From NCBI GenBank assembly GCA_900180385.1, contig FXLX01000004.1, positions 2,166-66,165 on the forward strand: a stretch of 64,000 bases of DNA, given 5' to 3'. Every line of letters begins with the position of its first letter. The first letter of the stretch is position 1. Shown here one piece after another: positions 1 through 64,000 of this stretch. Source of the stretch: an uncultured Candidatus Thioglobus sp. Lineage in GTDB: Bacteria; Pseudomonadota; Gammaproteobacteria; PS1; Pseudothioglobaceae. A program made the position numbers and the translations under genes. The notes under the pieces are model-generated. The model was not told the origin of the DNA. It saw only the letters and a program-made list of their open reading frames with translations, and did no database searches.

Positions 1-247
1 TACAGCGGTTAATAACGCTAAAGCAGGTCAAGTTCGTTACCGTACTGATAAGGCTGCAATTATTCATGCAGGCGTTGGTAAAGCATCATTTGATGTTAAA
101 GCATTAGCTGAAAACATTACAGCATTAATGGAAGCGCTTAAGAAAGCTAAGCCAAGTTCTGCTAAAGGTGTTTATTTTAAAAAATTAAGTATTTCTTCAA
201 CAATGGGCGCAGGCGTCGCAGTTGATTTAAGCACGCTTGATATCTAA
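1..247 (+). CDS. rplA: 50S ribosomal protein L1, 3' part (gene starts before window)
   Basis: Frame 2 reads [27 protein letters not shown]...[23 protein letters not shown] to TAA at 245-247; directly upstream of rplJ. Confidence 0.95.
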
Positions 248-297
248 CTATATCAAGTAACAAAATTCTTTGGGTCGTAGGCTTGTCTTACGTTCCT

Positions 298-378
298 CAA
301 AGACCATAGGTGTGAATTTCCCTCCTGGGAGGTTTGCATAAATGATTGGTAACACAGTCTGCCTATGTAGAGGGTGCG
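298..378 (+). promoter_or_regulatory. L10 leader (L10/L12 autogenous control element)
   Basis: AAGACCATAGGTG...GCCTATGTAGAGGGTG in the rplA-rplJ spacer resembles the AAGAC-stem/GTAGA rRNA-mimic leader. Confidence 0.65.
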
Positions 379-443
379 TAAGCGCTCTATGGCGAAAGTT
401 GTAATAATATAACTTTCTTTTTTAAACTGTTCAGGAGAGGCAA

Positions 444-962
444 ATGGCTCTAAATCTTGAAGCAAAAAAAGTTGTTGTCGAACAAGTAAATTCACTAGCT
501 GATAGTGCAATTTCTGTTGGCGTAGCTGAATATCGCGGATTGACAGTTGAACAAATGACTATGCTTCGTGCAAGTGCTTTGGATGCTGATGTTACTTTAC
601 GTGTTGTAAAGAACTCATTAGCAAAATTAGCGCTTAACGAAACTACATGTGAGTGTGTTTTACCCGTTCTTAGTGGACCGGTAATTCTAGGATTTTCGCA
701 AGAAGATCCTGGTGCAGTTGCACGTGTCTTCAATAACTTTGTAAAAGATAATGAAGATTTAGTCGTTAAAGGTTTGGGCGTTTCAGGTGAATTTGTAGAT
801 GCAGATCAACTTAAGCGTATTGCAGACCTTCCAACTAAAGATCAAGTAATTAGTACAGTTATGGCATTAATGTTAGCACCAGTTGAGAAACTAGCTAGAA
901 CTTTGAACGAAGTTCCAACTAAAGTAACTCGCGTGGTGTCAGCAGTAGCGCAACAAAAATAA
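444..962 (+). CDS. rplJ: 50S ribosomal protein L10
   Basis: [33 protein letters not shown] motifs; operon position. Confidence 0.97.
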
Positions 963-994
963 TAATCAAATAATAAATAAAAGGAGTAAATATC

Positions 995-1375
995 ATGGCA
1001 AAGTTATCAAATGACGATATTTTAAATGCAATTGCAGATATGTCTGTAATGGATGTTGTTGAATTAGTTTCAGCAATGGAAGAGAAGTTCGGTGTAAGTG
1101 CAACAGCAGTAGCAGCAGCACCTGCTGCAGGTGCTGCTGACGCTGGTGAAGTGGCAGCAGAAAAAGATGAGTTTGATGTTGTAATGACATCATTCGGTGA
1201 GAAGAAAGTTGCTGCAATTAAAGCAGTACGTGGTATCACTGGCTTAGGTCTTAAAGAAGCAAAAGATATGGTTGAATCAGCTCCTGTAACAATTAAGGAA
1301 GCGGCATCTAAATCTGAAGCTGAAGAGATTCAAAAGCAGCTTGAAGAAGCTGGTGCAAGCGTAGAACTTAAATAA
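995..1375 (+). CDS. rplL: 50S ribosomal protein L7/L12
   Basis: Ala-rich hinge, [32 protein letters not shown]. Confidence 0.98.
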
Positions 1376-1393
1376 TAAGTTTAGCGTAAAAAC

Positions 1394-1424
1394 CCAAAAT
1401 CCCCACTAGGGGATTTTGGTGTTT
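1394..1424 (+). terminator. Intrinsic terminator/attenuator between rplL and rpoB
   Basis: CCAAAATCCCC-ACTA-GGGGATTTTGG hairpin followed by TGTTT. Confidence 0.75.
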
Positions 1425-1542
1425 ATTGCATTTGCACACTTTATTGGGTGCATTTTCAGTCTATTTTTTATAAATAGGCTGGATATTTTTTAAGAAGATA
1501 ATTTCTTCTTAACCAAATTAGAACGATTAATACGAGGTATTC

Positions 1543-4500
1543 ATGGCTTATTCATTTACGGAAAAAAAGCGAATTAGAAACAACTTTGGTTCAAGAACAT
1601 CAATTTTGAAAGAACCAGATTTATTAGCAATTCAAATTGACTCTTTTAACGGCTTTATTCAAGCTGGTAGCAAAACTAAAAAAGATGTTGGTTTACAAGC
1701 GGTGTTTCAATCAGTTTTCCCTATTACTGCAGTTAACGGCTATGCCGAAATTGAGTATGTTGATTATGAATTACAAGAGCCTAAGTTTAACGTAGAAGAA
1801 TGTAAGTTACGTGGTGTAACTTTTGCTTCTACATTGCGCGTTAAACTTAACCTAGTATTATTTGATAAAAACGGCTCTACGTTAAAGAAAAAACGTAAAG
1901 TTAAGCAGATCATCGAAGAGGATGTTTATTTAGGTCAGCTACCATTAATGACAACAACAGGTACGTTTGTTATCAATGGTACTGAGCGTGTTGTGGTTTC
2001 TCAATTGCATAGATCGCCTGGTGTTATTTTTGAACACGATAAGGGTAAGACGCACTCTTCAGGAAAGATCTTATTCTCTTCACGTGTTATTCCTTACCGT
2101 GGTTCATGGTTAGATTTTGAGTTTGATCATCACGAGCATTTATTTGTTAGAATTGATCGTCGTCGTAAGCTTCCAGTAACAACATTGCTACGTGCAATGA
2201 GCCTATCAAGCGATGAAATTTTAAGTACATTTTTTGAATCTTCATCAGTTAAGATGAAGGCTAAGTCATGTGATTTAGGTATTAACCCGTCGCGCTTACG
2301 TGGCACGATTGCTGAGTTTGATATTCTTGCTGGCAAAGATGTTATTGTTGAAAAGAATCGTCGTATTACTGCTAAACATATTAAATTGCTTACTGCTGCA
2401 GGTATTAAAGTGATCACTGCACCGTTGGAAACTTTAATTGATAAAGTTATTGCAAATGACATTATTGACACTGAAACTGGTGAGATTTTAGTTGCTACCA
2501 ATACCGTTATTTCCGAAGAAGTTTTAGAATCATTAATTGCCAATAAAATTAAAAAGTTTAATGTGCTATACATTAACGAGTCTGAAACTGGTGCATATAT
2601 CTCAGATACGCTACGTTTAGACGAAACAGAAACTGAAATTCAAGCGCGCATGAGTATTTATCATGTGATGCGCCCTGGTGAGCCAGCTACTGAAGATGCG
2701 GTTAATTTGTTATTTAACAATCTATTCTTTAAGAATGACCGTTATGATCTTTCCAAAGTTGGTCGCATGAAGTTAAATCGTCGTTTGGGTATTGAGTCTG
2801 AAACTGGCGAGCATGTTCTTACTAATGACGACATCTTAAGTGTTATTAAATTATTAATCAATATTAAAGATGGTAATGATTCGGTTGACGATGTAGATAC
2901 GCTGGCTAACCGTCGTGTAAGAGCGATTGGTGAAATGATTGAAAACCAGTTTAGAATTGGTTTGGTCCGTGTTGAAAAAGCAGTTAAAGAAGGTTTAAAC
3001 TTAGCTGAAACTGATGAATTAACCCCGCAAGATTTAATCAACTCTAAGCCTGTTTCAGCTTCAGTTAGAGAATTCTTTGGCTCTTCGCAATTATCACAGT
3101 TTATGGATCAAGTGAATCCTTTGTCTGGTGTCACACATAAACGTCGTATTTCTGCTTTAGGTCCTGGTGGCTTGACGCGTGAGCGTGCTGGTTTTGAAGT
3201 TCGTGATGTTCATCCATCGCATTATGGTCGCCTGTGCCCAATTGAAACACCGGAAGGTCCAAACATTGGACTAATCAACACCTTAGCTGTTTATGCTAAA
3301 ACAAATGAATACGGATTCTTAGAAACCCCTTATCAGATTGTTAAGAAGGGCAAAGTAACAGATGAAATTATTTATGTTTCTGCTATTGATGAAATTGCTC
3401 ATACAATCGCGCAAGCAAATGCGACAGTAAATGACAAAGGTCAGTTACAAGATGATCTAATTTCATGTCGCCATAAGAATGAATTTGTATTAGTTGATTC
3501 TGGCGAAGTAACGCTAATTGATATTGACTCTAAACAAATCTCTTCGGTTGCAGCATCTTTGATTCCATTCTTAGAGCATGATGATGCTAACCGTGCATTG
3601 ATGGGTTCAAACATGCAACGTCAAGCAGTGCCAACACTACGTGCTGAAAAGCCATTAGTTGGAACGGGCATTGAGCGCGTTGTTGCGACAGATTCTCGTG
3701 TTTGTGTCACTGCAAAACACGCAGGTGTTGTTGAGGCTGTTGATGCGTCACGTATTGTAATTCGCGTTGACTCTAAGCAAGCTAAAGCGGGTGAATTAGG
3801 TGTTGATATTTATAATCTAACTAAGTATTCACGTTCAAACCAAAATACTTGTATTAATCAAAAACCATTGGTTAAAGTAGGCGACAAAATTGCTGAAAGT
3901 GATGTTCTTGCTGACGGCCCTTCAACTGACCTTGGTGAGTTAGCATTGGGTCAAAACATGAAGATTGCTTTTATGCCGTGGAATGGTTACAACTTTGAGG
4001 ATTCTATTCTAATCTCAGAGAAAGTTATTAAGGATGATCGTTACACAACGATTCATATTGAAGAATTAACCGCTTATTCTCGTGACACTAAATTAGGTCC
4101 AGAAGAAATTACAGCTGACATTCCGAATGTTAGTGAATCTGCGCTTGCCAAGCTAGATGAAGTGGGTGTGGTTTATGTAGGTGCACGAGTTAAGGGTGGT
4201 GACATTCTTGTTGGTAAAGTAACGCCAAAGAGCGAAACTGTGCTATCTCCAGAAGAGAAGTTATTACGCGCAATCTTTGGTGAAAAGGCTAATAACGTTA
4301 AAGATTCATCATTAAGAATTGGCGCTTCTAAATCAGGTGTAGTCATCGATGTTCAAGTATTTACGCGTGATCGTGTAGAAAAAGATTCAAGAGCGTTAAG
4401 TATTGATGCGGATCGTTTAGAAAAAGTTAAGAAAGATATTGATGATGAGTTCGGCATTATTGATGGTGATATCTTCCGTCGTATTCGATTGAAGCTTTCT

Positions 4501-5625
4501 GGCAACGTGATTACAAAGGCTGTTGGCGATATTAAAGCTGGTGAAAAACTGAATGCCAAGTTGATGAAAAAACTTGACAATAAAGACATTGCTAAAATCA
4601 AAGTTGAAGATGCTGCTATCAATAAAGAAGTTGCAGTATTGGTTAAACAAGCTAAAGCCAAGCAAGTTGAATTTGACAAGTTCTTAGAAGAAGAAAAATC
4701 TAAGATTAGCGAAGGTGCAGAATTACCACCAGGCGTTATGAAGATGGTTAAAGTTTATGTGGCAACGCGTAAAACGCTTCAAGTTGGTGATAAGATGGCT
4801 GGACGTCATGGTAACAAAGGTGTTATCTCACGTGTTTCTCCAGTTGAAGACATGCCTTACTTAGAGGATGGTTCAACGGTTGATGTTGTACTAAATCCAC
4901 TAGGTGTTCCATCTCGAATGAATGTTGGACAGGTGCTTGAGGTTCATTTAGGCTATGCAGCAAAAGGCTTAGGCTATAAGATTGCAGCAATGCTTGATGA
5001 AAAGCGTACTGAAATGGTTGCTGAAATTAGAGCGTTCCTAGACAAGGTATATAACTCATACGGCAAACAAGAAGATTTTAGTGCATTTAGCGACGAAGAG
5101 ATTATTGAATTAGCTAAAAACCTAAGAGAAGGTGTGCCAATGGCAACTCCAGTATTTGATGGTATTAAAGAAGATGATATTAAGTCTCTACTTAAGCTTG
5201 CTGATCTTCCAGAATCAGGCCAAGAACAATTATACGATGGCCGTACAGGTGATGCGTTTGATCGCCCAGTAACGGTTGGTTACATGCACATGCTTAAACT
5301 TAACCACTTGGTTGACGATAAGATGCATGCTCGTTCTACAGGTCCTTACTCATTAGTAACGCAACAACCATTAAGTGGTAAAGCACAGTTTGGTGGACAG
5401 CGATTTGGTGAGATGGAAGTGTGGGCATTAGAAGCTTACGGTGCAGCACATACATTGCGTGAAATGTTAACGGTTAAATCAGATGACGTTGCTGGTCGTG
5501 CAAAGATGTACAAGAGTATTGTTGATGGTAAAAACATCACAGAGTCTGTTATGCCAGAGTCGTTTAATGTACTAATCAAAGAGATTAGATCATTAGGTAT
5601 CGACGTTGAGCTTGAGCAACACTAA
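1543..5625 (+). CDS. rpoB: RNA polymerase beta subunit
   Basis: 1360 aa; [41 protein letters not shown]. Confidence 0.99.
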
Positions 5626-5638
5626 TTAGGAGAATACA

Positions 5639-8600
5639 GTGAAAGATTTATTAGCTATATTAAAGCAAGAAAATAAAGAGCAAGATTTTGATGCAATTAG
5701 AGTTGGCCTAGCTTCTCCTGAGAAGATTCGTTCATGGTCATATGGTGAGGTTAAAAAACCTGAAACTATTAACTACCGTACATTCAAACCTGAAAGAGAA
5801 GGTTTATTCTGTGCGAAAGTATTCGGTCCAATGAAAGACTTTGAGTGTTTATGTGGTAAATACAAGCGCATGAAATTCCGCAATGTTGTCTGTGAGAAGT
5901 GTGGTGTTGAAGTTACCTTTTCTAAGGTACGTCGTGAGCGTATGGGTCACATCGAATTAGCAGCGCCTGTTGCACATATTTGGTACCTTAAGTCTCTACC
6001 TTCACGTCTAGGTCTATTAATGGATATGACGCTTAAGGATATTGAGCGTGTTTTATATTTTGAAGCATTTTTAGTAACAGATCCTGGTTCGACACCGTTA
6101 GTACACAAGCAGTTATTAACTGAAGAAATGTATTTTGATGCGCTTGACGAATATGGCGATGATGAGTTTGAAGCTAAGATGGGTGCAGAAGCAATCCAAG
6201 ATGTATTGGCAGATATGCAGCTTGAAAAAGAAGCGGCAAACTTACGTGAAGATAGTCTTAACACTAAATCTCAAACTAAGCTTAAGAAGTACAACAAGCG
6301 TCTTAAATTAATCGATTCATTAATCAAATCAGGCAACAAACCTGAGTGGATGATTCTAAAAGTATTGCCAATTCTTCCGCCAGATCTACGTCCATTAGTG
6401 CCGTTAGATGGTGGTCGTTTTGCAACCTCTGATTTGAATGATTTATACCGTCGTGTCATTAACCGTAATAATCGTTTAGCGCGTTTATTAGAGCTTGATG
6501 CACCAGAGATTATTGTTCGTAATGAAAAGCGTATGCTGCAAGAAGCGGTAGATTCATTAATCGATAACGGTCGTCGTGGCCGTGCGGTGATGGGTAATAA
6601 TCGTCGCCCTCTGAAGTCTATCTCAGACATGATCAAAGGTAAGCAAGGTCGTTTCCGTCAAAACTTACTAGGTAAGCGTGTTGACTATTCTGGCCGTTCG
6701 GTGATCGTTTGTGGTCCATACCTTAAATTACACCAGTGTGGTTTACCAAAGAAAATGGCATTAGAATTATTCAAGCCATTTATCTATAACCGTCTTCAAG
6801 CTAAAGGCTTGGCATCTACAATTAAAGCTGCTAAGAAAATGGTTGAAGCTGAATTACCAGAAGTATGGGACATCTTAGAAAAGGTAGTGCATCAGCACCC
6901 AGTTCTATTAAACCGTGCACCAACACTTCACCGTTTAGGCATTCAAGCGTTTGAACCATTACTAATTGAAGGTAAGGCGATTCAATTGCATCCATTAGTT
7001 TGTGGCGCATTTAACGCTGACTTTGACGGCGATCAAATGGCGGTACACGTACCATTATCTGAAGAAGCTCAGTTAGAAGCAAGAACATTAATGCTTGCAT
7101 CAAACAATGTATTACACCTAGCATCAGGCGATCCAATTATCGTACCTTCTCAAGACGTAATCTTGGGCTTGTACTACATGACGCGTGATAAGATTAATCA
7201 AAAAGGTGAAGGCATGGTGTTTACATCACCTTCTGAAGCTTTGAATGCTTATGAAGCTGGCCATGTAACACTGCATGCAAATATCAAATTACGAATCCAA
7301 GATTACGTTAAAAACGAAGCAGGAAAATTCGAGCCGAGTTCTAAGCGTATTGTAGATACAACAGTGGGCCGTGCAATTTTCTCAAGAATTCTACCAAACG
7401 GCTTATCGTTTGATTTAATTAATGAGGCAATTTCTAAAAAGGTTGTGTCTAATTTAATTCATGTTTGTTACCGTATGCAGGAATTAAAAGAAACAGTTAT
7501 GTTTGCTGACCAAATGATGTACATGGGCTTCCAATACTCAACTAAATCAGGTATTTCTTTCTGTTCAAATGACATGACCATTCCAGATTCTAAAGCTGGC
7601 ATGATCGATGATGCAGAAGCACAAGTTAAAGATATTCAAGATCAGTTCTCTAAAGGTGTTGTTACAGATGGCGAACGCTACAATAAAGTGATCGATATTT
7701 GGTCTCGTACCTCTGAAAAAGTTGCGAAAGCAATGATGGATGAAATTGGTTTTGAAGATTTTGAAACTAAAGACGGAAAAACTGAAAAACTAGCCTCATT
7801 TAATTCGGTATACATGATGGCTGATTCTGGTGCTCGTGGTTCACCTGCACAGATGAGACAGCTTGCAGGTATGCGTGGTTTGATGGCGAAGCCAGATGGC
7901 TCAATTATTGAAACACCAATTACTTCAAACTTCCGTGAAGGCTTGAATAACATGCAATACTTTATTTCTACTCACGGTGCTCGTAAAGGTCTAGCCGATA
8001 CAGCACTTAAAACGGCTAACTCAGGTTACTTGACGCGTCGTTTGGTAGATGTTGGACAAGATCTAGTTATTACTGAAGAGGATTGCGGTACTGAAAATGG
8101 TATGATGATGAAATCTGTTATTAACGGCGGTAATATTGTGCAAACATTAGGTGCAGCGGTATTAGGTCGCGTGGTTGCTGAAGATGTGTTAATTCCAGAT
8201 ACGTACGATATCTTTGTGCCAAAAGGTCATTTGATCACATTGGATAACTCAGACAAAATTAACGAATTAGGCATTGAGTCAATTAAGATTCGATCTACAA
8301 TTACTTGTGACACTCGCCAAGGTGTTTGTGCCAGTTGTTATGGTAACGACATGGCTCGTGGCCATAAGATTGGTGTTGGTGAAGCAGTTGGTGTTATTGC
8401 GGCACAATCAATTGGTGAGCCGGGTACGCAGTTAACAATGCGTACATTCCACATTGGTGGTGCAGCATCTGCATCAACTGCAGTGAGCAGTATTAACGTA
8501 AACGTTGATGGTACAGCACACTTTGAAAACCTTAAGGCAATTAAAAATGCTAACAACGATCTAGTAATTATTTCTAGAACTGCTGTTGTAACTATTAGAA

Positions 8601-9823
8601 ACACTAAAGGTCAAGATGTAGAGCGCTACAAGATTCCGTATGGTGCAATTGTTCATGTTCAAGAAGGTGGTAAAGTTACTGCAAAAGAAAAAATTGCAGA
8701 CTGGGATCCGCATACACATCCAATTATTACAGAGCAATCTGGCCGAGTTGTATTTGTTGATTTTGAAGAAGGCATCACGGTTAACAGAAACACTGATCCA
8801 TTAACAGGCTTAACATTCTTTGAAATGATTGCTGAAGAAGAAAGATCTGCTGCAGCGAAAGGCTTAAAGCCGATGATTAAGATGGTTGAAGAGGGTAATT
8901 CTGAAATTATATTGTCAACGCATTACTTACCTTCAATGGTTAAGATTCATTTAGAAGATTCTCAAGTAATTTCTGCAGGTGAAGTGCTTGCTAAGATTCC
9001 TAAAGACCAATCTAAGACAAGTGATATTACCGGTGGTTTGCCACGTGTTGCTGATTTATTTGAAGCACGTAAAGCTAAAGATCATTCAATTCTTGCAGAA
9101 GAGACGGGTGTTATTAGCTTTGGTAGTCCAACTAAGAGTAAGGATCGTTTGATCATTACATCTACTGATGGCGAAGCTACTGAAATGATGATCCATAAAT
9201 GGCGTCAAATTAACGTTTTTGACGGTGAAACTGTTGAAAAGGGTGATGTAATTTCTGATGGACCGTCTAATCCGCATGATATCTTGCGCTTATTGGGTGT
9301 TGAGAAATTAGCAAATTATGTGGTTAAAGAGGTTCAGGATGTTTATCGCCTACAAGGTGTAAATATTTCTGACAAGCACATTGAAGTTATCGTTAAGCAA
9401 ATGCTTCGTAAAGTTGAAGTGCTTGATGTAGGTGATTCTAGTTTTGTAAATGGCGAAACAGCTGAATATGTAAGAGTGATTGAAGCAAATAAGCAATTAA
9501 CTGCTCAAGGTAAGAGTCTGATAACTTACCAGCGCTTACTAATGGGTATTACTAAAGCTTCATTAGCAACTGAATCATTCATCTCAGCCGCTTCTTTCCA
9601 GGAGACAACTCGAGTGTTAACTGAAGCGTCTACAACAGGTCGTGTGGATACACTACAAGGCTTAAAAGAGAATGTAATTGTTGGTCGTTTGATTCCAGCA
9701 GGAACAGGCTTTAAGTACCATCAGCAGAAACGTGCTAAACGTGCTGAAACGATGGTTCAAGCTGCAGATGCAGAAATGGCATTAGCAGCAGAGCTAAGTG
9801 AAGCGGAGGAAGCTTCAGAGTAA
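5639..9823 (+). CDS. rpoC: RNA polymerase beta' subunit (GTG start)
   Basis: 1394 aa; [12 protein letters not shown] catalytic motif, Zn-finger cysteines. Confidence 0.99.
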
Positions 9824-9844
9824 TTCTAAGCTTCTAGTCAAACT

Positions 9845-9876
9845 AAAACCGCATCATTTTATGATGCGGTTTTTTT
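9845..9876 (+). terminator. Intrinsic terminator after rpoC
   Basis: AAAACCGCATCA-TTTTA-TGATGCGGTTTT plus T tract. Confidence 0.85.
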
Positions 9877-9946
9877 ATGGACAGCTATATACTACCGTGG
9901 ACTTTTAGGGGTGTTCTTGTATCTAAAAATCCGTTAAAATGCGCTT

Positions 9947-11401
9947 ATGAACAAAACAAGTTTTAACGCCTATGTTGATCAAGGCTACAACCACATTCCA
10001 GTATTCAGAGAAGTTGTTCTTGATACAGATACTGCTTTAGGTTTATATCTAAAGCTTGCTAATGATACTTATAGCTATTTATTCGAGTCAGTACAAGGTG
10101 GTGAAAAATGGGGTCGATACTCCATGATTGGTTTGCATGCTCAAACAGTTATTAAAGTCTTTGATTATAAAATTCAAATTGAGCAAGACTCGAATGTGGT
10201 CGAGCGCTTTCTAGTTGAAGATCCACTTACTTGGATTGAAGAGTATCAGCAGAATTTTAAAGTGCCAGAAATCAGTGATTTGCCAGAGTTTAATGGTGGT
10301 TTGGTTGGATACTTTGGCTATGAAATTGTTCGCTATATAGAGCCAAAACTTAAAAACATTAACCTTAAAGATGAACTAAATATTGCCGATATCTTGCTAA
10401 TGGTATCAAACGATTTAGTAGTGTTTGATAATCTAGCCAATAAGGCCTTTTTATTAACGCATATTAATCCTGAAACGCATAGCTATGAGCAAGCCCTTCA
10501 GCGTCTTGATGAGATAGAGGCTCAAATTGATAAGCCGTTAGTAAAAGAGGTTTATCAGTCAGATCATTTAAAAACGGATGATTTTAAATCAAGTTTTGGT
10601 GAGAAAAATTATAAACAGGTGGTTGAGCGCATACAGCAATATATTGTTGCAGGTGACGTTATGCAGGTGGTACCGTCACAACGTCTTAGTGCGCCCTATA
10701 AAGCACCTTCAGTCGAACTATATCGCCAGCTGAGAAGGCTTAATCCCTCCCCGTACATGTACTATCTTAATTTGGGCGATGTTGATATTATTGGATCTTC
10801 ACCAGAAATTCTTACGCGAGTAGATTCAAATAGGCGTGCAACTGTTCGTCCAATTGCAGGTACCCGTACACGAGGAAAAGATGCGGCGCAAGACTTGGCA
10901 CTTGAAAAAGAATTGCTAGCGGATAAAAAAGAAATAGCCGAGCACCTAATGCTGATTGATTTAGGCCGGAACGATCTCGGGCGTATCGCAAAAACAGGTA
11001 GTGTTAAGTTAACCGATAAAATGTTTGTTGAGCGCTATTCCCATGTAATGCATATTGTCTCCAATGTTGAATGCGATCTAAAAGAAGAGGTTAGTGCCAT
11101 GGATGTACTCAAGGCAACTTTTCCTGCTGGCACATTAAGTGGCGCACCGAAAGTACGTGCTATGGAAATTATTAATGAAGTTGAGTCGCTCAAACGTAAT
11201 ATTTATTCGGGTGCTATTGGCTACTTATCTTGGCATGGTTGTATGGATATGGCAATTGCTATTCGTACTGCTGTGGTTAAGGATGAAGTGCTGTACGTGC
11301 AAGCAGGTGCAGGTATTGTGCATGATTCAGTGCCCCAATCTGAATGGGACGAAACCATGCATAAGGCTCAAGCGCTAATAAAGGCGGCAGAGCAAGCCTA
11401 A
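9947..11401 (+). CDS. trpE: Anthranilate synthase component I
   Basis: YLFESVQGGEKWGRYS, AEHLMLIDLGRND, GTLSGAPKVRAMEII. Confidence 0.93.
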   Translation: MNKTSFNAYVDQGYNHIPVFREVVLDTDTALGLYLKLANDTYSYLFESVQGGEKWGRYSMIGLHAQTVIKVFDYKIQIEQDSNVVERFLVEDPLTWIEEYQQNFKVPEISDLPEFNGGLVGYFGYEIVRYIEPKLKNINLKDELNIADILLMVSNDLVVFDNLANKAFLLTHINPETHSYEQALQRLDEIEAQIDKPLVKEVYQSDHLKTDDFKSSFGEKNYKQVVERIQQYIVAGDVMQVVPSQRLSAPYKAPSVELYRQLRRLNPSPYMYYLNLGDVDIIGSSPEILTRVDSNRRATVRPIAGTRTRGKDAAQDLALEKELLADKKEIAEHLMLIDLGRNDLGRIAKTGSVKLTDKMFVERYSHVMHIVSNVECDLKEEVSAMDVLKATFPAGTLSGAPKVRAMEIINEVESLKRNIYSGAIGYLSWHGCMDMAIAIRTAVVKDEVLYVQAGAGIVHDSVPQSEWDETMHKAQALIKAAEQA

Positions 11402-11442
11402 TAGCTAAAAATACTAATCTATATTAGTGTTTTATAAAAGTG

Positions 11443-11471
11443 TTGCATTAAAATTAATATACGGTTATCAT
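11443..11471 (+). promoter_or_regulatory. Putative sigma70 promoter of the sox operon
   Basis: TTGCAT-N17-TATCAT about 65 nt upstream of the soxX ATG. Confidence 0.55.
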
Positions 11472-11537
11472 GAATCTCTTAGTAAGGTTAGTTCCTTACG
11501 TGGGGATTGTTATTTTTTATATAAAGAGGAGAGAAAC

Positions 11538-11885
11538 ATGAAGAAAACCATTTCTTCTATCTCAGCGGTAGCCGCTTTAGCAGCATTATTTATAATGCCG
11601 CTTGAAGCTGGTGCCAAAGAGATGACGGGCGAAGAGGTCACTTTCGGTCGTAAATTAGGCAACTGTCTAGCATGCCATATGATTCCAGGTGGAAATCTAC
11701 CAGGAAATATCGGTCCACCATTGCTTGCAATGAAAGCAAGATTTCCAGATAAGGCTGTTTTAAGAGCTCAAATTTGGGATCCGACAGTTTTAAATCCAAA
11801 TTCAATCATGCCTCCATTCGGCAAGCATCAAGCGCTAACTGAAAAGCAGATTGATCAGATTACAGATTACATTTATTCTAAATAA
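11538..11885 (+). CDS. soxX: SoxX c-type cytochrome
   Basis: Signal peptide, CLACH haem motif, GNIGPPL; RBS GAGGAG before ATG 11538 (track start 11427 is probably too far upstream). Confidence 0.93.
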   Translation: MKKTISSISAVAALAALFIMPLEAGAKEMTGEEVTFGRKLGNCLACHMIPGGNLPGNIGPPLLAMKARFPDKAVLRAQIWDPTVLNPNSIMPPFGKHQALTEKQIDQITDYIYSK

Positions 11886-11895
11886 GGAGAAAAAG

Positions 11896-12342
11896 ATGAA
11901 AAGAAGATTATTTCTAAAAAGTGCAATGGCAGGTTCTGCAGTTGCAACGGCAGTAGGCGCAGGCTTACTAACGCCAACAATGGTATTTGCAAACTCTGCA
12001 GACTTTAAAGCTGTATCTGATGCAGCAGGTGCTTCATCTGCTGGTGCAGGTAAAGGTTCATTTAAATTCAAAGCGCCTAAGATCGCTGAGAACGGTGCAG
12101 TTGTACCAATGACGGTAGATGCTTCTAAGATGGATGGTGTGACTAACATCTCTTTCTTTGTTGTAAATAACTCAACACCTTTAGCGGCGTCGTTTAACTT
12201 ATCAGGTGCTGCTGCCGGTTATGTTTCTACTCGTATCAAGATGGGTAAAACTTCTCCAGTAGAGGCTTTAGTAACTGCTGGCGGTACAACAACTAAAGTT
12301 GCTCAAGAAGTTAAAGTAACGATTGGCGGCTGTGGCGGTTAA
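11896..12342 (+). CDS. soxY: Sulfur carrier SoxY
   Basis: Tat signal MKRRLFLK, AENGAVVP, C-terminal VKVTIGGCGG swinging arm. Confidence 0.97.
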   Translation: MKRRLFLKSAMAGSAVATAVGAGLLTPTMVFANSADFKAVSDAAGASSAGAGKGSFKFKAPKIAENGAVVPMTVDASKMDGVTNISFFVVNNSTPLAASFNLSGAAAGYVSTRIKMGKTSPVEALVTAGGTTTKVAQEVKVTIGGCGG

Positions 12343-12378
12343 TTCGGTAACGAATCATAATAATTAGGAGAATATATA

Positions 12379-12681
12379 ATGGGAAAAATTAAATTAAAGC
12401 CAAAGGCTAGAAAAGGTGTTATCGGTATTAAGGCGCTTATTAAGCACCCTATGGAAACTGGACAACGTAAAAAGAAAGGTAAGTTAGTACCTGCAAACCA
12501 CATCACTCACATGACTGTTTCGCATAATGGTAATGTTGTGGTGGATGCTGATATTGGCGCTACTATTTCTAAAGATCCATACTTTAAGTTTAATGTTGCT
12601 GGCGCTAAAGGTGACACAATCGAGCTTACTTATAAAGATAACAATGGTAAGACAGGTTCTGCGACTGCTAAGTCTAAGTAA
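12379..12681 (+). CDS. soxZ: SoxZ
   Basis: LIKHPMETG, ISKDPYFKF; follows soxY. Confidence 0.95.
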   Translation: MGKIKLKPKARKGVIGIKALIKHPMETGQRKKKGKLVPANHITHMTVSHNGNVVVDADIGATISKDPYFKFNVAGAKGDTIELTYKDNNGKTGSATAKSK

Positions 12682-12705
12682 CTTTTATCTATTGAGGAGA
12701 GAACA

Positions 12706-13527
12706 ATGAAAAAACTAATAACTGCAGTAGTCAGTTTAGGTTTGATGGTTGGCGCCACATCTGCAATTGCAGATATGGAGTCTGATCGCAAAGCCCTTGT
12801 TGGCCACTTTAAGTCAATTCTTCCAAATGTTGAATTTGCAGACTACACTAATGGCGTATATGCTGTTGATGAAGGCTCAAGAGAGCAATTTGAAGAAATT
12901 TTAGATGGTATTCCACCGTATGAAGATGCTGTTGAAAAAGGCGGCGCAGAGTACTTAAAATATGGTCTTAACAAGTGTGCTGCACTTGCAGATCCAGCGG
13001 CAGCCCGTGTAAAGCATCCATACTTTGATGAAAAATCTCAACAAGTGGTAACACTTGAGGGTGAAATCAAGAGATGTTATAACGAGCAAACTGGTAAGAA
13101 ACTAGGCTCTAGTAAAGGCAAGATTGCCCGCATTAGTGCATGGATTTCTGATCAAGCAGCTGGTCAAAAGATCAATGTAATTGTTGAGTCTGCTGGTGCA
13201 AAAGCTGCATACGCTAAAGGTAAGGCGACTTTCTACGCTAAGCGTGGCCAGTTTAATATGTCTTGTGCAGATTGTCATGTTTACAACGCATCTAAAAAGG
13301 CACGTGCTGATATCTTATCACCTGCGCTAGGTCATACGACACACATACCAATGTATCGTGCGAAGTGGTCTGGAATGGGTACACTGCACCGTCGTTATGG
13401 TGGTTGTTATAAAAACATGCGTGCTAAGCCGTTAAAGGCTCAAACTGAAACTTACCGTAACATGGAGTTCTTCCATCAAGCGATGAGCAATGGTCTTGAG
13501 ATCACTGACGCTCGTTACAGAAAATAA
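12706..13527 (+). CDS. soxA: SoxA, single CxxCH haem motif
   Basis: Signal peptide, RGQFNMSCADCH, LHRRYGGC; operon position. Confidence 0.94.
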   Translation: MKKLITAVVSLGLMVGATSAIADMESDRKALVGHFKSILPNVEFADYTNGVYAVDEGSREQFEEILDGIPPYEDAVEKGGAEYLKYGLNKCAALADPAAARVKHPYFDEKSQQVVTLEGEIKRCYNEQTGKKLGSSKGKIARISAWISDQAAGQKINVIVESAGAKAAYAKGKATFYAKRGQFNMSCADCHVYNASKKARADILSPALGHTTHIPMYRAKWSGMGTLHRRYGGCYKNMRAKPLKAQTETYRNMEFFHQAMSNGLEITDARYRK

Positions 13528-13540
13528 TAGGAGAATAAAG

Positions 13541-13861
13541 ATGAAAAAATTATTAATAATCGCTTTATCAGTATTCGCTTTAACAGCTCAGGCTGATTTT
13601 CTAGACGGACCGCATAACTGGAATAACGGATCATCTGATTCATTCAAGTCAGCTATTAAAGCTGCTGAAACTGGCTACAAAGCCAATTTAGCAGTAGACA
13701 TGGCTTGGCGTGATACAGGTAAGATGATTAAAGAAGCTAAAAAACTACATGCTGCAGGTAAAACTGCTGCTGCAGTGGCTTTAGCTAACAAAGCTCACAC
13801 TCAAACAGTTAACGCTACGGCGCAAACTCCTTTGGCTATGAGTGCAGGTCCTCTTTTCTAA
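13541..13861 (+). CDS. soxK: Small periplasmic protein, probable SoxK (SoxAX-binding protein)
   Basis: AGGAG RBS, signal peptide, MAWRDTGKMIKEA helical motif, immediately after soxA. Confidence 0.65.
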   Translation: MKKLLIIALSVFALTAQADFLDGPHNWNNGSSDSFKSAIKAAETGYKANLAVDMAWRDTGKMIKEAKKLHAAGKTAAAVALANKAHTQTVNATAQTPLAMSAGPLF

Positions 13862-13878
13862 CGAAAAGAAAATTTGCT

Positions 13879-13908
13879 AAAAAATACCCCTTCATTGGGG
13901 TATTTTTT
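13879..13908 (+). terminator. Intrinsic terminator of the sox operon (possibly bidirectional)
   Basis: AAAAAATACCCC-TTCATT-GGGGTATTTTTT. Confidence 0.85.
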
Positions 13909-14170
13909 CGTCTATTGAAAATAATAAGTAATAAAATTAGTTATTATTAAAATTTTCCAAATATTTATAAATCAGGATTTTTTAGTGTATTTATAGCTCT
14001 AAAAGTGGCTTAAAAGTATGTTTTTGAGTTAAATTTATCGCTAATTATGACTCATATTAATAATTTCCAATATTTTTAAAATAAAATTTATTTGCCAAAA
14101 GTAAGTGAATTGAGACTTGTAAAATGAATGGATAATTAATTCTTCTACAAAGTGATTTTATTAAATTTAT

Positions 14171-17100
14171 ATGTCTGAGTTAGGTTTTTGTCATCTACAT
14201 TGTCAAAGTGAATTTTCAGTAATTAATTCACTGGTGCATATTCCAAAATTAATCGACAAAGCGGTTGAATTAGGTATGAGTAGTATTGCACTAACTGATG
14301 AATCTAATTTATACGCAGCAGTAAAATTTTATCAAAAGGCTACAGCTGCCAATATCAAGCCTATCTTTGGTGTGCGAATAAATATTCGCAATGAAGAGGG
14401 TGAGTTTCATTCAGCTTTATTGTTATGTCAAAATCATCAAGGTTATTTAAACCTTTCTGAATTAATTTCGCTATCTTATATGCAGGGTCAATCTGTTGAA
14501 GGTGTAAGTATTAGCGAAGATCAATTGCGCAAGTATAACCAAGGCTTGTTGTTGATTGCTACGCCGGTATATAGTGATGTGGCTAAATGTCTTTTGTCGA
14601 ATCAGTTGCCAGAGGCCAAACAAAAATCTCAATTTTGGCAGGGTATATTTTCTGATCGCTATTATCTAGCTGTACAGCGAACCTCTAGAGAGCATGATGA
14701 GCGGCATTTACACTTGTGTATTAATTTAGCGCTAGAATTAGATATTGCAGTTATTGCCACTAACGATGTCCAGTTTATTAATCAAACTGATTTTGATGCA
14801 CATGAGGCGCGTGTTTGTATCACTCAAGGGGGTTTGTTGGATGATTTTCGACGCACTCGACATTTTTCCGATCAACAGTATTTAAAGTCACCTAAGCAAA
14901 TGCATGAGTTGTTTTCTGACTTGCCTGAAATTTTGCAAAATACTCAGCAAGTTGCACAACGATGTAATCTTCATTTTGAATTGCATAAGAAAAATTATCT
15001 GCCAGATTTTCCAATTCCAGAAGGTTTGAGTATTTCTGAATTTTTCACATTGGAATCAGAGCAAGGTCTAAATTTCCGCTTACAGAATTTAGATATTGAT
15101 CGTAATGAGTATGATGTTCGCCTTAAGTTTGAGCTTGATGTGATTATTCAGATGGACTTCCCAGGTTACTTTTTAATTGTGGCAGACTTTATTAAATGGT
15201 CTCGAGAGAATGATATTCCAGTTGGCCCTGGCCGTGGCTCTGGTGCTGGTTCATTGGTGGCTTATGTGCTAGGGATTACTAATGTTGATCCGATTAAGCA
15301 TGAATTATTATTTGAGCGATTTTTGAATCCTGAGCGTGTTTCAATGCCAGATTTTGATATCGATTTTTGCACTGACAGGCGTGATGAAGTAATTGACTAC
15401 GTGGCCAAAAAATATGGCCGTGAAAAAGTATCTCAAATTATCACCTATGGCACTATGGCAGCCAAAGGCGTGGTGCGAGATGTTGGTCGTGTATCGGGCC
15501 ATCCTTATGGCTTTAGTGACAAAATCTCCAAGCTGATTCCGAATGATCTAAAGATGACACTCTCTAAAGCATTAATGCCTGATTCTGAAGGTGGCTCTTC
15601 AGATTTATTAGCGCGCTATGAATCTGAAGAAGCGGTGACTGATTTAATGAATCTGTCTAAAAAACTCGAAGGTGTGGTTCGAAATGTTGGAACGCATGCT
15701 GGCGGTGTTGTTATTGCTCCGAGTAAGATTAGTGATTTTTGCCCAGTTTATAAAGGCTCTGGTGAAGACGATGGCGTTGTTTCACAATTCGATAAAGATG
15801 ATGTAGAGGCAGTAGGCCTGGTTAAGTTTGATTTCTTAGGATTATCTAACTTAACGGTTATTCACAAAGCTATCAAAATGATTGAAGCTAAAGGGTTGAG
15901 TGATGAAAAAATTGACCTTGATGCTTTGCCATTAGATGATGAAAAAGTTTATGAGCTTTTGCAACGTTGTGATACTACTGGTATTTTCCAGCTGGAATCT
16001 GATGGTATGCGAAGTTATTTAAAGAAATTACAAGCTGATAATTTTGAAGATATTGTTGCGATGCTGGCACTTTATCGTCCGGGTCCGTTAGATGCCGGCA
16101 TGGTAGATGACTATATCGATGTAAAGCATGGCGCCCAAGTTAAGTACCCACACCCAATGCTTAAAGAAATTCTTGAGCCGACAAACGGTGTGTTTTTATA
16201 CCAAGAGCAAGTAATGAAATCAGCCCAAGTTATGGCGGGTTATTCATTGGGTGGTGCGGATTTATTGCGCCGAGCCATGGGTAAAAAGAAAGTTGAAGAG
16301 ATGGATCGTCAGCGTAGCGTGTTTGTTGAGGGTGCGGCTGAAAAAAACATTGATGAAAAAAAGGCCAATGAAATTTTCGACCTAATTGATAAATTCTCAG
16401 GCTATGGTTTTAATAAATCACATTCGGTGGCTTATGCTTATGTGTCTTATCATACTGCTTGGTTAAAGTCTCATTATCCTGCACCATTTATGGCGGCAGT
16501 ATTATCGGGCATGATGGATGATACTGACCGTGTTTCATTTACGGTGGGAGAGATTCGTCAAATGGGGCTAAAAGTTAACGGCCCTAATGTTTGTCTATCT
16601 GATTATCAATTTAGCATTGCCGATGATCGTACGGTTATTTATGGACTTGGCGCTATTAAAGGTGTGGGTGAGGCACTGGTTGAGCGACTTATGATCGAAC
16701 GTGAAGCTAATGGCGTGTTTAAAGATTTGTTTGATTTTTGTGTTAGAATCCAAAAGCGCTATTTGAATAGGCGCGCAATGGAGGCCTTGGTTTATAGTGG
16801 TGCATTCGATGTATTTGGTATCGATAGGGCGAGTTTAATTAAAACATACCCTGTTGCCGTTAAACAAGCTGAACAACGACAGAATGATCATTCTAGTGGT
16901 CAGAGTGGTTTGTTTGCTGAAGTTGCCGAGCACGTAGAATATGAAGTGCATTACATGAATGCGCCTGAATTATCCTTTAGACAGAGACTGCAGTTTGAAA
17001 AAATGGTGATGGGTTATTATTTTTATAATCATCCGACAGATGAATATAAGGCTGATGTCAAGCATATTAGTGCCACACTACCAAGTCAAATACAATTTAG

Positions 17101-17608
17101 AAATAATAAAGAAGTACGCGTTCTAGCATTGATTTCTGAACTGCGCTATATGCCTACACGCAAAGGTGGTCAAATTGCCATTGTCAGTATTGAAGATGGG
17201 AAAATATCATTAAATGCAGTGGTGTTTACCAAGGTACTAGGTTCGGTGAGTGACAAGCTTATTGTTGACGATGTCGTGGTTATTTCTGGAAAAATTCAAC
17301 GAGATGATTACCGCGATGGCTGGCAAGTTATTGTTGATAAAATTGAGAATATCAACGACGTTAAAATGAATTATGCTAAGGGTTTTGAGATTAGACTCGA
17401 TGCACAGCAACAATCAATTTTTCCTAAAATAGGCGAATTGTTACAAGCGCATAAAGGCACCTGCCCGGTGAAAATTTCTTATAACACAAAACGCTTAAAA
17501 GGCAGTATTCCGTTAAGTAAAGATCTTAAAGTTAATCCTGATCAAGCGTTGGTAGAAGCAATTAATGCGCTAACAAAATCTCAATCTAGCAAGATTCATT
17601 ACCACTAG
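14171..17608 (+). CDS. dnaE: DNA polymerase III alpha subunit
   Basis: PHP domain, GPGRGSGAGSLVAY, SMPDFDIDF, FNKSHSVAY. Confidence 0.98.
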   Translation: MSELGFCHLHCQSEFSVINSLVHIPKLIDKAVELGMSSIALTDESNLYAAVKFYQKATAANIKPIFGVRINIRNEEGEFHSALLLCQNHQGYLNLSELISLSYMQGQSVEGVSISEDQLRKYNQGLLLIATPVYSDVAKCLLSNQLPEAKQKSQFWQGIFSDRYYLAVQRTSREHDERHLHLCINLALELDIAVIATNDVQFINQTDFDAHEARVCITQGGLLDDFRRTRHFSDQQYLKSPKQMHELFSDLPEILQNTQQVAQRCNLHFELHKKNYLPDFPIPEGLSISEFFTLESEQGLNFRLQNLDIDRNEYDVRLKFELDVIIQMDFPGYFLIVADFIKWSRENDIPVGPGRGSGAGSLVAYVLGITNVDPIKHELLFERFLNPERVSMPDFDIDFCTDRRDEVIDYVAKKYGREKVSQIITYGTMAAKGVVRDVGRVSGHPYGFSDKISKLIPNDLKMTLSKALMPDSEGGSSDLLARYESEEAVTDLMNLSKKLEGVVRNVGTHAGGVVIAPSKISDFCPVYKGSGEDDGVVSQFDKDDVEAVGLVKFDFLGLSNLTVIHKAIKMIEAKGLSDEKIDLDALPLDDEKVYELLQRCDTTGIFQLESDGMRSYLKKLQADNFEDIVAMLALYRPGPLDAGMVDDYIDVKHGAQVKYPHPMLKEILEPTNGVFLYQEQVMKSAQVMAGYSLGGADLLRRAMGKKKVEEMDRQRSVFVEGAAEKNIDEKKANEIFDLIDKFSGYGFNKSHSVAYAYVSYHTAWLKSHYPAPFMAAVLSGMMDDTDRVSFTVGEIRQMGLKVNGPNVCLSDYQFSIADDRTVIYGLGAIKGVGEALVERLMIEREANGVFKDLFDFCVRIQKRYLNRRAMEALVYSGAFDVFGIDRASLIKTYPVAVKQAEQRQNDHSSGQSGLFAEVAEHVEYEVHYMNAPELSFRQRLQFEKMVMGYYFYNHPTDEYKADVKHISATLPSQIQFRNNKEVRVLALISELRYMPTRKGGQIAIVSIEDGKISLNAVVFTKVLGSVSDKLIVDDVVVISGKIQRDDYRDGWQVIVDKIENINDVKMNYAKGFEIRLDAQQQSIFPKIGELLQAHKGTCPVKISYNTKRLKGSIPLSKDLKVNPDQALVEAINALTKSQSSKIHYH

Positions 17609-17612
17609 AAAA

Positions 17613-19889
17613 TTACTCACACTGTCGCCAATAATAGCGCTTCTGAGCTTGCCGATAATGAGTAATGGTTATTTCTTGGCTTAATGTCACATCAATTTGA
17701 CCAGAGCAATTAGTATTCGATATAACTATATTGTGCGCCTTATATCGATTGATGACAATTTTGGCAGGGTGGTTGAATCGATTTTTGTAGCCGCTTGAGA
17801 TAATTACCAGTTCAGGTGCTACAGTGGCTAAAAATAACTCACTAGAAGAGGTTTTACTACCATGATGTGGGCTGATTAATACATCTGCCTTAAGTTGTTT
17901 CCCCCAAATGTTGACTAAATGCTGTTCGGCTTTCTTTTCGATATCACCTGTTAATATTATTGAGTGTTTTGAGGTGGAAATTTTAAGCACACAAGAGGCA
18001 TTGTTGCCATTGAAATCATGAGTAGTATTCAGCATTTGAAAATCAACCCCATCCCATTTCCAGGACGGCTTGGTTTTGCATAGATTTGAATTAGTTGAAA
18101 TCTTTTCAGGCACAGAGCTAATAATTTGCTTGACTGATATTTTTTTCAAAAGACTATCAAGCCCGCCTATATGATCATTATCACCATGAGAGATGATTAA
18201 TAAATCAATAGCATTAATTTGTTGAGTTTGTAGATAAGGCACAATGACCGCCTCACCCATATTAAAGCCAGAGCGATAGCGCGCACCTGTGTCAAACATC
18301 AATACATGATTTTTGGTGCGAACAACCTGAGCAAGCCCCTGACCTACATCTAATGTGGCAATCATAACTTCACCTTGCTTGAGCTGTTGATGAGGTTGAA
18401 ACAAAGCCGCAATAGCTAAAATTAGCGCGACCTGTCGGAGTTTGAGAGCACTGGGTAGCAAGCCAATCAATATGGAAATAATAAGTAACACCAGTGCACT
18501 AACTGATATCGGCGTGTATTGCCACTGGTTAAATTCAAAAGATTGTAAATAATGTAGAAAAATCGATAAATAAACTAGAGATTGGTTAGCCACTGAAAAA
18601 ATAAATTCACTTAACAGGTCTAGTTGGGCATAGCTTAAGATAATGCCAAGCAATGAAAAAGGTGTTGTAATAAAGCTGAAGACAGGAATGGCAATGATAT
18701 TGGCAATGGGTGAAAAAATAGATCCTGAAGAGAAAAACCAAGCGATTAATGGTATGGTGGATAAGCTAATAAGTAGTTGAATGTATAAAAGACGAAACAA
18801 CCAATGCTTGTCTTGATGTTGTTTGACACCATAAATAATAATTGCCACGACATAAAAAGACAACCAAAACCCAACGCTAAAAACACTTAGTGGGTTTGAC
18901 ACAAGAACCAATAATAGCGCACTACCGTACAATTGCCAACTATTATGATTTCGACGCAAGATGATCGATAAGAAAACCACGCTTGCCATGATAAATGCTC
19001 GTTGCGTGGGGATTGAAAACCCAGCAATTAGTGCATAACTAAAGGCGCTAAACAATCCAAAATAAGCGCCAATAACTGATGCAGGTAGTTTAAGTGTACA
19101 AGTCCTACATTGGCGCCATAAAAAACTAGAGAATAAAAATATAAACCCTGAAATTAAACCAATATGTAATCCAGAAATAACACTTAGATGTGTGGTGTTA
19201 GTGGATTTGAATAACTCCCAATGATCATTGTTAACCAGTGATCTATCGCCAATAATCAAAGCATTAATCACACCCATAAATTCTAACTGTGAGATTGAAT
19301 CAACTAATCGTTTCTGAACTTTATGTCGAATTAAGTCAATCGAAAGGCCTGTATTTGGCGCTAAAAGTTGGTTTGAATCACTTCTTTTGACATAGCCAGT
19401 GGCATCAAATTGTTTAAAAAATAACCACTTTTCGTAATCAAAGCCACCTTCATTTTGGTAACTATTGTTGTGTTTTATTTTGATTAGAAACTTCCATTGA
19501 TCGCCACTATGGATTTTTACTCTAGATTTTTCATACCAAGATAGTTTAAGTTTGGCCTTAAAAGGAGAAGAAGCTTTAAAAATAAATTGGGTTTTATTGT
19601 TACCAACTTTGGGAATATCTTCAATAGTGCCTATAACGTTAATAGTCGTATTGAAGAACTTTTCATCAATATTGACTTGTAACGCTTGATTGGAAAATAG
19701 TCCCATCCAGACAAAACCAAGCATAAAAATCACTAAGTTTATTGCAATGGATTTTTGACGCCTAAAAGTGACTAAAACAGCTAACAATAAGGCAAAAAAC
19801 AAACTTATTTCAAATATTGATAATGATAGGGTGTTTTTAGTTGAAAACACCATGATTCCGAGCAAAAAATTAAGGGCAAAAAATAGCAT
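17613..19889 (-). CDS. comEC: DNA internalization competence protein ComEC/Rec2
   Basis: Multi-TM, HLSVISGLHIG, TLDVGQG, SHGDNDHIGG and PHHGS metallo-beta-lactamase motifs. Confidence 0.93.
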   Translation of the reverse strand: MLFFALNFLLGIMVFSTKNTLSLSIFEISLFFALLLAVLVTFRRQKSIAINLVIFMLGFVWMGLFSNQALQVNIDEKFFNTTINVIGTIEDIPKVGNNKTQFIFKASSPFKAKLKLSWYEKSRVKIHSGDQWKFLIKIKHNNSYQNEGGFDYEKWLFFKQFDATGYVKRSDSNQLLAPNTGLSIDLIRHKVQKRLVDSISQLEFMGVINALIIGDRSLVNNDHWELFKSTNTTHLSVISGLHIGLISGFIFLFSSFLWRQCRTCTLKLPASVIGAYFGLFSAFSYALIAGFSIPTQRAFIMASVVFLSIILRRNHNSWQLYGSALLLVLVSNPLSVFSVGFWLSFYVVAIIIYGVKQHQDKHWLFRLLYIQLLISLSTIPLIAWFFSSGSIFSPIANIIAIPVFSFITTPFSLLGIILSYAQLDLLSEFIFSVANQSLVYLSIFLHYLQSFEFNQWQYTPISVSALVLLIISILIGLLPSALKLRQVALILAIAALFQPHQQLKQGEVMIATLDVGQGLAQVVRTKNHVLMFDTGARYRSGFNMGEAVIVPYLQTQQINAIDLLIISHGDNDHIGGLDSLLKKISVKQIISSVPEKISTNSNLCKTKPSWKWDGVDFQMLNTTHDFNGNNASCVLKISTSKHSIILTGDIEKKAEQHLVNIWGKQLKADVLISPHHGSKTSSSELFLATVAPELVIISSGYKNRFNHPAKIVINRYKAHNIVISNTNCSGQIDVTLSQEITITHYRQAQKRYYWRQCE

Positions 19890-19898
19890 AATTAAGGC

Positions 19899-19991
19899 TT
19901 AATAATTCAAAAAATTAACACTTGTTAAATTACAGTTTAACGATCGTCTAATAGTTCGTGAAACCCTTGGTTTAACACGTGAAACACGCAT
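19899..19991 (-). CDS. Putative 30-aa Arg-rich small protein (MRVSRVKPRVSRTIRRSLNCNLTSVNFLNY)
   Basis: GAGGA RBS 5 nt before ATG; TAA 9 nt upstream of the comEC ATG; too short for the ORF track. Confidence 0.4.
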   Translation of the reverse strand: MRVSRVKPRVSRTIRRSLNCNLTSVNFLNY

Positions 19992-20171
19992 AGTTTTCCT
20001 CAGTTATGTGTTTACGAGTGTTAATGAAAGTTTTCTAATATTATGGCTTTATCTATAAAATTATAACTCATTGATTTTTAATTAAAAAAAACAACTGATT
20101 AGTTTTTATTCAAAACCATAAGAAAGACCAATACATCAACGTTTTTGATACATTTAATAGAGATATTAACA

Positions 20172-20199
20172 GAGTTATCCACAGTTTTGTGAGTAACTC
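20172..20199. promoter_or_regulatory. Inverted repeat containing a perfect DnaA box
   Basis: GAGTTATCCACA-GTTT-TGTGAGTAACTC; TTATCCACA at 20175-20183. Confidence 0.45.
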
Positions 20200-20233
20200 G
20201 AATGGGTGTTGATTTAACGCTGTTTTTTGGCGT

Positions 20234-21427
20234 TTATAAGAACTCTTTAATGAAGATTTTTAGAATGTTATCTGCAATCTTTATTTTGCTGTTTTTAGCG
20301 ATATTTTGTTGCTGATTTTGACTGATGAAAATCACTTGATTTTCATCAGAATTAAAGCCAATTTCATCACTAGAAACATCATTTAGAATAATGACGTCAG
20401 AAGCCTTGTTTTTTAGCTTAATTTGGGCATTTTCCAGGGTATTTTGCGTCTCTGCTGCAAAGCCAATACACAAGGGTTTTTTGTTGAGTTTGCAAACATC
20501 TGCCAAAATGTCTTTATTAGGGGTTAACTCTAAAACTAGATTATCCGAAGATTTTTTAACCTTTTGATTGCTTGGATTTTTTACCTTGTAATCGCTTACT
20601 GCAGCAACTGCAATAAAAATTTGCTGTTGATTGATATGACTCATGACAGATTCATGCATTTGATCTGCACTGAGTGTTTGGATGTTAAGCGCCTTGTCAT
20701 TTAGTGGAATACTGATATTTGCATAAACACAAGTAACTTTAGCGCCCATCTCTATACAGCGATCAACCAGAGCCATACCCATTTTTCCACTAGAGTGATT
20801 GGAAATGTACCTCACAGGGTCGATTGGCTCTATTGTGGCACCAAGAGTAATCAAAATATTTTTACCGCTTAATTGGGTGGTTTCGAATTGATTGGCAACT
20901 TGATTGGCAATATCACTGGATTCTGGCAATCGTCCAAGGCCAGTATCTCCACAAGCCTGCACGCCTGATTCTGGTTGGATAATGGATGCTTGGCGTGATA
21001 TTATAATGTCTAAATTAGTTTGCAATGCATTTGCTTGGTACATTTGCTGATTCATTGCTGGCGCAATCATTAGCTTAGCAGTACTAGCCAAAATGACACT
21101 GGTCAGTAAGTCACAAGCTTTACCATTGGCAATATTGGCAATGGTGTTGGCACTTGCTGGTGCTATTAAAATTAAATCAGCCCACTTGGCGAGCTCAATG
21201 TGTCCCATGGATAATTCAGCGTCTTTATCCCATAAGTTATTGTGAACTTTGTTTTTAGAAATGGCCTGAAGTGATAATTCAGTGATAAATTTAGCGCCAC
21301 CAGTAGTAAGAATAATACGCACTTCAGCGCCGAGATCTTGCAATCGTCTAACAATATCGGGTGATTTGTAGGCAGATATAGAGCCGCTAACACCCAGTAT
21401 GATTCGTTTATTGGTAAGGCTACTCAT
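20234..21427 (-). CDS. coaBC: Phosphopantothenoylcysteine decarboxylase/ligase
   Basis: GVSGSISAYK, HIELAKWAD, PAMN, DPVRYISNHSSGKMG. Confidence 0.96.
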   Translation of the reverse strand: MSSLTNKRIILGVSGSISAYKSPDIVRRLQDLGAEVRIILTTGGAKFITELSLQAISKNKVHNNLWDKDAELSMGHIELAKWADLILIAPASANTIANIANGKACDLLTSVILASTAKLMIAPAMNQQMYQANALQTNLDIIISRQASIIQPESGVQACGDTGLGRLPESSDIANQVANQFETTQLSGKNILITLGATIEPIDPVRYISNHSSGKMGMALVDRCIEMGAKVTCVYANISIPLNDKALNIQTLSADQMHESVMSHINQQQIFIAVAAVSDYKVKNPSNQKVKKSSDNLVLELTPNKDILADVCKLNKKPLCIGFAAETQNTLENAQIKLKNKASDVIILNDVSSDEIGFNSDENQVIFISQNQQQNIAKNSKIKIADNILKIFIKEFL

Positions 21428-22476
21428 GATTTGATTGTAGCAGTAATGCGTATGTCGTTGCCAACCATGCGTAAATCACTAATGTTGAGTTCTATTTTTT
21501 CATTCATATGGTCAATCGGAAGCTGCATCATTGAATTGGCGCTGCTGCCCATCAGTACAGGTGCGGTATAAATAACAAACTCATCGATCAGTTGGTTTTT
21601 AATCATAGCGCCAATTAAGCCTGGGCCAGCCTCTAATAAGATTGAGTTAATGCCTTGATCGCCAAGTTGCTGCAAAATATTGGTTAAATCAAGCTTGCCA
21701 TTATTATCTGTTTGGGTGTTGTTAGTGTTGAACACTTGAGTAGGTGCATCACTTGAAAAAATATTTAGCGCACTATTAGTAATTTGATTCTTGCCATCAA
21801 TCACAACTCGCAATGGTGAAAAATCGACACTTTGTTGGCGTAATGTCATTGATGGGTTGTCTGTAATTACTGTGCCTGATCCAGTCATGATAGCTTGATG
21901 ACTGGCTCTAAGATTTTGCACATCTTTTCTGGCACTTTCGCCAGTTATCCACTTGCTTTCGCCAGAACTCATAGAGGTTTTTCCATCTAGACTCATGGCG
22001 ATTTTACAAGTCACAAAAGGATGTTTAGTTTTCATGCGCTTAATAAAGCCGCGATTAAGGCTGATGGCTTGTTCTTTCAATAATCCAATTTTTACATTAA
22101 TGCCAGCAGCCTCAAGCATAGCTGCGCCTTGTCCAGCCACTAAAGGATTTGGGTCGAGTGTGGCGATAATAACATTGGTAGCACCTGAATCAATAATTGC
22201 TTGAGCGCAGGGTGGTGTTTTTCCTTGATGCGAACAAGGCTCTAAAGTAACGTACAAAGTGGCATCATGTGCCTGATGGTTAATCTGATTTAAGGCATTG
22301 ATTTCAGCGTGTACTTCGCCATAAGTTTGATGATAACCTTGAGCGATTATTTTTCCATTTTTTTCAATCACACAGCCAACCATAGGATTGGCGCCAACAC
22401 CATGTATTCCTTGGTGTGCAAGCTTAAGTGCCAAGCCCATATTTTGAGTGTCATTTATAGAAAAAGATGCCGCCAT
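21424..22476 (-). CDS. ribD: Riboflavin biosynthesis deaminase/reductase
   Basis: NPMVGCVI, HAE...TLEPCSHQGKTPPC, SLDGK, EAGPGL. Confidence 0.97.
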   Translation of the reverse strand: MAASFSINDTQNMGLALKLAHQGIHGVGANPMVGCVIEKNGKIIAQGYHQTYGEVHAEINALNQINHQAHDATLYVTLEPCSHQGKTPPCAQAIIDSGATNVIIATLDPNPLVAGQGAAMLEAAGINVKIGLLKEQAISLNRGFIKRMKTKHPFVTCKIAMSLDGKTSMSSGESKWITGESARKDVQNLRASHQAIMTGSGTVITDNPSMTLRQQSVDFSPLRVVIDGKNQITNSALNIFSSDAPTQVFNTNNTQTDNNGKLDLTNILQQLGDQGINSILLEAGPGLIGAMIKNQLIDEFVIYTAPVLMGSSANSMMQLPIDHMNEKIELNISDLRMVGNDIRITATIKS

Positions 22477-22529
22477 ATTTCAGATATAATTAGTGGTTAA
22501 TTAATTGCATTTTACCTAGGAGAAACAAC

Positions 22530-23537
22530 ATGGATGAACAGAAAAAACAAGCACTTAAGGTGGCTTTAGCACAGATTGACAAACAGTTTGGCAAGGGTTC
22601 AGTTATGTTCTTGGGTGACGAAGGTGCACAGACAGATATCGAGGCTGTTTCTACCGGTAGTTTAAGTTTGGATATTGCTTTGGGTATTGGTGGCCTACCA
22701 AAAGGCAGGGTGATTGAAATTTATGGCCCAGAATCTTCAGGAAAAACAACCCTGACACTACATGTTATTGCTGAGATGCAAAAGCTTGGCGGTACTGCTG
22801 CATTTATTGATGCTGAGCATGCACTAGATCCGCAATATGCTAAACGCTTAGGTGTTGATACTGATGAGCTTTTAATTTCTCAACCTGATACGGGCGAACA
22901 GGCGTTGGAAATTACCGATATGCTAGTACGTTCGGGCAGTGTTGATATTATTGTTATTGATTCGGTTGCTGCATTAACACCAAAAGCAGAAATTGAAGGT
23001 GAAATGGGTGCATCGCACATGGGCTTGCAAGCTAGATTAATGTCACAAGCGCTAAGAAAGTTAACCTCAAATATTAAGAAAACTAACACCATGGTAATCT
23101 TTATTAATCAATTACGTATGAAGATTGGCGTTATGTTTGGTAACCCAGAAACCACAACAGGTGGTAACGCACTAAAGTTCTACGCTTCAGTGCGTCTTGA
23201 TATTCGTCGTATTGGCGCAATCAAGAAAGGTGATGAAATTCTAGGTAATGAGACACGCGTAAAAGTATTAAAAAATAAAGTCGCACCTCCTTTCAAGCAA
23301 GCTGAATTCCAGATTCTATACAACCAAGGTATTTCTCGTGAAAGTGAAATTATTGATTTGGGTGTTAAGCATGGCTTTGTTGAAAAAGCAGGTGCTTGGT
23401 ATAGTGTTGAAGGTGTTCGAATTGGCCAAGGTAAAGACAACTCACGTGATTACTTGATTGAGCATAAGGAATTAAGCCAAAGTATTGAGGCTAAAATTCG
23501 TGAAAAGCTCATGAGTGACAGTGACGACGCCAAATAA
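22530..23537 (+). CDS. recA: Recombinase RecA
   Basis: [30 protein letters not shown]. Confidence 0.99.
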
Positions 23538-23952
23538 GAAAAAATGTTATGCAGCTGCAATGCGACTGCTGGTCAGGCGCGAGCATTCGGTTTTTGAGTT
23601 AAGACAAAAGCTTACTATCAAAGAATTCGATGAGGATGATATTGAATCGTCGATCGATACCTTGATAGAGAAAAACTATCAAAGTGATGTGCGATTTTCA
23701 GCTGATTTTATTCAAATGCGTTTTAATCAGGGCAAAGGTCCAATTAAGATTATCGTTGAGTTAAAACAGCGCGGTATTGATCAGTTTGATTTATCAGGCT
23801 ATGATTTTTATACATTAGCACGTAATATACGCGAACGTAAATTTGGTAAACAAGTGCCAATCGACTTTAAAGAAAAAGCCAAACAGCAGCGTTTTTTACA
23901 ATCAAGAGGATTTAATTTTGAGCACATCAGTGAATCATTTAAAACCGCATAA
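23515..23952 (+). CDS. recX: Regulatory protein RecX
   Basis: [24 protein letters not shown]; overlaps the recA end. Confidence 0.92.
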
Positions 23953-23962
23953 ATTGCTGTCC

Positions 23963-24308
23963 ATGCGTTCGCCACTGTATATTAAGTATCCGAATGGGGA
24001 GGTGCGTGTTATTGAAAATCTATTTCAACATCCTCAAGGAGTATTGTATTTTGAACTTTTCTGGGAAAAAGATCCGACTTATAGTATTCATTTGATTGAA
24101 GGTGAGATAACTGGAGATGGCCCTTGGAAAGTAGGTGATTGCTCGTTTCATATTTTAGGGTGTAATCATACGCATCCACAAATGTGTGAAATGCACTCCT
24201 TTTGGCAGCAAGAGTTATTGCAAAATCCAGGCAAATTTCGAGGTAATGAAATTGTAGAAATTGCACTTGAAAAAGGCGCTATCGTGCCAGAAGATCACCC
24301 AATGAACG

Positions 24309-24322
<14 letters not shown>
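23963..24322 (+). CDS. Hypothetical protein with a His/Cys cluster
   Basis: ORF (likely ATG 23963) with GCNHTHPQMCEMH; overlaps the ABC transporter start by 14 nt. Confidence 0.7.
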
Positions 24323-27223
<2,901 letters not shown>

Positions 27224-27225
27224 TC

Positions 27226-27591
27226 ATGAGTCAAAATTTATTGTTTTTTGTTGATGAGGGTGGCTTTGAAGACTTTACCCCAATGTTTGTCGAGCAAGGA
27301 TTTAAGGTTGATTTTGAAGATTCTCAGCGTAAGGCAACAAAGTTGGCTAAGAAAAATAACTATCAAGTACTAGTGGCAGAGTTTAGTCATAATCCTGAAT
27401 TTAGAGATAGAGTGAGCAACATTGAGTCTTTACTCGCAACTTTAGAAGGTAACTCACCTCAAGCCAAAATCGTGATTTTATATGATGAGCTTAACCAGCC
27501 TCAGCTGGATCAATTAAAAGCTCGATATAGAATGGATGTAATGCTAAAATTTCCTATTGATGAAGCATTGTTGCGTCAAGCGATTGGCTAG
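27226..27591 (+). CDS. Atypical single-domain receiver-like protein
   Basis: Receiver-like beta/alpha pattern (FFVDE, VLVAEF, LKFP); Glu where the phospho-Asp would be expected. Confidence 0.55.
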   Translation: MSQNLLFFVDEGGFEDFTPMFVEQGFKVDFEDSQRKATKLAKKNNYQVLVAEFSHNPEFRDRVSNIESLLATLEGNSPQAKIVILYDELNQPQLDQLKARYRMDVMLKFPIDEALLRQAIG

Positions 27592-29422
27592 TTGCTTGCT
27601 TGTTAAAGTAAACATCAAGCACTTGACGCGCTAATGGCGCTGCTTTTGAGCTACCACTACCTGCATTTTCAACAATAATGGCAATGGCAATCTGAGGGTT
27701 TTCAATCGGCGCAAAGCCAGTAAAGAGTGCATGATCACGTAGCTTTTCTTCATACTTTTCAGCAATGTATTGCTCTTCAGCATCCAAGCCAAAAACTTGG
27801 GCGGTTCCTGTTTTTCCAGCTAAGGTATAGGTCAAGCCTTTGTTAAGTTTTCTAGCTGTGCCTTTGGGTGCATAAATGGTCATTTTCATGCCATCAATAA
27901 CATCTTCCCAGTTGTGAATATCTTTAATGGGTATTTGTTTACTGTGCTTGTTATCTATTGCCACAATCGAGCTTCCTGGAGTTTGAGTGGCTCTAAGTAG
28001 TGTTGGCTGAAATATCTGGCCCTTATTGGCAAGTGCGGCGGTAGCAACGGCAAGTTGCAATGGGCTAGATGTCATAAATCCTTGACCAATACCAGCAATT
28101 AGGGTTTCGCCTCGGTACCAAGGCTCGCCTCGATTAATTTTTTTCCAAGATTTCGAGGGCATGATGCCGCCTTTTTCGCCAGGGATATCAATCCCTGTTT
28201 TACGACCAAAGTTAAACAAAACTAAATTTTTGTGTAATTGATCAATGCCCATTTTATCGGCCAAATCATAAAAGAATACATCACAAGATTGCGCAATTGA
28301 ATCTTTGACATCGACATGACCATGACCAGTGCGTTTCCAGTCATTAAATTTTCGCTTGAAATTTGGAAGCTTGTAATAGCCTGGACAAAATGTTTTGCTT
28401 TTATTGGTAATAATGCCTTCTTCAAGACCCGCTAATGCAACCATAGGCTTAATGGTTGATCCAGGTGGGTAAAGCCCTTGAATGGCACGATTAAGCTGAG
28501 GGATGTCTTTAGAGGTTTGTAATAGTTTATAGTTGGCATGAGAAATACCATTAACAAACCAATTTGGATTGTAAGTTGGCGTACTAACCAAAGTTAACAC
28601 CTCGCCATTGGTTACATTAACCACAACAATAGAGCCGCGCTTACCTTTAAGTACAGATTCAGCTTTTTTCTGCATGTCCAGGTCAAGACTTAAATACAAG
28701 TTCTTGCCAGAAACGGCAGGTGTAATTATTTTGGTATCGACAATACGGCCACTTACATTGCGCTCAATTTGTTTAACACCAGTTTGTCCGTGTAGAAGGG
28801 TTTCATATTGCTTTTCAATGCCAACTTTACCGACAAATAAAGTGCCTGAATAATTTTCTTTATCGTATAGTAGTGTATCTTTTTTGTTCATTCTAGAAAC
28901 GTAGCCAAGTGCATGTACGCCAGAAGAATCGTGTGGATAGACACGATGAAAATACGATTCAATGTCCACACCTGGAAACTGATTGCTAACTAAAAATTCA
29001 GCTACTTTGACTTTATTTAGGTTGTACTTAATGGGAATGTTGTGGAATTGTCGAAAACGCTTTCTATTTTTGTAATAAGTTTTAATATCTTCATCGTCAA
29101 TTAACCCAAACTTTTTCAGCTGAAGTAACGTTTTACTGATATTTTTAACCTTTTCAGGGGTGAGTGTGAGTTGATAGGTTAGTTCATTAGTTGCTAAAAT
29201 TTGACCATTTCGATCAAAAATTTTGCCCCGATTTGGCACAATGGGCAAACTACGCATTTGATTGCCAAGCGCCTCTTCTTGATAGAAGTCATGATTTACT
29301 ACTTGAAGATTGTAGATGCGTATGAGCAGTGTTGAAGCAAGCAGGAAGATGAAAATTAATGCCAGCTTTAATCGTGATGATAAAAGTGAGCTTTCAAGGT
29401 GAGGATTGCCAATACTATCCAT
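27554..29422 (-). CDS. mrdA: Penicillin-binding protein 2
   Basis: YPPGSTIK (SxxK), SCD (SxN-like), KTGTAQ; follows mreBCD. Confidence 0.95.
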   Translation of the reverse strand: MDSIGNPHLESSLLSSRLKLALIFIFLLASTLLIRIYNLQVVNHDFYQEEALGNQMRSLPIVPNRGKIFDRNGQILATNELTYQLTLTPEKVKNISKTLLQLKKFGLIDDEDIKTYYKNRKRFRQFHNIPIKYNLNKVKVAEFLVSNQFPGVDIESYFHRVYPHDSSGVHALGYVSRMNKKDTLLYDKENYSGTLFVGKVGIEKQYETLLHGQTGVKQIERNVSGRIVDTKIITPAVSGKNLYLSLDLDMQKKAESVLKGKRGSIVVVNVTNGEVLTLVSTPTYNPNWFVNGISHANYKLLQTSKDIPQLNRAIQGLYPPGSTIKPMVALAGLEEGIITNKSKTFCPGYYKLPNFKRKFNDWKRTGHGHVDVKDSIAQSCDVFFYDLADKMGIDQLHKNLVLFNFGRKTGIDIPGEKGGIMPSKSWKKINRGEPWYRGETLIAGIGQGFMTSSPLQLAVATAALANKGQIFQPTLLRATQTPGSSIVAIDNKHSKQIPIKDIHNWEDVIDGMKMTIYAPKGTARKLNKGLTYTLAGKTGTAQVFGLDAEEQYIAEKYEEKLRDHALFTGFAPIENPQIAIAIIVENAGSGSSKAAPLARQVLDVYFNKQATSQSLDATMLHQ

Positions 29423-29424
29423 AG

Positions 29425-29895
29425 CTACTGGTGTTTACATTTGCTTAGTAGGAGTCTTACAACTGGCCAAGCAATTGCACTGGTTAATGGTGACAATAAC
29501 AAATAGTAATTATCATTAAAGCCATGTATTAATACATGTATTGCAAAGAAAAGGCAGAAGTAAATACTGCTAGCGAAAAATATATAAACTTGTTGAGTGC
29601 TTAAATTAGACACAAAGAAAGATTGCTTAACTTTGTTAATAAATAGACTGGCTAAAATTAATGCCAAGGCGTTTTGTCCTAGAATATCCCCTTGTAAGAT
29701 ATCTAATAACGTGCCTAATATTAATGCAGTAAAAAGACTGCCTCGAACTGGGAAGTAGATTAGCCAATAGCTAAACAATAAAAGCATCCAAAAGGGTGAA
29801 CTATCAAGAACGGCTTCATTAAAGGGTAATGCACTAAGAATAAGTGAGAATAAGGTTATTTTGATTAAGAAAAGGTAAGGTCGTTGAGTATTCAT
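29425..29895 (-). CDS. mreD: Rod shape-determining protein MreD
   Basis: Hydrophobic, GTLLDILQGDILGQNAL; operon position. Confidence 0.88.
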   Translation of the reverse strand: MNTQRPYLFLIKITLFSLILSALPFNEAVLDSSPFWMLLLFSYWLIYFPVRGSLFTALILGTLLDILQGDILGQNALALILASLFINKVKQSFFVSNLSTQQVYIFFASSIYFCLFFAIHVLIHGFNDNYYLLLSPLTSAIAWPVVRLLLSKCKHQ

Positions 29896-30689
29896 TGTTG
29901 ATCCAAAATGATGACAAACTCCAAGTTTTGAGTTTTTTGAATGGGCTCCAATACAATGCGCAAAAACGATTCATCTACATGGTGCTCAACATGAGTAACT
30001 TTTCCCAATGGATAGCCATCTGGAAATTTTCCGCCCAGAGCACTGGTGAGAAAAATATCATCAATTTGAATATCTAAATCAGATTCAATAAATTTGACCC
30101 GCGTTAGAAATTGATTTTCAGCCACACCCTGGCTAATACCCTGAATACCATTTCTAGAATTTTTAACTGGTATATGCTGAGTTGGGTCGCTTACCATTAA
30201 GATGCTAGCGTTAGTGGGCGTCACTTCGATAATTTGGCCAACAACACCATTGGCGCCTAATGCCACTTGTCCAATTTTTAAATGCTCATTACTACCTTTG
30301 TTAATGGTGATTTGTTTTTTTAATCGAGAGCGACTAACTTGTTCAATTCTAGCGGTAGTAAATGTCCTTTGTTGTAATGTGTAGCTCGACTCAAGTAAGG
30401 CATTGAGTTTTTTATTTTCTAAGATTAATGCGTCAGTTTGTTGCAGTCTAGCATGAAGCTCCAACAGTTCAGAATTTAGATTTCGTTTGTCATTTAGAAG
30501 CTGATCTTTAGAAGTGCCTTGTTCATTAATCCAGATGTAGAGTTTTCCTGGCAAGCTAACACCCATATAAATGGGTGATATTAGCGTTGCAACATTTTGC
30601 CTTAGTTGGTTTAAATAAGCAAACTTATAATCAAACAGAATTAAAAATATGGCAACAATAACTGGGATAAAAATTTTAAAAAAGTTCAT
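29892..30689 (-). CDS. mreC: Rod shape-determining protein MreC
   Basis: N-terminal TM, coiled coil, GVVGQI, GGKFPDGYPLG. Confidence 0.92.
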   Translation of the reverse strand: MNFFKIFIPVIVAIFLILFDYKFAYLNQLRQNVATLISPIYMGVSLPGKLYIWINEQGTSKDQLLNDKRNLNSELLELHARLQQTDALILENKKLNALLESSYTLQQRTFTTARIEQVSRSRLKKQITINKGSNEHLKIGQVALGANGVVGQIIEVTPTNASILMVSDPTQHIPVKNSRNGIQGISQGVAENQFLTRVKFIESDLDIQIDDIFLTSALGGKFPDGYPLGKVTHVEHHVDESFLRIVLEPIQKTQNLEFVIILDQQ

Positions 30690-30721
30690 TGTTTTTTATT
30701 CTGATTGGCTGACAATTTTAT

Positions 30722-31753
30722 TTATTCGGCTGCCAAGAATCCCGTGTTGTGTTTACTGATCATATCAAGAGCAACACCACCACCACGTGCAACACATGTT
30801 AATGGATCATCAGCAATACGCACTGGTAAGTTGGTTTCTTGATTGATAAGTTTATCAAGACCATCTAATAAAGCACCACCACCCGTTAGTACTAAGCCAT
30901 TTTCAGCAATATCAGAGCTTAACTCAGGTGGCGTTTTTTCTAGTGCTGTTCTTACAGAGCTAATAATAGTTTTTAGCGGCTCTTGTAATGCTTCAAGAAT
31001 TTCTGTATTGGTGATTTCAAGACTAACTGGAATGCCTTTGGCAACATCTCTACCTCTGAACCCAATCTTTTTAACCGCACTGCTTTTAAAGGCTGAGCCC
31101 ACTTTCTCTTTGATTTGTTCTGCCGTAGCAGGGCCAATAATGATGCCGTACTCTCTACGTACAAATCTAACAATGGTATCGTCAAATACATCTCCACCAA
31201 CACGCAATGAGTCAGAGTACACAATGCCATTTAAAGACATAATGGCAATTTCTGTTGTACCACCGCCAATATCGATCACCATCGCGCCAGAAGCTTCTTC
31301 AATTGCCATACCAGCACCAAGTGCTGCAGCCATTGGCTCTTCAATTAAATATACATCACGCGCACCTGCGCCAACCGCACTTTCTTTAATAGCACGACGT
31401 TCAACTTGAGTGGCACCACAAGGAACACAAATTAGTACCTTTGGGCTGGGTGAGAAAAAACCAGAGCGCAATACTTTACGAATGAAATGTTGTAGCATTT
31501 TTTCAGTGACTTTAAAGTCAGCAATAACACCATCTTTCATTGGACGAATTGCCTCGATTGAGCCAGGTGTTCTGCCCAGCATATTTTTAGCATCTTGACC
31601 AACAGCAATAACAGTAGCCTCCATTGAGCCTCTGTCATGGCGAATGGCCACCACTGAGGGCTCGTTTAGGACGATCTGACCATCCATATAAATGAGCGTA
31701 TTAGCGGTGCCTAAATCAATTGAAAGACTTCGGGCTTTGAAAAAATCAAACAT
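30722..31753 (-). CDS. mreB: Actin-like MreB
   Basis: [23 protein letters not shown]. Confidence 0.98.
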
Positions 31754-31843
31754 AAAAATTCCTGATTAATTATTGATGAAATAAAGAGATATAATACTAT
31801 AAATTATTGGCGAAAATACAACAATCCTAAAGGCGGTACAAAT

Positions 31844-33337
31844 ATGAAAATTCAGCAAGAACACGTGATTGAGAGTGTTTTCAATGCATTGCAATATATT
31901 TCGTATTACCATTCGCCTGACTTTATTCAGGCTATGACAAAAGCCCATGAAAAAGAAACGCACGATTCAGCTAAAAATGCCATTGCACAGATTTTAATTA
32001 ACTCAAAAATGGCAGCATTGGGCAGGCGTCCGTTATGCCAAGATACAGGTATTGTTAATGTCTTTGTTGAAGTAGGTATGGATATTTCTTGGGAGGCGAA
32101 TTTATCTTTGGATGAAATGATTAATGAAGGGGTTAGACGCGCCTTTACTTTTGAAGATAATCCACTACGCGCATCAATTGTCAAAGACCCTCTATTTTCA
32201 AGAGAAAACACCAAAGACAACACGCCGGCAGTTATTCACCATAAAGTGGTCAAAGGAAATAAGCTTAATATCATTGTTGCAGCGAAAGGTTGTGGCTCTG
32301 AAAATAAAGCTAAATTTGCCATTTTAAATCCTTCTGAAAGTGTAACCGATTGGGTGCTTGATATGATTCCGACCATGGGTGCAGGTTGGTGTCCACCCGG
32401 TGTTATCGGTATTGGTATCGGCGGTACGGCTGAAAAGGCCATGCTTATGGCAAAAGAAAGTTTACTTAATCCAATTGATATTGTCGATATTGCACAAAAA
32501 ACCAACCCGACCAATATCGAAAAAATGCGACTAGAATTGTTAGAAAAAATTAACAAACTTGGTATTGGTGCTCAAGGCTTAGGTGGTTTAACCACGGTAC
32601 TCGATGTGAAAATTAAAGATTACCCAACGCACGCCGCCTCTCAAACGGTTGCCATGATTCCAAATTGTGCAGCGACACGTCACCTGCATTTTTCATTGGA
32701 TGGCTCAGGCGTGGCACAACTACCTAAAGTAGATATGGATATTTACCCTGATTTAGAGATGGACTATTTAGCCTATAAAAAAGTTGATTTAAACTCACTC
32801 ACTCGCGAACAAATGTTTGATTGGAATATTGGTGACACTTTACTACTAACTGGCACTATTATTACTGGTCGTGATGCAGCACACGCAAGACTTAAAAAAA
32901 TGCTTGATAATGGCGAAGGCCTACCTGAAGGCGTGGATTTTGATAATAAATTTATTTATTATGTTGGTCCAGTAGATGCAGTGGGTGATGAAGTGATTGG
33001 TCCTGCCGGTCCAACAACGGCCACTCGAATGGATCGATATACTGACATGATGTTTGAAAATACCAACATTCTAGGCATGATTGGTAAAGCAGAACGCGGC
33101 GAACAGACGGTTGCTAGTATTAAAAAACACAAGGCTAGCTATTTAATTGCAGTCGGCGGTGCAGCCTATTTAATTGCTAAATCTATTAAAAAAGCCAAAA
33201 AAATCGCTTTTGCAGAAATGGATATGGAAGCAATCTACGAATTTGAAGTGGAAAATATGCCAGTAACCGTAGCGGTGAATAGTGATGGAAAAAACATTCA
33301 CAGCATCTTTCAAGATATCCAAGTAAAGTATAATTAG
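31844..33337 (+). CDS. Class I (Fe-S) fumarate hydratase
   Basis: PLCQDTG, GAGWCPPG, PNCAATRH, GPTTATRMD. Confidence 0.93.
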   Translation: MKIQQEHVIESVFNALQYISYYHSPDFIQAMTKAHEKETHDSAKNAIAQILINSKMAALGRRPLCQDTGIVNVFVEVGMDISWEANLSLDEMINEGVRRAFTFEDNPLRASIVKDPLFSRENTKDNTPAVIHHKVVKGNKLNIIVAAKGCGSENKAKFAILNPSESVTDWVLDMIPTMGAGWCPPGVIGIGIGGTAEKAMLMAKESLLNPIDIVDIAQKTNPTNIEKMRLELLEKINKLGIGAQGLGGLTTVLDVKIKDYPTHAASQTVAMIPNCAATRHLHFSLDGSGVAQLPKVDMDIYPDLEMDYLAYKKVDLNSLTREQMFDWNIGDTLLLTGTIITGRDAAHARLKKMLDNGEGLPEGVDFDNKFIYYVGPVDAVGDEVIGPAGPTTATRMDRYTDMMFENTNILGMIGKAERGEQTVASIKKHKASYLIAVGGAAYLIAKSIKKAKKIAFAEMDMEAIYEFEVENMPVTVAVNSDGKNIHSIFQDIQVKYN

Positions 33338-33342
33338 CACTT

Positions 33343-33682
33343 GAAGTTGGTCGGATAGTCGCTGGTGGGTTTTCTCATCAGAGGAAAGTCCGGGCTCCAT
33401 AGAGCAAAGTGCTAGCTAACAGCTAGGTAGGGTGACCTAATGGAAAGTGCTGCAGAGATTTAAACCGCCTATTTCGATAGGTAAGGGTGAGAAGGTGCGG
33501 TAAGAGCGCACCGCGCGGGAGGTAACAACCGTGGCAAGGTAAACCCCACTTGGAGCAAGCTCAAATAGGCTACCATTGATGCGGCTCGCATAAGGTAGCG
33601 GGTAGAGTGCTAAAGTGTGTTGGTGACAATACACGTAGATGAATGACTATCTATTACAGAACCCGGCTTACAGACTGACTTC
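33343..33682 (+). ncRNA. rnpB: RNase P RNA (type A)
   Basis: GAGGAAAGTCCGGGCTCC near the 5' end, ACAGAACCCGGCTTA near the 3' end, GGTAAAC...GGAGCAAG; P1 pairing GAAGTTGGTC/GACTGACTTC. Confidence 0.97.
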
Positions 33683-33700
33683 ACCTCTTTTTTCTTCGTC

Positions 33701-33800
33701 TTTTTCCTTCCTACTGCGTTAAATTTTAAAAATACTCGGTCACATGGTTGAATCCATGCTCCTTCCTATTTCTAAAATTTGCCTTGTAGGTAGAAAAAAA
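33701..33800. repeat. ~100-bp imperfect palindromic (MITE/REP-like) element
   Basis: Nested inverted repeats CCTAC/GTAGG, AAATTTTAAAAAT/ATTTCTAAAATTT and CATGG/CCATG. Confidence 0.55.
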
Positions 33801-33959
33801 TACTCGAAAAAAACTACTTTCACTTTACTTTTTACACTCATTCAGTCATATAATTGACTTGTATTCCTTTAATTTTCTGAAGCCGCCTTACAGAAAAAAA
33901 CAAAATTCTCATAAAAAATACCCAGTATAATTTTAGCTATTTTGTTGTAGAATAGACTT

Positions 33960-34226
33960 ATGAGGGTAAATATCCAAATATTGTTTATGGGTTTTTTGGC
34001 TTTATCGGTTAATGTATTTGCCGATAAAGAGATTTTTTACATGGATGATAAAGTTACGATCTATACGGATAATACGGTTGTGCAAACGGGCAAAAAAACC
34101 GCACCTGTGTTTAAAGCATCGAGCACTTGGGTTGAAGAGGATTACTTTACTCAGCAGGAAAAATACTGCGAAGTGGATTCAATTTATTCTAAAAAACTCA
34201 AACAGAGCTTACTTAAAAACCGCTAA
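33960..34226 (+). CDS. Hypothetical exported protein
   Basis: 88-aa ORF with signal peptide (..VNVFA|DK). Confidence 0.6.
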   Translation: MRVNIQILFMGFLALSVNVFADKEIFYMDDKVTIYTDNTVVQTGKKTAPVFKASSTWVEEDYFTQQEKYCEVDSIYSKKLKQSLLKNR

Positions 34227-35508
34227 ATCCGTACCATGCTGGAAAGATAATAATGCTGGCTAGGACGCTGACTTGTATCACAATAAAAGGCATAACCCCT
34301 TTGTAAATGTCGGTTGTTTTAATGGAAGCGGGTGCCACACCTTTGAGATAAAACAAGCTAAATCCAAACGGCGGCGTTAAGAAAGAGGCTTGTAAATTCA
34401 TCGCAATTAAAATCGCAAACCATTGCATATCAATACCCAAAGATAAAGCAATCGGATAAAAAATCGGCACGATAATGAGCGATATTTCTACAAAGTCAAT
34501 GAAGAATCCTAGGATAAGAATAATGAGCATTGAAATCAAAATAAAACTCATTTCTTTAGCTGGCAAACTCATTATGAATTCTTCAAGAACTGTATCACCT
34601 CCAGTATAAGTAAATACCATTGAAAATGCGGTTGCACCCACCAAAATGGCAAATACCATTGAAGTAACTTTAACCGTTTCAATGCTAGTTTCTCGCACCA
34701 TATTCCAATTAAGTCGCTTGTAGATAAGTGCTAAAACCAATGAACCGACAGCACCAATAGAGGCAGATTCGGTTGGTGTAGCAATGCCAGTAAAAATCGA
34801 ACCTAACACTGCAATAATCAGCGTTAATGGCGGAACGATAGCCTTAGCTACCAAGAGATATTTTTGAGCACTTGATAAATGACTGTTTTTAATATCAAAA
34901 GCAGGAGCGGCGGTTTTATCAAAATAAGCAACAATTAATACATACAAAATATAACTACTCACTAACACCAGAGATGGTATTACTGCGCTACGAAATAAAT
35001 CCCCCACTGGCACACCTAATACATCCGCCAGGATGATTAAGACAATTGATGGTGGGATAATTTGCCCAAGCGTACCTGAAGCGCAAATAACACCAGTTGA
35101 AAGTGTTTTTTTGTAGTTATGCTTGAGCATAACGGGTAGTGAAATTACACCCATTGCAATCACACTTGCGCCTACTACGCCGGTTGACGCTGCAAGTAAC
35201 GAGCCCACTAAGATGGTAGATACAGCCAAGCCACCCCGAATACCACCAAATAAATCTCCCATGGCTTCAAGCAGTTGCTCGGCGAGGCGAGTTTTTTGTA
35301 AAACAATACCCATAAAAATAAACAAAGGTACCGCCATTAAAATGGTATTTTGCATCACACTCATAATGCGATACGGCATAAAACCAAATAGATCAATGCC
35401 TTCAGTCAGCGTGCCGAAAATTACCGCTACACCAGCAAAAGTAAATGCCACTGGAAAGCCCACCATGAGTAACATAAGCGTTACCCCAAACATGATTAAT
35501 CCAATCAT
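34213..35508 (-). CDS. TRAP transporter large permease DctM
   Basis: SGTLGQIIPPS, TPTES, FLTPPFG. Confidence 0.93.
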   Translation of the reverse strand: MIGLIMFGVTLMLLMVGFPVAFTFAGVAVIFGTLTEGIDLFGFMPYRIMSVMQNTILMAVPLFIFMGIVLQKTRLAEQLLEAMGDLFGGIRGGLAVSTILVGSLLAASTGVVGASVIAMGVISLPVMLKHNYKKTLSTGVICASGTLGQIIPPSIVLIILADVLGVPVGDLFRSAVIPSLVLVSSYILYVLIVAYFDKTAAPAFDIKNSHLSSAQKYLLVAKAIVPPLTLIIAVLGSIFTGIATPTESASIGAVGSLVLALIYKRLNWNMVRETSIETVKVTSMVFAILVGATAFSMVFTYTGGDTVLEEFIMSLPAKEMSFILISMLIILILGFFIDFVEISLIIVPIFYPIALSLGIDMQWFAILIAMNLQASFLTPPFGFSLFYLKGVAPASIKTTDIYKGVMPFIVIQVSVLASIIIFPAWYGFSGF

Positions 35509-35999
35509 GTACTTTCTCCTTTGAGGTTTTTGTAATTATCATGTGCAAAAATAAAGCCAGAAATAATCACCAAAATAAAACTCAAAGGAATAACACTCTT
35601 AATAATAAAACGGTGTGTTAATCCGCCTGGATCACCACTAATTTCACCAATCTCAAAAGCATTGAAAGAATAACCAATGCCGTAATAGGCAACTAATAAA
35701 CTAATGGGTAGAATAAAAATAACAAAGCCAGTTATATTGATGAGGGCTTGTTTTTTTTGTGTAAGGTTGGCATAAAAAATATCGACTCGTACATGCGTAT
35801 CACTTTGCAATGTGTATGAAATTCCGAGTAAAAAAAGCGTAGAAAATAGGTGCCATTCCATTTCCTGCAAGGCGATAGATGAATTATTAAAGACGTAACG
35901 AAGTACGACGTCAATAAAGACATTAAAGATGGTCAATAGTAACAACCCGACGGTTAGATTTTCTAGCCATCGGGTGTATATTGATCGAATCTTAGTCAC
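35505..35999 (-). CDS. TRAP transporter small permease DctQ
   Basis: LQEMEWHLF, HVRVDIFY. Confidence 0.92.
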   Translation of the reverse strand: MTKIRSIYTRWLENLTVGLLLLTIFNVFIDVVLRYVFNNSSIALQEMEWHLFSTLFLLGISYTLQSDTHVRVDIFYANLTQKKQALINITGFVIFILPISLLVAYYGIGYSFNAFEIGEISGDPGGLTHRFIIKSVIPLSFILVIISGFIFAHDNYKNLKGEST

Positions 36000-37086
36000 T
36001 CAAAGAGTTCAAGTATGACTGATCAGAGATCTGAGTCCAAGCGCGAATATCTTTAAGATAGTTGTGTCTTGATTCAATAATCTCTTTTGACAAAGGATCT
36101 TTAGCCGCTAATTCAGCCAATAACTTCTTGTTGGCCGCTTTAAGTGCGTCAAATACTGGCTTAGGGAATGTCTTAACTTCAATGTTAGGAAAATCCTTTT
36201 TCATGGTTGCCCAGTTCTTTGCACTTTCATCATTAGAGTGTACAAACATATCGTACGCTGCATACTTCATTGAAGTAATTAGAATAGTTTGCAAGTCTTT
36301 TGGTAAAGAGTCATAAGTCTTAAGGTTAATTAAGAATTGTAATTCTGAACCAGGCTCATGCCAACCCGTGTAGTAATACGGTGCAATTTTATGAAAACCC
36401 ATGCGTAAATCAAGTGAAGGACCTACCCATTCTAGTGCGTCAATCGTACCGCGATCAAGAGCGGTGTAAAGCTCACCTGCAGGGATATTAGTTGGTTTAG
36501 CGCCAACTTCTGCCATAATCTCACCAGCAAAACCTGGGATGCGAATCTTCAAACCTTGAAGATCTTCAACAGAGTTGATTTCTTTTTGGAACCACCCACC
36601 CATTTGGTTACCCGTGTTACCACCAATGATAGACTTCATGCCGTGCTTAGCATAAACCTTGTCCATTAATTCTTGACCACCACCATACTCAAACCAAGCG
36701 TGTTGCTCAGCAGCTGTCATGTCAAATGGCATTGAGGTAAAGAACAAAGTATTAATATCTTTACCTTTCCAGTAGTAAGAGCCTGAATGGCCTAAATCAT
36801 ACTGGCCAGACTTTACAAAATCGAAAATACCTAAAGCTGACTTGTGTTTATTTTTAGAGTCAATTTTGATCACCAAACGACCGTCAGACATTTCATTAGC
36901 CAATTGTGCGAATTTTTTAGTTGAATCACCAAAAATTGGAAAATTACTCGGCCAAGTTTCAGCCATTGTTAAAGTGTAAACTTTGTTGTCTTGTGTTGCA
37001 TTTGTAGATTGGCTAGTGTCATCAGTACAGCCTGTTGCTGTAATAATGAGAGCGGCTGCTGCAAATAATTGCATCAGTTTTTTCAT
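35992..37086 (-). CDS. TRAP substrate-binding lipoprotein DctP (TakP-like)
   Basis: Lipobox TATGC, GNTGNQMGGWF, KIRIPG, WHEPG. Confidence 0.92.
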   Translation of the reverse strand: MKKLMQLFAAAALIITATGCTDDTSQSTNATQDNKVYTLTMAETWPSNFPIFGDSTKKFAQLANEMSDGRLVIKIDSKNKHKSALGIFDFVKSGQYDLGHSGSYYWKGKDINTLFFTSMPFDMTAAEQHAWFEYGGGQELMDKVYAKHGMKSIIGGNTGNQMGGWFQKEINSVEDLQGLKIRIPGFAGEIMAEVGAKPTNIPAGELYTALDRGTIDALEWVGPSLDLRMGFHKIAPYYYTGWHEPGSELQFLINLKTYDSLPKDLQTILITSMKYAAYDMFVHSNDESAKNWATMKKDFPNIEVKTFPKPVFDALKAANKKLLAELAAKDPLSKEIIESRHNYLKDIRAWTQISDQSYLNSLSD

Positions 37087-37109
37087 ATTTTCTCCTCTTG
37101 AGATATGTA

Positions 37110-37895
37110 TTATTTAACCTGCGCCAAAATGGCACGGTCGTTGGAATTATAGTCCTTGAAAGTCTGAATATTAGTAAAGTTTTTAGATAATAATTCAACA
37201 ATTCTGGCTTGCTGATCATGTCCATGTTCAAGTAGTAAATACCCATCTTTCAAAAGATATTTAGGCGCTTGATCGATAATAATTCGAATATCGTTAAGAC
37301 CGTCTTTTCCTGCAGTTAGGGCGCTAATTGGTTCATGAGCTAAGTCATCTAGATAAGAATCTTCATCTTCAATATAAGGCGGATTAGAGATGATTAAATT
37401 AAAATGCTTATCGGTGATTGCATCAAACCAACTGCTTTGAAAAAAGTTAATATCAGTTGTTGCATTTATTTTGGCAACCCTGAGTGCTGCTTGAGAAAAG
37501 TCTGTTGCACATAGTGTCCAGCGTGGCTTAATATCAGCCAAAGTGATGGCAATAATTCCGCTACCTGTGCCTAAATCCAATACATGACATTTTTGATTTT
37601 TACTAAATAATTCAAGACTGATATCGATCAATAGTTCAGTTTCTGGTCTAGGGATTAGAGTGTCAGGCGTTACCTTAAAATCCAAATGATAAAAACCTTT
37701 GATACCACTGATATATGAAAATGGCATGCCATCCATGCGCTGTTGAATAAAGCTCTCAACTTTTTGCTTTTCCATAAGGGTTAAACGATAATCACTATGA
37801 GTGATTAATTCGACATTGCTTTTATTTAGCGCCAAAGACAACAGTGGCGCAATATCGACTGCGCCACTGTTGAGATATTCTTGAATGGTTTTCAA
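37110..37895 (-). CDS. prmC: Release factor glutamine methyltransferase
   Basis: LIPRPETE, LDLGTGSG, SNPPY, EHGHDQ. Confidence 0.95.
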   Translation of the reverse strand: MKTIQEYLNSGAVDIAPLLSLALNKSNVELITHSDYRLTLMEKQKVESFIQQRMDGMPFSYISGIKGFYHLDFKVTPDTLIPRPETELLIDISLELFSKNQKCHVLDLGTGSGIIAITLADIKPRWTLCATDFSQAALRVAKINATTDINFFQSSWFDAITDKHFNLIISNPPYIEDEDSYLDDLAHEPISALTAGKDGLNDIRIIIDQAPKYLLKDGYLLLEHGHDQQARIVELLSKNFTNIQTFKDYNSNDRAILAQVK

Positions 37896-37898
37896 AAC

Positions 37899-38525
37899 TT
37901 ATAAATTAACCGTTGTTAATCCTAAAGATTTCCAAGCATTCATGCCGCCACGGTAATATTTAATCTTAGATGCTGGGTAACCATATTTAAGCAGCGCTTT
38001 GGCTGCAGCAGGGGTTTGTCCACACCAGATGCCATTGCAATACATGATTAGCGTTTTTGCATAAGAAAAATCATACACGTCGTCTACTTGAACACCAAGC
38101 TGATCTTCCATAATTTCTATGGCTTTTTCTTTATTTTTAAATTTAGTGTAAGGAATATTAATGGCTGTTGGGATGGCACCGGTAAACACTAACCAATTAG
38201 GCGTGCGAGTATCAATGATTAGAATTGATTCATCACCAGCTGAGCGTTGTTTAACGTATTTAATCACATCAAGTTCACCAATGGTTTCAACCAAATGCGG
38301 TGTAAATGGATGCATGGATTGTATTTTTCCACGGGTTGTTTTTAGATAAAAATCAGAAATTTCATTATCTCGGTCTTGATTACGCTGTAGTTTAATTACT
38401 TTATTTTGATGATTTATGTCAACAGAAACTACACCGGGAGATATAAATACTTCTTTAGTAACTTCACCTTCAGAATACGCGTTAAGTGCCAGCGCACTTA
38501 TAAATGAAACCAATAGTTTTTTCAT
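37899..38525 (-). CDS. Periplasmic rhodanese-domain sulfurtransferase
   Basis: Signal peptide, IDTRTPNW, YCNGIWCGQT active loop, YYRGGMNAW. Confidence 0.85.
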   Translation of the reverse strand: MKKLLVSFISALALNAYSEGEVTKEVFISPGVVSVDINHQNKVIKLQRNQDRDNEISDFYLKTTRGKIQSMHPFTPHLVETIGELDVIKYVKQRSAGDESILIIDTRTPNWLVFTGAIPTAINIPYTKFKNKEKAIEIMEDQLGVQVDDVYDFSYAKTLIMYCNGIWCGQTPAAAKALLKYGYPASKIKYYRGGMNAWKSLGLTTVNL

Positions 38526-38541
38526 TTTTATCTCCTTTTTT

Positions 38542-39177
38542 TTAAACTTTTTTCAAATCAAAATAATTTTTTAGTGCAACAATTAACCCGAGTCCGATAA
38601 AGGCGCCAGGCGGTAAGATGGCTAGTAACGTGCCTTGATAATCTTCAAATACGGTAATACTGAGTGTATCGCCAAAACTGCCCAATAGCAAAGAGGATTG
38701 ATCAAATAAAGTGCCAGATCCAATTAGCTCACGCATCGCACCCAGTACGATCAGAATAACGGAAAATCCAATACCCATCATTAATCCGTCGAGTGCTGAT
38801 TTTCCCCAGGTATTCTTACTAGCATAGGCTTCGGCACGTGCAAGAATGGCGCAGTTGGTTACAATCAGCGGTACAAAAATTCCCAAAATTAAATACAAAT
38901 CATAGAAGTACGATTGCATTAATAATTCTACAATAGTCACAAATGAGGCAATTAACAATACAAAAATAGGAATACGCACTTCTTTACGAATCTGATTGCG
39001 AAAAATAGAGACAGTTACATTCGAAGCTACTAGTACAAAGGTTGTGGCAAGTCCCAAGCCAATCGCATTAACAATGTTATTAGTTACAGCCAGTAAAGGG
39101 CATAAACCCAACAATGCAACGAGTGCTTGGTTATTGGTCCAAAGGCCGTTTTTAATGATTTTGATGTAATCTTCCAT
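38542..39177 (-). CDS. rnfE: Rnf/Rsx complex subunit E
   Basis: [31 protein letters not shown]. Confidence 0.92.
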
Positions 39178-39318
39178 TGCAATTGATTATATCAACAACA
39201 TCAAGTGCATAGAGGTTTTAAAAGTGGTCAATTGTTAAAATTTGCGAAATTTTTAACAATACGCTGAGCTGTGTCTGGTGAGTTCGATTTTTAGCCTAAT
39301 GATAAGTGTTTATCCATT

Positions 39319-39343
39319 AAAAAACCCCGTTAAACGGGGTTTT
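39319..39343. terminator. Bidirectional intrinsic terminator downstream of clpB
   Basis: AAAAAACCCCGT-TAA-ACGGGGTTTT. Confidence 0.8.
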
Positions 39344-39408
39344 AAGGGGTTGTATGTTCAAAACCACTGTCAAATTAACGCATTCGCATTATTTCCGATA
39401 TTTTTTAT

Positions 39409-41967
39409 TTAAGAAAATACAATTTCATCGTTAGCGATAGCCCCTTTGATAGTGGCACCAGGTAAAAACTCGCCTGCCAAAATCTTCTGAGACAGTGGAT
39501 TTTCCAACAATTGCTGAATAGTGCGTTTAAGTGGTCTTGCGCCAAACACTGGGTCATAACCTCGATCAACAATCACGTTCATAGCTTCATCATTTAAATC
39601 TAGCTTGAGATCAAGATCAGCCAATCTAGATTTTAAAATTTCAATTTGTATTTTAGCAATACTAGCGATTTGATCTTTGCCAAGGCTATTGAAAGTCACG
39701 ATTTCATCGATACGATTTACAAATTCTGGTCGGAAGTGCTCGCCAACTAATTTAATCAATTCAGTTGTCATATCTTTACCAGGATTCTCCTGAATAAGAT
39801 GCGATCCGAGGTTTGAGGTCATGATAATCACGGTATTCTTAAAATCAACCGTGCGACCTTGGCCATCGGTGAGGCGACCATCATCAAGCACTTGCAGGAG
39901 AATATTAAAGACATCTGGATGTGCCTTTTCAACTTCATCTAGCAAAATAATTGAATACGGCTTGCGTCGCACTGCTTCGGTTAATACGCCGCCTTGCTCG
40001 TAACCCACGTAGCCTGGAGGTGCACCGATTAATCTTGATACTGAGTGTTTTTCCATAAATTCACTCATATCAACACGCACAATGGCTTGTTCAGTGTCAA
40101 ACAAAAAGTCAGCCAATGCTTTGGTTAGCTCGGTTTTACCCACGCCCGTAGGACCCATGAATAAAAACGAGCCATCGGGGCGATTGGGATCAGACAAGCC
40201 TGCACGCGAACGACGCACTGCATCAGCAATAACTTTGACAGCTTTATCTTGTCCAACTAAACGCTTCTGAATAATAGATTCCATTTTCAGGAGCTTGTCT
40301 TTCTCGCCCTCCATCATTTTGTCTACTGGGATTCCAGTCCAGCGTGCAACGATTTCAGCAATTTCATCTTCGGTTACTTTATTACGTAATAGGGTCATTT
40401 CCTCGTTGTCAGCAGATTCTGCTTGGGTGATTTTTGCCTCAAGTTCAGGTATTTTTCCGTATTGAAGTTCACTCATTTTTGCCAAATCATTGTTGCGTGA
40501 AGCGGCTTCAAGTGCAGCTTTAACTTGCTCTAGTTCTTCTTTTAAGTGTTGAGCACCTTGAACTTGAGATTTTTCTTTTTTCCAAATCTCTTCAAGATCG
40601 GCGTATTCTTTTTCAAGTTCTTTGATTACCGATACCAGCTCTTTAAAACGCTCTTTAGAGGCTTTGTCTTTTTCTTTTTTAAGTGCCATGCGTTCAATTT
40701 TAAGCTGTACCAGTTTACGATCAAGTTTGTCCATTGATTCAGGTTTTGAATCAATTTCCATACGAATTTGTGAAGCTGCTTCATCAATTAGATCAATGGC
40801 TTTATCGGGTAATTGTCTATCAGTAATATAACGAGTAGAGTAATTAACGGCGGCAATAATAGCTGGATCGGTAATCTCAACACCATGATGCACTTCGTAT
40901 TTTTCTTTAAGTCCACGCAAAATGGCTACCGTATCTTCTTGTGTCGGCTCATCGACCAACACCTTTTGGAATCGACGCTCAAGTGCTGAATCTTTTTCAA
41001 TATATTGGCGGTATTCGTCTAACGTCGTAGCACCCATACAGTGTAAGTCACCTCGTGCAAGTGCTGGTTTAAGCATGTTTCCTGCATCCATTGCACCATC
41101 ACCGCCACCAGCGCCAACCATGGTGTGAATTTCATCAATAAATAGAATGACTTGCCCTTGTTCGGCTTCAAGCTCTTTTAATACAGCTTTAAGGCGCTCT
41201 TCAAATTCACCCTTGTATTTAGCACCTGCTACCAATGAAGCCATATCTAGTGACAATACGCGCTTACTTTTAATACCTTCAGGCACTTCATTATTAATAA
41301 TGCGCTGAGCTAAGCCTTCGGCAATGGCAGTTTTGCCCACACCTGGCTCACCAATTAGCACTGGATTGTTTTTAGTACGACGTTGCAAGACTTGAATGGC
41401 ACGACGAATTTCACCATCACGACCAATAACTGGATCGAGCTTGCCATCAATGGCCATTTGGGTTAAGTCAGTGGTGTATTTATTTAACGCTTCGCGTTGT
41501 GTTTCTGCATTTTGTTCGTTCACGTTTTGTCCTCCTCTAAGGGTGTCAATAGCTTTTACTAGTGTCTGCTTATTTGCACCTAAATTTTTTAATAATTTTG
41601 TGGTTGTGTCATTACCCTCAATAATTGCCAATAAAAACAGCTCAGTAGATAGGTAGCTATCCCCTTTATCGGCTGCTATTTTTTCAGCCGAGGTTAATAG
41701 GCGTAATAAGCTTTGAGAAATACCAATATCACTATTGGGATTATTCACAACTGCTAGGTTTTGTATCTCTAAATCAACTTGAGTCTTTAGCGTAGCTGTT
41801 TCCACCTTAATAGCTGTTAAGGCATTACTGACACTAGAGCCGTTATCATTAAGCATGGCACTTAGAACATGAAGCCCTTCAATTGCACTATTGTTATGGC
41901 TAATTGCGATTGACTGTGCTGAGCTTAAGTCTTGTTGAAATTGAGAGGTTAATTTTTCAATATTCAT
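39409..41967 (-). CDS. clpB: Disaggregase ClpB
   Basis: Two AAA+ modules ([16 protein letters not shown]) with coiled-coil middle domain. Confidence 0.98.
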
Positions 41968-42003
41968 CGATTTGTTTGTTGTTTTGTTTAAGTTACACCC
42001 TAT

Positions 42004-42031
42004 CTATGGGATGATTAACGATTATTCAAGG
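42004..42031 (-). promoter_or_regulatory. Putative sigma32 (RpoH) promoter of clpB
   Basis: Minus strand CTTGAA-N14-CCCATA, ~37 nt upstream of the clpB ATG; matches the sigma32 consensus. Confidence 0.65.
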
Positions 42032-42047
42032 TCCAAAATAAAATATT

Positions 42048-42509
42048 ATGTTAAATTTAGTTTTGTTCGAACCCGAAATTCCTAATAACACTGGTAGTCT
42101 TATTCGCTTGAGTGCCAATATGGGTGCGAGTTTGCACCTGATTAAACCCTTTGGTTTTGAGATTACGGACAAGCGCCTAAGAAGAGCGGGGCTTGATTAT
42201 AAAGAATTGGCAAAAGTGACTGAGTATGAGAATTTTGAAGATTATTTAGCAAAGGCAAACCCAGAGCGTTTGTTTGCAGTGAGTTCAAAAGTAGCTAAAA
42301 ATTATTCTAAAGTTAAATATCAGATGGGTGATTCATTTTTATTTGGCCCTGAAACCAGAGGACTACCACAAGAAATATTAGATAAATATCCAGGTATAAC
42401 ACTACCCATGCAAGCAGGCTCGCGCAGTTTAAATTTGTCAAATTGCGTCTCAATTGTGGCTTATGAAGCGTGGCGACAAATTGGTTTTAGAGGTGCTGTT
42501 AATGCTTAA
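42048..42509 (+). CDS. trmL: tRNA (cytidine(34)-2'-O)-methyltransferase
   Basis: [30 protein letters not shown]. Confidence 0.95.
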
Positions 42510-43493
42510 ATTTATAATTTTAATGCTATTTTCATCAATGGCTAATGCCAATAGTTGTGTGGTGTTGTTGTACCATAATTTTTCAAATTCCACGCCAAAA
42601 TCAACCAGTATTAGTCCCAAATTATTTGAACAACATTTGCAATATCTACAAAAAATAAGTTCCATGTGTTGTCTTTAAAAACTATGTTGAGTCAATTAAA
42701 ACAGCAATCTTTGCCTGATAAATGTGTGGTTTTAACAGCGGATGATGCCTATCAATCAATCGCACAAAATGCCTATCCACTTTTAAAAAAATATCAAATG
42801 TCGATGAGTGTTTTTGTGTCTAGCGACTCGGTTGATGGTAAATATAAGGCAATGATGAATTGGCAACAAATGCGCGATATTCAGGGGGATATTATGCAAT
42901 TTTATAATCACAGTGTTGGGCATACTCATTTTGTAAATTTAGACAAAACCAATATTGACCAACAAATTCAACAGGCGCAAAAAAGACTTAAAAATGAGCT
43001 TAATGTTGATGCTAAAATTTTAGCTTATCCTTATGGAAAGGCAAATTTAGCAACCTTTAAACAAGTTAAAGAATTGGGTTATGTGGCTTTTGGGTAACAA
43101 TCTGGCGTGGTTTCAAATGCCAGTAATTTACAAAAATTGCCACGCTTTCCTATGGCGACAAATTATGCTAAGATGTCAAGTTTTAAAATTAAAGTCAACA
43201 GTTTGGCGATGCCGATTAAAGAAAATAATGTCAATCTAGTATTTGTTCAAAATCCACCCACATTAACGTTAGATTTTAAAAAACCACTGAATAAACATCA
43301 AAAAGCCAATCTACAGTGTTTTGCTAGTGGCGGGGTGAATATGGTTTGGAAAAGTAGGCGAAAAGTTGAGATAACTGCCAAGAAAAAACTAACCAAACGC
43401 CGTAGTAAATATAATTGCACCATGCCCAGTGGGAAAAAAGGAAGGTTTTATTGGTATAGTATTCAGTGGGTTGATCTTAAAAAACCTGAGTAA
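42502..43493 (+). pseudogene. Polysaccharide deacetylase family protein, disrupted
   Basis: Signal peptide, LLYH, LTADDAY, HSVGH and AYPYG motifs split by a -1 frameshift in A6 (42650-55) and an in-frame TAA (43095-97). Confidence 0.85.
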
Positions 43494-44406
43494 GTTGATA
43501 AGCATTATTAAAATCTTTAATGCTAAGTGGTTTTTTACCAGCTAGTTGAACAGTCTTTAAACTTAAAGCACCATCAGTGGTTGCCACAACGCATAAACCT
43601 TTACTGTATTCAATCACTTCTCCTGGCTTTGCGCCATAGGCAAGGTCTATGACGGAAGCAGATAAAATACGCAATACTTTGTTGTCAAATTTATTGCTAA
43701 CAGCGTTTGCTTGGGCGATCGGGTAGGGGTTGAACGCCCTAATCTGTTGATTGATTTCTACCGCTGATTGCGACCAATCTATCCAAGCCTCTTCTTTACT
43801 GAGTTTTTTGGCGTAAGTAATGCCCGCTTCATCTTGAATAGTTGGGGTTAATTGATCAATATTGTCAAGCGCTTCAACAATGCCTTGCGCACCCAAAATA
43901 GCCAATTTATCATGTAAGGTTTGCGCGCTATCAGTGTCAGTAATGCCACAGATTTTTTCTAATAGAATGTCGCCAGTATCTAGTCCTTTGTTCATTTGCA
44001 TAATACCGATACCTGTTTGTTTGTCACCGGAAATAATAGCTCTCTGAATAGGGGCGGCACCGCGCCAACGTGGTAGTAATGAAGCGTGGATATTAAGACA
44101 ACCGTATTTGGGTGTTTGTAACACTTCAACGGGCAGAATTTGGCCATAAGCCACCACCACCATGACTTCAGCATCAAGGCTGGCTAACTGTTTTTGAGTG
44201 TCAGTATCTCGCAGACTTTCAGGTTGAAAAACCTGCAGGCTAAGCTCTAATGCTTTTTCTTTAACAGGGCAGGCTGTTAATACTCGACCACGACCTTTGG
44301 GACGGTCTGGCTGCGTATAGACGCCAACAATATCATGCCCAGCTTGATGTAGCGCCTCAAGCACGCCAACTGAAAAATCAGGCGTTCCTGCAAAAATAAG
44401 CTTCAT
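43477..44406 (-). CDS. fmt: Methionyl-tRNA formyltransferase
   Basis: FAGTPDF, NIHASLLPRWRGAAPIQR. Confidence 0.97.
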   Translation of the reverse strand: MKLIFAGTPDFSVGVLEALHQAGHDIVGVYTQPDRPKGRGRVLTACPVKEKALELSLQVFQPESLRDTDTQKQLASLDAEVMVVVAYGQILPVEVLQTPKYGCLNIHASLLPRWRGAAPIQRAIISGDKQTGIGIMQMNKGLDTGDILLEKICGITDTDSAQTLHDKLAILGAQGIVEALDNIDQLTPTIQDEAGITYAKKLSKEEAWIDWSQSAVEINQQIRAFNPYPIAQANAVSNKFDNKVLRILSASVIDLAYGAKPGEVIEYSKGLCVVATTDGALSLKTVQLAGKKPLSIKDFNNAYQLTQVF

Positions 44407-45791
44407 TATTTCAGTTTATTTCTAGCAGTTTGAATGGCTTGTTTAACTTGATTAGGTGATGTTGCGCCTAAATGATCTCGTGCAGCGAGCGAACCTTCTA
44501 AAGAAAGTACCTTGAATACATCGTTTTCAATGCGATCATCAAAGGCTTGAAGCTCTTCTAAGCTTAGCTCTGATAAATCTTTTTGATGCTCAATGCCGTA
44601 AGATACTGACTTACCCACCACTTCGTGCGCATCTCTAAAGGCCAAGCCCTTGTTAACCAAATAGTCAGCTAAATCTGTAGCCGTGGTATAGCCTTTTTTG
44701 GTTGAGTTGTACATGGTGTCACGCTGCGTTTCAATGGTTGGCACCATGTCAGCAAACACGCGCAAACAGGCTTTAAGTGTATCAACCGTATCAAATAACG
44801 GCTCTTTGTCTTCTTGATTGTCTTTATTGTAAGCCAAAGGTTGTGATTTCATAATGGTCAGCATAGAGGTTAGGTTGCCGTACACGCGACCAGTTTTGCC
44901 ACGTACCAACTCCGGCACATCTGGGTTTTTCTTTTGTGGCATGATTGATGAGCCAGTGCAAAAACTATCCGGCAATTCGATGAAGTGGAACTGTGCACTT
45001 GACCACAAGATTAGCTCTTCTGAAAAGCGTGATAGATGCATCATAATAACGCTTGCAGCTGATAAAAATTCAATGGCAAAATCTCGATCACTAACGCCAT
45101 CTAAAGAGTTTAAGCAAATGCGATCAAAACCTAATAGTTCTGCAGTGCGCTCACGGTTAATTGGGTAAGTAGTGCCTGCTAAAGCAGCAGAGCCCAATGG
45201 CATAGAATTCATACGCTTGCGACAATCAACCAGGCGCTCAGCGTCGCGCGTTAGCATTTCAAAATAGGCCATCATGTGATGACCAAAGCTAACAGGTTGT
45301 GCCGCTTGCAAGTGGGTAAAGCCAGGCATGATAGTGCTCGTTTCCTTTTCAGCCAAGTCAAGCAAGGCCAATTGTAAACGGTTAATTTCAGCAAGAATAT
45401 CACCAACTTGATCACGTAAATATAGGCGAATATCTGTTGCCACTTGATCATTACGAGAGCGCCCTGTATGCAATTTTTTGCCTGCATTGCCAATCAGCCT
45501 GGTTAGGCGTGATTCGATGTTCATATGTACATCTTCTAACGTAACAGACCATTCAAATTCTCCAGCATCGATCTCTACTAAAATTTGGTCTAACCCCGTT
45601 AGGATTTGATCTTTCTCATCTTCGGTTAATAAGCCCACTTCTTGCAGCATAATCGCATGCGCTCGAGAGCCGGCAATATCATAAGGCGCTAGAATTTTGT
45701 CAAAAAAGACAGAAGCACCAAAGATTTTGACGAATTCGTCAGTGGGTTGGTTAAAACGTCCACCCCAAGATTGGTTAGTTTGTTCACTCAT
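44406..45791 (-). CDS. argH: Argininosuccinate lyase
   Basis: [26 protein letters not shown]. Confidence 0.98.
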
Positions 45792-46267
45792 AATTTTGCC
45801 TTCATTTTATTAATTAGTTTGTCAGTCGCGGAATCGATTAATTCGTCTAAATCCGTCCAGTAATAGTCTTCGTTGGTAACGCCAATCATTTTTTCCAGTG
45901 TAATGCCATATTGATCAACCAGTAATACGGTTGGAAAAAAACTAATGACGTTATTCAAAGAAAACTCATTGTGAGATACTTCTTCGTTGTAAAAATTGTT
46001 CAGCTCATTAAAGCTATTGGCGTTAATATGGCGAATGATAATTTTTTTCTGGTATTCATCCATGTCGGCCATTGGGCCAATAACATCTTCTTTAACTTTT
46101 TTGCAATATCCACAATTAGGAATGGAAAACATTATTAAAATAGGAGTTTGATTTTTCCAGACTTTTTGTGAATCGGTAAAGAAGTTTTTTGCAGGCGGCA
46201 GAGTTAATTCTTGCGCTAAAGCAAAATTTGACAAAAAGACGCTGATTAATAGATAAAATCTAAACAT
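45788..46267 (-). CDS. Periplasmic thioredoxin-fold protein (SoxW-like)
   Basis: Signal peptide, CGYC, FPT cis-Pro motif; likely ATG at 46267. Confidence 0.75.
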
Positions 46268-46298
46268 TAGCACTATTTTAATACAAACTCCTTGAAAC

Positions 46299-47213
46299 AT
46301 GAATAAAACCCTCAAAATTGCAACTCGAAAATCTCCATTGGCACTTTGGCAAGCAGAACACGTTAAAGCTAGGCTGGAAGCGCACCATCCTCAACTTGAG
46401 GTGGCTTTAGTAAAGATGATGACTAAAGGAGATCAAATTTTAAACTCTCCTTTGTCAAAAATTGGTGGAAAAGGCTTGTTTATTAAAGAGTTAGAAATTG
46501 GCATGATGGAGGGTGAGGCGGATATTGCAGTGCATTCTATGAAAGATGTGCCTTATGAGATTCCACCAGGATTTGAGCTTGGCGCAATTTTAAAGCGTGA
46601 AAATCCATTTGATGCTTTTGTTTCTAATAATTTTGACAGTATTAATGATTTGCCACAAGGCGCTAAAGTGGGCACTTGTTCAATGCGACGAATTGTTCAG
46701 CTTAAGGCTAGACGTCCAGATTTAGAGATTTTGGACCTACGTGGTAATGTTAATACCCGACTTAAAAAATTAGATGATGGTGAATATGATGCTATTATTC
46801 TGGCATGTGCAGGGCTTATTCGCCTTAAGTTTGAAGATAGAATTAAGCAAGAAATACCAGCAATTGATTCTTTACCGGCAGTCGGTCAAGGTGCAGTAGG
46901 CATTGAAATTCGTCAGGATGACAAAGAAATTTTAGAATTAATTAAGCCGTTAATTGATGAGCAAACTACTTATAGAGTGAGTGCTGAGCGCGCAATGAAT
47001 GCACGTTTAGAAGGCGGTTGTTCGGTGCCAATTGCAGGTTATGCAACCATTGATAATGAGCAAATTACCTTAACGGGATTAGTGGGTAATGTTGATTTTG
47101 GTGTTATCTTGAAACATCAAGTAATGGGCCCGGTGAATGAGGCTGAATTGTTAGGAGCAACTTTAGCTGACAAGCTCATTGAGATGGGTGCTAAAGACAT
47201 ACTAAACATTTAA
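46299..47213 (+). CDS. hemC: Hydroxymethylbilane synthase
   Basis: [28 protein letters not shown]. Confidence 0.98.
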
Positions 47214-47215
47214 TA

Positions 47216-47491
47216 ATGATTCATTCAGAGATCTTAAAGCAATTACCAGATTGGTCAATTGTTAATCAAAAACTTCATAGAAGATTTGAATGTCAAGATT
47301 TTGTTCAAGCTTTTGAGTTTATGAGTCAAGTGGCTATAGTTGCGGAAAAAATGAACCATCATCCTGAATGGTCAAATGTTTATAAGCTTGTTGATGTTGA
47401 TTTAACAACCCATTCCCAGGGTTGTATTAGCGAGTTAGATCTTGAGCTTGCTGAGAAAATGAATGTAATTTTTAAGAAAATATCCAAATAA
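47216..47491 (+). CDS. phhB: Pterin-4-alpha-carbinolamine dehydratase
   Basis: AEKMNHHPEWSNVY, LTTHSQG. Confidence 0.9.
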   Translation: MIHSEILKQLPDWSIVNQKLHRRFECQDFVQAFEFMSQVAIVAEKMNHHPEWSNVYKLVDVDLTTHSQGCISELDLELAEKMNVIFKKISK

Positions 47492-47501
47492 AGGAAGCCT
47501 T

Positions 47502-48170
47502 ATGTTGAAATTTATCGAAAATAATTTTTTTCTAATTGTACGACGCATTGGCCTGTTGTTTGCACTACTGTCGTTAGCCTTGATTGTTTTTTTAGGTGTG
47601 TTTGGTTATGAAAAAATATCCAGCAGAGCGACTGATCAAATCAATACCCCAGTGATTGAGTTGGCTAAATATCAAAATCCTATTAGTTTAAGCTTACAGA
47701 GTAATTTTAATCAGCCAGAATTAGCGATTGAATCTCAGTCAGTTTTTAGTAAAGAATTTGATCAGCAAGTTGAGCATATCATGACTAATTTACAATCATT
47801 GCCTAAAGGGGTAATTGATCAATCTGACCTTCAATTTAAAATTAAGGTGATGATTAAAATCAAGGCCAGTAATTATTCACAAGCACTTAAGTTGAGTTAT
47901 GTTGAGTCACTAGCAACACTGACTAGGCAGTTGGTTAATGTGGGCGGCGACCAAGTAAATATTGATGATTTTCTACATTGGCATGATCAAGAATTTGCCC
48001 AACAGGTAGATCATCAAGCGCAGCAAAATTTAATGAAAATGGGTTCTGCTAGGGTAGATCAAATGACAGGCTTTATTTCTTTATTAATGGCTGCTGTGGC
48101 ACTTGGATTTTTCATCATGTTTGTGATGATGCTGGCCATGCTTCGTATTGAAAAAAATACACGCAAATAA
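47502..48170 (+). CDS. Hypothetical membrane protein (N- and C-terminal TM)
   Basis: 222-aa ORF, AAGGA RBS, two hydrophobic segments. Confidence 0.7.
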   Translation: MLKFIENNFFLIVRRIGLLFALLSLALIVFLGVFGYEKISSRATDQINTPVIELAKYQNPISLSLQSNFNQPELAIESQSVFSKEFDQQVEHIMTNLQSLPKGVIDQSDLQFKIKVMIKIKASNYSQALKLSYVESLATLTRQLVNVGGDQVNIDDFLHWHDQEFAQQVDHQAQQNLMKMGSARVDQMTGFISLLMAAVALGFFIMFVMMLAMLRIEKNTRK

Positions 48171-48173
48171 TCT

Positions 48174-49160
48174 ATGAAAGCAATTGGCTATAACGGCAGT
48201 GAGTTTGTTGAGTTTGATAAGCAGATTAACACACCTCAGGGTCAAGATTTATTGGTAGAGGTTAAAGCAATTTCTATTAACCCGATTGATAGTAAAGTTA
48301 AACAAACGGTTGTTAAAGGTAGTAAAGCTAAAATTTTAGGCTTTGATTGTGCCGGCATTGTGCAAGCTGTTGGTGACAAGGTAAATTTGTTTAACGTCGA
48401 TGATGAGGTTTATTATGCGGGTGACATTAGTCGTGATGGATCCAACACTACACATCAATTAGTGGACGATCGAATTGTAGCACTCAAGCCAACAACGCTT
48501 GATTTTGCTCAGGCTGCCGCCTTGCCGCTTACTAGTATTACTGCTTGGGAATCGTTATTTGATCGGTTGAAAATCACTTTAAAAGATAAGGAAAAAACTT
48601 TATTATTGATTGGTGCAGCAGGTGGTGTGGGTTCAATGGCGATTCAGCTTGCCAAGCAAATAATTGGTATGAATGTTATTACTACAGCTTCACGGCCAGA
48701 ATCAAAAAGATGGTGTGAAGAATTGGGCGCTGATGTTGTACTAAAGCATCAAAATCTAGCTGAGCAATTCAAACAGCAGTCATTGATAAATCCAGACTAT
48801 ATTTTATGCATGGGTGTGCCTGATGATTACTTCAAAGATATGCTTGAAGTAATCTAGCCTCAAGGTAGTATTTGCTTGCTAACCAATACGTAAGAAGCTT
48901 ATGATCTTAATTTACTTAAGACTAAAAGCATCACCTTAGTTTGGGAGATGATGTTCACACGCTCTATGTTTGAAACAGAAGACATGATTGCACAACATCA
49001 GCTATTAGACGAAGTTACGCTACTGATTGATCAAAAACGCATCATCTCAATAATGAAGCAACAACTTAAGCCAATTACATTAAAAACCATCACCCAATCA
49101 CATCAACTAATTGAACAAGGTAATGCGATTGGAAAAATAGTTATTAGCAATGCTTGGTAG
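48174..49160 (+). pseudogene. Zinc-binding alcohol dehydrogenase/quinone-reductase-like (MDR) protein with two internal stops
   Basis: INPIDSK, GAAGGVGS and WEMMFTRS in one frame; TAG 48855-57 and TAA 48891-93. Confidence 0.88.
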
Positions 49161-49269
49161 CTAGCAGTAGCCACTAAGTATTCAAAGTAATAGTGCTACG
49201 AATTATATTAGAACAGACCGATATAGTAAAATGAAATATTCAGATGGTATTAATCGATAAAATAGATTG

Positions 49270-49749
49270 TTATTCAATAATTAACAATGGCTTTGGTGAA
49301 AAATGATTGGTAGCATTTCTTGAATTAGGTATTGTTTTAATGGTTCCTGAAATTGGTGAAGTGATACGGTACTTTTCTAGCTCGATTTTCTGAATTTGTA
49401 TGGTTAAGTTATGCGCATCAAGTTCACGTTTTTTCTCATCAAAAGTGATTTTGGCAATATCCACATCACGATGAGAGGCCACCATGCGATCGTATAGTTC
49501 TTGCGTTTGGTTGAATTCACGCTCGGCATCATCAAAAGCTTGTTGTTTAATTTTTTGGATTACTTGCAAATGTTGTAGTTTGAGTGTGGCCTGTCTATTA
49601 TCAAGCTTAACCAGAATATCACCAGGTTTTACAGCTTCACCAACTGCTTTTATCTCAATAATATTGGCACTTACTTGAGGGTAAATATCTAACGCTAAAA
49701 CTGTGCTTGATAGCAATATCCCAGCAGTTAAATAATGGTTAAATTTCAT
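49270..49749 (-). CDS. Short membrane-fusion (HlyD-like) protein: lipoyl halves plus alpha-hairpin
   Basis: VKPGDILVKLD...coiled coil...ITSPISGTI; signal-like N-terminus from ATG 49749. Confidence 0.75.
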   Translation of the reverse strand: MKFNHYLTAGILLSSTVLALDIYPQVSANIIEIKAVGEAVKPGDILVKLDNRQATLKLQHLQVIQKIKQQAFDDAEREFNQTQELYDRMVASHRDVDIAKITFDEKKRELDAHNLTIQIQKIELEKYRITSPISGTIKTIPNSRNATNHFSPKPLLIIE

Positions 49750-50987
49750 AATTTTTTCCAATGAGGTGATGCAATTGTTTAAGGGTGATAACGTAGTTAA
49801 ATTCATTTTCAGCTAGTTTTCGTTCGCTGTCGGTGATGTTAACCATGGCATGGCCAATATCGCTTTTAATTTCCATTTCATAATTGGCACGCGCTTTTTC
49901 TAAATAAAGGTCTCGGTAGTCAAGCTCAATCAGTAGCGCTTTATGAATTTGTCTTAATGATTTAAGCGCTAAATAATAATCAAGTGCTGTTGCTTCTATT
50001 GTTTGCTGATATTGCTCAATTTCAAGTTGTTTTTGTCTGGCGTTAAGTTGTAGTTTTGAAATTTTATTAGTTTGCTTGGTATCTGTTCCAAAAGGCATAG
50101 AGAGGTTTAGACCTACACGCCAATGTCCATTTTTTTCACGCTGATAAGCTTGATCACCTAATCTGGCATTCGAACTCAATACAATACCTAGGTTGTCTTT
50201 TTCTTGTGAAATTTGAGCTTTAATGGCCATTAGGGATTGTTGCAGTTGTTTGAGTTTTAGGTTGTTATTAAGCGCTTGTTGGTAGTGCTCGAATTCAAAA
50301 ATTTCTTTTTTGAAAAGTTGACGATAATCGGGTTTAACCACATTATCAGGGCGATTAGCATAATCGATGTCGAGCAGTTGAGCGAGTTTTGCACGTGTTT
50401 TAATTTGTGCAGATTCAGCCTTAATTCGTTCAATTTGACTGACCTGAGTATGGGTTTGTTTTTCTAATAATTCCACTTCTGATGCATCTTTCACATCATA
50501 ATCATCTTTAACGTGACCTTCTCGAATAGCGGCCATGGCTAGTTTTTCTAAGGCAGTTTCATAAGTCATATCAGCCAACACGACATCAAAAAAACCACGC
50601 ATAATATCAAGCGTTTTGTCGTGCTGTATTTGTTCTAGGGTTGAGATAGCGTTGGCAATATTACTTAGTTGTGCAGACTTATTGATTTCAATTTGTTGGT
50701 CAAATAGGGTTTTTTTCAAATAAACAAATGCATGGGAATTATTGCTAGCTGCGCTATAGTTGCTACGACTAGCAAGCTCAAGGTCAAGAGTTGCTTCAGT
50801 ACCATAAAGATTATTTAAATCATTCAATTGTAGCTGGGTATGATTAATATTAAGTTGCTGCTGCTGTTGAAATAGATTTTTTTTTGGCAGAAATCTTAAT
50901 AGCCTGATCTAATTTAAGCGGATTTGGCAATGCTTGTACCCAAGTTGCACTGAGGACTAACATTAACAGAGATATGGTTTTTTTCAT
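49739..50987 (-). pseudogene. TolC-family outer membrane protein, frameshifted after the signal peptide
   Basis: ATG 50987 gives signal peptide MKKTISLLMLVLSATWVQA; A9 (plus-strand T9 50877-85) shifts the frame, and A8 would join it to the 362-aa OEP-like ORF. Confidence 0.8.
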
Positions 50988-51478
50988 CGATGTTTGCGCT
51001 TATAGCGAACAAAGTTTTCATCTAAGTAGGCTTTTTCCACCATGTATTTTCCCAGTAGTAAAAACTCTTCTTTGTTGGCAAAACCCGTACGCCTAACCAC
51101 GCGTTTACCGTTTAGATCAAAAAAAGCCAATACTGGCGTAGCACCAATTCTATTATGGCGTTTGGCAAATACTCGCTCAACAGTATCATTACCTTCAAAA
51201 TCCACCAATTCCAAATCAGATTCGGTATTCACTTTGTAGTTTAAAAAATGAGTTTTAAAATAGCTAGTTACCGAATCTTGATTCAGCACTTGACGTTCCA
51301 TTTTTTGACAAAAGGGGCAGTCATCCATAAAAAAGAAAACAAAAATACCCTCTTTGCCAGCCTCGTTGGCATCATCTAAATTTTCTGAATAATCATTAAA
51401 ATGTTGATTAAATAAAGCCTCTGAAGCATGAACAGGACTTAATAACATTAATAGACTGAGAATGAAAAAAACTCTCAT
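50984..51478 (-). CDS. Periplasmic thioredoxin-fold protein (SoxW-like)
   Basis: Signal peptide, CPFC, ATPV cis-Pro; stop overlaps the tolC ATG (ATGA). Confidence 0.82.
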   Translation of the reverse strand: MRVFFILSLLMLLSPVHASEALFNQHFNDYSENLDDANEAGKEGIFVFFFMDDCPFCQKMERQVLNQDSVTSYFKTHFLNYKVNTESDLELVDFEGNDTVERVFAKRHNRIGATPVLAFFDLNGKRVVRRTGFANKEEFLLLGKYMVEKAYLDENFVRYKRKHR

Positions 51479-51581
51479 ATGATTTACTCCTCAAGTAATT
51501 ATGACATTTTTTGCCACATGAAATCACAATCATAGCAGGTATTTTAATTGTAAGCAACTGCGCCTTTTACTCAACTATTGG

Positions 51582-52526
51582 CTAGTCAAATAAGGCATCG
51601 ACAAATTCTTTTGTATTAAACAGCTTAAGGTCATCAATACCTTCGCCAATACCAATAAATCGAATCGGTAAATTAAGCTCATCAGAGATGGCAAACAACA
51701 CACCGCCTTTGGCTGTACCGTCAAGTTTGGTAATACTTAAGCCGCTTAACTCGACCGCTTTATTAAACTCCTTGGCTTGATTAACCGCATTTTGGCCAGC
51801 GCCACCATCAATCACCAGCATCACCTCGTGTGGAGCGGCTTCGTTTTGCTTGGTAATGACACGCTTAATTTTTTCTAATTCTTGCATTAGATTACCCTGA
51901 GTATGCAACCGACCTGCGGTATCAGCAATTAAGATGTCAATATTTTTAGCTTGTGCCGACTGATATGCATCAAAAATAACACTGGCTGAATCTGCACCCG
52001 TTGATTGAGCAACCACGGTAATATCATTGCGCTCGCCCCATACTTTAAGCTGCTCAACAGCTGCCGCCCTAAAGGTGTCACCCGCTGCCAACATAACCGA
52101 TTTTCCCTCAGCCTGAAAACGCTTAGCGAGCTTACCAATGGTGGTAGTCTTACCAGCACCATTGACACCAACCACTAAGATAACAAAAGTTTCATTAATG
52201 TCAGTATTAAGTTGATTGTCATCAATCAGCAGTTTGGCTAACTCAAATTTTAAAAATTCATAAACACCGTCAGAGTCTTTTAAAATTTTACGGCTGGCAT
52301 TTTTTCGCACTGATTCCAATACTTTATCTGTGGTATTGATGCCGATATCTGCGGTGATTAACAACATCTCTAATTCATCAAGTAAGTCATCATTAATGGC
52401 TTTTTTACCTAATAATAAAGAGGCCAACCCTGAGCCGAGTTTTTTTCGTGATTTGAATAAACGCTCTTTGAGAGATTGAGGTTTTTCTACTTTAGTAGAT
52501 TTGTCTTTTTTAAAAAAACTAAACAA
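51582..52526 (-). CDS. ftsY: SRP receptor FtsY
   Basis: GVNGAGKTTT, DTFRAAA, DTAGR, TKLDGTAKGG. Confidence 0.97.
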   Translation of the reverse strand: MFSFFKKDKSTKVEKPQSLKERLFKSRKKLGSGLASLLLGKKAINDDLLDELEMLLITADIGINTTDKVLESVRKNASRKILKDSDGVYEFLKFELAKLLIDDNQLNTDINETFVILVVGVNGAGKTTTIGKLAKRFQAEGKSVMLAAGDTFRAAAVEQLKVWGERNDITVVAQSTGADSASVIFDAYQSAQAKNIDILIADTAGRLHTQGNLMQELEKIKRVITKQNEAAPHEVMLVIDGGAGQNAVNQAKEFNKAVELSGLSITKLDGTAKGGVLFAISDELNLPIRFIGIGEGIDDLKLFNTKEFVDALFD

Positions 52527-52551
52527 GGCTTCTCGCTATAATGATTGAACT

Positions 52552-53889
52552 ATGAAGATACTAATTTTACTAGCCTTTTTTTTAAGCGCCCAAGCAATTT
52601 CAAATTCTAACACTACCGTTATAGGTCTTGCCTATGAAGGAATTACTCAAGCAAGTTTGAAAAATGGGCTAAAAATTATCGTCAAAGTTGATAGCAGGGC
52701 ACCAGTATTTATCTCTCAGCTTTGGTATAAAGTGGGCGCTAGTAATGAATCTAGGCCTAATACGGGTATTTCTCATATGCTTGAACATATGATGTTTAAA
52801 GGTACACGCCAATATCCAGTGGGTGAATTTTCACGCATTATTGCTAAAAATGGTGGTGATGATAATGCTTTTACCTCTAAAGACTATACGGCTTATTATC
52901 AAAAAATGCACAATTCAAAATTAGAATTAGCCATTAAGATGGAAGCTGATCGAATGCGTAACCTTACTTTTTCTAGTCGTGAGCTGGAAAAAGAAAGGCA
53001 GGTGGTTATCGAAGAAAGACGACTACGCGTTGAGGATAGTCCTAATGCGAAAGTATTTGAACAATTACGTATTATTTCTTATGATAAATCTGGCGCTTAT
53101 CATGCACCTGTGATTGGTTTTCAGGCTGATATTGAGACTTATCGATTGAGTGATTTGAGGCGTTGGTATGAAAAATACTACGCACCTAATAATACTACTT
53201 TAGTGGTGGTGGGTGATGTTGATCCAAAGCAAGTGATTGGTTATGCGCAGCAATATTTTTCAAGTTATGCGTTTAATTCAAATATTGATACGCTTAAAAA
53301 TAAGCCGCCTATTGCACTAATAAAACAAAGTAAACAACTTAAACTAAAAGCCAAGTTGCCGTTATATACCATGGCATTTCACGTGCCAAGCTTGGTCAGT
53401 GCAAAAGATAAATCACAGGCTTATCAGTTAGAGATGTTGGCTTACGTACTGGATAACAACCTGTCAAAAACCTTAACTCGAGATCGTCAAATAACTTCAA
53501 GTATCAGCGTAAGCTATCGACTATACGATAAATACCAAACCCAATTTAATATTAGTTTTATTGCCGCCCAAGGGATTGAAAACAACACAATTATTAATAC
53601 CATTAAACAACAAGTGGCAGAGTTGATTAAACACCCTGAACTTTTAAAAGATGAGGTTAGGCGCACTAAGGCGCAACTGGAGGCAAATTTTGTTTTTGAG
53701 CAAGATCAAATCTCTACTCAATCCTACTACTTAGGCATGCTGGAAACAGTTGGACTTGGTATTGATAAAATGTTTACATATGTCGACAAAATGAACGAAG
53801 TAACCGATAAAGATTTATCAAATGTCGCCAACATGTATTTAAATTTTGACAACGTAAATACGGTAGAGTTACTACCTCAAGGATTTTAA
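52552..53889 (+). CDS. M16 family zinc peptidase, catalytic subunit
   Basis: Inverted zinc motif HMLEH, NAFTSKDYT. Confidence 0.92.
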   Translation: MKILILLAFFLSAQAISNSNTTVIGLAYEGITQASLKNGLKIIVKVDSRAPVFISQLWYKVGASNESRPNTGISHMLEHMMFKGTRQYPVGEFSRIIAKNGGDDNAFTSKDYTAYYQKMHNSKLELAIKMEADRMRNLTFSSRELEKERQVVIEERRLRVEDSPNAKVFEQLRIISYDKSGAYHAPVIGFQADIETYRLSDLRRWYEKYYAPNNTTLVVVGDVDPKQVIGYAQQYFSSYAFNSNIDTLKNKPPIALIKQSKQLKLKAKLPLYTMAFHVPSLVSAKDKSQAYQLEMLAYVLDNNLSKTLTRDRQITSSISVSYRLYDKYQTQFNISFIAAQGIENNTIINTIKQQVAELIKHPELLKDEVRRTKAQLEANFVFEQDQISTQSYYLGMLETVGLGIDKMFTYVDKMNEVTDKDLSNVANMYLNFDNVNTVELLPQGF

Positions 53890-55178
53890 TGAAATTATTA
53901 ATTGTATTGATATCGCTAATTGGTAGTGCGCAAGCTGAGCTTGATATTTCTCAGTGGTATACGCCTGAAGGTGCCAAGGTGTTGTTCACCCAAACTAAAG
54001 GTTTACCCATGCTTGATATTTCAGCTGTGTTTGATGCAGCCAGTAGCCGTGATGGCGAGCAATTTGGTCTTGCATCACTAACCAGTGGCTTAATTGGCAC
54101 AGCAACTCAAAGCATGACTGAAGAGCAAATTATCAATCAGTTTGAATCTTTAGGTACTGAATTTTCAACAACGAGTTTAAAAGACATGGCAATTATCTCA
54201 ATGCGTAGCTTAACGAGAGATTCAGTCTTGAGACAATCGTTATCACTTTTTAGTGAAGTAATAGCTAAAGTAGATTTTCAACAGGCGTATTTAAGTCGCG
54301 AAAAGAAGCAAATTTATCAAGCCATTGAATCAGCTAAGCAAAGCCCTGGGCGAGTAGCCAGTTTAAAATTTAATCAACTGGTGTTTGCTGGTCATGCTTA
54401 TGCTCACTCAAAAATTGGCACTAAGGATAGTATCAAAGATATTCAGTTGGCCGATTTACAAAATTTTTACCATCAATATTATGTGGCAAAAAACCTAACC
54501 ATTGCTTTGGTGGGTGATATTAGCAAAACCAAGGCCAAGCAAATTGCACGCCAAATTTCTCATGGGCTCAATATGGGCAAAAAAGCACCTAAAAATCCGT
54601 TGGTTAAAAAACTGCAAAACTCACACAATATTCACATTGAGTTTCCCTCTAAGCAAACCCATTTGTTGATTGGACAAACTGGGATTAATCGCCATCATGC
54701 TGATTATTACGCACTATATTTGGGTAATCATATTTTGGGTGGCAGTGGTTTAAGCTCTATATTGAGCAATGAAGTGCGTGAGAAAAAAGGCTTGGCTTAT
54801 TCGGTGGTGAGTTATTTTAGCAAGATGAAATCAAATGGATTATTCCTAATCAAACTACAAACCAAAAATTCACAAGCAAATGAAGCCAAAACAATCGCTT
54901 TAGAAACGTTGAAAAATTTCAGAAATAATGCGATTGATGCGCAAAAACTCCAAGATGGCAAGGATAATATCATTGGTGGTTTTGCATTAGAGGTTGCAAG
55001 TAATGCGAATATTCTTACTTATCTATCCATTATTGGATTTTATGACCTATCTTTGGACTTTTTAGCCACTTTTATCGACAAAATAAAGCCAATTAGCATA
55101 CAAGACATCCAAAAAGCTTACGCACGACTGATTGATATGGATAAACTCGTTGTTTTGACCGTTGGTGCTACAAAATAG
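53889..55178 (+). CDS. M16 family peptidase, non-catalytic partner
   Basis: Insulinase fold without HxxEH; EVREKKGLAYSV motif. Confidence 0.88.
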   Translation: MKLLIVLISLIGSAQAELDISQWYTPEGAKVLFTQTKGLPMLDISAVFDAASSRDGEQFGLASLTSGLIGTATQSMTEEQIINQFESLGTEFSTTSLKDMAIISMRSLTRDSVLRQSLSLFSEVIAKVDFQQAYLSREKKQIYQAIESAKQSPGRVASLKFNQLVFAGHAYAHSKIGTKDSIKDIQLADLQNFYHQYYVAKNLTIALVGDISKTKAKQIARQISHGLNMGKKAPKNPLVKKLQNSHNIHIEFPSKQTHLLIGQTGINRHHADYYALYLGNHILGGSGLSSILSNEVREKKGLAYSVVSYFSKMKSNGLFLIKLQTKNSQANEAKTIALETLKNFRNNAIDAQKLQDGKDNIIGGFALEVASNANILTYLSIIGFYDLSLDFLATFIDKIKPISIQDIQKAYARLIDMDKLVVLTVGATK

Positions 55179-55274
55179 CCCATTTTCATTATTTCCGAAA
55201 TTTTACAAATTTCTGTATTTACATGTTGGTTAAAATAAGGCGCAATTGTTACCACCATTAATTCAGTAAATAAT

Positions 55275-56723
55275 ATGTTTGAACAAACCTTTAAAAATAT
55301 TGACGACATTCTGCATAAAGATGCGGGTTGTGGCAGTGAGCTAGACTACGTAGAGCAAACCTCTTGGGTATTGTTTTTAAAATATTTAGATGATCTAGAG
55401 CAAGACAAGCAAACCGCTGCCGAACTTATTGGCAAAGACTATACACCTATTATTGCCAGCAAATTCCAATGGACAACTTGGGCAGCGCCAAAGCTGGATA
55501 ATGGCGATATTGATTACAACGCTTTAACAGGCGATGATCTACTAGATTTTGTAAATAATGAGCTGTTCCCATACCTCGAAAAATTTCAAGTTGATGCGAC
55601 CAGTGCCAACACCATTGAATACAAAATTGGTGAAATTTTCTCAGAGCTAAAAAATCGTATTCAAAGTGGTTACAACTTGCGTGAAGTGCTAATGTTGATT
55701 GATAATCTACGTTTTAGAACGCACAAAGAAAAGCACGAAATGAGCCACCTATATGAAAGCAAAATTAAAAATATGGGCAATGCTGGGCGCAATGGTGGTG
55801 AATACTATACGCCGCGTCCACTAATCAGAACCATTGTTAAAGTGCTTGCACCCAAAATAGGGCAAAGTATTTACGATGGTGCAGTTGGCTCGGCAGGTTT
55901 CTTGGTTGAAGCCTTTGATTATCTTAATCAGCCTAACTTATCTACCGAAGATACTACCATTCTACAAAAAAATACTTTCTACGGCAAAGAGAAAAAATCT
56001 CTCGCTTACATCATTGGCATTATGAATATGATTTTGCATGGGGTAGAAGCACCCAATATTATTCATACCAATACACTGGCTGAAAGCCTTACTGACATTC
56101 AAGAAAAAGACCGCTACAACGTAGTTTTGGCAAACCCACCATTTGGCGGCAAAGAGCGAGCAGAAGTACAACAAAACTTCCAGATTAAAACGGGTGAAAC
56201 GGCTTTTCTATTTTTACAACACTTTATTAAAATCCTTAAAGTCGGTGGCAGAGCGGGCATCGTTATTAAAAATACTTTTCTTAGTAATACTGATAACGCC
56301 TTCGTTGCACTACGCAAAGAGCTATTAAGCAGTTGTAATTTGCACACCGTGTTAGATTTACCAGGTGGTACATTCACAGGTGCAGGGGTAAAAACCATTG
56401 TGCTGTTTTTTGACAAAGGCACAGAAACAAAAAAGACTTGGTTTTATCAGCTCAATCTCAATAGAAATCTGGGCAAAACCAATCCACTTAATGAAAAAGA
56501 TTTGGTAGATTTTGTAACCCTACAAAAAACCTACGCGATAAGTGAAAATTCTTGGTCTATTAACATTAAAGATATTGATCAAGCCACTTTTGATTTATCT
56601 GTCAAAAACCCTAATACACTAAAAGAAGCGCCGTTAAGATCTCCACAAGAAATCCTAGCTGAAATGGAAGCACTAGATGTTGAAACTAAAAATATCTTGG
56701 CCAGTATTAAAAAGCTATTATGA
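55275..56723 (+). CDS. hsdM: Type I R-M m6A methyltransferase
   Basis: GEYYTPR, YDGAVGSAGF, NPPF. Confidence 0.95.
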   Translation: MFEQTFKNIDDILHKDAGCGSELDYVEQTSWVLFLKYLDDLEQDKQTAAELIGKDYTPIIASKFQWTTWAAPKLDNGDIDYNALTGDDLLDFVNNELFPYLEKFQVDATSANTIEYKIGEIFSELKNRIQSGYNLREVLMLIDNLRFRTHKEKHEMSHLYESKIKNMGNAGRNGGEYYTPRPLIRTIVKVLAPKIGQSIYDGAVGSAGFLVEAFDYLNQPNLSTEDTTILQKNTFYGKEKKSLAYIIGIMNMILHGVEAPNIIHTNTLAESLTDIQEKDRYNVVLANPPFGGKERAEVQQNFQIKTGETAFLFLQHFIKILKVGGRAGIVIKNTFLSNTDNAFVALRKELLSSCNLHTVLDLPGGTFTGAGVKTIVLFFDKGTETKKTWFYQLNLNRNLGKTNPLNEKDLVDFVTLQKTYAISENSWSINIKDIDQATFDLSVKNPNTLKEAPLRSPQEILAEMEALDVETKNILASIKKLL

Positions 56724-57712
56724 GCCAACAGCAAGACATCATTATTTATAACACAGCTGATGGCAAAGCCTCAGTTGCACTTTATGCTAAAGATGGCAAT
56801 GCTTGGATGAATCAAGCTCAGCTGGCAGAACTTTTTGACACCTCAAAACAAAACATAAGTCTACACATTGAAAATATATTAAAAGACAATGAGTTAGAGC
56901 AAAATTCAGTTGTCAAGGATTACTTGACAACTGCTGCAGATAACAAAAATTATAGGGTTGCTTTTTATTCCCTAGAGATGATTCTAGCCATCGGTTATAG
57001 AGTTAGAAGCAAAAGAGGAGTACAGTTTAGAATATGGGCAACTAATAATCTAAAAGAGTACATGGTTAAAGGCTTTTTAATGGATGACGAGCGCCTTAAA
57101 ACCCCTGATGGTAGGCCTGATTATTTTGATGAATTATTAAAAAGAATCCGTGATGTACGCGCTTCTGAAAAACGCTTCTATCAAAAAGTAAGAGATTTAC
57201 TCAGCCTTAGTAGTGATTACGACAAAAGCGATAAAGCCACACAAATGTTTTTTGCCGAAACCCAAAACAAACTGCTGTACGCCGTCACCCATAAAACAGC
57301 TGCAGAGTTAGTAATCAGTCGAGCTGATAAAGATAAATCTAATATGGCACTTACCTCTTGGCAAGGCTCTATCGTCCGCAAGCAAGATATTTTTATTGCC
57401 AAAAACTACCTAACTGAATCCGAAATAGACAGTCTTAATCGTTTAGTTGTTATCTTTTTAGAAACCGCAGAACTCAGAGTTAAAAATAGACAAGATATTA
57501 CCTTAAATTTTTGGCAAGAAAATGTTGATCGAATGCTTGAGTTTAACGACCAAAAAATACTCACTACTAAAGGAAAAATCAGTAAAAAGCAAATGCAACA
57601 GCAGGTGGGCGACACTTACGCACTTTTTAATCAAAAAAGAAAAATAGACGAAGCGCAAGCGATTGACTTAAAAGAATTGGAAGCCATTAAAAAAGTGATT
57701 GAAGATGAGTAG
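56720..57712 (+). CDS. RhuM-family (Virulence_RhuM) DNA-binding protein
   Basis: WMNQAQLAELF HTH-like start, YSLEMILAIGYRVRS, IRASEKRFY-like segment, AKNYL. Confidence 0.85.
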   Translation: MSQQQDIIIYNTADGKASVALYAKDGNAWMNQAQLAELFDTSKQNISLHIENILKDNELEQNSVVKDYLTTAADNKNYRVAFYSLEMILAIGYRVRSKRGVQFRIWATNNLKEYMVKGFLMDDERLKTPDGRPDYFDELLKRIRDVRASEKRFYQKVRDLLSLSSDYDKSDKATQMFFAETQNKLLYAVTHKTAAELVISRADKDKSNMALTSWQGSIVRKQDIFIAKNYLTESEIDSLNRLVVIFLETAELRVKNRQDITLNFWQENVDRMLEFNDQKILTTKGKISKKQMQQQVGDTYALFNQKRKIDEAQAIDLKELEAIKKVIEDE

Positions 57713-58853
57713 TATGAAGCAAGGCTGGGAATTGAAAGACTTTGAGGAGTGTATTGACAGGATTCCGAGAACTGCAAAGATACCAAAAAAGCAATTCTTG
57801 GTTGAGGGTAGTTACCCAATAATCTCTCAAGAGGATAGTTATATTAACGGCTATTGGGATAAGCCTGAAGATTTGCTTAAAGTGGATAGACTGCTTGTTA
57901 TTTTTGGCGATCATACAAAAAAATTGAAATATATTGATTTTGATTTTGTACTGGGCGCTGATGGAGTAAAAGCTCTTCTTCCTATAAAGACAATTGATGC
58001 TCGATTCTTCTATTATCAGCTTCAGTCTATTACTTTAAGCGATCTTGGGTATGCAAGACATTATCGGTTACTTAAACAAGAAAAGATTGCAATTCCATCC
58101 CTAGAAGAACAAAAACAAATTGTTGCTAAATTAGATCAAGCGTTTGTAGTGATTGACAAAGCCCGTGAAAATGCCAGCAAGAATCTTGAAAATGCTAAAC
58201 AACTATTCCAAAGCAAACTGAATGAAATTTTTAGCCAAAAAGGTGATGACTGGGTTGAAAAAAAGTTGGGTGAGATAACTACCAAGATTGGAAGTGGCGC
58301 AACACCTAGAGGAGGGCAATCTTCATATAAAGAATCTGGAATACCCTTAATTAGAAGCCTTAATGTTTATGATGATGGTTTTAAAGAAAAAAAAACTAGC
58401 ATTTATAGACGATGCACAAGCTGAAAAACTTAATAATGTGATTATTGAGATGGGTGATGTTCTTCTTAATATTACAGGAGCATCGGTCGCAGGTGTTGTA
58501 TAGCTCCTAATAACTTCTTGCCTGCTAGAGTTAATCAGCATGTATCCATTATTCGTTTAAAGCAAGATACATTGTCTTCAGAATTTTTGCATTATTTATT
58601 AATTTCAAAAGTAAATAAAGATCTACTACTAGGAATAGGAGAGCAAGGGGCAACTAGACAAGCTATCACCAAGGTGCAAATACAAAATTTTGTTGTTTCT
58701 TATCCAAAAAATAATAAAGAGCAAGAGCATTCTGTCAAGTCAATACGCAAGCTAAAGAAACAAACTCAATCTCTTGAATCTAAGTATCAAAAAGAGTTAG
58801 AATCTTTAGAAGAGCTTAAAAAATCAATCTTACAAAAAGCCTTTGCAGGATAG
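57705..58853 (+). pseudogene. hsdS: Type I R-M specificity subunit with +1 and -1 frameshifts
   Basis: TRD1, PSLEEQKQIV central repeat, GSGATPRGG, ARVNQHV, ELKKSILQKAF; +1 in A9 (58387-95) and -1 near 58491. Confidence 0.88.
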
Positions 58854-58887
58854 TTGTATTAACGTATAATTCATTACCAATTTGGTA
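58843..58887 (+). promoter_or_regulatory. Internal sigma70 promoter and palindromic operator upstream of higB
   Basis: TTGCAG-N16-TATAAT (58843-58870) followed by TACCAA-T-TTGGTA (58875-58887). Confidence 0.65.
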
Positions 58888-58901
58888 TACTTTTATATAT
58901 T

Positions 58902-59225
58902 TTGAAAATATTTTTTAACGATAAAAAAATTGCAGAATTGTGCGCTAAGCAGGCATCCAGAAAAAAGTTGGGCATTAAGTGCGCTAAAGTATTAGAACAA
59001 CGATTGCTTGTATTAAATGCGACCAAGGTGTTGGGTGATTGTAAGCAGGGCAACCCTCATCCATTAAAGGGTGATAAAAAAGGTCAATTTGCAATGAACT
59101 TAGAGGGTGGATATCGTTTGGTTTTTACAGCAAAAAATCCTGTACTTACCACTAAAGACGGTGCAACAGACTGGAAAAAGGTGAAAGAAATAACCATTAT
59201 TTTTATTGGAGACTATCATGAGTGA
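58902..59225 (+). CDS. higB: HigB/RelE-family toxin (TTG start)
   Basis: HPLKGDKKGQFAMNLEGGYRLVF and C-terminal GDYH; toxin-first order. Confidence 0.85.
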   Translation: MKIFFNDKKIAELCAKQASRKKLGIKCAKVLEQRLLVLNATKVLGDCKQGNPHPLKGDKKGQFAMNLEGGYRLVFTAKNPVLTTKDGATDWKKVKEITIIFIGDYHE

Positions 59226-60327
59226 TGCAAAATATGAGTTTAAGCCAGATTGGTTGCATCTTGTGCCACCAGGCGAGATAATTTTAGAAAGTATGCAAAA
59301 TATTGGGCTATCTCAAAAACAATTAGCACAGCGTATAGAGTACAGCACTAAGCATATTCATAAGTTGTTAAAAGGTGAGGCGCCGATTAACTCTGATACT
59401 GCTTTAAGACTGGAAAAGGCTTTGGATATGCCGGCGTATCTTTGGCTGAATTTGGAAAACGCCTATCGTGAGGCATTAGCACAAAAGACTGAAACAGAGG
59501 CATTGAGCGCAGAAGCAGATTGGCTTAAAGAATTGCCATTAACTGATATGAAAAAATGGCAATGGGTTAAGAAATTTTCCAATAAGGGCGAGCAAGTCAA
59601 GGAGTGTTTGAAGTTTTACGGTGTGTCTTCAGTTGCTGCTTGGCATGAAGAGCAAAAAAATTACCAAGTTGCTTTTAAGGCTTATGAAAATTTTTCAATG
59701 AATGAGGTGGCTATTCAGACATGGTTAAGGGTGGGTGAAATAAACGCAAGGGAAATCAATTGCCAGCCTTTTGACAAGCAAAAGCTAAAACAAAGTTTGC
59801 CAGCACTAAGGGAATTAACTTTGCTAAATGATCCTGATGATTTCTTGCCAACATTGCAAGAAATATGCGCTCAGTCTGGTGTGGCTATTGTGTTTGCACC
59901 AACGCCAAATAAATGCCCTATGAGTGGAGCAACCAAATGGATTACCTCAAACAAGGCGTTATTATTGCTGAGTTTGAGGCATAAAACCAATGATCATTTA
60001 TGGTTTGCATTTTTTCATGAAATTGGGCATATTCTTAAGCATAAAAAACAATTATTTTTAGAAGGGGCGGGTAAAAAAAGTTTTAAGAATGATGAAAAAT
60101 TAGAGCATGAAGCAAATGAATTTTCCTCAGAGATGTTAATCCCGAAACAACATAATATAGAATTATCCACACTGATAGGTTTGGAAGCTATTAAAAAATT
60201 TGCTAAAAAAATCAATATTGCTCCCGGCATTGTGGTGGGCAGATTGCAACATCAAGGAAGTCTGAATTGGGGGAGCGGCAACAAGCTAAAAGTTAAGTAT
60301 GATTGGGAAAAGCCACAATCTAAATAA
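59218..60327 (+). CDS. HigA-type XRE HTH fused to an ImmA/IrrE (peptidase M78) domain
   Basis: PPGEII...LSQKQLAQRIEYSTKHIHKLLKG HTH; HEIGH zinc motif and EHEANEF. Confidence 0.88.
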   Translation: MSDAKYEFKPDWLHLVPPGEIILESMQNIGLSQKQLAQRIEYSTKHIHKLLKGEAPINSDTALRLEKALDMPAYLWLNLENAYREALAQKTETEALSAEADWLKELPLTDMKKWQWVKKFSNKGEQVKECLKFYGVSSVAAWHEEQKNYQVAFKAYENFSMNEVAIQTWLRVGEINAREINCQPFDKQKLKQSLPALRELTLLNDPDDFLPTLQEICAQSGVAIVFAPTPNKCPMSGATKWITSNKALLLLSLRHKTNDHLWFAFFHEIGHILKHKKQLFLEGAGKKSFKNDEKLEHEANEFSSEMLIPKQHNIELSTLIGLEAIKKFAKKINIAPGIVVGRLQHQGSLNWGSGNKLKVKYDWEKPQSK

Positions 60328-60336
60328 TAAAATATT

Positions 60337-62673
60337 ATGAACGAAGCAGAAACCAGAGCCGAACTAATAGACCCTAAGCTAGTCGCTTGTGGCTGGGGCG
60401 TGGTTAAGGGTTCTAAAATATTGCGTGAGCGTGATGTTTGCAAAATTACTGATGGACGTATACAAGTGGGCGGTGGACGCTCTAAGCCGTTGATTGCTGA
60501 TTATATCTTGATGTATAAAGGTATTAAATTGGCTGTTGTAGAGGCGAAAAGTAGCGATTTGAATGTGGGTGAGGGTGTGGTACAAGCCAAGCTGTACGCT
60601 CAAAAACTTGGGCTGGAAACCACTTACGCTAGCAACGGCAAAGAGATTTATAGTATTTGCCTTAAAACGGGCGCGGAAAGCTTGGTAGAAGATTTTCTTA
60701 GCCCTGATGAACTTTGGGATAAAACTTTCTCTGACCAAAACCATTGGCGCGAGCTGTTTGCTACTATTGCCTTTGAGGATAAATCAGGCACATGGCAACC
60801 ACGTTATTATCAAGAAATAGCTATTAATAAGGCGCTTGAAGCCATTGCTCAGAATAAAGACAGAATATTACTTACCCTTGCCACAGGCACAGGCAAAACA
60901 GCAATTGCTTTTCAAATAGCATGGAAGTTGTTTCATACACGCTGGACGCTTAAGCGTGATGGCAAAAGACGACCAAGAATACTATTTTTAGCAGATAGAA
61001 ATATTTTGGCCAATCAAGCTTATAACTCATTTTCAGCCTTTCCTGATGACGCGATGGTACGCATCAAGCCTTCGGAGATTAAGAAAAAAGGCAAAGTACC
61101 AACCAATGGCAGTATCTTTTTTACGATATTTCAATCATTCATGTCTGGCACGAATGAAGAGGGTGAGTCAGAACCAAATTTTGGGCAATATCCAAAAGAC
61201 TATTTTGATTTTATTATCATTGATGAGTGCCATCGAGGTGGTGCAAATGATGAGGGTAACTGGCGATCAATACTAGATTATTTTTCACCTGCAGTGCAAC
61301 TGGGCTTAACTGCCACACCAAAGCGAAAAGACAATGTAGATACCTATGCTTATTTTGGCGAGCCGATTTATGTGTACTCTTTGAAAGACGGTATTAATGA
61401 TGGATTTTTAACACCGTTTAAAGTTAAGCGCATTCAAACTACCTTGGATGATTATATTTACACCAATGATGACGCTGTTGTTGAAGGAGAAATTGAGCAA
61501 GGCAAGATTTACGAAGAGGAGGATTTTAATAAAATTATTGAAATTAAAGCCAGAGAAGCTGAACGCGTTAAGATTTTTATGGATGATGCGAACAAAAATG
61601 ATAAGACCATTATTTTTTGTGCAACTCAAGTCCATGCTGCCATGGTGCGTGATTTGGTTAATCAATACAAAAAGAATAAAGATCCAAATTATTGTGTACG
61701 CGTAACGGCGAATGACGGCACTATTGGTGAAATATTTTTAGCGCAGTTTCAAGATAATGAGAAACTCATCCCTACCGTGCTTACAACCTCACAAAAGCTG
61801 TTAACTGGCGTGGATGCGAGAAATATTCGCAATATTGTGCTGATGCGCCCTGTGAAGCAAATTATTGAATTTAAGCAAATTGTTGGACGTGGCACAAGGC
61901 TGTTTGATGGCAAAGAATTTTTTACAATTTATGATTTTGTAGATGCTTATCAGCGATTTTCTGATCCTGAGTGGGATGGTGAACCTGTTAAAGATGAGGG
62001 TAATGTTTATAATCCTCCTGAGCCAGAGGATGATTCAGGCGTAAGAGAAGAAGATGAGGATTATAAGCTGAAATCTAAGCAGCAAAAAATCAAGATAAAG
62101 CTTAAAAATGGTAAAGAGCTAGAAATACAGCACATGATATCAACCTCGTTTTGGAATGCAGATGGTAAGCCAATTTCTGCAGAGGAGTTTTTGAATAATT
62201 TATTTGGTGAGCTGCCTAACTTCTTTAAAAATGAAGCAGAATTGCGAAAACTATGGAGTAATCCAATCACCAGAAAAACTTTACTGAAAAAGCTTGATGA
62301 TGCCGGATTTGGTAAAGAGGAATTGACCACATTGCAAAAGCTAATTAACGCCGAAAATAGTGATTTATTTGATGTGCTTGAATATGTGTTTAACAGCGAT
62401 ATAAAGCCAATCACTAGAAAAGATAGAGTGGCAATGGCAAAATCTACAATCTTTGCGTTACTTGATGATAAACAGCAAGAGTTTATTGATTTTGTATTAA
62501 AGCAATATATTAAAACAGGCGTTGGTGAGCTGGATCAAGAAAAATTACCAATTTTATTAACCAATAAATATCAATCTCTAGAAGATGCTAAAGAAGTATT
62601 GGGTGATGTAAAAAATATCAGCTCATTATTTATTGAGTTTCAACAATATTTATACGAACAAAAAGCGGCCTAG
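60337..62673 (+). CDS. hsdR: Type I R-M restriction subunit (EcoAI/EcoEI-like)
   Basis: VVEAK nuclease motif, ATGTGKT, DECH, GLTATP, GRGTR, C-terminal helical domain. Confidence 0.94.
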   Translation: MNEAETRAELIDPKLVACGWGVVKGSKILRERDVCKITDGRIQVGGGRSKPLIADYILMYKGIKLAVVEAKSSDLNVGEGVVQAKLYAQKLGLETTYASNGKEIYSICLKTGAESLVEDFLSPDELWDKTFSDQNHWRELFATIAFEDKSGTWQPRYYQEIAINKALEAIAQNKDRILLTLATGTGKTAIAFQIAWKLFHTRWTLKRDGKRRPRILFLADRNILANQAYNSFSAFPDDAMVRIKPSEIKKKGKVPTNGSIFFTIFQSFMSGTNEEGESEPNFGQYPKDYFDFIIIDECHRGGANDEGNWRSILDYFSPAVQLGLTATPKRKDNVDTYAYFGEPIYVYSLKDGINDGFLTPFKVKRIQTTLDDYIYTNDDAVVEGEIEQGKIYEEEDFNKIIEIKAREAERVKIFMDDANKNDKTIIFCATQVHAAMVRDLVNQYKKNKDPNYCVRVTANDGTIGEIFLAQFQDNEKLIPTVLTTSQKLLTGVDARNIRNIVLMRPVKQIIEFKQIVGRGTRLFDGKEFFTIYDFVDAYQRFSDPEWDGEPVKDEGNVYNPPEPEDDSGVREEDEDYKLKSKQQKIKIKLKNGKELEIQHMISTSFWNADGKPISAEEFLNNLFGELPNFFKNEAELRKLWSNPITRKTLLKKLDDAGFGKEELTTLQKLINAENSDLFDVLEYVFNSDIKPITRKDRVAMAKSTIFALLDDKQQEFIDFVLKQYIKTGVGELDQEKLPILLTNKYQSLEDAKEVLGDVKNISSLFIEFQQYLYEQKAA

Positions 62674-62684
62674 GTTTTTGATTA

Positions 62685-63026
62685 ATGAAAACAACCGAGC
62701 ATCTTTTTTCCTACGGAACTTTACAAAATACATCTGTGCAGTTGGAAACCTTTGGACGTAAGTTGGAAGGCCATGCAGATCAGCTATTGGGCCATAAGCT
62801 AGAAATGGTGGAAATTTGTGATTGTGATGTAGTGGTGTTAAGTGGTGAAACCCATCATCCTATTGCAGTGCTATCTAAGGATAAAAATGATTTTGTATCA
62901 GGTGTTATTTTTGAAATTACACCTGAAGAGTTAGCCCAATCAGATGAGTATGAAGTAAATGAGTATAAGCGTGTTATGGGTGAGTTTAAATCGGGTCAAA
63001 AAGCTTGGGTGTACGTGCAGGCTTAA
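62685..63026 (+). CDS. Gamma-glutamylcyclotransferase (AIG2-like) family protein
   Basis: LFSYGTLQ start, SDEYE catalytic-Glu region, AWVY end. Confidence 0.8.
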   Translation: MKTTEHLFSYGTLQNTSVQLETFGRKLEGHADQLLGHKLEMVEICDCDVVVLSGETHHPIAVLSKDKNDFVSGVIFEITPEELAQSDEYEVNEYKRVMGEFKSGQKAWVYVQA

Positions 63027-63033
63027 AAGCTAT

Positions 63034-64000
63034 TTAAAGTAGTACTTTTTCAATATTGACTGATTTTATAAAGTCTTTCTGCCAATTTTTACCTAATTGC
63101 TGCTCAGCAATAAGTTCAATTGGATAAATCGGCTCGATATTGGTTGTGTGTTGGTAGCGTGATAAACCTTGGCGACAAGCAGGGCAAGTTGTTAGCATTT
63201 TGATAGGCTTATCAGTCGCAGTAATAGTTTGAATATCTTTTTTGATTTCCAGCTCTTTTCTGTATTTGGCTTGTTTGGCGATATCAGGGCGTGCAACCGC
63301 AAAGGTGCCTGCTTCACCACAACAACGATCATTGCTAACAACCTCACTATTTACAATCTTGGAAATGACTGTGCTAGATTCATCAGATTTGATAGGATCG
63401 TGACAAGGCGCATGATACAAGTATTGCTCGCCTGTAGCTTCTAAGGTGACATTTTGATCGAGTAAGTATTCATGAATATCACCCAAACTCGAATCTTTAA
63501 AGATATCACCTAGCTCGTAGGTTGCAAGTTGATCAATACAAGTACCACATGAGGTGAGTACTTGCTTGATATCTAGGTAGTTTAAGGTATTTGCCATGCG
63601 ATGGAACAGTACGCGGTTATCGGTTGAAATAGCCGTACTCTTGGCATCAAAACCGCCGGCTCGTTGTGGGTAGCCACAGCATAAATAGCTTGGCGGTAAA
63701 ACCACTTTAACGCCTTGATGATAAAGTAGTGCAACAGTGGCCAAGCCAATTTGAGAATATAAACGCTCTGAGCCACAGCCTGGGAAATAAAACACACTGG
63801 GCGAATCAGCATTGGATTTAGTTGGGTGTGACAAAATTGGCACACTGGTTGTATCTTGAATGCCTAATAACTCGCGCATTGGTTTTAAACCAGTATCCGT
63901 AGGCAAAGGCTTGTCTAATAACGTAATAAGCTCAATCGCCAAACTTGGCTTGCCAACGGTTTTATTTGGAATTTTATTAATTAAGGGTTTGGCTAGGCGC
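63034..64000 (-). CDS. Fe-S oxidoreductase with C-terminal CCG domains, 3' part (starts beyond window)
   Basis: YFPGCGSE, LCCGYP, RCCGEAG, TTCPAC; frame stays open from 63942 to the window edge. Confidence 0.8.
   Translation of the reverse strand, partial: RLAKPLINKIPNKTVGKPSLAIELITLLDKPLPTDTGLKPMRELLGIQDTTSVPILSHPTKSNADSPSVFYFPGCGSERLYSQIGLATVALLYHQGVKVVLPPSYLCCGYPQRAGGFDAKSTAISTDNRVLFHRMANTLNYLDIKQVLTSCGTCIDQLATYELGDIFKDSSLGDIHEYLLDQNVTLEATGEQYLYHAPCHDPIKSDESSTVISKIVNSEVVSNDRCCGEAGTFAVARPDIAKQAKYRKELEIKKDIQTITATDKPIKMLTTCPACRQGLSRYQHTTNIEPIYPIELIAEQQLGKNWQKDFIKSVNIEKVLL

Follow-up and report, generated by a model that had tools for sequence, protein, structure and literature searches.

The hsd locus examined here is probably a type IB (EcoAI/FtnUII-family) restriction-modification (R-M) operon lying in a variable chromosomal spot, bordered by M16 peptidase genes and by a GGACT gene, and offering two slots for interchangeable accessory defence modules, of which the cassette between hsdS and hsdR (the S-R slot) is an independent unit. 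The locus lies in a 64,000-nucleotide stretch of DNA, called the window below, whose host, judged by how the nearest relatives are labelled, is probably a SUP05-like sulfur-oxidising symbiont. The seven co-oriented plus-strand ORFs from hsdM to the GGACT gene (GGCT in the original prediction) were all found where that prediction had placed them (Table 1). They are spaced, in order, by -4 (the rhuM/hsdM overlap), -14, +48, -8 (the overlap of the HTH-M78 gene with the HigB-like gene), +9 (from the HTH-M78 stop to hsdR) and +11 nt.

Table 1. Features of the hsd locus, with coordinates in the window
Feature	Coordinates	Strand	Evidence
hsdM, type I methyltransferase subunit, 482 aa	55275..56723	+	Pfam N6_Mtase 2e-60, HsdM_N; PADLOC MTase_I 1.5e-156
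rhuM, 330 aa, cargo of the M-S slot	56720..57712	+	Pfam Virulence_RhuM 7e-106; PADLOC PDC-S05 1.9e-141
hsdS, specificity subunit, two target-recognition domains	57699..58853	+	Methylase_S
Cassette promoter-like region and candidate operator	58842..58901	+	Promoter scan 10/12 match; palindrome
HigB-like gene, 107 aa, TTG start, first gene of the S-R cassette	58902..59225	+	Pfam HigB-like_toxin E=0.0027; family profile
HigA-type HTH fused to ImmA/IrrE (M78) zinc metallopeptidase, 369 aa	59218..60327	+	Pfam HTH_3, Peptidase_M78
hsdR, EcoAI/FtnUII-family (type IB) restriction subunit, 778 aa	60337..62673	+	NCBIfam NF046051 8.8e-236
GGCT, GGACT/AIG2-like gene, 113 aa, flanking	62685..63026	+	Pfam GGACT 1e-9

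The restriction subunit carries the Pfam domains ResIII, EcoEI_R_C and HSDR_N and scored 785 bits with the NCBIfam equivalog model NF046051 (cut-off 550). HsdR is 93-96% identical in sibling operons with different cargo, and the window hsdM shares 92% aa identity with that of locus L087. The hsdS gene of the window falls into three frames (57699-58424, 58363-58503 and 58518-58853), all of which match Methylase_S and PADLOC Specificity_I. The frame breaks are two 1-nt indels in A runs, one in an A9 run near 58387 and the other an A missing after 58490. Neither break is present in contigs from four public runs, which have A8 at 58387 and the extra A after 58490 and so give an intact HsdS ORF of 384 aa. 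Since hsdS is interrupted in the window sequence, R-M may be off in that strain. Alternative alleles of both target-recognition domains, TRD1 and TRD2, coexist in the public runs.

The mobile unit consists of the six genes from hsdM to hsdR (55275-62673) and leaves the GGACT gene outside. Operons that sit elsewhere on the chromosome are homologous to the window from 55265 to 62672. Of the three cargo slots proposed in the original prediction, those between hsdM and hsdS (M-S) and between hsdS and hsdR were borne out, and the third turned out to be chromosomal flank. The GGACT gene is contiguous with a downstream DUF3683/CCG gene in L097-L100; in L101, which has no hsd genes, GGACT (80%) adjoins a CCG/DUF3400 gene (88% to that of the window). 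At the other operon site it is absent 3' of hsdR, where L086 has a gene read as HAD-like and L096 a 76-aa ORF. No PADLOC model matched the GGACT gene. A third cargo slot is ruled out, since this gene stays with the chromosomal flank without R-M and is missing at the other operon site.

The predicted gene order also holds elsewhere: hsdM-rhuM-hsdS-HigB-like-HTH/M78-hsdR recurs on at least 21 metagenome contigs; this order is beyond chance. In these sibling contigs hsdM, rhuM and hsdR are 92-94% identical to the window, and the cargo consists of a 168-aa ORF, a HigB-like gene (46% identity) and an HTH/M78 gene (55% identity). Elsewhere among the siblings the S-R slot holds a complete Lamassu system (LmuA-LmuC-LmuB) or a Bro-N protein matching PADLOC PDC-S13 at 1.9e-121. 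Locus L097, which occupies the same chromosomal site, aligns collinearly with the window over 52000-56739 and 60334-64000 at 89-94% nt identity, with everything from 56739 to 60334 replaced. When the window was compared with L086 and L096 at the other site, only hsdM plus rhuM, the hsdS core and C-terminus, and hsdR matched, and the match ended exactly at the hsdR stop. Replacement was seen within metagenomes as well: cassette depth was just 7-50% of hsdR depth (about 10 versus about 145 for hsdR and flanks in run X2, 7.7 versus 15 in X4, and about 150-260 versus 530 in X1), and at least three other sequences adjoin the hsdR start in the runs. Swapping is visible inside one operon lineage and inside single symbiont populations, with breakpoints exactly at gene ends. 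The probable route of cassette exchange is homologous recombination, for which the conserved hsdM, hsdS-core and hsdR sequences would serve.

The M-S slot is also variable in its content, as a HEPN/MNT pair takes the place of RhuM in L097. RhuM is 73-80% identical across phyla, and the neighbourhood of type I R-M is enriched for it (odds ratio 14.4; PMC9881135). A search of the literature gave no demonstration of defence activity for RhuM, which we treat as a defence candidate, its status in PADLOC (PDC-S05).

The original prediction read the S-R pair as a HigB-type toxin followed by an HTH-metallopeptidase, and the profile, Pfam and TIGR02607 matches agree on this, the toxin being putative. 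For the first gene, Pfam HigB-like_toxin alone gave a weak match (E=0.0027), and a profile built from 44 family members matched Proteus vulgaris HigB (4mct_B) at E=1.3e-5; the corresponding match of the partner to HigA was 6.6e-11. Every member of this family has H53 and H106, D104 is conserved to at least 90%, and the C-terminus reads GDYH(D/E). By position against the HigB C-terminus, we take these C-terminal residues to be the equivalents of HigB Asp90, Tyr91 and His92. H53 corresponds to HigB His54 in the profile alignment with P. vulgaris HigB, and the catalytic residues of HigB are His54, Asp90, Tyr91 and His92 (PMC5027501). The HigB-like protein is described here as a putative RelE/HigB-family ribosome-dependent mRNA endonuclease.

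The second gene starts with ATG at 59218, with an alternative TTG at 59206. Its product scored 56.2 bits with TIGR02607 HigA (cut-off 47.7), was matched by PADLOC PD-Lambda-2_B at 1.3e-35 over nearly its full length and by PADLOC capP at 5.6e-12, and has an HExxH motif that is invariant across 31 homologues. In Foldseek searches with the AF2 model (pLDDT 86.8), the N-terminal domain matched HigA folds (TMt 0.75-0.80), with the R-M controller protein C.BclI among the matches of the HTH, and the C-terminal part matched CapP (7t5t, E=2e-4). The suggested relevance to abortive infection is upheld to the extent that this peptidase component is homologous to part of a validated system, PD-lambda-2 (PMC9519451).

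Upstream of the pair, the promoter scan found the element TTTGCA-17-TATAAT, with the -10 at 58865-58870, and a perfect palindrome, TACCAA-T-TTGGTA, lies at 58875-58887, just 5' of the HigB-like TTG start. The arrangement TATAAT-N4-TACCAATTTGGTA is kept 5' of the HigB-like genes in L087, L082 and L003 at a coding identity of only 46-66%, so that, counting the window, four divergent loci share the -10 element and the palindrome. Judged by these elements, the S-R cassette appears to be self-contained, with its own promoter-like region and candidate operator.

According to the working model, R-M would be the first barrier, cutting incoming DNA that lacks modification, and the S-R cassette would act as an independent abortive-infection module of the toxin-antitoxin type. 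The HigA domain would bind the candidate operator and neutralise HigB. The fused M78 domain, as in ImmA, IrrE and CapP, would sense a signal of infection or DNA damage and cleave the HTH or the linker in cis or in trans, and the freed HigB would shut off translation. We lean towards this polarity, with a toxic HigB-like protein and a neutralising HigA-M78 protein. The assignment is tentative because in PD-lambda-2 it is the B protein, the peptidase fusion, that is toxic when overexpressed alone, not the HigB-like protein (PMC9519451); the inverted polarity, with a toxic peptidase fusion and a neutralising HigB-like protein, is possible but less probable.

The occurrence of the pair in other genomes bears on its relation to R-M. 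Of 80 genome loci, about 70 have the HigB-like ORF 5' of the HTH/M78 gene, which, like the presence of the pair on 37 plasmids, fits an autonomous cassette. R-M genes adjoin about 20 of the 80 homologous pairs, about a quarter; the other immediate neighbours are housekeeping or diverse genes. The expected co-occurrence of the cargo with hsd genes was found in other loci, and the partner R-M varies (the M-S and S-R slots of type I, type III, HinfI and type IIG). The association is thus real but loose. Type I operons of unrelated families carry the pair in the orders M-S-[pair]-R (L036), M-S-[pair] (L077) and M-[pair]-S-R (L056 and L073); in L082 it lies outside the operon, after hsdR, and in L003 its neighbour within a type I operon is an AAA_13 (PrrC/RloC-type) ATPase. 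One operon lineage gained this cassette family at least twice in the same slot, which together with the recurrence in L036, L077, L056 and L073 hints at a functional tie to R-M closer than mere co-location.

Such a tie could be the one between PrrC and its host operon, to which the original prediction had appealed. The HigB-like toxin would be kept latent through the R-M complex, or be wired to it, and would fire when R-M is disabled by a phage anti-restriction protein of the Ocr, ArdA or Stp type or upon HsdR-made DNA damage sensed by the M78 domain; the locus would then be a genuine two-layer system. Besides the recurrence in the four unrelated operons, the position of the pair in the S-R slot (that of PrrC in EcoprrI), the two divergent pair alleles sharing one slot of near-identical operons and the neighbouring ATPase in L003 speak for it, as does the CapP-like fold of the M78 domain, CapP being a protein that responds to DNA damage. 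However, PrrC, an ABC-ATPase/anticodon nuclease masked by the R-M complex, is found almost exclusively in type I R-M, whereas about 75% of the pairs lie away from R-M; moreover the partner types and positions vary, including the one after hsdR in L082, the cassette has its own antitoxin/sensor domain, promoter-like region and candidate operator, and sibling strains fill the slot with unrelated systems (Lamassu, Bro-N/PDC-S13). Specific support for the PrrC analogy was thus not found, and we consider this arrangement unlikely. Co-transfer, shared selection and possibly co-expression by read-through into hsdR account for the linkage to R-M better than physical masking of the toxin by the R-M complex would.

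The cassette could also be a regulatory switch, in which the HTH-M78 protein is mainly a signal-cleavable repressor (ImmR/ImmA, DdrO/IrrE or CapH/CapP in one chain), the cassette promoter drives hsdR under the gate of its autorepression, and HigB is a co-repressor or accessory. Restriction might in this way be held back or raised, either after transfer or in the course of an infection. No terminator-like site separates the cassette from hsdR, only 9 nt away; the next gene 3' of the pair is hsdR in the window and likewise in L087, L036 and L022; Foldseek matched the HTH to C.BclI and the peptidase to CapP; and R-M islands under repressor control are known, as described for RptR (PMC12255303). 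Most homologous pairs, however, have no R-M gene downstream, sibling hsdR genes sit behind Lamassu or Bro-N cargo without an HTH-M78 protein, the conserved HigB catalytic residues would be needless in a pure regulator, and the B protein of PD-lambda-2 is toxic by itself (PMC9519451). We hold a switch, too, to be unlikely. Still less likely is mere addiction, with HigB/HigA-M78 and perhaps RhuM serving only to stabilise their host island or plasmid, without phage defence, and the operon position being a tolerated insertion site. Members of the family turn up on 37 plasmid records, in a few phages and in many housekeeping contexts, and the architecture, with its apparent autoregulation, is that of classical HigBA. 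Yet the homologous PD-lambda-2 protects against lambda-vir by abortive infection (PMC9519451), R-M and defence neighbours are far above a random-gene level that is itself an estimate, and the other occupants of the slot are defence systems.

Compared with known systems, the operon resembles EcoAI/FtnUII (type IB) R-M in its equivalog HsdR, its HsdM and its two-TRD HsdS, and differs from it in holding two embedded cargo modules and in the interrupted hsdS. With HigBA of P. vulgaris Rts1, E. coli and P. aeruginosa the pair shares the toxin-first order, a palindromic operator at the promoter and the conserved catalytic His and Asp-Tyr-His, but its antitoxin is extended by about 270 aa that comprise helices and the M78 peptidase, and in its toxin about 15 aa are inserted ahead of the last strand. 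The HExxH M78 domain, the CapP-like fold and the XRE-type HTH recall ImmR-ImmA, DdrO-IrrE and CapH-CapP, in which a separate peptidase cleaves a separate repressor and so induces an operon; in the window, by contrast, HTH and peptidase form one polypeptide paired with a putative toxin. EcoprrI, too, has an abortive-infection-type toxin module in this slot, PrrC lying between hsdS and hsdR (10.1101/2024.01.29.577857), whereas the window toxin is of the putative HigB type with its own antitoxin and most of its homologues lie away from R-M. PD-lambda-2 of E. coli ECOR42 (Vassallo et al. 2022), an abortive-infection defence, likewise starts with a HigB-like gene, after which comes a fusion of HigA-HTH and ImmA/IrrE peptidase, but requires a third, P4-antitoxin-like gene, C, for defence (PMC9519451); the window pair has no gene C and lies inside an R-M operon. 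To expect defence from the two-gene form is an extrapolation, as gene C is absent and the PADLOC PD-Lambda-2_A model recognised none of the 44 HigB-like family members. The original statement that the combination is not a named system holds only in part: RhuM is PDC-S05, PD-lambda-2 has a two-gene relative in the pair, and the embedding is published. Under the name 'guilt by embedding', Payne et al. described how type I R-M, BREX and DISARM operons harbour defence genes (bioRxiv 10.1101/2024.01.29.577857), in a main text that makes no mention of HigB, M78 or RhuM. As in their cases, accessory genes are nested here among hsd genes, with RhuM PDC-S05 and, in siblings, PDC-S13 and Lamassu, and the rationale they proposed, co-transfer together with backup defence, is shared. 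The locus is a clear new example of this published pattern.

Seven open reading frames lie on the plus strand between 55275 and 63026, spaced by -4, -14, +48, -8, +9 and +11 nt, and family searches confirmed each assignment that the original prediction had made for this co-oriented block (see table). HsdR combines a nuclease N-terminus (HSDR_N), an SF2 helicase motor (ResIII) and an EcoEI_R_C tail by Pfam and, since it scores as an EcoAI/FtnUII equivalog, the restriction-modification (R-M) system was assigned to type IB. The flanking genes, all of housekeeping type, are ftsY and a pair of genes for M16 peptidases upstream and a convergent gene with a CCG domain (glpC-like) downstream; the G+C level along the region is flat (about 0.35-0.40; ~37% overall). 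The window stops within the convergent gene, so that only the C-terminal CCG-domain part is seen of what is a 1227-aa DUF3683/FAD-binding/Fe-S protein in relatives such as L097. The nearest relatives are labelled Bathymodiolus thermophilus thioautotrophic gill symbiont, Catillopecten margaritatus gill symbiont, 'uncultured Gammaproteobacteria' (metagenome-assembled genomes, MAGs) or, in the case of sequencing runs, 'symbiont metagenome'. Taken with the G+C level, these labels point to a probable SUP05-clade sulfur oxidiser living as a symbiont. One RNA-seq run contained identical contigs of low depth over parts of hsdM, the HTH-M78 gene and hsdR, which is weak evidence for transcription of these genes because carry-over of DNA is possible.

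Features of the R-M locus and its downstream border, in window coordinates
Feature	Coordinates	Strand	Length	Matches and remarks
hsdM	from 55275	+		N6_Mtase 2e-60; PADLOC MTase_I 1.5e-156; HsdM intact
rhuM	56720-57712	+		Pfam RhuM 7e-106; PADLOC candidate PDC-S05 1.9e-141
hsdS		+		three pieces, each matching Methylase_S and Specificity_I
HigB-like gene	58902-59225	+	107 aa	weak Pfam match, E=0.0027
HTH-M78 gene	59218-60327	+	369-373 aa	HigA-type HTH (TIGR02607, above cut-off) and Peptidase_M78; PADLOC PD-Lambda-2_B 1.3e-35, almost full length
hsdR	to 62673	+		NCBIfam equivalog EcoAI/FtnUII, NF046051 8.8e-236, 784.9 bits against a cut-off of 550
GGACT/AIG2-like gene	62685-63026	+	113 aa	seventh ORF
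CCG-domain gene	63034-63942	-		convergent, beyond GGACT

The hsdS gene of the window runs through frames 0, 1 and 0; the frame is lost first in an A9 run near 58387 and again at 58490, where a single A stands. In near-identical contigs from four public runs, without exception, the A run at 58387 is shorter by one and an additional A follows 58490, both at full local depth. With both changes applied, hsdS reads through as one ORF of 384 aa that contains two target-recognition domains (TRDs). Both differences lie in A runs (A9 against A8, A against AA), 104 nt apart, and compensate each other. They may stem from errors of the consensus in a polymorphic region, from a knockout specific to this strain or from slippage, which is described in a similar form where hsdS genes are phase-variable (PMC7383803). 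In the population, hsdS appears to be intact. The same runs carry an alternative TRD1 allele, in which 364 nt (57730-58095) are replaced by 382 other nt, an alternative TRD2 allele, in which 481 nt (58277-58759) are replaced by 412, and a deletion form joining 58136 to 58758. One of the TRD1 junctions is the allele of a free-living-type operon (L086-L095, at least 21 metagenome contigs). Since alternative alleles of both domains coexist in the runs, several R-M specificities are present on one operon backbone in the population.

No exact protein match was found for the HsdR or the GGACT protein of the window, and sibling contexts were taken from HsdR proteins 93-96% identical to that of the window. 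The search for the same gene order was successful: the contigs of L086-L095 read RadC-hsdM-rhuM-hsdS-168aa-HigB-like-HTH/M78-hsdR, which is the order of the window with an extra 168-aa ORF. Their hsdM, rhuM and hsdR are 92%, 94% and 93% identical to those of the window, whereas the HigB-like and HTH-M78 proteins are only 46% and 55% identical, and this pair is a second, divergent allele of the window's cassette family in the slot between hsdS and hsdR (S-R slot). The same slot holds a complete Lamassu system in L096 (LmuA 2e-40, LmuC 1e-16, LmuB 1e-105). L097 lies at the chromosomal site of the window itself (ftsY-M16-M16...GGACT-DUF3683); there a HEPN/MNT pair replaces RhuM in the slot between hsdM and hsdS (M-S slot), and a Bro-N protein (PDC-S13, 1.9e-121) replaces the HigB pair. 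A single called gene in L082 (1800-3308) joins NTP_transf_2/Polbeta, an MNT-type nucleotidyltransferase, to Methylase_S and has an NTase_sub_bind (HEPN-like) gene upstream; this may be a true MNT-HsdS fusion or an error of gene calling over a 4-nt overlap. In L097 the HEPN/MNT pair consists of separate genes.

At the DNA level the window matches L097 over 52000-56739 and 60334-64000, and it matches L086 and L096 over 55265-57729, in the conserved core and C-terminal region of hsdS, and over 60336-62672. The breakpoints of the cargo, as judged from these alignments, are the gene ends. The possibility of dedicated recombination sites at the borders of the slots was set aside, as homology ends at the hsdS stop and returns 1-3 nt before the hsdR ATG; because it simply ends and restarts there, ordinary homologous recombination would be sufficient. 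Read depth in the public runs pointed to exchange within populations. From rhuM to the HTH-M78 gene it was about 10 in run X2, 7.7 in X4 and about 150-260 in X1, against about 145, 15 and about 530, respectively, over hsdR and the flanks. Contigs of runs X1, X2, X4 and X6 match from the start of hsdR (60334-60338), but 5' of this point they lead into other sequences, of which there are at least three. Three 30-mers abutting the hsdR start had no match in any of the loci compared, and the sequences abutting this start appear to be further cargo variants of the S-R slot. The drop in depth together with the alternative junctions therefore identifies the M-S and S-R slots as polymorphic cargo positions in natural populations.

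A third cargo position after hsdR, proposed for the GGACT gene (then called GGCT), was not borne out. GGACT follows hsdR only at the chromosomal site of the window (L097-L100); where the operon lies behind RadC, another gene comes after hsdR and homology to the window ends at the hsdR stop. In L101, which has no hsd genes, various genes come after the tail of an M16 gene, and beyond them lie GGACT (80%) and a CCG/DUF3400 gene (88% to that of the window). The contents of this spot (L101 100-5400) include a sensor kinase with a phosphonate-binding domain and a LuxR-type response regulator, and the presence of non-R-M genes marks it as a general variable region. GGACT had no PADLOC match. Since it does not follow hsdR where the operon is inserted elsewhere, and occurs without hsd genes in L101, it was rejected as operon cargo and is instead a chromosomal neighbour at the edge of the variable spot. 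The hsdR-GGACT spacer and the first GGACT codons (62674-62701), which form the junction of the mobile unit with its flank, differ from run to run by several small indels (a gap of 5 nt or of 1 nt at 62680, 2+2 nt at 62698/62701).

RhuM lies between hsdM and hsdS in the window and in L086-L096, and in L105-L107 it is embedded between a PLD/SNF2 helicase and an MmeI-type methyltransferase. It is 73-80% identical to homologues (P0246-P0360) from Bacteroidota, Desulfobacterota and Campylobacterota, a level of conservation that is unusually high for a gene with a putative role in defence. RhuM genes are enriched beside type I R-M genes with an odds ratio of 14.4, and published examples of genes between hsd genes comprise RhuM, DUF1016, Fic/DOC and GIY-YIG (PMC9881135). 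The AF2 model of RhuM, for which 24 homologues were used, was of low quality (pLDDT 57.9), since no homologue below 72% identity could be retrieved. Foldseek gave no match to it below E=0.01 (best DdrC, TM 0.26), and a profile search of PDB sequences gave none.

The cassette of the S-R slot was compared with its homologues in 80 genome loci from many phyla, in about 70 of which a HigB-like ORF lies directly upstream of the HTH-M78 gene, usually overlapping it. Across 44 aligned HigB-like proteins H53, W91 and H106 never vary, D104 is conserved to at least 90% and GDYH(D/E) forms the C-terminus. The family profile matches HigB of Proteus vulgaris (4mct_B, E=1.3e-5) with the HPLKGD motif aligned. 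By its position, we take the C-terminal DYH to be Asp90-Tyr91-His92 of HigB. Critical for mRNA cleavage by HigB are His54, Asp90, Tyr91 and His92 (PMC5027501). The conservation of H53, D104 and H106 and the profile match indicate that a HigB-type active site is kept in the family. With the HTH-M78 protein as query more than 1400 relatives were found; across the 31 that were aligned, HExxH plus one further His are invariant. Its HTH scored 56.2 bits with TIGR02607 (cut-off 47.7) and gave PDB profile matches to HigA of 8e-12 to 1e-10. The AlphaFold model of this fusion was good (pLDDT 86.8); the N-terminal domain superposes on HigA antitoxins (Foldseek TMt 0.75-0.80) and the C-terminal part on the CBASS-associated M78 peptidase CapP (7t5t, E=2e-4).

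The 48-nt spacer 5' of the HigB-like gene contains TTTGCA-17-TATAAT followed by a perfect palindrome, TACCAA-T-TTGGTA. Immediately 5' of the TTG codon at which the HigB-like gene starts, the element TATAAT-N4-TACCAATTTGGTA is conserved in the window (58865-58887), L087 (about 7543-7582), L082 (about 7720-7760) and L003 (about 9600-9640), although the coding regions of these cassettes are far more divergent and their proteins only 46-66% identical. It is likely to be a shared promoter and a candidate HigA operator. An overall scan for promoters and terminators was at chance level (26 found, 25.7 expected), and conservation backs the cassette promoter alone. From the conserved promoter-proximal palindrome only, autoregulation of the cassette is probable. 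Having its own likely promoter and palindrome as well as HigBA-type genes, the cassette is therefore regarded as autonomous, a HigBA-type unit extended by a peptidase.

We propose, as the reading with the best support, that the type IB operon carries two independent, exchangeable accessory modules, and that the S-R module would be a HigBA-type toxin-antitoxin whose antitoxin is fused to an ImmA/IrrE/CapP-like peptidase. A signal of infection or DNA damage could then, if the analogy with these peptidases holds, lead to peptidase cleavage, which would release or activate the toxic partner and cause abortive infection. As to which partner is toxic, the conserved HigB catalytic residues argue for HigB and the PD-lambda-2 experiment for the fusion.

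Adjacency to R-M genes was surveyed in the same 80 loci. Downstream, 13 of 48 neighbours were N6_N4_Mtase, N6_Mtase, Methylase_S, HSDR_N/ResIII, BglII or MmeI; upstream, 7 of 52 were N6_Mtase/Eco57I, Methylase_S or ResIII, with four UvrD-PDDEXK proteins in addition. Iterated profiles placed N6-methyltransferase-like or SF2-helicase-like genes within 10 kb of the pair in 28 loci. These neighbour counts mean that about a quarter of the pairs adjoin R-M genes, which by our estimate, as opposed to a computed background, is far above the expectation for random genes. Other type I operons are among them, and the association of this cargo with hsd genes thus recurs outside the window. The pair is found as hsdM-hsdS-[pair]-hsdR in L036, hsdM-hsdS-[pair] in L077, hsdM-[pair]-hsdS-hsdR in L056 and L073, and [pair]-hsdS in L030. 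The related gammaproteobacterial MAG locus L003 reads hsdR-hsdS-AAA_13-[pair]-hsdM, with AAA_13, of the PrrC/RloC-type ABC ATPase family, directly beside the pair (8038-9177). UvrD/PDDEXK-[pair]-type III mod-res was found in L043 (checked with Pfam) and L065 (by matching gene sizes only), and a type IIG methyltransferase-[pair]...PLD/SNF2 helicase in L071. In the nearest lineage the pair follows hsdR (L082) or lies between HinfI R-M genes and hsdM fragments (L083-85). R-M type and slot position vary among the R-M-adjacent pairs, and three quarters of the pairs lie elsewhere, including 37 plasmids; with the phage copies, the family is widespread on mobile elements. On two unrelated plasmids, of Pantoea agglomerans (L103 7015-7956) and Leptospira interrogans (L104 7821-8783), the opposite strand carries a thymidylate synthase gene at a distance of 1-2 kb from the HTH-M78 homologue, perhaps by coincidence.

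The repeated embedding of the pair in R-M operons lends some comparative support to the mechanism first put forward for this locus, a PrrC-type coupling of the HigB toxin to the R-M complex. However, the autonomy of the cassette, its many contexts free of R-M genes and the interchangeable content of the slot all speak against such coupling. We likewise consider it improbable that the cassette is a dedicated R-M partner, whose M78 domain would sense restriction failure or its by-products (anti-restriction proteins, HsdR DNA ends or ssDNA) and release a translation-blocking RNase. If true, the sensor-toxin cassette would be a second, mechanistically new class of R-M guard beside PrrC, and the repeated acquisition of divergent cassette alleles in unrelated type I slots and upstream of type III operons would be explained.

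The locus presents the type I R-M operon as a docking scaffold, in which modules (a toxin-antitoxin/abortive-infection pair, Lamassu, a Bro-N candidate, a HEPN/MNT pair) are exchanged in two slots with single-nucleotide breakpoints, hsdM and hsdR staying nearly constant, in natural symbiont populations. The embedding of defence genes in operons of the type I R-M, BREX and DISARM systems has been published, PrrC serving as the model of backup defence (10.1101/2024.01.29.577857). The view that the combination belongs to no named system needs qualifying, since RhuM is PADLOC PDC-S05, the pair is a two-gene relative of PD-lambda-2 and the embedding concept is published. To this known pattern the locus adds the recurrence of the two-gene relative in R-M slots, together with polymorphism of the cassette within a symbiont population. 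The compact pair, with its conserved HigB residues, invariant M78 site and conserved candidate operator, offers a tractable object for the questions of toxin identity and peptidase signal.

Compared with known systems, the cassette resembles PrrC in position, lying between hsdS and hsdR in the window and in L036 and after hsdM-hsdS in L077. This part of the original analogy stands; the protein type and the degree of R-M association do not follow it. PrrC is an ABC-ATPase with an anticodon nuclease, whereas the pair is HigB-like plus HTH-M78, and PrrC is near-exclusively associated with type I R-M, whereas only about 20 of the 80 homologous pairs adjoin any R-M gene. HigBA type II systems are matched by the RelE/HigB-fold toxin with equivalents of the catalytic residues and the HigA-type HTH antitoxin downstream, toxicity and neutralisation being predicted. 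PD-lambda-2, from contig QOYB01000002 of ECOR42, was described as 'HigB, Xre/IrrE TA' and gives abortive-infection defence against lambda-vir; its peptidase fusion is toxic alone, this toxicity is relieved by the HigB-like protein, and defence requires a third gene (PMC9519451). Membership was judged from the PADLOC models only. The PD-Lambda-2_A model matches neither the HigB-like protein of the window nor any of the 44 family members (E<=1), and the P4-antitoxin-like third gene, component C, is absent, hsdR following the B-like gene after 9 nt; no conserved third gene was seen 3' of the pair among the 48 downstream neighbours, which like the 52 upstream ones are heterogeneous. In contrast, component B, with its HigA-type HTH and ImmA/IrrE peptidase, is matched (PDLC03982, residues 9-351 against 47-377 of 402), and PD-lambda-2 is the sole characterised relative of the cassette.

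Follow-up and report, generated by a model that had tools for sequence, protein, structure and literature searches.

A PD-lambda-2-type gene pair is probably a self-regulated, interchangeable cassette within a type IB restriction–modification operon

In the CapH/CapP and ImmR/ImmA systems, DNA damage leads an M78 peptidase to cut a helix–turn–helix (HTH) repressor, and the C proteins of type II restriction–modification (R-M) systems are dedicated to, and conserved with, their R gene. Canonical HigBA loci (Proteus vulgaris Rts1, E. coli, P. aeruginosa) place the toxin gene first, encode a HigA-type HTH and have a palindrome-autoregulated promoter. PD-lambda-2 is an anti-phage system of E. coli, derived from a toxin–antitoxin (TA) system, that acts through abortive infection; the HTH–peptidase fusion B is toxic, the HigB-like protein A neutralizes it and a P4-antitoxin-like third component, PD-lambda-2C, is required for defence (Vassallo et al. 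2022). Combinations of RelE or PIN proteins with Xre-COG2856 proteins were predicted as a 'three-component TAS' by Makarova, Wolf & Koonin (2009), who drew the analogy with LexA-like autoproteases and named Microscilla pSD15 as an example; theirs is a prediction of function only, in which the operator and the R-M embedding considered below are not described. In the RRDM island of EPEC, DarTG2 lies between hsdS and hsdR, and the type I R-M system is repressed by RptR, which binds a palindrome overlapping the −10 element and so controls transcription of the system (Zhang et al. 2025).

The window analysed here, a 64-kb stretch of DNA, carries a related pair inside a type I R-M operon (Table 1). 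As in PD-lambda-2, the HigB-like gene comes first and is followed by the HigA-HTH/peptidase fusion, and the pair also has the 2009 architecture of a RelE-family toxin gene beside an Xre-HTH/Zn-peptidase fusion; its position within an R-M operon sets it apart from PD-lambda-2. That position, the type I hsdS–hsdR slot, is shared with EPEC DarTG2. RptR differs from the window fusion in being a separate 9-kDa protein, encoded at the operon head, that binds TAGCTA repeats and governs the entire island, whereas the candidate repressor in the window is part of the embedded TA system and its putative operator is internal, just before hsdR. The operon itself is of type IB (EcoAI family): HsdR matches the EcoAI/FtnUII equivalog over model positions 1–768 of 768 (784.9 bits, cut-off 550), with hsdM and hsdS both present by Pfam. 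We read 58.84–60.33 kb, with a probability of about 0.7, as a self-contained, autoregulated pair of PD-lambda-2 type that serves as an interchangeable defence cassette in this operon and whose coupling to hsdR is incidental.

Table 1. The type IB operon and its embedded pair, in window coordinates
Feature	Coordinates	Strand	Description
hsdM	55275..56723	+	type I methyltransferase, first gene of the operon; Pfam N6_Mtase (2e-60), HsdM_N
rhuM-family gene	56720..57712	+	hsdM–hsdS slot; Pfam Virulence_RhuM (7e-106); PADLOC PDC-S05, a candidate defence family (1.9e-141)
hsdS	57699..58853	+	two ORFs in the window, 57699–58424 and 58518–58853; Methylase_S matches on both
cassette promoter, sigma-70-like	58842..58870	+	−35 TTTGCA/TTGCAG; −10 TATAAT at 58865–58870
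putative operator	58873..58889		aTTACCaatttGGTAta; contains a perfect palindrome at 58875–58887
higB-like gene	58902..59225	+	RelE superfamily; 107 aa; TTG start, no evident Shine–Dalgarno
higA-M78	59218..60327	+	HigA-type HTH fused to an M78 (ImmA/IrrE/CapP-like) metallopeptidase; 369 aa
hsdR	60337..62673	+	type IB (EcoAI/FtnUII family), full length; NF046051

The first-pass annotation had described a HigB-like protein and a HigA-HTH–M78 (ImmA/IrrE-type) fusion with a promoter of their own, and this description is supported; every sequence feature it listed lies at the position given. An ATG with a GGAG 6 nt before it opens the fusion gene, whose first 8 nt lie within higB (ATGAGTGA). The fusion scores above the cut-off of the curated HigA model TIGR02607 (56.2 bits versus 47.7, residues 16–83), and the family profile matches the HigA structures 3cec, 2icp and 4mcx (E 1e-10 to 1e-12). 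Fold searches with an AF2 model (pLDDT 87) likewise return HigA structures (TMt 0.7–0.8), together with CapP (7t5t) and, as a distant match, C.BclI. Compared with canonical HigA, the chain has about 280 extra residues, forming a helical middle domain and the peptidase. The latter scores 35.3 bits against Pfam Peptidase_M78 (cut-off 22) and has the HExxH motif (HEIGH, residues 267–271) and downstream Glu of M78 metallopeptidases; 37 homologues all have H267, E268 and H271, and nearly all have E296. PADLOC assigns the fusion to the B component of PD-lambda-2 (PD-Lambda-2_B, 1.3e-35; residues 6–347 against model positions 48–377 of 402), with a weaker match to capP (5e-12). An HTH repressor combined with a CapP-like M78 domain recalls CapH/CapP and ImmR/ImmA, but here both are fused in one chain that has a HigB-like partner. 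Of 80 genome loci, 70 have a HigB-like ORF immediately before the fusion gene.

That partner appears to be a distant HigB relative rather than a formal Pfam member. Its TTG start aligns with the conserved N terminus of 70 homologues, and its match to HigB-like_toxin (PF05015; E = 2.7e-3, 18.6 bits) falls under the gathering cut-off of 27, for which it is too divergent from canonical HigB. At E ≤ 0.01, 11 of 45 homologues match HigB-like and 8 match YoeB; the family profile matches P. vulgaris HigB (4mct_B, E = 1.2e-4). The catalytic residues of that enzyme are His54, Arg73, Asp90, Tyr91 and His92 (PMC5027501), and counterparts of all five are present. The HMM alignment places H53 opposite H54 and R72 opposite R73; the pairing of D104-Y105-H106 with the C-terminal D90-Y91-H92 was made only by inspection. 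Among the homologues there is no variation at D104 or H106 and almost none at H53, R72 or Y105.

The pair probably corresponds to the A/B core of PD-lambda-2. PADLOC PD-Lambda-2_A, however, finds no match in the window HigB-like protein or in two homologues, even at E ≤ 10, and the two share just their general HigB-like nature. PD-Lambda-2_C was not found either; hsdR takes the next position in the window, and the component is not among the 25 commonest downstream families. Because the A model fails and the third component is missing, the function of PD-lambda-2 is not simply transferable to this locus. The same comparison bears on the earlier assignment of HigB as toxin and the fusion as antitoxin: the retained HigB catalytic residues agree with the first half, but since the fusion is the toxic partner in PD-lambda-2, the roles in the window pair may be reversed.

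Upstream of higB, the first-pass annotation had pointed to a promoter and a palindrome, and both are present: TTGCAG (58843–58848), a 16-nt spacer and TATAAT, then, beginning 5 nt after the −10 element, the perfect palindrome TACCAA-T-TTGGTA. A promoter scanner calls the same site as TTTGCA-17-TATAAT (10 of 12 matches), and the −35 element overlaps the final hsdS codons. Each match alone is at chance level. The window has 30 promoter-like sites, with 29.5 expected from shuffles, and its single TACC-N5-GGTA compares with an expectation of 0.31 and with at least one site in 28 of 100 shuffles. Significance comes instead from conservation. The family consensus derived from higB upstream regions of homologous loci, TTTACC-N5-GGTAAA, recurs upstream of higB with at most two mismatches in 57 of 66 of these loci, which come from several phyla, versus 0.46% of 5,000 random 130-nt control windows taken from the same loci. 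It overlaps the core promoter in every case, and the layout of −35, −10 and operator is common to L001, L004, L005, L011 and L082. In L082, a relative with a copy of the pair, the palindrome is identical to that of the window though the proteins are just 55% identical. The comparison thus supports the proposal that the palindrome is a genuine operator, conserved across the family. As a copy of an element that always overlaps the core promoter, it makes autoregulation by the HigA-type HTH domain well supported at the sequence level: the HTH would bind aTTACCaatttGGTAta, which overlaps the predicted transcription start, and so repress the cassette promoter; canonical HigBA promoters, too, are autoregulated through a palindrome.

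The boundaries of the pair are visible in relatives and in other sequencing runs. Against L082, L087 and L088, nucleotide identity is interrupted at 58844–58855 and at 60334–60337; their hsdM genes are 88–90% identical to that of the window. Other runs show a joint from 58844 to 60338 and reduced read depth over the pair, the pair-bearing variant having a depth of 9 versus about 240 in run X1. Among relatives whose HsdR is 79–96% identical to the window's, what fills the hsdS–hsdR slot varies: a Lamassu-like set, an MNT/HepT…Bro-N…Fic array, Bro-N, or a copy of the pair that is 55% identical. The best explanation is that the pair is one of several interchangeable defence cassettes in the type IB hsdS–hsdR slot. 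The hsdM–hsdS slot of L088 contains a HEPN/MNT pair instead of rhuM. The split hsdS of the window stems from two indels: a poly-A run is one A longer at 58387, and an A is lacking after 58490. Neither is found in contigs of three other runs (X1, X3 and X5), and with both reverted the gene is an uninterrupted ORF of 384 aa. The damage is therefore specific to the window, and hsdS is intact in those runs.

The start of hsdR lies 9 nt past the higA-M78 stop. On the + strand there is no terminator-like site from 58843 to 62673, confirming an earlier observation, and no promoter-like site from 58930 to 61508, that is, none nearer to hsdR. For these anatomical reasons hsdR is likely to be co-transcribed with the module; the sole RNA run yields short contigs on hsdM, higA-M78 and hsdR, none of which spans a junction. 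Transcription of hsdR would then have two sources, the cassette promoter and read-through out of hsdM, and removal of the repressor, by whatever event, would also raise hsdR mRNA. We best read this coupling as a by-product of the landing site of the cassette, with no evolved C-protein-like control of restriction.

The first-pass annotation had gone further, proposing that the fusion could self-cleave in response to stress or phage, freeing HigB and inducing hsdR, in an evolved control resembling that of C proteins or CapH/CapP. We consider this unlikely. It draws on the putative operator overlapping a promoter directly upstream of hsdR with no terminator, on the invariant peptidase motif and on the CapP-like C-terminal domain; like a C-protein locus, the window has an HTH gene immediately upstream of a restriction gene and a palindromic operator at the HTH gene's own promoter. 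Gene neighbourhoods lend it something too. Eight R-M-embedded genome loci and L082 have hsdR or hsdS tight behind or overlapping the module, hsdR lies downstream on the same strand in most R-M-embedded loci, so that a functional link with restriction may exist. Among the same-strand genes that follow the module, type III Mod and type I genes occur most often, and in a set of 40 downstream neighbours the 25 most frequent families are R-M components. Yet, besides the window, the module directly precedes hsdR in only 2 of 80 homologous loci (L028 and L044) and hsdS in 4 of 80, and in 53 of the 81 loci analysed (those 80 and the window) no Hsd-like gene lies within five genes of it. Unlike a C protein, then, the module is not conserved with, and immediately upstream of, a restriction gene. 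A convergent gene follows it in 29 of 75 loci, so that, in contrast to CapH/CapP and ImmR/ImmA, it is not generally an upstream operon regulator; defence genes are about equally common upstream and downstream of it, and there is therefore no directional bias. Sibling operons function with the slot filled by unrelated cassettes, no second operator was found at the hsdM promoter in the 64-kb window, and in PD-lambda-2 the fusion is the toxic partner. Nor would such control be as foreign to type I systems as had been supposed, given the published precedents of RptR and of DarTG2 between hsdS and hsdR in EPEC. Self-cleavage of the fusion is, in our assessment, a hypothesis that dates to Makarova 2009 rather than a new idea.

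Decidedly unlikely is a guard function of the kind known for PrrC, in which the pair would be an abortive-infection back-up, restrained either by normal host physiology or by the R-M complex as long as that is intact, that fires when a phage disables restriction. The module does recur inside type I and beside type III R-M genes across phyla, and other Abi or TA cassettes (DarTG2, Fic, MNT/HEPN and Lamassu-like) occupy the same type of slot; abortive infection is also how PD-lambda-2 acts. Most family members, however, are not beside R-M genes, and PD-lambda-2 works as a cloned E. coli operon, with no partner R-M system mentioned in the passages describing it.

A third alternative, which we regard as very improbable, is plain addiction: the pair would stabilize the R-M island by post-segregational killing and have neither a defensive nor a regulatory role. 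The classical TA layout (toxin first, overlapping genes, an apparently autoregulated promoter) and the weak TTG start of the HigB-like gene, which has no Shine–Dalgarno, are consistent with this, and the family occurs on 37 plasmids, Microscilla pSD15 carrying a member. Closely related strains, however, differ greatly in what the slot contains, and the variant with the pair makes up a minority of some populations, as in run X1, so effective stabilization is not suggested; PD-lambda-2, the only relative tested, is an anti-phage system. The earlier argument that addiction explains how an island with a damaged hsdS persists fails: it wrongly presupposes a decaying island, whereas hsdS is intact elsewhere.

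The weakest alternative, that promoter and palindrome are chance matches in AT-rich DNA, accords with their shuffle-level frequencies but is effectively refuted by the comparative data, in which the motif keeps its place across several phyla and the palindrome is unchanged in the divergent L082 copy.

The locus is a PD-lambda-2-like RelE/Xre–M78 module within a type I R-M operon: between hsdS and hsdR lie a HigB-like gene and a gene (higA-M78) that joins a HigA-type HTH to an ImmA/IrrE/CapP-like M78 metallopeptidase. The first-pass annotation had described a −35/−10 promoter, a palindrome, a gene overlap, tight hsdR spacing and the absence of a terminator here, all of which are present in the sequence; its observation is confirmed, and its interpretation, that the antitoxin governs hsdR, is partly supported. 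The two cassette ORFs share an 8-nt overlap (ATGAGTGA). Scanning the + strand from the cassette promoter to the end of hsdR gave no terminator-like site, and no further promoter-like one within 58930–61508. A promoter scanner aligned the same promoter as TTTGCA-17-TATAAT (10/12 matches). Promoter-like sites in the region number 30 versus 29.5 in shuffles, and chance would give 0.31 TACC-N5-GGTA sites per window; each judged alone, neither promoter nor palindrome is above chance. HsdR scores 785 bits against the EcoAI/FtnUII model (cut-off 550), and truncation of this 778-aa protein is rejected, since complete EcoAI-family subunits have this length. X15, a small public transcriptome, holds near-identical contigs at 55638–55816, 56531–56681, 59558–59737, 60733–60909 and 61274–61428, falling on hsdM, higA-M78 and hsdR; they are strandless and none spans a junction. 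The operon appears to be expressed in nature, with DNA carry-over a possible alternative source of these contigs.

Features of the operon and of the cassette promoter (window coordinates)
Feature	Position	Strand	Remarks
hsdM	55275–56723		operon gene
RhuM-family gene	56720–57712		operon gene; PADLOC candidate PDC-S05
hsdS	57699–58853		operon gene
−35 TTGCAG	58843–58848	+	read from sequence; 16-nt spacer to −10
−10 TATAAT	58865–58870	+	read from sequence
Perfect palindrome TACCAA-T-TTGGTA	58875–58887		5 nt past −10; read from sequence
HigB-like ORF	58902–59225		107 aa
higA-M78 fusion	59218–60327		369 aa; true start ATG, GGAG 6 nt 5′
hsdR	60337–62673		EcoAI/FtnUII (type IB), full length

The fusion passes both a curated HigA model and Pfam Peptidase_M78. 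A profile of 37 homologues matches solved HigA structures via its first ~85 residues, and in the AlphaFold model (pLDDT 87) the N-terminus resembles HigA structures and the C-terminus Thauera CapP (7t5t). HEIGH residues H267, E268 and H271 are invariant among the 37 homologues and E296 nearly so; the peptidase is probably active. Residues 228–241 (window 59899–59940) read P-x-x-x-x-C-P-x-S-G-A-T-x-W, with C233, P234, G237, A238 and W241 invariant; this whole segment directly precedes the peptidase strands, and comparison with CapP regulatory elements may be worthwhile. The 107-aa partner itself falls under the Pfam HigB cut-off, and a profile built from 45 homologues reaches P. vulgaris HigB (E = 1.2e-4); on sequence grounds it is a divergent HigB. 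Its H53, R72, D104, Y105 and H106 are invariant or nearly so, the first two lining up with HigB His54 and Arg73 in the profile alignment and the C-terminal DYH being paired with Asp90-Tyr91-His92 only by eye (residue roles from PMC5027501). The TTG start at 58902 agrees with the aligned family N-terminus, and 14 of 66 homologues likewise start with TTG or GTG. This gene combines a TTG start, no Shine–Dalgarno sequence (window 58888–58904) and a leader (…TATATTTTG) kept in its closest relatives, the L001 and L082 equivalents; the fusion gene, by contrast, starts with ATG behind a GGAG. Translation of the HigB-like protein may therefore be deliberately weak.

In PADLOC the fusion matches PD-Lambda-2_B over almost its whole length (1.3e-35), with capP matches much weaker. 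PD-lambda-2 is outlined in PMC9519451 as an E. coli three-gene abortive-infection system: A is HigB-like, B joins a HigA-type HTH to a peptidase, and C resembles a P4 antitoxin. There, B is toxic alone and neutralized by A, and C is required for defence. The A/B core is present in the window, but no C-like gene lies 3′ of the pair and the PADLOC PD-Lambda-2_A model gives no match to the HigB-like protein even at E ≤ 10; for these two reasons we term the module PD-lambda-2-like, not a PD-lambda-2 member. The architecture of a RelE with an Xre–COG2856 fusion was predicted in 2009 to be a three-component TA, with an explicit analogy to LexA-like autoproteases (PMC2701414), and streptococcal COG2856 proteins showed no toxicity (PMC4257102). 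Embedding and type I transcriptional control both have precedent, given the published DarTG2 TA between hsdS and hsdR and RptR, a repressor dedicated to type I transcription (PMC12255303). Current views are not overturned by our locus, as architecture, type I embedding and type I transcriptional repressors were already described. A protein search returned more than 4000 relatives of the HigB-like/HTH-peptidase family. In some fetched loci another HTH/M78-like gene, only distantly related, lies 3′ of the pair (L027 9386–10543, L052 9186–9608 and L057 3811–5010).

A one-genome-per-species scan gave 573 fusion relatives, and 80 loci were fetched; a HigB-like ORF stands immediately 5′ of the fusion gene in 70 of the 80. 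Nearly all higB upstream regions share an inverted repeat with the consensus TTTACC-N5-GGTAAA, and a site with at most two mismatches occurs in 57/66 complete upstream regions, versus 0.46% of 5000 windows of 130 nt drawn at random from these loci. Aligning promoters on the motif reveals three layouts: the repeat directly follows the −10, which is the layout of the window, separates the −35 from the −10, or lies over the −10; it overlaps the core promoter in every one. L082, a relative of this operon, encodes proteins 55% identical to those of the window, yet keeps the palindrome TACCAATTTGGTA and a TTGCAC-N17-TATAAT promoter. The palindrome is a promoter operator conserved family-wide, to which the fusion would bind, and comparative support for autoregulation via the HigA-type HTH domain is strong. 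This family-wide consensus is a modest addition, and offers a testable motif for a large HigB-like/HTH-peptidase family that includes one validated anti-phage system. Two operator-like copies, ~80 and ~40 nt 5′ of higB, are seen in L015, L033, L036 and L039, the distal one overlapping TATAAT. The hsdM promoter was searched for another operator, and the only candidate (55218–55234, TTTACATGTTGGTTAAA, two mismatches) is rejected as probably a chance site, because the conserved CC/GG core is absent and ten two-mismatch sites occur in the window.

In this type IB operon the hsdS–hsdR junction serves as a slot for cassettes. Nucleotide identity to relatives whose HsdR is 93–96% identical is 88–94% over hsdM–rhuM, the conserved hsdS parts and hsdR, and stops exactly at 58844–58855 and 60334–60337. 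The slot holds a 168-aa gene and a diverged copy of the pair in L082–L086 (hsdR beginning on the base after the stop), a Lamassu-like set in L087 (373 aa, MC3, LmuB_C), a Bro-N gene in L088, which shares the chromosomal neighbourhood of the window, and MNT/HepT, a 711-aa gene, Bro-N, a 337-aa gene and Fic in L092. Contigs from public runs on the same kind of sample contain the joint 58844→60338 together with loose ends of another cassette, and read depth over the pair and hsdR is 9 versus ~240 in run X1 and 221 versus 532 in X3. In X1, X3 and X5 the loose-end cassette starts MSNNFE… and has no match among the fetched loci; these ends therefore point to one further cassette, outside the fetched set. 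Within natural populations of one lineage, unrelated defence cassettes are swapped here, recombination joining the conserved hsdS 3′ end and the hsdR 5′ end; this clear natural case of cassette exchange is a modest addition. A second slot lies at the hsdM–hsdS junction: the window, L082 and L087 have a RhuM-family gene there, and L088 has a HEPN-like/MNT pair (4204–4943).

Across the fetched loci, the pair lies inside type I operons in at least 11/80 (two or more Hsd components within 5 genes), a lower bound, as are all R-M-embedded counts, since the first Hsd annotation (phmmer plus iterated HMMs) was insensitive. It stands immediately 5′ of hsdR in 2 of 80 (L028, L044) and before hsdS–hsdR in four (L037, L042, L066, L080); on Microscilla plasmid pSD15 it is followed by an hsdS gene. 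The downstream gene is convergent in 29/75 loci. Among downstream neighbours on the same strand, R-M genes are common (type III Mod, HsdS, HsdM, HsdR), and upstream neighbours are similar (N6_Mtase, UvrD/PDDEXK, HsdS, ResIII, SIR2), both flanks being defence-rich, and R-M genes show no clear bias towards the downstream side. The module often resides in R-M loci and defence islands, and neighbour direction, used to test the idea of an upstream regulator, gives no preference that would mark it as such. Mosaic structure, alternative cassettes and distribution together identify the pair as a cassette rather than a dedicated regulator.

With anatomy, domains, catalytic motifs, promoter operator and cassette nature established, a circuit can be proposed: the fusion, alone or with the HigB-like protein, would bind the operator and repress the cassette promoter; hsdR would be transcribed from that promoter and by read-through from hsdM; and hsdR mRNA would rise once the repressor is gone. 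The resident cassette is the immediate transcriptional context of hsdR, and restriction levels could become strain-specific. A stronger proposal would make the pair a fused CapH/CapP-type sensor–repressor, repeatedly set before hsdR, hsdS–hsdR or type III mod–res, whose peptidase, triggered by phage or DNA damage, boosts restriction transcription. We consider this improbable; were it true, it would amount to a cross-phyla inducible-restriction circuit identifiable by its TTTACC-N5-GGTAAA operator. Evolved, C-protein-like control of hsdR, as first suggested, is not supported, given the two hsdR-proximal loci, the other cassettes in the slot and the lack of directional preference; nor is self-cleavage of the fusion upon a stress signal.

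The hsdS gene had been called damaged, and in the window it is indeed split: a poly-A run is one A too long at 58387, and one A is lacking after 58490. Neither of these indels, 103 nt apart, is found in contigs from X1, X3 or X5, where the gene is intact, and reverting both yields an intact 384-aa HsdS. The indels could be an assembly error, a strain-specific defect or a homopolymer-tract frameshift; in any of these cases, the proposal that the TA keeps a decaying island in place by addiction no longer has a foundation.
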